From Actinomycetales bacterium (GTDB taxonomy: Bacteria; Actinomycetota; Actinomycetes; Actinomycetales; Dermatophilaceae): DNA of 32,934 bases. Below, piece after piece: positions 1-32,934 of the stretch. A program made the position numbers and the translations under genes. The notes under the pieces were generated by a model. The model ran no database searches. It worked only from the letters and a program-made list of their open reading frames with translations, and was not told the origin of the DNA. The stretch spans positions 1 to 32,934 of the forward strand of contig JBBSVB010000001.1 of the NCBI GenBank assembly GCA_038233875.1, given 5' to 3'. The stretch's first letter is position 1; each line of letters opens with the position of its first letter.

Positions 1-141
1 CGGCACCCTTCGGGCTCGTCTACTTGGCGGTGGACGAACCGAAGGGTGACCTCCGTTCAGGGCGAGGAAGGACTCAACTCGCCGAGACCGACCTACACAA
101 CAGGTCGTACGCGGAGCGACACATGAGGTAGTACGCGGACA
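1..141 (-). mobile_element. Terminus of an IS-like element (TGT end with tandem subterminal repeats; IS21/IS481-type) inserted into a CDF gene; rest of element lies left of the window
   Basis: Ends in ACA at 139-141 (TGT on minus strand). Two 21-bp direct repeats at 95-115 (acacaacaggtcgtacgcgga) and 119-139 (acacatgaggtagtacgcgga), 18/21 identical, period 24. CDF similarity starts abruptly at 142-143. Confidence 0.6.
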
Positions 142-931
142 CCTCGCGCTCCTCGCTGATGCGGGTCACATGCTCACCGATGTCGCCGGGCTCTCACTGG
201 CACTCGTCGCAGCCACCCTCGCAACCAAGCCAGCGACGGATGCCCGTACGTGGGGTTACCGCCGGGCGGAGGTCCTCGCCGCCGCTGCCCAAGCAGCCGT
301 CCTGCTCGCCGTCGGTGCATTTGTCCTTGTTGAGGGCATCAAGCGCCTCATCGAACCGCCGGACGTAGCCAGCAACGTCATGATCATCTTTGGGCTGGTC
401 GGGCTGGTCGGAAACGCCGTCTCCATCCTCATCCTGTCGCGGATCAGCAGCGGGAACCTGAACACCCGTGCAGCGTTCCTAGAGGTCGTCAACGACGCCC
501 TCGGTGCCCTCGCCGTCCTCATCGCCGCCATCGTCATCGCCACCACCGGCTGGCTCCGCGCAGACGCTGTCGCCTCACTCCTCATCGGTGTTCTGATTTT
601 GCCGCGCACGTGGAAGTTGCTCAGCGAAACCATCGACGTCCTGCTCGAAGCCACCCCGAAGAACGTGGACCTCACCGAAGTTCGCGCCCACGTCCTCAAG
701 GTCGCCCACGTGCAAGGCATCCACGACCTGCACGCCTCCACCGTTGCGACCGGCCTGCCCGTCCTCACCGCTCACGTCGTCGTAGACGACGACTGCTTCT
801 ACGACGGGCACGTCCCCCAATTGCTCGATGAGGTGCAGGCGTGCCTCGGCACCCACTTCGACGTGGATCACTCGACGTTCCAGTTCGAACCCGAGAGCCA
901 TGCCGCCCACGAGCACGCAGCCCACGCTTGA
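142..931 (+). pseudogene. czcD: CzcD-like cation diffusion facilitator, 5'-truncated/interrupted (first TM helix missing)
   Basis: LALLADAGHMLTD, TWGYRRAE, LEVVNDALG, IHDLH and HSTFQFE motifs. In-frame sequence upstream of 143 is not CDF-like and reaches a stop at 47-49. Confidence 0.8.
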
Positions 932-994
932 ACGTGAACACCCAAAGGAGGGGCGGCAGCACGATTCGTGACTTGACGGCACCACGTGTAACGA

Positions 995-1012
995 TATGCG
1001 AATGCGCGCATA
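995..1012. promoter_or_regulatory. ArsR/KmtR-type operator palindrome overlapping the regulator start
   Basis: TATGCG-N6-CGCATA perfect inverted repeat over the ATGs at 996 and 1002. Confidence 0.65.
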
Positions 1013-1382
1013 CGAAGATTCGGGGACGTCAAGTCTTCCCGATGAGGAGCAGGTCGATCTAGCGGTCGAGGTGTTCCGGATGCTCGCTGACGCGACCCGG
1101 ATCAGACTGCTGTGGACCTTGAATGAGGGCGAGGCTCCGGTCAGCGATCTGACGGAGGCCGTGGGGAAGCCGCAGGCCCTTGTCTCCCAACATCTGGCGA
1201 AACTGCGTATGGCCCGGTTGGTGACGACCCGGCGGGCGGGCAGCCACGTGTTCTACCGGCTGGCGAACAACCACGTCAGCCAACTGGTCGCTGACGCCAT
1301 CTACAACGCGGAGCACGCTGGACCCGGCGTCCCTGCTCACCACCAGCCCTCCACAGACCTCGCCACCGGAAAGCCGTCCTGA
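1002..1382 (+). CDS. kmtR: ArsR/SmtB-family metal-sensing repressor, KmtR-like (Ni/Co); alternative start 996
   Basis: VEVFRMLADATR, VSQHLAKLRMARLV and NAEHAGPGVPAHH closely match mycobacterial KmtR as I recall it. Confidence 0.85.
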   Translation: MRAYEDSGTSSLPDEEQVDLAVEVFRMLADATRIRLLWTLNEGEAPVSDLTEAVGKPQALVSQHLAKLRMARLVTTRRAGSHVFYRLANNHVSQLVADAIYNAEHAGPGVPAHHQPSTDLATGKPS

Positions 1383-2467
1383 TGACTCACCCGACCAGCC
1401 ACGACCACGACCAACACAGCCATGACTATGATACTTATGGGCATGACCACGACCATGCCCACGAGCACGACCACGCGGGCGGTCTCCGTGGCTTCCTGAT
1501 GGACTTCTTCAAACCTCACAGCCACGATGCCGCTGACTCCGTCGACAGCGCCCTCGAAGCCAGCGCCGACGGCATCCGAGCCGTCAAGATCAGCCTCATC
1601 GCCCTTGGCATCACCGCAGTGGCACAAGCCCTCCTCGTCATCCTGACAGGCTCGGTGGCGCTCCTCGCCGACACCATCCACAACTTCTCCGATGCACTCA
1701 CCGCTGTGCCGCTGTGGATCGCGTTCGTGCTCGGACGGAGACAAGCCAACGCCCGGTACACCTACGGGTACGGACGGGCCGAGGACCTCGCCGGGATCTT
1801 CATCGTGCTCATGATCGCCGCCTCGGCGGTGGTCGCCGGGTACGAGTCGGTCCGACGGCTCGCTGACCCATCCCCCCTCACCCACCCGTGGATCGTCATT
1901 GCCGCCGGGATCATCGGGTTCTTTGGTAACGAACTGGTTGCCACCTACCGAATCCGGGTCGGACGCCGGATCGGTTCTGCTGCATTGGTCGCCGACGGGA
2001 TCCACGCCCGCACCGATGGGTTCACCTCACTTGCGGTCGTCGCCGGTGCGATCGGTGTGATGGCGGGATTCCCGCTCGCTGACCCGATCATCGGGCTCCT
2101 CATCACGGTCGCCATCCTTGCCGTCCTGCGCGGCGCAGCCACCGACATCTACCGACGCCTCATGGACGCCGTCGACCCGGCCCTGACCGAAGAGGCCACC
2201 AGCACCCTGCGTCACACCCCCGGCGTCATCGAGACCGAACACGTTCGGCTGCGCTGGATCGGACACCGCATCACCGCAGAGGCAGGTGTCGTCGTTGACC
2301 CGCACCTCGACCTCGTCGCCGCCCACAACATCTCCACCGACGCCCACCACCGGTTGCTGCACGAGATCCCGAAACTGGCTGCGGTGACCATCCACGTCAG
2401 CCCACAGGCTGAACCCGGCGTGGACCACCACAAGGTCCTCGGAGGCCACAAAGACTCCGTCTTCTAA
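1382..2467 (+). CDS. Cation diffusion facilitator with His-rich N-terminus (Rv2025c-like, probably Co/Ni)
   Basis: PHSHDAADSVD, ALLADTIHNFSD and ADGIHARTD motifs; TGATG coupling to the regulator. Confidence 0.92.
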   Translation: MTHPTSHDHDQHSHDYDTYGHDHDHAHEHDHAGGLRGFLMDFFKPHSHDAADSVDSALEASADGIRAVKISLIALGITAVAQALLVILTGSVALLADTIHNFSDALTAVPLWIAFVLGRRQANARYTYGYGRAEDLAGIFIVLMIAASAVVAGYESVRRLADPSPLTHPWIVIAAGIIGFFGNELVATYRIRVGRRIGSAALVADGIHARTDGFTSLAVVAGAIGVMAGFPLADPIIGLLITVAILAVLRGAATDIYRRLMDAVDPALTEEATSTLRHTPGVIETEHVRLRWIGHRITAEAGVVVDPHLDLVAAHNISTDAHHRLLHEIPKLAAVTIHVSPQAEPGVDHHKVLGGHKDSVF

Positions 2468-2536
2468 CGCGGCGCTGCGCTGTCGGGACCCCGTGACGAG
2501 GGGTGGTCTTCGACCCTCGGCTCGTAGGCTTAGGCC

Positions 2537-2770
2537 ATGTCCGTGGTGTTGCAGTCGGTGATCACGTGTCCGCTATGTGGGGCCGAGAGCGACCAGACCA
2601 TGCCTGAGAATGCCTGCCTGTTCTTCTTCACATGCGATCGATGCCAAGCACGGGTGAAGCCTAAGCAGGGTGACTGTTGCGTGTTCTGTTCCTACGGCAC
2701 CGTTGCCTGCCCTCCACAACAGGCCGAGACACGGGGTGGTGAGGGTGATGACGACGCACACTGCTGTTGA
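2537..2770 (+). CDS. GDCCVxC-domain small Cys-rich protein
   Basis: ITCPLCG, CDRC and GDCCVFCSYGTVACPP; TAGGCT -10 element 6 nt before ATG (leaderless). Confidence 0.85.
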   Translation: MSVVLQSVITCPLCGAESDQTMPENACLFFFTCDRCQARVKPKQGDCCVFCSYGTVACPPQQAETRGGEGDDDAHCC

Positions 2771-3053
2771 GGACGCTTTCCAAGGTCGCGAGCAGTGTTG
2801 GTGCTGCGATGCAATCGACGTTCCTGCCCGGATGGTTCATCTGGGCAACCATCCTGAGGTTGGCTTGTGCCTCGGCTGCGCGCGGTGGGCTGCGCAGCAA
2901 GCCGGACGCATCGAGGACGAGACCCGCACGGGCGTCGGCGTCCGCGTTCGAGGCGGCGCTCGCACCATCAGGGACATCGTGGTTGATAGGGGTTGGCACC
3001 GGAACCGAATCATCGGCGGACCGCTGCGCCGCCTCGACAAGTGGTTCCCCTAA
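2748..3053 (+). CDS. Hypothetical Cys-rich protein (CWCC...CxxC), probably metal binding
   Basis: CWCC-x18-CLGC; overlaps the 3' end of the GDCCVxC gene; GAGGG upstream of ATG 2748. Confidence 0.65.
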   Translation: MTTHTAVEDAFQGREQCWCCDAIDVPARMVHLGNHPEVGLCLGCARWAAQQAGRIEDETRTGVGVRVRGGARTIRDIVVDRGWHRNRIIGGPLRRLDKWFP

Positions 3054-3098
3054 AAGCCATCGCGATGCTGACGCAAGGACACGCTGGCACTGATCGCT

Positions 3099-5444
3099 TC
3101 AGAGTCGTTGGGTGCGTAGCCGAAGCGCGTTGCTGATCACCGAAACCGACGACAGAGCCATCGCAGCGGCGGCGATGATGGGCGAGAGCAACCATCCGAA
3201 GACCGGGTAAAGCACCCCGGCAGCAATGGGGATGCCTGCGACGTTGTAGATGAACGCAAAGACGAGGTTTTGCCGGATGTTCGACATCGTCGCTCGGGAC
3301 AGTTGTCGTGCCTTCACGATGCCCGTCAGGTCACCCTTGAGCAGTGTCACCCCAGCGGATTCCATCGCCACGTCGGTACCCGAACTCATGGCGAGTCCTA
3401 CGTCGGCTGCGGCGAGGGCGGGTGCGTCGTTCACACCGTCTCCGGCCATTGCTACAACACGGCCCTCGCTGCGGAGTTGCTTGACGATGTCGCTCTTGTG
3501 GTCGGGGAGGACGTCGGCTTCGACCCGGTCGATGCCGAGAGTGCGGGCGACCGCTTCGGCGGTGACCCGGTTGTCACCAGTCAGCATGACCACCTCGATG
3601 CCCTCACCACGGAGTGCCTTGAGTGCCTCCGAGGTAGTGGCCTTGACGGGGTCGGCGATGGCGAAGATGCCTGCCACCGTGTCGTCGACGCCGATGTAAA
3701 TGGCGGTGGCCCCTTCTGCGCGGAGCCTGTCGGCGGCATCGGTGAGTCCACTGGTGTCGAGGTTGTGGCTAGTGAGGAACTTCGCGGACCCGATCACGAC
3801 CCGGTGACCGTCCACGGTGCCGAGTGCTCCCTTGCCGACGGGTGCATCGAAATCGGCGACCTCAGGGATGGTCAGTCCGGCGTCTTGGGCGGCGACGACA
3901 ATGGCGTGACCGAGGGGGTGCTCGGAGGCCCGTTCGACACCGGCTGCCAGACGCAGCACCTCATCGTCGGTGAACCCGTCTGAGGCGACGATGGCGGTGA
4001 CTGAGGGTTTCCCTTCGGTGAGGGTGCCGGTCTTGTCCACGACGAGCGTGTTGACCTTCTCCATGACTTCGAGCGCTTCGGCGTTCTTGATGAGGACACC
4101 GAGCCCGGCTCCGCGTCCGACGCCGACCATGATGGAGACCGGTGTGGCGAGCCCGAGGGCACAGGGGCAGGCGATGATGACGACTGCGACGGCCACGATG
4201 AGCGCGTGCGCTAGTCGCGGGTCGGGGCCGAGGGTGGCCCACACGATGAACGCGACGACGGCGACGGCGAGGACGGCGGGGACGAACCAGCCTGCGACCC
4301 GGTCGGCCATTCGCTGAATGGGTGCGCGTGAGCGTTGTGCTTCGGCGACCATCTGCACGATCCGGGCCAGCATGGTGTCGCGCCCGACCTTTTCGGCGGT
4401 CACGACCAGCGCGCCGGTCTGGTTCAGGGTGCCGCCGATGACGGTGTCGCCGTCGGTCTTGGTGACAGGCATCGACTCGCCTGTGACCAGTGACTCATCG
4501 ACCGAGGACCGTCCGGTGGCGACGGTTCCGTCGACGGGCATCTTCTCGCCGGGACGGACCCGAAGGCGGTCCCCAAGTTGCACCTCGTCGAGCCCGATTT
4601 CAGTCTCGGTGCCATCGGCAGCGAGCCGGTGAGCGGTTTTGGGGGTGAGGTCGAGAAGTGCCTTGATAGCGCCGGAAGTTTGTTCACGGGCGCGCAGTTC
4701 GAGCACTTGGCCGAGCAGAACGAGGACGGTAATGACGGCGGCGGCTTCGAAGTAGACGTCCACGGTCCCCATCTGACGGAACGAGTCCGGGAAGGCACCG
4801 GGGGCGAGGGTGGCGACGACGCTGAACAGCCACGCGACACCTGTGCCCATCGCGATGAGGGTGAACATGTTCAGTTTCATCGTTTTGACCGAGACCCAGC
4901 CGCGCCGGAAGAACGGCCACCCGCCCCACAGGACGACGGGGGTGGCGAGGATGAACTGGACCCATACCGACGCTCTCGGCGAGATCAGGTCGTGTATGGC
5001 AGGGAACAGGTGCCCGCCCATCTCCAATACGAAGACCGGCAGCGCAAGAACGAGTGAGACCCAGAACCGGCGGGTCATGTCGGTGAGTTCCGCGCTCGGG
5101 GCGGTGTCGGCGGTCACGGTGACGGGTTCAAGCGCCATCCCGCAGATGGGGCACGCGCCGGGACCCATCTGACGGATCTCGGGGTGCATGGGGCACGTGT
5201 ACTCAACATCCGCCGACGCCTGCGCCGGAGCCGGGCTCGAAGCCTCGTGCTTGGACTCGGGGCTCACGTATTCGGCGGGGTTCGCTGCGAACTTGGTCCG
5301 GCAGTGCGCAGAGCAGAAGTGGTAGGTCGCCCCGTTGTGCTCGGCGTGGTGCTCGGTCGTTGCGGGGTCCACGTCCATTCCGCAGACGGGGTCTTTGACC
5401 GTGGTCGACGTTGTGGCCGTGGGGTGTTCGTGCACGTGACTCAT
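3099..5444 (-). CDS. copA: Cu(I)/Ag(I)-translocating P1B-type ATPase with N-terminal YHS and YTCPMHP metal-binding domains
   Basis: [56 protein letters not shown] and MALSS. Confidence 0.95.
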
Positions 5445-5453
5445 AACTTCATC

Positions 5454-5470
5454 ATACCCCTAGGGGGTAT
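5454..5470. promoter_or_regulatory. CsoR/RicR-type copper operator within the copA promoter
   Basis: ATACCCC-TAG-GGGGTAT palindrome between TTGCGC (-35) and TATGAT (-10) on the minus strand; -10 is 6 nt from ATG. Confidence 0.85.
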
Positions 5471-5527
5471 GCGCGCAAGTGCTGCCAGACCCCGACCCGG
5501 AAGGTTCGAGGACTTACCGCCTGTTGG

Positions 5528-5758
5528 TCAGATGTGGTCGTGTGAACCATCAGGGGTGGGCACTTTGGTGCTCGACTGTGCTTCTGGTTCCTCGGCGTCC
5601 TTGCGGGCTTTCCCACCGGACATCGAGGCCATCATGAGGAACATCATCAGGGGGCAAGCGAGCACGAGCAGGAAGTAGGCGGGCATCCCTGCCAGCACCG
5701 CAATCCCGGCCACAACGACCGCGACGGCCCCGTAAGCGAGGTTCTTGGTGGTGAACAT
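5528..5758 (-). CDS. DUF2933-like small membrane protein of copper clusters
   Basis: Two hydrophobic segments, LLVLACPLMMFLM motif, GGAGG RBS. Confidence 0.8.
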   Translation of the reverse strand: MFTTKNLAYGAVAVVVAGIAVLAGMPAYFLLVLACPLMMFLMMASMSGGKARKDAEEPEAQSSTKVPTPDGSHDHI

Positions 5759-5905
5759 GTCAGCCTCCGACCTTCACGACGACTCCTGTCGCCTAACCAC
5801 CAGTGTGGGTCGGGTGCTCGGCGTCGCTCAGAGTCGAAAGACCCTCGCCGAAGAGTCCGAGTGACCACGCAGCCCTAGCACGAGCGCCTTCGCAGTAACC
5901 GAGGA

Positions 5906-5945
5906 GCCGACCGCTGCACCCCAAGAAGGGCGTGCAGCAGTCGGC
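5906..5945 (-). terminator. GC-rich stem-loop just after the DUF305 stop (terminator or mRNA stabiliser)
   Basis: gccgaccgctgcac...gtgcagcagtcggc inverted repeat; no U-tract. Confidence 0.5.
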
Positions 5946-5955
5946 CCCGAGTGGG

Positions 5956-6507
5956 TCAGGAGCCGAGCATCTTCTTCATCTGGGCCATCTCGGTCGTCTG
6001 AGCCTTCTCAATGTTCTTGGCGAGTGCCTTCGCGTCGGCGTTCTTGCCCTTCGACTGCTCGGTCTTCGCCATCTCGATGGCCCCGGTGTGGTGGGCGACC
6101 ATCATGGTCAAGAACATCTTGTCGAAGGTGGCACCGGTGGCCTCGTCGAGGCCCTTCATGTCGGAGTCGCTCATCATCCCCGGCATGCCAGACATGCCGC
6201 CCATCGAGCCGGACGACTTGGACTTGCCCCAGTCCTTGAGCCAGCCCTTCATCGTGGAAATCTCGGGTCCTTGCGCGCCCTCAATCTTGTCGGCCAACTT
6301 CTTCACCTCCGGTGACGAGGCGTGCGCCTTCGCCATCTTCGCCATCGCAACGGCCTGCTCGTGGTGGGGAATCATGGACTGAGCGAACGTCACGTCGGCC
6401 TTGTTGAAATCACTGCCGCCGTTTCCGCTGCTACTGCCGCTTCCGCAGGCAGTGAGGGCAAGTGCCGCCACCACGGCGAGGGTGATGGCGCTGAAAAGTC
6501 GCTTCAT
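5956..6507 (-). CDS. DUF305 (CopM-like) copper-binding lipoprotein
   Basis: Lipobox LTAC; MIPHHEQAVAMA and MVAHHTGAIEMA repeats; Met-rich linker. Confidence 0.92.
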   Translation of the reverse strand: MKRLFSAITLAVVAALALTACGSGSSSGNGGSDFNKADVTFAQSMIPHHEQAVAMAKMAKAHASSPEVKKLADKIEGAQGPEISTMKGWLKDWGKSKSSGSMGGMSGMPGMMSDSDMKGLDEATGATFDKMFLTMMVAHHTGAIEMAKTEQSKGKNADAKALAKNIEKAQTTEMAQMKKMLGS

Positions 6508-6610
6508 GTGGGTCTCCTGTACGGGTCTGTCGAAAAGGGTGTTTGCGGGCGCGGACTAGCCACGGAACCGCCGAGTCGTGATGACGAGGGCGGGTCCGCG
6601 CTGGCGGGCC

Positions 6611-7072
6611 TCAGCAGCGTTGAATCGACAGGGCGTACAGGTTCGGCGGGTCTGGTGCGCGACCGGCTGTGACCGGTGCCCGGACAGGGCGGGCCGTCAG
6701 GAAAAGGAGCGGGCGCAGCCGCTCGGCGTGCAAGTGCACAATCATCGCGACGGCTGTGAGAACAAGCACGGCCAAGCACATTGCGGCGACGCTCATGTCC
6801 ATCCCGGTGCCGCCACCGGGGTTATGCGAGACCACCACGTCAAGGACCGGAGAAACGGTCGCGACCGTCGCTTGGGTCAGGTCCACGGTAGTCGACGCCG
6901 CGTCCGTCACCATCGTCGTCATGGTGGGCATGGCCGCATGGGCGGTGCCCATCTGCTCGGTGCCGTGGTCAGACAGCCCGTGCATCCCGAACAAGCCAGC
7001 AAGGGTCAGGAGCAGCGCTCCGAGCCACAGCGCACGACGCGCCGTGTTCTCGTGGCTGGTTCGGCTGCTCAC
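6611..7072 (-). CDS. DUF6153-like membrane protein typically upstream of DUF305
   Basis: GLFGMHGL, MCLAVL, C-terminal LSIQRC; TACACT -10 7 nt before GTG. Confidence 0.75.
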   Translation of the reverse strand: MSSRTSHENTARRALWLGALLLTLAGLFGMHGLSDHGTEQMGTAHAAMPTMTTMVTDAASTTVDLTQATVATVSPVLDVVVSHNPGGGTGMDMSVAAMCLAVLVLTAVAMIVHLHAERLRPLLFLTARPVRAPVTAGRAPDPPNLYALSIQRC

Positions 7073-7134
7073 GTCCCCAAGTGTAGGCAGGACGCCCCTA
7101 CCAGCCAGTTACCCGTGAACCTAGGGTGCGAGGC

Positions 7135-7335
7135 ATGCCTGTGGAGAACTTTGACCCCGAACCCGGACGCGACCTCGGCCCCCTCATCCACGCTCTCCGC
7201 CGCAACGGCGGCACCCTCACCTTCGCCCAATGGGTCTCGGTCCCGACCTCGATGACGGTCAACCTGCACCTGCCCAACGATGAAGAGAGGGCCGAGAAGT
7301 GCCGTGCCGCGATCGAGGAATGGCGAAACGCCTGA
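7135..7335 (+). CDS. Small hypothetical protein
   Basis: Fills an intergenic gap, plausible codon usage, TAGGGT -10 7 nt before ATG. Confidence 0.5.
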   Translation: MPVENFDPEPGRDLGPLIHALRRNGGTLTFAQWVSVPTSMTVNLHLPNDEERAEKCRAAIEEWRNA

Positions 7336-7391
7336 AGCCTGAGTGTGTTCTGGCGGACGTGTGACAGGTGCACTGGCGTTGCGCGGCGGTC

Positions 7392-8426
7392 CTATTCGCA
7401 TTCGTCGCAAAGGGTCTTTCCTGCACGTGCGGAGGCAGTTGGCAGGGCGATGGTGCAGTTGCTGCAGTGGGTCTCGTTCCGGCATTCGCAGCCGTGGCAT
7501 CTGGGGCATCGACGTTCGCCGCAGGTGCGGCATGTCTCGGCGGCGTCGTCTGCGGTGAAGGTCTCACCGCACGCTGCGAGGCAGGTAAGGGTCCATGTAG
7601 TTGGGCTGGCGCTGACGCGGGTGTCGATGAGAGTCGGTTCGACGACGGCGAAGACAAGCGTGTCGTGGACTCGGATGTCCCACGTGACGTTGGGGTTCGT
7701 TTTTCCGCTTCGATAGTGGATGCCTTCGTGTCCGCTGAACTTCGTCGCTCCGTCCCCGGTGATGGCTCGGTGGGCACCGTGCGCGATCGAAGGTTGTTCT
7801 ACGTCCGCGCTGGGTGCGTAGGGCTCGCCGTTGGATTGGGCGTACCAGACGTGTCCGTGTCCGGTGGCGAGCAGGACCATGCGGTGGCCCGGTTCGAGGA
7901 GGCACCGGGCGAGGCAGGCGGTCGCTGAGGCGTTGGTCGTCAGGTACAGGTCGAGTGCTGCACTAGCCGAGACGCCTCGACGGAAGGCGAGGTTGGCCTG
8001 TTCGTCGGGGATGAGGATGAGTGAGGCGAATGCGTTGACGAGGCGTTCTTCGACGTGTGTGGTGAGTTTCGCTCGGTGGAGTAGCGGGACGACGTCGTAG
8101 TTCCAGTCATCGTTGATGGCGAGTAGATGGTGGCCCAGTTCATGAAGAAGTGTGAAGTGGTCGCGGGCTGGGTTGCCGGTCTCCCTGTAGCGGATCGTGG
8201 CCGTGACCGCGTTGTAGGTCCCGTCGATGGGGCATATGGCGTTGCGAGCGGTGTTGTCCCGGACGACGGTGAGGTGCGGAATCTGCGCGAGCGCAGCGTG
8301 CGGGTCTGTTGCGGCGAAGGCGTAGGCGTCTGGGTGGCGTTGCTGCAGTTCGGCAATGAGGTGACGTGCGGTGGTGACGATGCGCTTGGTGGTGCGCCAC
8401 CGGTCAGCGTCATCTGCCTCGAACAC
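7392..8426 (-). CDS. ImmA/IrrE-family Zn metallopeptidase with C-terminal multi-CxxC zinc-ribbon tail (start uncertain; GTG 8426 chosen)
   Basis: RDHFTLLHELGH (HExxH), EERLVNAFASLILIP, ASATA helix; 12 Cys in the last ~63 aa. Confidence 0.88.
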   Translation of the reverse strand: MFEADDADRWRTTKRIVTTARHLIAELQQRHPDAYAFAATDPHAALAQIPHLTVVRDNTARNAICPIDGTYNAVTATIRYRETGNPARDHFTLLHELGHHLLAINDDWNYDVVPLLHRAKLTTHVEERLVNAFASLILIPDEQANLAFRRGVSASAALDLYLTTNASATACLARCLLEPGHRMVLLATGHGHVWYAQSNGEPYAPSADVEQPSIAHGAHRAITGDGATKFSGHEGIHYRSGKTNPNVTWDIRVHDTLVFAVVEPTLIDTRVSASPTTWTLTCLAACGETFTADDAAETCRTCGERRCPRCHGCECRNETHCSNCTIALPTASARAGKTLCDECE

Positions 8427-8437
8427 GGGAGGGGTCG

Positions 8438-9334
8438 CTACTCGGAACGAAGTTCGGTGATGGCTTGGGTGATGCGTGCGTCGATCGCTGCGTCGTTCTG
8501 GGCGTCTGCTTGGCGGGCGGGGACCTTCGCTCGTTCCCAAATTTTGAGGCGGGTTTCTGTCTCGTCGATGTTCTTGTCATGGACGATGGCGGTCACGTCG
8601 GCCTTCCATTTGGGCTCTCGGAGCGCAGACACGATGGGGTCTTCGGGGTGTGTGGTGATTTCGCTGATGTCGGTCGCGAACGCTTCGGCGAGCGCGTTTA
8701 CCTCGACTGAGGTAAGGACTCGCTCTCCATTAAACGCAGTGGAAATGAGGGCCGGAACTCCGGCGAGGTAGCGGCTGAGGTCGCGCGGCGTGCTGAGACC
8801 GTTCTGCTTCGCAAAGTCCGAGGCAAGGATCCCCCGGTGGCTCGGGTCGCTGAACGGCGTGTCGAGGTCGCTGAGCATGCTCACGTACTGGCACCCAGCG
8901 TCGAGGGCGTCGTCGCCCTGTGTGCTCTGCTCTTCTGGGTAGTAGGTGACGGAGGCGTTGGCCTCTTCGGTGCTTTCCCACACGTCTACGAGGACGGCTC
9001 GAATGTCACGCTCGGTGAGGATGCTTCCGACGCGGCGACCGAGTGCGGCCTTCGACATGCCCGCTTGGGCTTCGGGCCAGCAGGTGAGCGGAAGCGTGAG
9101 CCAGTCGGCGTCAAGGCGGAAGGATGGTTTGGCTGCGGCTGCGCTCTCTTCGGTGACCAACCAGACGGTGACGTGAGTATCGAAGACTCCGGCGACTAGA
9201 ACGAGGGCGAGGTCGACGCCACCCCACGTGGCGACCCATAGATCCCCGACGTTGATCGTCGTTGCGGAACGCCCGTCACCTGTCATGGGGGACGGAACGG
9301 GTGGTGGGAAGTGCGGCATGTTCCTCTTGTTCAT
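8438..9334 (-). CDS. Hypothetical two-domain protein: PemK/SH3-barrel-like N-terminus plus XRE-type HTH
   Basis: VGDLWVA..LVLV..VTVWLVT..LGRRVGSIL resembles a PemK fold; NGLSTPRDLSRYL..LISTAFNGERVLT..LAEAF resembles XRE/HigA HTH. Confidence 0.65.
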   Translation of the reverse strand: MNKRNMPHFPPPVPSPMTGDGRSATTINVGDLWVATWGGVDLALVLVAGVFDTHVTVWLVTEESAAAAKPSFRLDADWLTLPLTCWPEAQAGMSKAALGRRVGSILTERDIRAVLVDVWESTEEANASVTYYPEEQSTQGDDALDAGCQYVSMLSDLDTPFSDPSHRGILASDFAKQNGLSTPRDLSRYLAGVPALISTAFNGERVLTSVEVNALAEAFATDISEITTHPEDPIVSALREPKWKADVTAIVHDKNIDETETRLKIWERAKVPARQADAQNDAAIDARITQAITELRSE

Positions 9335-9696
9335 CAGCGGTTGTGTTCGCCCAGCATCACGGAAATTTTGAAGAACTCGGCTACGGCGGATGCCTCGGAT
9401 TCAGGCAACCGGCAAACATAGCGGAAGTCGGGAGTCCCCCACCACTTTCGGTGGACGGTTCGGTGGAACCGCGCTTGCCACCATGCCTGCTTGAGGTTGT
9501 GCTCGGGCTTGGCGGGCGATTCGATCTTGCGCACCGACGAGTCGGGATTTGTAGTCCGGTTCACGCAGATTGCGACGTTCGGGTTGCGCTGGGCGACAGC
9601 GACAGGGCGAGCGTTGTTGCCGTGCCGGTCTCCATTGGTCGATGTGCTCGGGGACGCCCTGTACAGGTCACCGGGCTGAGGGTCTGCGTCGGGCAT
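9334..9696 (-). CDS. Divergent PemK/MazF-like putative endoribonuclease toxin
   Basis: 120 aa; QPGDLYRA, RPVAVA, ICVNRTT and YVCRLPESEASAVAEF follow the MazF pattern (GDI.., RPxxV, PxTT, IGxL plus helix); TGATG coupling to next gene. Confidence 0.55.
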   Translation of the reverse strand: MPDADPQPGDLYRASPSTSTNGDRHGNNARPVAVAQRNPNVAICVNRTTNPDSSVRKIESPAKPEHNLKQAWWQARFHRTVHRKWWGTPDFRYVCRLPESEASAVAEFFKISVMLGEHNR

Positions 9697-9836
9697 CTCG
9701 GCACTTTCTCGTTTGGTCTAACACAGTCATATCGGCTGGCTAACCCCGCGCTGTAGCCACGTGCAACATTGCTTCGCGTGTCCCGGACGAGGTCGCGCGG
9801 TCTAGCGGCGGGTGGCGGGTTTCGGTGCTGCGTCTC

Positions 9837-10511
9837 CTACTTTGCGGCGGCGGACTTGTAGGCCCTGACCTGCGCTTTGAGGACGTTGGTGATGTCGTCG
9901 GCGCTGGCGTTCATTAGCCCACCACCTCCGGTGTTGATGAGAGCCGGTCCAACGAGGGCGAAGTTTTGGAGGCCGGTGGCCTCGTCGGTGGAGATCTTCA
10001 CGCCGAGAGAGGCGTCGCCGACCTTGGCGGCGGACATGGCAGCGTAGGTGTACTTGGTGCCCTTGTCGGTCTCCCCGGTGCACGTTTCGAGAGCGTCAGC
10101 GAGAGCCGTGTACGCGGCCTTGGCTTCCTTGGCGTTGGCGTACTGGCGGATGCCGACGGACAGCACTTCGCCGGAAAGTCCGCTGCCCTTTGTGAAGTCG
10201 CGAGAGATTTTGATCTTCTCGTTGAACGGCGGCTTGTAGTTGCAGAATGTCTTGTTGGTGCCGGGGCTGGGCGGGTCTTGGGAGTAGCCGGGCGGCAGGT
10301 CACTGATGCTGATGAGGGCCTTGGTAAGGGCGGGTTTGCCGAGGACCCGGTAGGCCGGGGCAGCAGGCTTCGCCGGGGCGGGCGTCGTCTTGGTGCCCGA
10401 CCCACTGTCGGAGCCTGCGGTCGAGTCGCCAGAGCCGCCACCGGAGCCGCAGCCGGTCAGGAGCAGGGTGCTCGCAGCGAGGGCAGGGAGGAGGGTCCGA
10501 GAGGGGTGCAC
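9837..10511 (-). CDS. Lipoprotein with PknH-like extracellular sensor-type domain
   Basis: Lipobox LTGC, Gly/Ser/Pro linker, ALISISDLPPGY, paired Cys, VGDASL. Confidence 0.7.
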   Translation of the reverse strand: MHPSRTLLPALAASTLLLTGCGSGGGSGDSTAGSDSGSGTKTTPAPAKPAAPAYRVLGKPALTKALISISDLPPGYSQDPPSPGTNKTFCNYKPPFNEKIKISRDFTKGSGLSGEVLSVGIRQYANAKEAKAAYTALADALETCTGETDKGTKYTYAAMSAAKVGDASLGVKISTDEATGLQNFALVGPALINTGGGGLMNASADDITNVLKAQVRAYKSAAAK

Positions 10512-10544
10512 GTGTGTCCTTCGTTCTGTGTTGCTGGTGGTTGG

Positions 10545-13500
10545 TCAGGTGGTGATGACGGGGAGGATCTTGTTGACGGCATCCTCGATTTGCTGGGCGA
10601 GACCAGCGGTTTCCAACGCGGTGCGGACACTTGCTCGGTTGCGTTGGAATCCGGCGTCGACGGTGACTCCGGCTGCTACCGCTTCGGCTTGGGTGACGAG
10701 TTCGACGAGGGTGGCGTGGTTTGGGTCCGTGGGGTCGTAGAGCCCGAAGTTGACGTAGAAGACGTTCTTGTCGAAGTCGCGGGCTCCAAAGAGACCCACG
10801 TTCTGGAGCGGTGTGACGCGCGTGAGGAGTGTCTTGGAGTTGAGGATGCCGGTGAGGTATCGGGCTTCGGAAACGGTTCCGACGGGTGCCCAGTACAACT
10901 TGTGCTCGATGACCGCTGTGGGGTCGTCGAGGCGTGCCGCCGCGAGCGTGTTGCCCGAGGCCGTGTAGACGACCCGGTGCTGGGCTAGCGGCAGTTGCGC
11001 CGCGAGTTGGCCGTGGTAGTCGATTCGATCCACCAGTTCGGAGGTGTCGTTAGCAACCTTGTTGGTTGCCCATTTCTGTTCGGCTTCGTCCCACCACGAA
11101 GCAAGTCCGGGGTGCTCGTCCAACTCGGCACGTTTCATGATCCGGTCTGTATCGAGCGGGAGCACGACGAGGAGTGGTCCAACGGGCCGGTAAGGCAGGA
11201 TGGTCTCACCGAGGTGAACCGGGTGAACGTGGGCAGACTCGACTGACTTCTCAATCGTTTCGACGTTCTTCCAAGGTGCCTTTTCCGTAGTGGTTCGCCG
11301 GGACCGGACGCGTCGTCGGCCTGCGCCTGCCCCTAGCGCTGGTGCGGGGGCGGGTTCTACGACGATAAGCATGCGTGGGTACAGGATCGCGCCGTTGCGG
11401 AAGACCTTTTTGTATGGGGAGACCGGCAGGTCGGCGTCGGAGTTCAACTGGGACAGGTCGCCTGTGGTAGTAGTGAAAGTGGTGGCGGCGTCGGCCCAAG
11501 TGACATCAGCGGTCTTGAGGGTGGAGGACCACTTTTCGACTGTGTGGGTCATTGCGACAGCGGGACTGGTGGCGGTGCCTGAGATAACGCAGGAGACCAT
11601 CGGGAACCCGGTCGGGGTCTTGGTGAGGTCCCATGTGGTGCCGAAGGAGACGGTCAGAGGTCCGGTTTCAACCGAGGACCAGTTCCCGGTGCGGAATCCG
11701 GTGTGCGGGAGTCGGGTGAGGGTGCCGTGAGGCATCACAAATGCGAAGCCGCCGCCAGTCTTGAGGTATTTCTCGATGGCGCGTGCAACGAAGAGAGTGG
11801 AGAGGTCGCGTCCAGATGCTCCGAGGCCACCAGTGAGGAGGTTGCGAGGCTTAGCGAGGGCCTTATAGCGGTCCTTCATGGCGGGGTCATCTTGTTGAAG
11901 CGCAGCCACGGCGGGTTCCCCACGAGGACGTCGACCTTGTTGTCGGGCTGAGCAAGCCAGATGGGCCGGATGAGGTTGCGGACGTAGTAGCCCCAGATGT
12001 GGTCGCGGCCTGTGGCTGCGAGGTCACGCATGGTCGCGAAGGTCTCCCCGAGGGTCTTCACGTCGTCAGGGTCGGTGATCTTGAGTGACTTGAGGATGGG
12101 GCCAATGAGGGTGCGGTGTTTGGCTCCGGTGGTGTCGAGGGCTTTGTCCGCCATTCGGGAAACGAGCCGGTCGAACACGGTGGCGTCTTTGAGCACAGAG
12201 ACGGGGAAGACGAGGTCGTCGTCGCCGATGATGCCGCCGCCTTTGCCGACCAGTTCGTCACTGCTGGTGGAGATTGAGACGTTGTCTTCGCGGGTGAACA
12301 GGTCGCGGTTCTGTTCCCATTGGAGGGAGTCGCCGAGATAGACCGGGACGCTGATTTCGGGGCGGTCGGCGGCTTGGAGGCGGGTGCTGGTGATCGCGAG
12401 GAGGTAGGTGACGCGAGCGAGTGTGACTGAGACGGGGTGGATGTCCATGCCGATCACGTGACGGGTGACGCTTCCGACGGCTTCACCGGGGGTGAGTCCG
12501 AAGGCTTCGACAGCCGCGAGATGGGCGCGGATCGCGTGGAAGATGAACGTTCCGGATCCGCAGGAGGGGTCGAGCACGCGCTGGGTCTCGGGGGCGCTGA
12601 CCGAAGCATTGACGACCCGGTCGGCGAGCCAGTCGGGGGTGTAATACTCGCCAAGGCTGGCGCGGTCGGCTTGGGTGATGACGGACTCGTAGAGGTGCTT
12701 GAGTACGTCGTGCTCGACCTGATCCCAGTCGAATCGGGAGATGCGGTCGGCAAGTGCCCGCACGAACTGTTCCCCGCCGGGGACTGTGGCGACCCAGTCG
12801 AAGAAGTCGGCTTCGACGACGCCGTGGATCTGGGAGCGGCTGAATTCGGTGCCTTCGACAAGATCGACGGCGGTGATGTTCGCGGCAGCCGATACGTCAA
12901 TGTTGACGACCGCGTGGGCGATGATCTCGGCGGTGAGGACAAGCAGCGTGTGGTTGATGAAGGTGGCTGAGTCGTCTTCAAAAGCGGACCCGAACGCGGT
13001 CTTGAGCAACTTGGCCCAGAGGTCTCGCTTGACGGCTACCTCGGGGTGGTTCTTGTTGGCCTCGTAGAGGACTGACAGTTCTCTGAAGTCGAGAAGGTGG
13101 CCGGGTGAGGTCGCTCCGAGGCGCTGTGAGATTTCGGCTGGGGTGGGCTTGATGGCGGTGTCTGAAACAAGGATCGCTTCGAGCCACACCACGAGCCGGT
13201 CAGCGTCACCGGCGTTTGTGAGGCGAGCAATTTCGACGACAGCACCAGTGTCGGTGCCGTCTTCGTGGAAGTCGTAGAGGATCCATTCGATGCCGTCGGT
13301 GAGAATTCCAACGAATCGGCGGTCGTAGCGGGCATGCCAGACTTTGAGGTACCCGGCCAACTGACTCTCGGCGTCGAGGCGGACGGCCTTAGTCCGGAGG
13401 TCCTTCTTCACCTCGATAACGGCGTGGCAGATGGAGACATCGACCCGGCGGCGGGTGCCGTCCTTGGTCTGCTCCTCCAACTTGGGCACGTCGTTGGGGT

Positions 13501-13621
13501 CGAGATTGAGGTCCCCAGCGACCAGCACCGTCTGGATGTCGGTCTGAATGTCGGCTTCGGTCCGCGTGCCGGTTCGCGTGGCGAGTCGGGTCACGGCCCC
13601 CTGTGTCACCTGATTCGCCAT
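10545..13621 (-). pseudogene. Type IIG-like fused restriction endonuclease/N6-adenine methyltransferase/specificity protein, split by a 1-bp frameshift near 11883-11886
   Basis: N-terminal RVD..IEVKK nuclease motif, GEYYTP, VLDPSCGSGTF, NPPW; continues in another frame with FAFVMP and TRD-like C-terminus (VVYTASG, YLTGILNS). Confidence 0.85.
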
Positions 13622-13652
13622 GTTGTCCCTTTCCCGAGATCTTGTCGTCGAC

Positions 13653-13674
13653 ACCCTAGGGGTCTGCACCGTCA
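13653..13674 (-). promoter_or_regulatory. PafBC/RecA-NDp-like promoter (1 mismatch) upstream of the RM gene
   Basis: TGACGG-tgcagacccc-TAGGGT versus consensus TGTCRG-N10-TANNNT. Confidence 0.45.
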
Positions 13675-13722
13675 GCGACAGCCGCTAAGACGGCCAATTG
13701 GTGTTCGTGGCCCGTCGCTACG

Positions 13723-14886
13723 TCATGAGCCCGAGGTTTCTATCGGGCTCAATGCTTGGCGCGCCTCGGCTAGCGGGATGCGTTCTTGTTCGATACGCCG
13801 GTGTCCGGTCCATGCGGGGTCTTTGAGGCGCTCGTAGACGGCTCGTTCTTCGTCGGTGAGGTTCGGCAGGGGTTTGTGGGTGCCTGCAGTGAGTGGATTG
13901 TTGTTGGCGTCGGTGTTGGTGCCGAACCGTTCGTAGGTGTCGTACGTGGCGGGGTCCATGAGGATGCTGGTGACGTTGATCCCGGCTTGGCGGAAGCCGT
14001 TGAGGATCTCGTAGCCGTGGGCGTCGATGTCGCCCCAGTAGTAGAGGTGTGGGGCTTCTGTGAGCCACGGGAACGCGGCTGCGGTGTTGCCTCCGTAGCC
14101 TGCGCCTTCGACTGCGATGCCACCTGCGATGGGTGGGAAGTGGATGGCGGTGTCCTTGTTCTCAGAGATCAGCACGACGCGGGGCGTGTAGGCGGGAGTG
14201 AAGGGGTCGTCGACGGTGGCGGAGTCGTGGTGTCGCTCACCGGCTGCACGGTGGGCCGGGTCGAGGTAGGTGAAGTTGACGCGGGCTGGGTGTCGTGGGA
14301 GGAGGCCGAGGTCGTCTTTGCCGCTGAGGTGTTGGACGTGTTGGCGGTGGGTGTTGAGCCATTTGGCGTGGAGCCCCTCGATGGGGACTTGGCGTGGGGT
14401 GAGGCCGGTGGCGTCGTGGGTGGCGAACCAGTCGGCGACGGTGCAGAGGAGTTCAAAGTCTGTGTCGGTGTAACCGTCGACTGCTCGTATGAGCCGTGCG
14501 TGGTCACTGATGTGCCCGAAGCGTTCGTGGAGTTTCCGGTGTCGGTGACGGCCTCGGGTGAGGCGGTGTTCCCAGTCGGGTCCCGCAACGGTGGCGGCGG
14601 TGCCGATGTCGGGGACGGTGACGTGGGTGGGGATGGTTTGGGTGGTGGCGTGGACGCGTCGGCTGGTGGTGCGGATGGTGAGGTGGCGTGGGGTTGCCCA
14701 GTCGCGCCATTCACGGACGGCTTGCTGGACGCGGGCGAAGTCGGTTTCGAGGGTCGCTTTTGGCAGGGTGCCGAGCGTGAAGTCGTGGGGCCATGCGCTG
14801 GTGTCGCCGGTGAGGTCGGTGTGCCATGAGGTGGTGAGCCGTCGTTGGATGGCGGCGGTGATGTCGCTGGGTGTCTTCATGGTCAC
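13723..14886 (-). CDS. jetD: Wadjet JetD TOPRIM nuclease (DUF3322/DUF2220)
   Basis: PRQVPIEGLHAKWL, ISENKDT, YWGDIDAHG, RIEQERIP; GTGA overlap with jetC. Confidence 0.93.
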   Translation of the reverse strand: MTMKTPSDITAAIQRRLTTSWHTDLTGDTSAWPHDFTLGTLPKATLETDFARVQQAVREWRDWATPRHLTIRTTSRRVHATTQTIPTHVTVPDIGTAATVAGPDWEHRLTRGRHRHRKLHERFGHISDHARLIRAVDGYTDTDFELLCTVADWFATHDATGLTPRQVPIEGLHAKWLNTHRQHVQHLSGKDDLGLLPRHPARVNFTYLDPAHRAAGERHHDSATVDDPFTPAYTPRVVLISENKDTAIHFPPIAGGIAVEGAGYGGNTAAAFPWLTEAPHLYYWGDIDAHGYEILNGFRQAGINVTSILMDPATYDTYERFGTNTDANNNPLTAGTHKPLPNLTDEERAVYERLKDPAWTGHRRIEQERIPLAEARQALSPIETSGS

Positions 14887-17800
14887 GGCTGGACACCAGC
14901 CCCAGTCAGGTTTGCCGGGGCGGGGCTGTGTGGCTTGGGGATGAGAGGGGCGAGGTACGAGTAGCCCTTCGCGTTCTTGGACATGCCGAGGATCGTGTCC
15001 ATGTGCGGTTCAAGGGCGGTGACCTTGTCGAAGGGGGCTCCGATGATGAGTTGGAACCCGAGACCCTTCCATGCTGATACTGCTCGCCCGGCGAACTCAC
15101 TGTCGGATTTCACGAACCCTTCGTCGAGGAAGACGGGTGCGAATCGGGGGCGTGCTGATGCTTCGTCGCCGAGTTGGAACCGGAGGGCTGCACCGACGAT
15201 GAAGGCGACGAGTTCTTGGGTCTCCCCCCCGGACTTTCCGCCGAGTGCTGCGTAGGTGGAGCGTTCGATGCCGTGGGCGTCGACGGCGATCGCGGTGATT
15301 ACGACGTGTTTGCGGACGTCGAGGAAGTAGTCGCGGTCCCGGTTGCTGGTCTTCGAGGTGGTTTCGCGGGTCCGGATGAGGTCCATGAATCGTTGAAGGC
15401 GTTTGAAGTAGGTCTCGATCTGGTCGTCGTTGAAGTCGGTGGTTGCACCTGAGGAGAGGACGTTGAGTTCCCTCTTGAACTTGGCGATGTCGTCGCGGTG
15501 GAGGCGTCGCAGGTCGATTTGGAGGTGGTCGCGTTCGAGGTGGTCGCGGCGGTCACCGAAGGGCAGTTTGGCGAGAATCTGGTTGATGGGTTCGAGCCGG
15601 TTCTCGATGTCGGTGATGGAGTCTTCGAACGCTCCGGCGAGGGGGACGAGGTCTTCGCCGGACCAGTCGGTGAGTTTGCGTGACCACGCTGCGCGGCGCT
15701 CTGCTAGTCCTTCGGCGACGATGTTGTCGAGGATGGCCCGGTAGCCGTCGTAGGAGTCAATGAGGACTCCGAGGTTGGGGTCGGCCCAACGGTCTTGGTA
15801 GGTCACGAAGATCGTGGTGAGCGCGGTTTCGGCGCGCTGCTTCTTCTCGTTCGCTGACTTGAGTTGTTCACCGAGGCGGGCGCGTAGCCGCTTGGTGCCT
15901 TCGTCGAACCGGTCGAGGTCCTCAGGGTCAGCCACGGCGGCGTACTCATCGTTGAGGTGGGCGATCTGGTCGTCGGTGAGAGTGGCAGTCTCGTCTGCGT
16001 TGATGCGGTCGATGATGCGGCTTGCAGCGTCCCTCTTGCTGATGACCAAAGCGACGGCGGCTTCGAGATCCTTGAGGGTTTTTTCGGCGGCGTGCTTGTT
16101 TCGCCGGGCTGCTTCGAGGTCGGCAGCGATGCGCACCTCTTCGGTTTGCAGGGCACGGAGTATGTCGTTCGCGTCGAGGATCCGGGAGTGCTGATCGGCG
16201 AGGGCGGCGATTTCAGCGGTGATCGACTCTGGGTCGATGCTGCGCCATTCGGTGTCACGGACGGTTTCGTGTGCGCCCTTGGCTCCGTGGAGGTCGGTCA
16301 TCTGCTGACGCAGGGCTGCGTCGCGGCGTCCAAGGTCACCCAGTTCGGTTTCGATGTGCGTGAGGGTGTCGGCGATCTCTTGAAGCCGCTCGACGCTGGA
16401 GAAACCGATGACGTTAGGGCTGTTGTAGTCGCCGTGTGCGCCGCTCTTGCCGTGGCGGGTCTGACCGTTAATGGTGACGCGACGGTCACGGCCTGCAAGT
16501 TCAGCGGGAGTTTCGACACAAATGGCGTCGATACCTGCGTCGCTAATGCGGTCTTGGACCCATGCCGAGAACGGGGAGTCCTTGTATTGGAGTTTCCCGC
16601 TGATGCGGGCCGGGTCGAAGTCGACGTCTTCGTGGTCGCGCAGGGTGATGCCTTGGAAGTTGATGCGCTTGATGCGCATGGAGTCGATGCGGCGGCTGAG
16701 GTGGTCGAGTTGGCGTTCGTCGACGAGCATGACGCGGGCCAGCCCGTGCAGGGTCACTTCGATGGCTTTGCGCCACCGGTTCTCGTCAGGTTGCAGGTCG
16801 ACGAGTTCGGCGACGAACGGGAGGTCGGCAGGCTGCATGCCGGTTGCTTCTGCGATGGCGACGCGTGACTCGTGAAGGTCGCGCGGGACCCTTCCTTGTC
16901 GGCCCTTGAAGGACTCGGCTTCCTTGCGCAGATCGTCGCGTTCGGCTTGGAGCGGGTAGGCGCATTTGCCGAGTTCGGCCTGTTGGTCGGTCAGTGCCTC
17001 CAAGGCTGTGTCGAAGCCGGTGAGGAATGACAGGGCGTTGGCTTGTGCCGTCGCGAAGTCGTCAGCGGTGTCGATGTGCAGGTCGAGCCGTGCGGTGCGG
17101 GTGTCGAAAATGGTACGGGCGCGTTCGGCGGTGTCGCGGTCGTTGCCGAGCCGGTTCATGTCCTCTTCGAGCCGCTTGAGGGCGCTGCCTCCGGCTTCGC
17201 GTTGTGCTTCTTGGACTTCGCGGAGCAGACCGTCGAGCCGTCCTTCTTCGGTGTGGGCGTCGCGGCGGATCGTTTCGTTGGCGAGCCGGTTGACCCGGTT
17301 GGCCTCTTCGGCTGTTTCGAGGAGGGCGTCTTGGGTGGTGAGTTTCCACAGCAGGAAGGGGTTGTCGCCCTCGCGGTGGATACCGAAGGTGTCGATGAGG
17401 TCGGCTGCCTCGATGGCTGCTTCGCGTTCGGCGTGAAGGTCCGGGAGCCGCCGCAGGACCTTCTCCTTTTCGGCGACGGTCAGCATGGCGTTGTAGGAGG
17501 CTTCGAGGTCGATGAAGTGTTCGACGGCGTTGTCGGCGGCAGCGAACGTGGCAGGTTCTTCGATGACCATTGACTTGTACAGGTCATCGACGGTGCGGAC
17601 CTGATGACCGGCTTGGATACGGGCGAGCAGGCGCAGAGCCTTGCTGCCGTCCCCGTTCGCGCCGATACCGAGCCGCGTGTAGAGGGTCTGGGAGAAGTTG
17701 CCGTACGTGTCATGCATGGTCACCTGCGGGAACCGGTTCTTCACGGCGCGCTTGTCGAACTTGGTGGCGGCGACTTCGGACCATTCGGCGAGGTTGAGTG

Positions 17801-18302
17801 GTCCGTCGCAGGTGGCGAATTTGCGGACGAGGTCGGAGTCGCGGGTTGCTCCTCGGGGGACGAAGTACAGGCGGGTGGCGGTGAACCGGCGTTTGTTGTC
17901 GTCGATGAAGGTCATCGCGATGGCACCCCATGTGGTGCCGTCGGCTCCGCGCAGGACTTGGTCGCGGAGTTCCCCGGTTCCTGCTTCGCGGTTGCTGTCG
18001 GTCTTGCCGCGCAGGTAGGTGAGAAGGTTGCGCTGGTCGACGCTGCGGGCTCGTCCGGTGGTGGCGTCGTTGGAGGCACCGTTGAAGGGGGTTCCCGACG
18101 GCATCATCAGGGCGATGTAGGCGTCGAGGAGGGTGGACTTGCCGGTGCCGGATGCACCTGAGATGAGGGTGCCGTCCGGTGAGAAGTTGACGGTGGTGGG
18201 GCCGTGGAAGCCGCCCCAGTTGACCATCTGCAGCGTTTCGGCTTTCCACTGTGTGGTGCCTTCGGTGGCTCCTTCGATGTAGAGCAGGGCGTCTTGTGTC
18301 AT
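14883..18302 (-). CDS. jetC: Wadjet JetC SMC-like ATPase
   Basis: [11 protein letters not shown], Walker A GASGTGKS, long coiled coils with [10 protein letters not shown] hinge, KSGGE signature, VFLDEGF; ATGA overlap with jetB. Confidence 0.95.
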
Positions 18303-19120
18303 GGGGTGCTGTCCTCCAGCATCGGGTCGCTGGGCTCGGTCGTCGTGGCCGGTGTTTCGTTTTCGAGGATGAGCCATTCCCAGAGTTCTTGAAGGCGAGG
18401 CAGGGGGAGCAGGACGGCGATGACCGGGGCGATGCGCAGCCGTTCGGTGTCGTTGGTCTTGAGCAGGATCTTGGCCTTGATGAGCGCGTCGATCGCGTTG
18501 ACGGTGCGCTTGGCATCCCCGGAACGGTTCGTGGCGTGTGAGGGCCGGAACGTGGTGACGTGGGCCATCAGGTCTTCACGGTCCACGTGGACGCTGTCGT
18601 GGCCTGCGGAACGGTCGCTTTGGAACCGGTGCCGCAAGAACACCATGAGGATGGTTTCCTCACGGCTGTAGGCGGTGTCGTGCAGCATCGTGGGGAACTG
18701 CCTGTTGCCGCCTTCGGCTGTGGCCTGCCGCTTGAACGCCACTTGGTGCTGGTGGTCGATGTGCAGGTCGAGGAACATGTCGTTCAGTCGTGCCTTGATG
18801 GCTGTCGGGGTCTCGACCAGTACCCGCCATTCGGTGGGGTTCTGGGCTGCGCTGATGTATCGGTTCTTCATCAGGGTCACGAGGGTGCGTCGCTGTACGA
18901 GGGAGAGTCCGCCTTCGTCGCCGTCGAAGAGCGACAGGGTGGACGTTTCGAGGTCTTCGTCGTCGAGGAATGCGTCGCCGCCCGCGCTCTCGTCGAACCC
19001 TTCTTCGTCTTCGGCGTCTTCGGCTTCGCCATCGTCAGTGGGGTCGGCGAGGTCGTCGGGAGCGTCTGTGGCGAGTGCGTCGTCGGCGTCGTCAGAGGAG
19101 GGCTGGGTCTCGTCGGTCAC
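18299..19120 (-). CDS. jetB: Wadjet JetB (DUF4194, KITE) with acidic N-terminal extension
   Basis: [34 protein letters not shown]; lies between jetA and jetC with 4-bp overlaps. Confidence 0.9.
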
Positions 19121-20613
19121 TGTGCCTCCTCGGTCTGTTCGTGCAGTGCGACTAGGTCTTCGGGGTCGAGGCTCATCCGGGGGACGAGGAACTCGCGGTG
19201 TTCACCGCCGGGGCGGATGGCCTTAAACACTTCGGTGTCATCGGCACCTTCAAGCGCGTCAAGGCGTGACACCACATGCAAGAGGCCGAGGATTTCGACT
19301 GGGCGACGCAACTCGTCGGGAAGTTCGTTGAACATTTGCCCTACCGAGTCGGTGTCACCGGTCGCGAACGCCTCGGTCAGCGCAGTTCGCAGATCACTCA
19401 GGGAGGGTCCGCCTTGCTGCCGGATCTGTTCCAGCGTGAGCGCCTCGGGAGCCTCATCGGCGACGTTCTCAAGCGGCGGTGGCGGTGCGGCGGACGCCGG
19501 GTCGTAGAACCGTTCACGCATGTGACCCACCTCGACGGTGGGAGGGATAAGTTCCACGTCGACGGTGACGCGTGGCCCGGCGGTTTCCATCCACGTAACG
19601 AGTTCACGTTCGATCCCGCGCAGGGTGCGGTCCAGTTCACGTTCGGCAAGCACGTCATGGTTGACGATGTGTTCGCGCAGTGTCGCGGTGAGCCGGTGAC
19701 GTTGGGAGAGAACGTCTTTGGTGCCCTGACGGATGAGCCCGACAGCGCCCCGGAACTCGGTCACGTCTCCGGGTTCGAGGTAGGCAGCGAACGGGTGACG
19801 AAGGATGGCCTGCACGTTCTGGTCGAACTCCAACATGAGTGCGGGGTCGCGGAGAAGCACGAAGGCCCCGTCGAACGCACGGCCCTCGGGGGTCGAGCGG
19901 ATGAGTTCTTCTTGGCGTGCGAGGTAGTCATCAAGGACCTCGCTGACCCGGCGGTCTTCTTCACGGAAGTCCCGAAGAATCTCCCGGTGCATCTGGGCGA
20001 CCGACTCCTCGACTCGTTTGAAGTCCGAGGGCAACTGGCCGATGAGGTCCACAAGGTTGACGTAGCCGTCGAGCATGCGGTCGGTAGAGGCAACCTCGAC
20101 TGCCCCGCCTGCGGCGAGCCGGTCCCGTTCGGCTTCGAGTTCACGGATTTGATCGTTGAGCCGTTCGATGCGCGCGTCGGCGTCGGGGCTGGCTTCGAGT
20201 GCCCACCGGCGCACCGCATCGAGGATGGTGTTCAGCCTTGACTCGCTCAGCAGCGCTCGCTCACGCGACATGGACTGGACGAGATCGAGGGCCTCCAACG
20301 CGTGGGAGGTGAGCGAATACTCCGGGCCATCGTTGCCGTCTGCGCGGTAAAGCCACTGGTCTCGTGTCCATTGCATGCACAGCGACCTGCCGGTCGCGTT
20401 CGGCGGAAGGGTCTCCCCCACGGTGCGGAGGTCGTCGAGGTAGGCGTCAACCTGCGCGTGGAGCCGCTCGGAGGCCGCGGCGCGACGGTCCCGGCTGAAC
20501 GTGGAACGGAAGATGGCGACGACCAGCGGTGCCCACTTGGAATCAAGCAACCGAAGGGTCGGGCGTTCAAATGAGTCCCGCGTACGCGCAAGTTCACCGC
20601 GAATCTCGCCCAT
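19117..20613 (-). CDS. jetA: Wadjet JetA (DUF3375, kleisin)
   Basis: [39 protein letters not shown]; first gene of a four-gene coupled operon. Confidence 0.92.
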
Positions 20614-20643
20614 CAACCCTCACCCCCGCTCGCCGTCCGATGA

Positions 20644-20665
20644 ACGGTAAGGGAACCCACCGACA
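20644..20665 (-). promoter_or_regulatory. PafBC/RecA-NDp-type DNA-damage promoter upstream of jetA
   Basis: TGTCGG-tgggttccct-TACCGT, exact consensus, 30 nt upstream of the jetA start. Confidence 0.7.
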
Positions 20666-20771
20666 GATGGTGGACGGACCAACAATCCACTTCAGCCGTT
20701 GAGACCGGCCCTTCGAAATGGTCGAAGCGACTAAAACCGCAGGTCAGGGGTAGCAGTTCCTTAATGGCCCA

Positions 20772-21242
20772 TCAGTCGCTGAGTCCGGCCATCATGACCA
20801 ACCTTGATCGAATGTCTTCGCCGTTGCGGTCTTGCTGGTGCCAGTCCGTGAGTTCCGGCCCGGTAGTTGCCCCGGCTCGTAGAGACAGGAGCGCGAACTC
20901 GTACGGGACGCCGTCTTCCAGAATGCGGGTCAACAACTCGGAGGGGTTGTCTAAACCGCGTTCAACACACACGTCTCGTAGCGCAGCGAACTCCTGTGCC
21001 GTGTAGCCGCCCCTGTTCCATTCGTAGGCAAGCGACGGCAGGCAGACTCCGGCTTCGCACCACGAGACGGCATCGTCGTCGGACAGTCCGTGTATGCGGA
21101 AGGCACCGATGTCGCGCACCAACGTGCGTCGATTGGAGTCCGGGATTGCCCTCGTTATTGCGTCGGCTTGTTGGCGGTTCAGACCGAGTTGATACATGAG
21201 CCATGCGGCTCGCTCTTGTCGGCGAATCTCGTAGGTGGTCAT
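20772..21242 (-). CDS. Hypothetical helical protein (156 aa)
   Basis: ATG overlaps upstream stop (TGATG); W..AG / W..GG repeat-like pattern. Confidence 0.65.
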   Translation of the reverse strand: MTTYEIRRQERAAWLMYQLGLNRQQADAITRAIPDSNRRTLVRDIGAFRIHGLSDDDAVSWCEAGVCLPSLAYEWNRGGYTAQEFAALRDVCVERGLDNPSELLTRILEDGVPYEFALLSLRAGATTGPELTDWHQQDRNGEDIRSRLVMMAGLSD

Positions 21243-21751
21243 CAGCCACCCGGTGGGGTCGGGTTGGGAATGTGGCGTTGTAGATGGCTGATGAGTTTCT
21301 TGCTGGAACGCATCACGGTGTCCATCTGCGATTCGAGGTCTCGTGGGTTGGTGTTGTAAACGCGGGTGAGGATGCCGAGGTCGCGATCGAGGCCGTCGGC
21401 GTATTCGAAGAGGGTCAGGAGGTGGCGACGGCCCACGTCGACGGTGCCTCGTTCTAGCCATCTCTTTCGTTGCCGTTGTAGCGAGGTGTACTTGGTGCGG
21501 CAGGGGTCGCAGAAGGGTGACTGGCCCCGAGCGGGTAGGACGGTGTCGCAGGCGTTGCACCAGCGCACGAACTGGTCTGTGCTGAACCGAGCGGGGTCGG
21601 GGCGTTCGTTAGGTCTGCTCGTGGGTGGTTGGTAGTTCTTGATGCTGGTTGGGTAAGCGCCCGGTTGATCGCGGGGTGGGAGCACAGCGAGTCGGGCGTA
21701 GCGGCGCATGGAGGGGTAGATCCTGTTGGGGTCGTTTGGGTCCCGAGTCAT
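21242..21751 (-). CDS. Hypothetical zinc-ribbon protein, possibly DNA binding
   Basis: CNAC-x12-CDPC followed by basic helix YTSLQRQRKRW; start uncertain. Confidence 0.6.
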   Translation of the reverse strand: MTRDPNDPNRIYPSMRRYARLAVLPPRDQPGAYPTSIKNYQPPTSRPNERPDPARFSTDQFVRWCNACDTVLPARGQSPFCDPCRTKYTSLQRQRKRWLERGTVDVGRRHLLTLFEYADGLDRDLGILTRVYNTNPRDLESQMDTVMRSSKKLISHLQRHIPNPTPPGG

Positions 21752-21793
21752 CCGTCGAGTCGTCACTTGTCGGAAGGTATACGTCGCCGATCT

Positions 21794-22117
21794 GGTCCGA
21801 CGCGTTTTGTCCGCACCAACTCGCCGGATAGCACCCGTAGCGCTTCTAGGGGCGGACGGAGCGCCCGGACGGCCCTGAAACTGGCGCAACACGTTTCGGT
21901 CCGGACACGATCGGTCGGACCAAATCGCTAGGTGCCGACACTTCACGTCGGACCAGTTGGCCTCCGCCTTCTGTTCCGTGCGCTCCGTCTGTGTGCGCAG
22001 ATCGACATGTCGGGCGGTTAGGTCCGGACACTTTGTGTCGGACCTCTAGCCGTCCGTGGCTTCGTCACTCCATAGATCGTGTCTGGGAGGTCGGTGCGGA
22101 CACGAACTGGTCCGACC
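21794..22117. repeat. Five 24-25 bp pseudo-palindromic repeats, consensus GGTSCGGACAC-N5-GTCGGACC
   Basis: Copies at 21794-21817 (inverted), 21898-21921, 21931-21954, 22021-22044 and 22093-22117. Confidence 0.8.
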
Positions 22118-22547
22118 CTGCCGTCACAGAGGCGTGGCCCGCCGTACCGAATCAGATCGAGCACCGGTGACCCCAACGCTCTCGATTCGGGGTCAGACGG
22201 GACGCGTCCAGAGCGAATGCAAGCGGACAAACCGGGCCGCACCCTTGTCTCATGCACGACCTGCTGCACCTCTTCTAACCCGGCGGTCGAGGGACCAAGG
22301 ACAGGTGGCAGCCGCCACTCCCGACGGCTGCCTCTATTCATCACCAGCCACAACCCGTCCACGCCGCGCTACGGCGTATAGGAAGGACGACCTATGACTA
22401 CGAGTGGTGACGACACCGTCATCGGCTTCCACCGACACGCCCAGAGCACACCAAAGAACGACGGCGACCTCTCTGGCGACGGCACACAGTGGGTTCCCGA
22501 GATCGATGGTTGCGCCGTGTCAGAGGTCGACGCTGACGTCCGCAACA

Positions 22548-22563
22548 CCGAACATGTGTTCGA
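22548..22563. promoter_or_regulatory. LexA (SOS) box upstream of tnsA
   Basis: CCGAACATGTGTTCGA versus actinobacterial consensus TCGAAC-N4-GTTCGA. Confidence 0.75.
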
Positions 22564-22669
22564 TGGCAAGAGGGATGATGATGGCGACTCGGATGGGCAG
22601 AAGGAACGGCTGACCCTGCTGCACGGTGGCGGGCTCAGTCGTGCCGAGCCCAATCGCACAGGAGTCACA

Positions 22670-23581
22670 GTGTCAGCCCTAAGCCCAACTCTCTCCAGCC
22701 CTGCCCTGCCCGAAACTCGGTTCACAGGTCTGGGTCGCCACGACGCGCCACTCACCCGGTTCCGTCACGAGCGCACTAGCCCTCCCCTCTGGTCGGCCAC
22801 AGCCACGTGGCGTGATCTCGTACAGGAACGTGACGTCCCGGTCATGCCCGACCTGCCAGCACGATGGGGCACCGACTGGACCGTCACCTACCGCCACGGC
22901 AAGAACACACTGACCGCCAGCGTCGCCTCGGTCGGTATTGGTGACCTGCTGGTCGCCGACCCCATCCGGGTGAACTCGTGGCATCCGGGGAAGACAGCAC
23001 GGGCGGGTCTGCGGTTCGTGCATTCGACCGGGTACCACCACGCCCACGAGTCGCTGTTCGAACGCAAGTTGCTCTACGTCCTCGACTTCGACGACGCGAC
23101 CGCCATCGCCTGCCAGCCCTTCACCCTGACATGGCACGACGGGCACCGGGTTCGGCACCACACCCCTGATTTCCTCGTCGAAGTCGACGGCCACATCGTC
23201 ATCATCAACACCCGCCCGGCGGCTCTGGTCAAGGACCCGCTCATCGAAGACGCCACTGCTATCGGTGAGGTATGCCTGTCGCGGGGGTGGGACCACTCCC
23301 TCGTCGTCGGCTACTCCCTGCCCGGCATCACCACCGTGGAGACCATCGAGACGCACGCCACCTCCACTGACCACCTCGGCTACACCGACGAGGTTCTCGA
23401 CCTCCTGACCACCTACGGGCCGACACCCTTCGCCGAGGTGTGCGACGCGTTCGAGGCTCCCGTGCTGGCACGGGCAACGCTTCAACGGCTCATGTGGGAA
23501 CGGCAGGTCTCGGTCGACCTGAACGCTCCGCTGCAGGACTGGTCACTGGTGGCGCTACCCGGAGAGGAGACGCAGCCATGA
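22670..23581 (+). CDS. tnsA: TnsA-like heteromeric transposase endonuclease subunit (start uncertain: 22394, 22556, 22670 or 22844)
   Basis: HESLFERK..LDFD, QPFTL, HTPDFLV..INTRP, GWDH, C-terminal winged helix; AGGAG RBS before GTG 22670. Confidence 0.88.
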   Translation: MSALSPTLSSPALPETRFTGLGRHDAPLTRFRHERTSPPLWSATATWRDLVQERDVPVMPDLPARWGTDWTVTYRHGKNTLTASVASVGIGDLLVADPIRVNSWHPGKTARAGLRFVHSTGYHHAHESLFERKLLYVLDFDDATAIACQPFTLTWHDGHRVRHHTPDFLVEVDGHIVIINTRPAALVKDPLIEDATAIGEVCLSRGWDHSLVVGYSLPGITTVETIETHATSTDHLGYTDEVLDLLTTYGPTPFAEVCDAFEAPVLARATLQRLMWERQVSVDLNAPLQDWSLVALPGEETQP

Positions 23582-25779
23582 CCGCGTTCCGGCCCGCCAA
23601 GGGCACCGAGTTCTACCTCAACGGCGAATGGCACCTCATCGAATCCGTCGACCACCGTGCCGGTTCGCTCACGGTCGTGGACCGCAACGGGGTCCTCACC
23701 ACCATGTCTGTCGAGGACCTCATCAACCATCGGTCGTTGACGCGTGACGATGACCGGCTACCGCCACAAGATCTGGTAGCGCGGCTCCCAGAGGCGGACC
23801 GGCAGGTCGCCATCATGCGCATCGAGCACGCCAACGAGGCCATGACCGGGTTCCGGTCTGGTGACCCGAACGTTGCACTGCCCGGCGAACCAAAGCCCGA
23901 GTACGACCCTGCGACCACTTTCCAGAAGGACCGGTTGGCTGCGAAGCACGCCGAACTCGACACAGAGTTCGCCCGGCTGCTCGGTGTTGACATGAGCGTG
24001 CGGACGATTCGTCGGTTGGGGACGGCAGCCAAGGACGGCACCGTGTTCGCGACCGCCGCAGGTTCTCACGGGCCACGACGGGTGAAGGGGCGTCGCGCTA
24101 TCTGCCGTGAGGTCGCCGAGGAGACCTTCCGGGTCGTCGAGGACCGTCGCCAGTTGTCAAACAAGACGGTGCGGGGCATGCATGTGGAGTTGCGTCGCCG
24201 CCTGATGGAGCAGGGGTACGGCGAGGCGTGGATGGGGAAGAACTTCCCTGAGGAGCGCACGTGGCGCAGGTTTGTTCACGACTACTGGACGCCGAGCGAA
24301 CTGACCGGCAAGTCCCGCACCCGCGCCTCGGGCACCGTCGCACCGGTTGGCGGATTCCGTCGGATGAACCCGACCCGTCCGGGCCAGATCGTGTTCATGG
24401 ACACCAACAGCCTCGACGTGCTCCTCAAGGGCACCGCCATCGAGGGGGCTGTCCGGGGTTCTGTGGTTGTGGGTCTCGACCAGTTCTCACGGTCGGTGTG
24501 CAGCGTCCGGGTCGTCGAGCAGGCCGAGAAGAACCTCGACATCGGGTTCGCGTTGCTCGACCTTGCCAAGCCCAAGCAGATGAAACCGGACTGGCCTGAC
24601 GATGCTCGCTGGCCTTTCGTTGGCATCCCCGAAGGGGTCCTCGGCACCAGCGCCACGGGTTCTGGTGTCGGCATCGCGGGGCTGCCGATCGTCAACCCCG
24701 AATCCCTCGGTCTTGACCACGGTGGCCCGTACAAGGCCCACAAGACCCGCGAACTGGCTGCCCGGTACGGCATCGACATCCTGCCCGCCCGCACCTACAC
24801 CGGATCCGACAAGGCATGGATTGAACGGTTCTTCGGTGCGCTGCGGACCATGCTCCTCGAACACCTCGAAGGCTACCGGGGCAGTGACACCTCTGAACGC
24901 GGCAAGAACACCGACAACGAAGTCGAGTGGACAGCGCAACGTCTCGAAGACCTCATCGCGTTGTGGGCTGTCAGGATGTGGCAGACCCACATCATGGAAG
25001 GTGTCCGTCCGTCGTGGTGCCCTGAAGGTCACTGGTCACCTAACAGCCTGTACCAGCACGGTATCGAGACCGCCGGGCTCTCACCGCGTCTGATGACGTC
25101 CTCGGACTTCTACGGTGTTATCACCACCACCTACGTCAAGGTCCATTCACGTGGCGTGAACGTTCGCGGCCTCTGGTACGACAACGACCCCGACACGGGC
25201 GAGACGGTGCTGGACTCGCGCCGTAACCAGCCCGCCCCGACCGGGAACAAGAAGTGGACCGTCCAGTACGACCGCCGCGACCTGCGGCACGTCTGGTTTG
25301 TCGACGAGTTCGAAGAACGTCATCTGCTCCGTTGGGTCGGGGCCACCGGTGATTTCCCGTCGTTCAGCGATCGGCACATCAACGCCCTCCGCAACCGCAT
25401 CGACGGCCAGATCCGGCAGTACGACTCCCACGAACTCGCCGAAATCCTGCTCACCGAGGTTCTGCCCGTCCGTACCCCCGAGGGGTGGATTGCCGGAGAC
25501 AAGGCGGCGAACAAGGCAGCGTCAGCGCACGCCCGCGACCGTGAACTTGCTGTCGGGGACGCCGCGAACTATGCAGCCGCCGAATCCGCACCACCCGAAC
25601 CGGAGCCGGAGCCCGCGACCGCGTTGGAAGCCAAGCGCAAGGAGCGGCGTCAACGCGCCACCGGCGGCAACCCGTCCCGGCCAGCCGCGACCCCTGCGGC
25701 TTCTACTGCGGCCCGTCTGAGTTCAACCCCCAGCAGCATGCTCGACACCATCGCCGCCCTACGCAAGGACCAATCATGA
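23578..25779 (+). CDS. tnsB: TnsB-like DDE transposase (Mu-type)
   Basis: FMDTNSLD, LDHGGPY and KAWIERFF catalytic triad; VQYDRRDLRHVW Mu C-terminal motif; ATGA overlap with tnsA. Confidence 0.93.
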   Translation: MTAFRPAKGTEFYLNGEWHLIESVDHRAGSLTVVDRNGVLTTMSVEDLINHRSLTRDDDRLPPQDLVARLPEADRQVAIMRIEHANEAMTGFRSGDPNVALPGEPKPEYDPATTFQKDRLAAKHAELDTEFARLLGVDMSVRTIRRLGTAAKDGTVFATAAGSHGPRRVKGRRAICREVAEETFRVVEDRRQLSNKTVRGMHVELRRRLMEQGYGEAWMGKNFPEERTWRRFVHDYWTPSELTGKSRTRASGTVAPVGGFRRMNPTRPGQIVFMDTNSLDVLLKGTAIEGAVRGSVVVGLDQFSRSVCSVRVVEQAEKNLDIGFALLDLAKPKQMKPDWPDDARWPFVGIPEGVLGTSATGSGVGIAGLPIVNPESLGLDHGGPYKAHKTRELAARYGIDILPARTYTGSDKAWIERFFGALRTMLLEHLEGYRGSDTSERGKNTDNEVEWTAQRLEDLIALWAVRMWQTHIMEGVRPSWCPEGHWSPNSLYQHGIETAGLSPRLMTSSDFYGVITTTYVKVHSRGVNVRGLWYDNDPDTGETVLDSRRNQPAPTGNKKWTVQYDRRDLRHVWFVDEFEERHLLRWVGATGDFPSFSDRHINALRNRIDGQIRQYDSHELAEILLTEVLPVRTPEGWIAGDKAANKAASAHARDRELAVGDAANYAAAESAPPEPEPEPATALEAKRKERRQRATGGNPSRPAATPAASTAARLSSTPSSMLDTIAALRKDQS

Positions 25780-27011
25780 CCATCTCACTCGACGACTTCG
25801 TCACCGTTGACCTGTCCGAGATCGAGAAACTCGACATCAGTGATCTCGACGGATGGAAGACGTTCGTGCGGCTGCGTGACGCTTACACACCCCCTCCGCT
25901 GCTGAGCCGCGACGACTACGAGTCGCTCAACCTCAGGGACCGGGTCAAGTACGACGCCATCCGGCACATTGGCAACTTCAACATGCCCAAGTTGCAAACC
26001 CCCATGACCGCTCACGTACGCAGCCAAGTCGAACGTGTACTACGCGCCAACATCTACCGGATGGACCCCGGTGTTCGCTCCGGTGTCTTCATCTCCGCAG
26101 ACGGGTCAATGGGCAAGAGCACCCTTATGCGCGAGATTGCCGCCAACCATGAAGCCGAACTCGAAGCCCTACGCGAAGTCCTCCCCGGATCTATTCACTT
26201 CCGTGACAGGTGGGTTCCCGTCGCGTGGGTCACCGTCCCACCGAAACTGTCCATCCGGAGCCTCGCCACCGCGATCCTCAACTTCTACGGGGAGCCGTTC
26301 CGGCCCAGCGCCACCGATCCCCAGATGACCCGGCGGGTTGAAGATGTCATCCGCGACTGCGGAACCCGGCTTCTCGTCCTTGACGACATCACCCGCTACA
26401 AGGACGCCGAAGCAGACCGGTACGCCTCGGACTGGATCCGGAACCTCATGGAATCCTCCGTCACGATCGTCGCACTGGGTGTTGACGTGCGCGGCTCAGG
26501 AATCCTCTACGACGGAGCACGAGGACGCGAACAACGACTACGGACACAAACCGCGCAACGCTTCACCGTCCTCGACATCGAACCGTTCCGCTACGACACC
26601 GACGACACCACCCGCGACTGGGTAGACCACCTGCGCGCCGTCGAAGCCGACCTTCTCCTCCTTGACAAGGAACCCGGCATGCTCGAAGCCCATGCCGAAC
26701 ACATCTATGCCCGTACCGGCGGAGTCATCGGTGTCTTCAGCGAATGGGTGCAGTTGGCAGCCGAATCCGTCATCGGGAGGCACCCGGCTGACGGCGGGGA
26801 AACGCTGACACGCGCCGATCTTGACGAGGCCCCCATCCGGGGCCAGCACACCTCACCCGACACCTCGGTAGTCCAGCCGCGTTCCAAGGTGAAGAGGACG
26901 ACGCGCGTCCCCGCGAAGAAGGGACGCAACACCGTCTTCGACCAACCCACCCGTCACCCGAACTCACGCCCAGCCAAGACCCGGCCCACGCCACAGGACG
27001 GTGTGGCATGA
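25776..27011 (+). CDS. tnsC: TnsC/TniB-like AAA+ ATPase
   Basis: ADGSMGKST Walker A, VPVAWVTVP, LLVLDDI Walker B, QRF, RTGGVIG; ATGA overlap. Confidence 0.92.
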   Translation: MTISLDDFVTVDLSEIEKLDISDLDGWKTFVRLRDAYTPPPLLSRDDYESLNLRDRVKYDAIRHIGNFNMPKLQTPMTAHVRSQVERVLRANIYRMDPGVRSGVFISADGSMGKSTLMREIAANHEAELEALREVLPGSIHFRDRWVPVAWVTVPPKLSIRSLATAILNFYGEPFRPSATDPQMTRRVEDVIRDCGTRLLVLDDITRYKDAEADRYASDWIRNLMESSVTIVALGVDVRGSGILYDGARGREQRLRTQTAQRFTVLDIEPFRYDTDDTTRDWVDHLRAVEADLLLLDKEPGMLEAHAEHIYARTGGVIGVFSEWVQLAAESVIGRHPADGGETLTRADLDEAPIRGQHTSPDTSVVQPRSKVKRTTRVPAKKGRNTVFDQPTRHPNSRPAKTRPTPQDGVA

Positions 27012-28858
27012 CCGCAGACCTCACCATCGTGGCGAACACCCCGACACCAGAGACGACCATCACCGACTGGCGTCGGCTCCTCCCCCGCAGCAACCAGCCC
27101 TTATCCGACGAAACTCTCGCCGGATACGTCCTCAACCTCGCCTACCGGCTCGACCTGACCCCCACCGGAGTCATGAAGAGGACCGGGCTCACCAGCAAAC
27201 AGAGAGCCCACGTCCTCCAACTTCAATACGGGATCCGTCTCCCCGACGACACCCTCCACCGGTTCACCACGAGCACCGGCCTCAGCACCCACGAAGCACA
27301 AGCGATGACACTGCACCGCTACGCCGACCTCACCACCATCCCCCGCATCTCCAAGGTCCGCGACGACCGGCAATGGCTCGACCCACGCACCAGCCGCTAC
27401 TGCCCCCACTGCCTCGCCGAACCCACCCCACAAGGCGACGAGCACCCCCTCTGGCGCATCCAATGGCTCACCCCGTGGGCTGTGGCCTGCCCACGACACA
27501 ACTGCCTACTCCTTGACGCCTGCCCCGGCTGCGGCACCCGAGTCGGTGAAAGCGGCGGTCAACTCCGCAGCCTCATCCCTCACGTCGGGAACCCCGTCAC
27601 ACACCCCGCCGTCTGCCGGGCCAAGCCCGCCGACGCGAAATACCTAACCGCCTGCGACACGCGCCTCGACCACGCCGAAACAATCCCAGCCCCAGCCGCC
27701 CTCATTGACCAGCAACGGCTCTTCGACCAGATCCTCAACGGCGAACAACCCGACACGCTCACAAGTCTCGGCGCACCAGTCACACCCCGCGAATACCTGC
27801 TTGACCTGCGGCTCGTCACCGTCATGCTGCAACTTGCCGGGGACCCCACCGTCCTTAACGACCAGCCCGCGCCCTTCGCCGAAGCCGCCGCTGACTACAT
27901 AGCCACGCGCAGCGACAGCGTCGGCACCCTCAACCGTCACGGGCGAACAATCACCCTTCCCCCGGACGGCTACACCGCCAGCACCGGGCTCATCCTCACC
28001 GCCGCCCACCTACTCAACGACACCGACCGCATCGACACGATCAACCGCCTCGCCCAACTCGCCCTCATCAACGAACGTCACACATGGCGCACCGCCCAAG
28101 CCGGAGGTGAACCCAGCCACGCCCTTTGGGGTGCTCTTACCAACCAGCGGCTCCACACCACGGCCCCCGAACGGCTCCGCAGCCACCTCGGCACCAGCAC
28201 CCTCATCTTCAAGCCCCGCCACGTCCCCGCCTACCTGCCGCGAGACCTCTACGACAAACATTTCCCCGCCGTCCCCAGCACCTACCGCCGCCGCATCCGC
28301 CGACACGTACCGATCGCACTGGTCCGGCTCGTCGGAGACTTCGAAACCGCCGAGGACGCAGGCACTTACCTCGGCTACAACCCCACCGCGACGGCCCAAG
28401 CCACCGGCAGGCTCGCCAAAGCCCTCACCGACAGCGACCTCACCCTCGCCACACGAGTCGCCGCCATCGCCCAAGAACTCGAAGCCAGCCCCCGCATCGA
28501 CTACGGCACACCGCGCAACCACATCGGCCCGAACTGGAACGTCCCGGACCCCATCTGGGACACAGCCTGCCAAGCCCTCGCCGACAACGGCCTCGTCCGC
28601 GCCAACATCGACTGGGCTAAACGCCGAACTCTCTACGCGATCTGGGTATGGGAACTCGTGACCGGCGGCGACATCGCCGTCGCCCCCATGATCACCGGCC
28701 CCCTCCCGCCCGGCACCGTCCACCAACTGCAGGGCCTCAAACGCATGGCAACGCAACGCCACCACGACCTCATCGCCGATCTTGCCGAGGTTGTGCGGAC
28801 GAAAATGTTTCAGGAGTCAGACGCGTCTAGTGGTCTGACGCCCGCTCGCGACTGTTGA
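27008..28858 (+). CDS. tniQ: TniQ/TnsD-family target selector with long C-terminal extension (616 aa)
   Basis: PLSDETLAGYVLNLA, RYCPHCL, WRIQW, ACPRHNCLLLDACPGC; ATGA overlap with tnsC. Confidence 0.92.
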   Translation: MTADLTIVANTPTPETTITDWRRLLPRSNQPLSDETLAGYVLNLAYRLDLTPTGVMKRTGLTSKQRAHVLQLQYGIRLPDDTLHRFTTSTGLSTHEAQAMTLHRYADLTTIPRISKVRDDRQWLDPRTSRYCPHCLAEPTPQGDEHPLWRIQWLTPWAVACPRHNCLLLDACPGCGTRVGESGGQLRSLIPHVGNPVTHPAVCRAKPADAKYLTACDTRLDHAETIPAPAALIDQQRLFDQILNGEQPDTLTSLGAPVTPREYLLDLRLVTVMLQLAGDPTVLNDQPAPFAEAAADYIATRSDSVGTLNRHGRTITLPPDGYTASTGLILTAAHLLNDTDRIDTINRLAQLALINERHTWRTAQAGGEPSHALWGALTNQRLHTTAPERLRSHLGTSTLIFKPRHVPAYLPRDLYDKHFPAVPSTYRRRIRRHVPIALVRLVGDFETAEDAGTYLGYNPTATAQATGRLAKALTDSDLTLATRVAAIAQELEASPRIDYGTPRNHIGPNWNVPDPIWDTACQALADNGLVRANIDWAKRRTLYAIWVWELVTGGDIAVAPMITGPLPPGTVHQLQGLKRMATQRHHDLIADLAEVVRTKMFQESDASSGLTPARDC

Positions 28859-29091
28859 TGGGCCTCTGCCTTGGCAAGTGCTTCGGTGTAGCCGTCCGCC
28901 TCGATGCGTAGCCGATCGAGGAACTCCTGCACGGCGAGGGCGACAGTCTCTTGATGCGACGCAGTACCCACGAAAGCCGCCGCAACCTGCAACTCGAACC
29001 GGGTGCGGGCTGTCACGCGGTACCCGATCGGGTCGCCCCGGTCCGGGTTCGGCTTCGGGCCGCGCCGTCCTCCGCGTGCCTCCGCCGCCAT
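28810..29091 (-). CDS. Small ribbon-helix-helix-like DNA-binding protein
   Basis: Basic arm GRRGPKP, strand IGYRVT, two helices; GAGGA RBS. Confidence 0.6.
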   Translation of the reverse strand: MAAEARGGRRGPKPNPDRGDPIGYRVTARTRFELQVAAAFVGTASHQETVALAVQEFLDRLRIEADGYTEALAKAEAHQQSRAGVRPLDASDS

Positions 29092-29112
29092 GTCAGTCCT
29101 CGCCTCTACTGT
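29091..29112 (+). promoter_or_regulatory. PafBC/RecA-NDp-type promoter upstream of the PRTase-like gene
   Basis: TGTCAG-tcctcgcctc-TACTGT; -10 overlaps an ACTGT-N11-ACAGT inverted repeat (29108-29128). Confidence 0.55.
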
Positions 29113-29153
29113 GAAACTTAGTAACAGTGTCGCGCACGACCGTGGAGGCAGCA

Positions 29154-29582
29154 ATGACGATCACGATCCCCGCCGGTTCGTTGATGGAGTCCGCGCTCAA
29201 CGGGGAGCAGCAACTCGACGCCTTAGCCGAGCACGAGGTCCTCGCCTCAGCAGCGTCGGCACTGCTCGACGCTGTTGCGGCAGCCGGTCACGTTGCCGTC
29301 CGACCTATCGGTCGAGGTGGAGCGCTCATCGTGGGCGCAGCGTCGATGATGAGCCACGGGTCGCTACAGCACTCGCCCGAAGGAACACCCGCCGAAGAGA
29401 CCAGCAAGATCATGGTCGTCGACGCCGTGGCTGTCGGTCACGGCGTAGTCGAGCGCGCTGTCAACCAAGCCCGCCAGTCGGGAGCCGATTGGGTCGGAGC
29501 GTGGGTGTGGCGAGGATCCCCCACTCTGAACTGCGACGGCATCACCGCAGACCACGTCGCCGTCGACGGACTATTGAACTAA
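29154..29582 (+). CDS. Degenerate type I phosphoribosyltransferase-fold protein
   Basis: RPIGRGGALIVGA and KIMVVDAVAVGHGVVERAVNQARQSGADWVGAWV follow the VVDDxxxTG...GA pattern with substitutions; GGAGG RBS. Confidence 0.6.
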   Translation: MTITIPAGSLMESALNGEQQLDALAEHEVLASAASALLDAVAAAGHVAVRPIGRGGALIVGAASMMSHGSLQHSPEGTPAEETSKIMVVDAVAVGHGVVERAVNQARQSGADWVGAWVWRGSPTLNCDGITADHVAVDGLLN

Positions 29583-30014
29583 CTGCGCCGCCAAAGCAGC
29601 CGAAGCCGAGACTTTCCAGACCGCAGGCGCGATCTTCTTCGCCCGCTCCTCCGCCTCCGCAAGATCGCCTCCGCAGGCTGAGCCGACCTGAGGGCCGCTC
29701 ATCACACGAACGTCATTGCAGTGCTGGCGCGCCAGATAGATGGCAGCACCCTCGGCACGCAGGCGCAGCACCGTTGGTGCCGTCAGTCCACCTCGCGCCC
29801 CGTCGTCTCCCTGCCGGACGACAATCCGCTCGATATCTGACAGTGCGTTCAGACGAGCATCGAGACCGTCCGAGATGGCGGCGATCTTCTCAGCCACGTC
29901 GTCGGTGTCCGGGGCGAGATAGTCGAAAGTGACAACGTCTGTGCCATCAAGCACGACGCTACGCAGTCGCGGCTTGCCCTTCTCGACTCTGACCGCCAAA
30001 CCCACATACACCAT
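29571..30014 (-). CDS. RuvC/RNase H-like fold protein lacking catalytic acids
   Basis: YVGLAV, IVVRQ, RAEGAAIYLA, VRVMSGPQV and SAALAA map onto the RuvC layout; TAGGCT -10 7 nt before ATG. Confidence 0.55.
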   Translation of the reverse strand: MVYVGLAVRVEKGKPRLRSVVLDGTDVVTFDYLAPDTDDVAEKIAAISDGLDARLNALSDIERIVVRQGDDGARGGLTAPTVLRLRAEGAAIYLARQHCNDVRVMSGPQVGSACGGDLAEAEERAKKIAPAVWKVSASAALAAQLVQ

Positions 30015-30077
30015 GTCAAGCAGCCTAAGATGCGGTCGATGACACAGTCGCGCTTCCACCCGACAGTCTCATCAACC

Positions 30078-31112
30078 ATGCAATTCGACCACCGCTACAA
30101 CCTCATCGACTACAAAGGCGGAGGAGGCTACGGAGAAGTCTGGCTAGCCACCGACACCACCACCGGACGCCAAGTCGCCCTCAAACTCCTCGACCCCAAC
30201 CACACCACCCCCGACGACGCATGGCGCGAAGCCACAACCCTCACAAGCCTCCGCAGCAAATACATCGCACAAGTCCACGGAGCCACCCTCAGCCAAGTCG
30301 GCATCCCCTACATCGACATGCAATACCTGCCCAACGGCAGCATCGGCGACGCCCTCCCCAACCACGGCGTCACAGAAGCAACCGCAGTCAGATGGGGCCT
30401 ACGCGCAGCACGCGGACTCCACCTCTGCCACGAAAGCAAAATCCTCCACCGAGACGTCAAACCCGACAACCTCCTCCTCTCAGCAACCGGCGACGTCCTA
30501 CTCAGCGACTTCGGCGTAGCAGCCAAAATGGCCGCAGACGGCACCGCCAGCCCCCACGGCGACCCAGACATACGAGCCCCCGAAACATTCACCGGACAAC
30601 AACTCACCGTCCAATCAGATGTCTACTCACTCGGCGTAACCCTGTTCGCAATGGTCACCGGACACCTCCCCCACACCCTCACAGCACACGGCGGCGACGG
30701 AGGAGCACTCGTCACCGCCGTACTCGCAGGCATCCCAGACCCAAGAGACCAAGCCCCGCACCTCACCCTCGGAATGGCCCGCGTCATCACAACCGCCACA
30801 GCCCTCGACCCCGCAGACCGATACGCCTCAGCCAACGACCTCGACAACGCCCTATCCAAATTGAAGACACCACACCGCACCATCGTGCGAACCACCCCAT
30901 GCGACCCCAACGGGCGCTGCTGGAACGCCACCCCAGCCGGAAAAACCAAGAACAAGCCCATACACATCTGCGCACGACCAGCGCCAACAACACCCCACGT
31001 CCATATCGAGACACGGCACCAAGGCGGCAACCGCATCGCCGCACACTGCGACGAAGTCACCCCCGCCAAGGCCACCGCCCGGCTCAAAGCCGTTTTCCGC
31101 GCCCTACTCTGA
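30078..31112 (+). CDS. Soluble Hanks-type Ser/Thr protein kinase with small Cys/His C-terminal domain
   Basis: GGGGYGEVW, VALK, HRDVKPDN, DFG, APE, DVYSLG; no TM segment. Confidence 0.93.
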   Translation: MQFDHRYNLIDYKGGGGYGEVWLATDTTTGRQVALKLLDPNHTTPDDAWREATTLTSLRSKYIAQVHGATLSQVGIPYIDMQYLPNGSIGDALPNHGVTEATAVRWGLRAARGLHLCHESKILHRDVKPDNLLLSATGDVLLSDFGVAAKMAADGTASPHGDPDIRAPETFTGQQLTVQSDVYSLGVTLFAMVTGHLPHTLTAHGGDGGALVTAVLAGIPDPRDQAPHLTLGMARVITTATALDPADRYASANDLDNALSKLKTPHRTIVRTTPCDPNGRCWNATPAGKTKNKPIHICARPAPTTPHVHIETRHQGGNRIAAHCDEVTPAKATARLKAVFRALL

Positions 31113-31336
31113 CGGCCTCCCACAGCACGCCACAACGGCTCGGACTCGCTGGCCCGCTGGCCCGCTGGCGGGGGGACGCGACTGCTGTCCACCCAGACAC
31201 GGGTCCACGCAAGAGCGCCCAACCCCCGCAGGCGGACCTGCACACCCCATCTGCGGGCCAACCACGCCGCACGCGGGAAGTTACACGCCCCACACCGTAA
31301 ACCGCGTGGACGGCGGCGATCTCGGAGATCAGGGCC

Positions 31337-31483
31337 ACTGCTGTCCAACGAACGTGTCAAAAACTGCTGTCCAATGAAAGTGTCAACGCACCAAAACTGC
31401 TGTCCACGGAAAGTGTCAACACCGATTTCACGCTCAAATGTCCACGACAAGTGTCAAATGGACAACTTAAGTGTCAATTCACA
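31337..31483 (-). repeat. Tn7-like transposon end: terminal TGT plus five TnsB-binding-type repeats
   Basis: Plus-strand core TGTCCA-N6-GTGTCAA (terminal copy TGGACA) ending at 31360, 31386, 31419, 31457 and 31477; minus strand reads TGTGAATTGACACTTAAGTTGTCCA; candidate 5-bp TSD GCAAG at 31484-31488. Confidence 0.9.
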
Positions 31484-31489
31484 GCAAGG

Positions 31490-32356
31490 CTACTTCAGGA
31501 ACTTGGACATGCGCCGGTCGGCCAGCGGCTTTCCTCCGGTCTGGCAGGTGGCGCAGTACTGCAGGCTCGAGTCGGCGAAGCTGACCTCGCGTACGACGTC
31601 GCCGCAGACCGGGCACGGCTGGCCGGTGCGGCCGTGCACCGCCATGTTGCTCTTCTTCTCGCCCTTGAGCTCGCTCGCAGCCAGACCGCTGGAGCGCTTG
31701 ACCGCGTCGCCTAGGACGGTGCGGATGGCGTCGTGCAGCGTCTGCAGCTCCTCCTCGCTCAGGCTGTTGGACGCCTTGAACGGCGACATCTTCGCGGCGT
31801 GCAGTAGCTCGTCGGAGTAGGCGTTGCCGATGCCGGCGATGTTGCTCTGGTAGCGGAGCACGCCCTTGATCTGGGCCCGGCCCGCATGCTGCAGGATCTC
31901 ACCGAGCACCTGGGGCGTGAAGTCGCCGGCCAGGGGATCGGGACCGAGACGCGCGATCCCCTCGACCTCGGACGGGTCGCGGACGACGTACAGCGCCAGG
32001 CTCTTGCGCGTCCCCGCCTCGGTGATGTCGAGGCCGGCGCCGTTGTCGAGCACGATCCGCGCTGCGAGCGGCGACTTGTTGCTGGGCCGAGGGGGGAGGG
32101 CCGGCACCTCCTCCTTCCAGCGCACCCAGCCGGCTCGCGCGAGGTGGAGCACGAGGTGGGTGCCGGACACGTCGAGGTCGAGGAACTTGCCGTGGCGGGT
32201 GACGCCGTCGACCATGCCCCCGGCCAGTGCGGTGACCGGTGGGTCGTAGGTCTTGAGGCAGCTGAACGCCGCGATGTCGACGCGCACGATCGCTCGACCG
32301 TCCAGGCGCTGGGACAGGTCCTGGACCAAGGCTTCGACCTCGGGCAGCTCGGGCAC
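31490..32356 (-). CDS. Fpg/Nei-family DNA glycosylase/AP lyase (host gene)
   Basis: N-terminal PELPEVE, RHGKFL, H2TH IAGIGNAYSDE, C-terminal CPVC..YCATCQ zinc finger. Confidence 0.95.
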   Translation of the reverse strand: MPELPEVEALVQDLSQRLDGRAIVRVDIAAFSCLKTYDPPVTALAGGMVDGVTRHGKFLDLDVSGTHLVLHLARAGWVRWKEEVPALPPRPSNKSPLAARIVLDNGAGLDITEAGTRKSLALYVVRDPSEVEGIARLGPDPLAGDFTPQVLGEILQHAGRAQIKGVLRYQSNIAGIGNAYSDELLHAAKMSPFKASNSLSEEELQTLHDAIRTVLGDAVKRSSGLAASELKGEKKSNMAVHGRTGQPCPVCGDVVREVSFADSSLQYCATCQTGGKPLADRRMSKFLK

Positions 32357-32411
32357 GAGCCCACGTTACTGCCGCTCTGGTCTAGGACCCGGTCGCGAGG
32401 GACAATCGATC

Positions 32412-32630
32412 ATGGCCACGGTCGCTCCGACCCCGCTGGGTGCCGAGTTCTTCCTCGACACCCGTGGTGAGGCGCGCACGCTCCGGGTCCGGTGGCACCA
32501 CGAGGAGGGGCTGGTCCTGCTCTCGCTCTGGCACGGCGGCGAGTGCACCGGGACCTTCCGGCTCCCGCTCGCGGAGGTGCCGGTGCTGGTCGAGGCCCTG
32601 CGCGCCGGGCTGGACGCCGATCCCCGGTAG
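32412..32630 (+). CDS. Small conserved actinobacterial hypothetical protein
   Basis: FLDTRG..RTLRVRWH..VLLSLW..CTGTFRL; host-like codon usage. Confidence 0.7.
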   Translation: MATVAPTPLGAEFFLDTRGEARTLRVRWHHEEGLVLLSLWHGGECTGTFRLPLAEVPVLVEALRAGLDADPR

Positions 32631-32651
32631 GCAGTCTCCTGATACGGCGCG

Positions 32652-32677
32652 CTAGCGAAATCTAAGAGATTCGCTAG
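32652..32677. promoter_or_regulatory. Palindromic operator upstream of the AAA ATPase gene
   Basis: CTAGCGAAATCT-aag-AGATTCGCTAG near-perfect inverted repeat. Confidence 0.5.
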
Positions 32678-32698
32678 ACGTCCCGATACCCTCCGATC

Positions 32699-32934
32699 GT
32701 GGACCCCATCAGGAACCCCTACGCCCCCGGCGCCGGCCAGCGCCCCCCCGAGCTCGCAGGTCGGGACCGCGAGCTGAGGCAGTTCGAGGTCACGCTCGAA
32801 CGTGTCGCCGCCGGCCGCCCCGACCGCAGCATGGTCCTCTCCGGGCTGCGCGGAGTCGGCAAGACCGTGCTGCTCAACGCGCTGCGGAGCCAAGCGGTCA
32901 AGCGAGCGTGGGGGACGGGCAAGATCGAGGCCCG
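32699..32934 (+). CDS. P-loop AAA ATPase, N-terminal part (runs off the window; absent from the ORF track)
   Basis: Translated by hand: MDPIRNPYAPGAGQRPPELAGRD...SGLRGVGKTVLL (Walker A). Confidence 0.88.
   Translation, partial: MDPIRNPYAPGAGQRPPELAGRDRELRQFEVTLERVAAGRPDRSMVLSGLRGVGKTVLLNALRSQAVKRAWGTGKIEA

Follow-up and report, generated by a model that had tools for sequence, protein, structure and literature searches.

A Tn7-like transposon behind an Fpg/Nei-family gene: evidence for likely protein-guided landing sites in actinobacteria

Our results indicate that the actinobacterial DNA analysed here (the window, 32,934 nucleotides) carries a Tn7-like transposon that lies, with a 5-bp target-site duplication, 6 nt behind a Nocardioides-type Fpg/Nei gene, and it is highly probable that its long TniQ directs this placement by reading the last codons of the gene. 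Since the insertion lies 6 nt past the stop codon, with three relatives at the same place and a sister group found behind whiG, the fpg paralogue and whiG are likely to be two undescribed protein-guided landing sites. A preliminary description had proposed TnsD-like targeting downstream of fpg/nei, a proposal now supported by the far end with GCAAG and by relatives at the same gene.

The element, its ends and its target gene

The features of the window are as follows.

170..6507, no strand assigned: cargo, metal-resistance genes (two cation-efflux genes, ArsR, a P-type ATPase and DUF305)
10545..13669, minus strand: cargo, type IIG restriction-methylase in two ORFs (PADLOC PDLC03630 on both)
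13723..20616, minus strand: cargo, Wadjet jetABCD
22394..23581, plus strand: TnsA-like endonuclease, PD motif followed by N-x-R (Pfam Tn7_TnsA-like_N, E 2.8e-4, below cut-off)
23440..25779, plus strand: TnsB transposase, D-D-E triad; a later ATG near 23578 may be the true start
25776..27011, plus strand: TnsC AAA+ adaptor, Walker A GSMGKS and Walker B LLVLDD, motifs conserved (Pfam TniB/AAA_22)
27008..28858, plus strand: TniQ, TnsD-sized (616 aa), with a TniQ domain, CxxC zinc motifs and a long helical C-terminal part
30030..31112, plus strand: cargo, Ser/Thr kinase (best PADLOC family PD-T4-6)
31340..31483, minus strand: transposon end on the side of the target, with TGT/ACA at its terminus and five binding sites of the TnsB type, of which the first pair is 20 bp apart (built alike in the complete relatives G177 and G062)
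31484..31488, plus strand: 5-bp target-site duplication GCAAG; the far end, on G000:C138 (minus strand, terminal TGT at 5749), is preceded by the other copy
31490..32356, minus strand: intact host gene for an Fpg/Nei-family DNA glycosylase paralogue, 288 aa (Pfam Fapy_DNA_glyco, H2TH and zf-FPG_IleRS)
31509..31550, minus strand: putative region recognised by TniQ, in the 3' coding DNA of CQTGGKPLADRRM, suggested by the attTn7 geometry in PMC12372198

The tnsA-like gene (22394), tnsB (23440), tnsC (25776) and tniQ (27008-28858) stand in one row on the plus strand. A TnsB DDE transposase, a TnsC AAA+ ATPase and a TniQ-family gene in one operon, TGT/ACA ends with asymmetric TnsB-site arrays and a 5-bp duplication place the element among the Tn7-like transposons. 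The D, D and E of TnsB are conserved in 10/10 aligned elements. D/E-x-K is usual after the PD of TnsA; here the PD is kept and N-x-R follows in all ten aligned elements, and the protein scores 99.4 bits against NF033179 (cut-off 110). TniQ, described beforehand as TnsD-sized, matches Pfam TniQ at residues 29-168 (E 4.6e-21) and combines this core with a long C-terminal extension, as in TnsD-type target selectors. The top Foldseek match of its predicted structure (pLDDT 79) is a TnsD-TnsC-DNA complex, 8v32, although the similarity is weak (E 2.3e-4, TM 0.27). The earlier view that cas genes are absent agrees with the lack of any Cas family among the 30 window ORFs scanned, the middle of the element lying outside the assembly.

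Positions 31480-31495 read CACA GCAAG G CTA CTT, so that the terminal ACA stops at 31483 and is followed by GCAAGG and then by the stop codon TAG (31490-31492, minus strand). The 6-nt spacing and the intact gene of the preliminary description were thus borne out, the 288-aa ORF being read whole. From its TGT start inwards, the target-side end has five repeated sites of the TGACAC-N-TGGACA type at 8, 28, 66, 99 and 125 nt, as against 8, 53, 75, 105 and 139 at the far end. The predicted left end preceded by GCAAG was found by a genome-wide motif scan, which gave one such end, on contig C138. The element is at least 37 kb long and extends past the window start; it is assembled in two parts (C138 and the window), with the middle between them unassembled. 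The empty site, which the same description had proposed to compare, is present in a contig from a public run (X20), which matches 31484-31574 with one difference in 91 positions, carries a single GCAAG and continues into the C138 flank, and leaves 29500-31454 without cover.

The target gene was expected to be fpg/nei. Membership of the Fpg/Nei family holds, but the protein scores below the NCBIfam cut-offs for a canonical mutM/fpg or nei equivalog (150 vs 212 for PRK01103, 146.5 vs 203.3 for TIGR00577, 78 vs 400 for Nei2). The protein, which may resemble mycobacterial Fpg2, is 74-77% identical to the products of Nocardioides genes, and the window contig has the look of Nocardioides DNA wrongly binned with another genus. 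In the genus of the bin itself, TniQ matches were weak and limited to 5/60 relatives.

Other insertions at the glycosylase gene

Four independent insertions at the fpg site were compared: the window copy, a second copy in the same assembly, and those of G177 (17.05 kb) and G062 (19.9 kb); all apparently belong to a single genus, and one assembly supplies two of them. All lie 5-6 nt past the stop (6, 6, 6 and 5 nt), so that each close relative with a readable flank agrees with the check proposed earlier, whether elements of TniQ homologues adjoin fpg/nei at a fixed distance. Their TniQs form one clade (support 99/96; 37-89% identity). Six further TniQs fall inside this clade (P0003, P0004, P0005, P0016, P0017 and P0020); the comparison of loci covers the four elements with a readable context. 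The duplications match end to end within each element and differ between elements (GCAAG, CGCAG, GGACG and CGCCG). GGACG stands at both ends in G177 and CGCCG at both ends in G062. In the second copy, CGCAG precedes the end on contig C24, and an X3 contig, whose variant letters agree with contig C51 in 26/26 cases, joins the other end to the gene with CGCAG at 31484-31488. Because the duplications match in 4/4 elements and the background frequency of each 5-mer in host-like DNA is low (0.0007-0.0095), chance is untenable. In 3/3 elements with both ends fully read, it is the end with the two closely spaced TnsB sites that faces the gene, and this holds even in G062, in which the tns operon is inverted.

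A single ancient insertion, passed on by vertical descent or spread through homologous recombination without active targeting, might be suspected from the presence of all four elements in one genus and from the rhodanese flank and 6-nt offset that two of them have in common. This reading is largely refuted and extremely improbable, given the element-specific duplications matching at both ends, the varying offsets, the divergence of the TniQs, a site filled in only 2/401 genomes, and the empty allele in a near-identical host.

In profile searches with three candidates scored per genome, a close TniQ was found in 2/401 genomes of the host genus (G177 and G062), again in 2/401 in a second genus draw, and in G177 alone (1/401) in a family-wide draw. 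The relatives were located with an alignment query; a single-protein query of genome contigs matched nothing. A search with an fpg-end pattern, built when G177 and G062 were already known and able to match the fpg ends of perhaps only some of the genomes, gave five matches, of which only these two have a TnsB-site array behind fpg; those in G128, G089 and G109 were rejected as chance TGTs. Nine Nocardioides genomes had weak TniQ matches, and the fpg ends were empty in the four inspected. No relative was found in viral contigs. In plasmids the TniQs matched were distant only (identities up to about 29% for the 15 listed of 96 records), which gives no sign of a plasmid pathway and no proof against one.

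By analogy with Tn7, the C-terminal part of TniQ would bind roughly 20-60 bp inside the gene and its N-terminal part would load TnsC, which in turn would recruit TnsAB for insertion immediately beyond the reading frame; the end bearing two close TnsB sites would be the one oriented towards the gene. We infer that TniQ binds the CQTGGKPLADRRMSK-coding DNA at the fpg 3' end; in the geometry given in PMC12372198, 31509-31544 is the equivalent of attTn7 +23 to +58, and the putative recognition region is conserved across three filled sites. As the duplicated bases vary among elements, the position would depend on how far the cut lies from the bound sequence, rather than on the sequence at the cut itself.

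Targeting could in principle depend on another factor, whether an unrecognised protein from the cargo, a guide RNA or a host protein that occupies the end of the gene, and TniQ would then be a mere adaptor; TnsF with TniQ at comM (PMC10293859) is a precedent. The unassembled middle of the window element, which might hold a second target selector, and an ORF scan of the relatives set at 150 aa or more, with many ORFs lacking a family, leave some room for it. We consider this improbable: the 42 cargo-region ORFs of G177 and G062 match neither Cas nor TnsE families nor a second TniQ, neither element has CRISPR-like or other array-like repeats, their cargo matches differ from each other, a stretch of about 300 bp separates the end of tniQ from the element end in each, and the target gene tracks the TniQ clade.

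A sister group behind whiG and the reach of the site

Direct reading of the coding DNA by TniQ also agrees with eight more distant relatives (30-37% TniQ identity to the fpg group), all located 2-4 nt behind whiG with the same geometry. A 5-bp duplication and a gene-facing close-site end were seen in 4/4 whiG elements with both ends found. The fpg site therefore appears specific to its clade. That both clades insert 2-6 nt past a stop codon might instead suggest that TniQ senses a structural or transcriptional feature of gene ends, such as a terminator or a stalled polymerase. We regard this as very improbable, given that each clade uses one gene only and that the coding DNA is conserved while the DNA past the stop varies between hosts; at the window's empty site, moreover, the 10-bp intergenic gap is too short for a terminator to be plausible.

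Returning to recognition of coding DNA, the fpg and whiG gene ends have some features in common, namely CTGCCAG at -63 to -65 from the end, then AAnGCCG, GCGCA and CAAG. This shared motif is a lead only, as the ungapped test is at background (94/202 random gene ends score as high) and the gapped test borderline (7/202), both being post hoc. It is conceivable, if rather doubtful, that a single TnsD lineage of actinobacteria changed its target between two unrelated genes, whiG and the fpg paralogue, through drift along shared, equidistant DNA features. If so, the pair would be a natural experiment in target gain by protein-guided transposons, and a single four-gene system could insert cargo at a site that about four in ten genomes of actinomycetes possess.

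In 62/141 genomes across the class (58/137 without G1103, G1116, G1105 and G1088, flagged unpublished), a 35-nt piece of the putative fpg site has a single match with at most three mismatches, and controls gave no matches; a functional mini-element could thus be of use in many actinomycetes. Mini-Tn7 is a standard tool for single-copy integration, and both sites could become gene-insertion tools for actinobacteria. Defence systems (Wadjet, CBASS, restriction-modification) are also carried to one fixed locus by these elements, as is metal resistance.

Comparison with known systems

Several protein-guided att sites are described in PMC11406308 (section 2.6.1 and Table 1): parE (Tn7017), tRNA genes (PmcCAST, McCAST), yhiN (Tn6230) and comM (Tn6022). 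With glmS, the sites in its review table are few, and both fpg/nei and whiG are absent from that table, which fits the earlier impression that an fpg/nei site is unreported; neither site came up in the literature searched. Benler et al. (2021) describe a clade 2 of Tn7-like transposons, dominated by Actinobacteria and, by their account, with no member experimentally characterised, in which defence cargo is typical, as here. Their Table S1A places an element of Blastococcus sp. TF02-8 (QOHK01000003.1) in this clade, and this is one of our whiG elements (L022). Their main text lacks the words glycosylase, fpg and mutM, and the accessible part of their supplement names no fpg or whiG target.

The element resembles Tn7, as presented in PMC12372198 and PMC11406308, in its tnsABC and long TniQ/TnsD, its TGT/ACA ends with TnsB-site arrays, its 5-bp duplication and its insertion just beyond the 3' coding end of a conserved gene, as at attTn7 behind glmS. 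It differs in that an Fpg/Nei paralogue serves as target, a role that whiG has in the sister clade, the lineage is actinobacterial, no TnsE was found in the complete relatives G177 and G062, TnsA has N-x-R, and the tns operon is usually directed towards the target gene. A prototypic two-pathway Tn7 is not indicated, as the complete relatives gave no TnsE family match and the target is other than glmS. Nor does the element look like a CAST as far as it is assembled: the 30 window ORFs and the 42 ORFs of the two complete relatives include no cas gene, and array-like repeats are absent. With the TniQ/TnsD att-site elements in PMC11406308 it shares protein-guided homing to one chromosomal gene and the close-TnsB-site end nearest the att site; however, no CRISPR-Cas, second TniQ or TnsF was found here, and unlike comM in Tn6022, the fpg target gene stays intact. 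Taken together, the classic logic of TnsD is applied here to new target genes, in a clade of actinobacterial elements that is uncharacterised. The surprise is limited, as the mechanism is a known one, and two sites are added from a clade without a characterised member.

Element end, far end and empty allele

The target-side end of the Tn7-like element lies beside an intact glycosylase stop codon, as the preliminary description had proposed, and the junction reads CACA GCAAG G CTA CTT (31480-31495).

Ending at 31483: terminal ACA of the element
31490-31492, minus strand: stop codon of the 288-aa Fpg/Nei-family gene

Five TnsB-type sites start 8, 28, 66, 99 and 125 nt inside this end, and the core gene set comprises tnsA-like, tnsB, tnsC and tniQ. 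Both the TnsB D-D-E residues and the N-x-R following the PD motif of TnsA (window 22394-23581) are kept in 10/10 aligned elements. The presence of a single TnsD-sized TniQ also held: the protein has 616 aa, and the top Foldseek match of its structure model (pLDDT 79) is a TnsD-TnsC-DNA complex, albeit a weak match (E 2.3e-4, TM 0.27). Elsewhere in the window, a short tandem GCTGGCCC repeat occurs at 31140-31165, after a kinase gene and upstream of the element end, and a type IIG restriction-methylase (10545-13669) appears as two overlapping ORFs, possibly through a frameshift.

A motif scan of the whole assembly located the anticipated left end, preceded by a GCAAG duplication, on another contig, C138. 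A rhodanese-like gene, so named from a reading of its translation and not from a family scan, begins 9 nt from that end. Given that the far end sits on C138, which shows no overlap with contig G000:C1, covered by the window in full, the element measures at least 31,483 + 5,749 bp. Public run X20, which has no cover of window 29500-31454, contains a contig of 369 bp that agrees with 31484-31574 apart from one difference and then passes into the C138 flank. This contig shows the empty allele, in which 10 bp separate the stop of the glycosylase from the start of the rhodanese gene and GCAAG occurs once in that gap; it provides the empty-site comparison that had been suggested.

Insertions at the glycosylase site and origin of the DNA

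The assembly holds a second copy, since contig C51 carries tns genes 89-95% identical to those of the window element. On C24, to which C51 would be joined, an element end preceded by CGCAG lies beside a rhodanese allele that shares 83% identity with that of the first copy. A 272-bp contig of run X3, possibly not independent of the assembly, joins the element end to the glycosylase with CGCAG at 31484-31488, and the X3 variant letters equal those of C51 in 26/26 checked. Two complete relatives, G177 and G062, have TniQs 52% and 37% identical to that of the window and elements of 17.05 and 19.9 kb, respectively. G177 reads stop, C, GGACG and TGT at the gene, with GGACG past the far end; G062 reads stop, CGCCG and TGT, with CGCCG at the far end. 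The stop-to-end offset is 6 nt in the window, the second copy and G177, and 5 nt in G062, in agreement with the fixed distance to fpg expected for related elements.

In the window, G177 and G062 alike, it is the end that has two sites spaced by 20 bp that faces the glycosylase, even though the tns operon of G062 (G062:C151:461-20326; L026, L027) has its orientation reversed with respect to the ends, compared with the other elements, and is directed away from the gene. This fits a remark in a review of Tn7-like elements, according to which the end bearing overlapping sites lies closest to the att site (PMC11406308). The tnsA and tnsB genes of G062 each aligned in two frames, so this copy may be inactive or misassembled; its cargo includes type I restriction-modification and CBASS with E1/JAB and TIR-SAVED. 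In G177, DUF305-like and copper-related-looking genes lie outside the element, between its far end and the rhodanese gene (C2, ~1659680-1661270; L049:14680-16270). These may be the relic of an earlier island, given that DUF305 lies inside the window element.

The target had been called an fpg/nei gene. Membership of the Fpg/Nei family stands, but the gene is neither a canonical mutM nor Nei: it scores under the NCBIfam cut-offs for both and is thus a paralogue, one that may resemble mycobacterial Fpg2. Its identity is 74-77% to genes of the genus Nocardioides and 56-62% to orthologues among relatives of the bin; a further copy that the bin carries on C132, where the bin's own glycosylase-rhodanese locus is empty, reaches 56-57%. 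GC content is 70% in the flank, 64% in the element and 64.6% in the remaining assembly. Judged from sequence, the window contig would be Nocardioides-type DNA mis-binned through its cargo composition, and the window, C138, C24 and C51 appear to come from two Nocardioides-type strains and to have been placed in a genome of another genus. A third Tn7-like element, distantly related, is present in pieces on contigs C288, C460 and C434 of the assembly (tnsAB 25-28%, tnsC, tniQ).

The fpg-site family is rare. TniQ matches at E <= 1e-20 were found in 11/401 genomes of the genus, only G177 and G062 being close, in a profile search that scored only three candidates per genome. A TGT 3-9 nt past the glycosylase stop occurred in 5/401 of the same genomes, TnsB arrays again being confined to G177 and G062, with a pattern of uncertain sensitivity that was written with these two known. 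Nine Nocardioides genomes (L033-L042) have weak, distant TniQs (about 25-32%), and the glycosylase ends are empty in 4/4 checked. Two further draws of 401 genomes gave no additional element.

Target selection

According to a study on Tn7, TnsD's C-terminal region binds the final 36 bp of glmS (+23 to +58), and insertion falls downstream (PMC12372198). Transferred to the window, this geometry points to 31509-31544, which encodes QTGGKPLADRRM and is conserved in three filled sites. The cargo of G177 and G062 consists of CBASS, restriction-modification and other genes; its 42 ORFs of >=150 aa include no Cas, TnsE or second TniQ, extending the earlier observation on cas genes, and no array-like repeats were found in these two relatives. 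TniQ is therefore the only evident selector, and it very probably directs insertion by reading the glycosylase coding end. In such a pathway, TniQ would bind the 3' coding DNA of the glycosylase, TnsC would be loaded, and TnsA, with its N-x-R motif, would be active.

A sister site at whiG and comparison with known systems

Eight relatives (G061, G063, G064, G878, G906, G969, L052, L053) have elements at a second gene, identified as whiG by PRK06288 (387 bits vs a cut-off of 343).

whiG 3' end loci: L019, L021, L022, L052, L053, L062, L063, L064

The distance from stop to element end is 2-4 nt in 8/8, and matching duplications flank all four elements whose far end was found; in four elements, the duplication takes in part or all of the whiG stop codon. 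Their TniQs are about 30-37% identical where the gene aligned, G969 having the last part only. In a 15-row tree that excludes G969 and whose root is not fixed, the four fpg TniQs group together in a single clade (99/96), from which the whiG TniQs are separate, as two groups. A quick 35-row tree places six TniQ proteins without genomic context inside the fpg clade. The fpg and whiG gene ends have a few words in common, at similar distances from the end; this sharing equals background in an ungapped test (94/202) and is borderline in a gapped one (7/202). In G878 (C5, about 1071259-1074680), other DNA, about 1.7 kb in length, splits the whiG-clade tniQ.

Taken together, the 3' end of an Fpg/Nei paralogue is a real attachment site that has been used repeatedly, with a sister site at whiG. 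Benler et al. place the L022 element in an Actinobacteria-dominated clade 2, which is called uncharacterised (PMC8649781). The terms glycosylase, fpg, mutM, whiG, Nocardioides and Blastococcus are absent from those supplements of Faure et al. that were examined (PMC10293859). Neither a whiG att site nor a Tn7-like insertion at mutM or whiG, or in Nocardioides, was found in the full-text literature searched, subscription reviews lying outside its scope. Both sites are of the TnsD-guided kind, already known in principle, and it is the target genes that are new.
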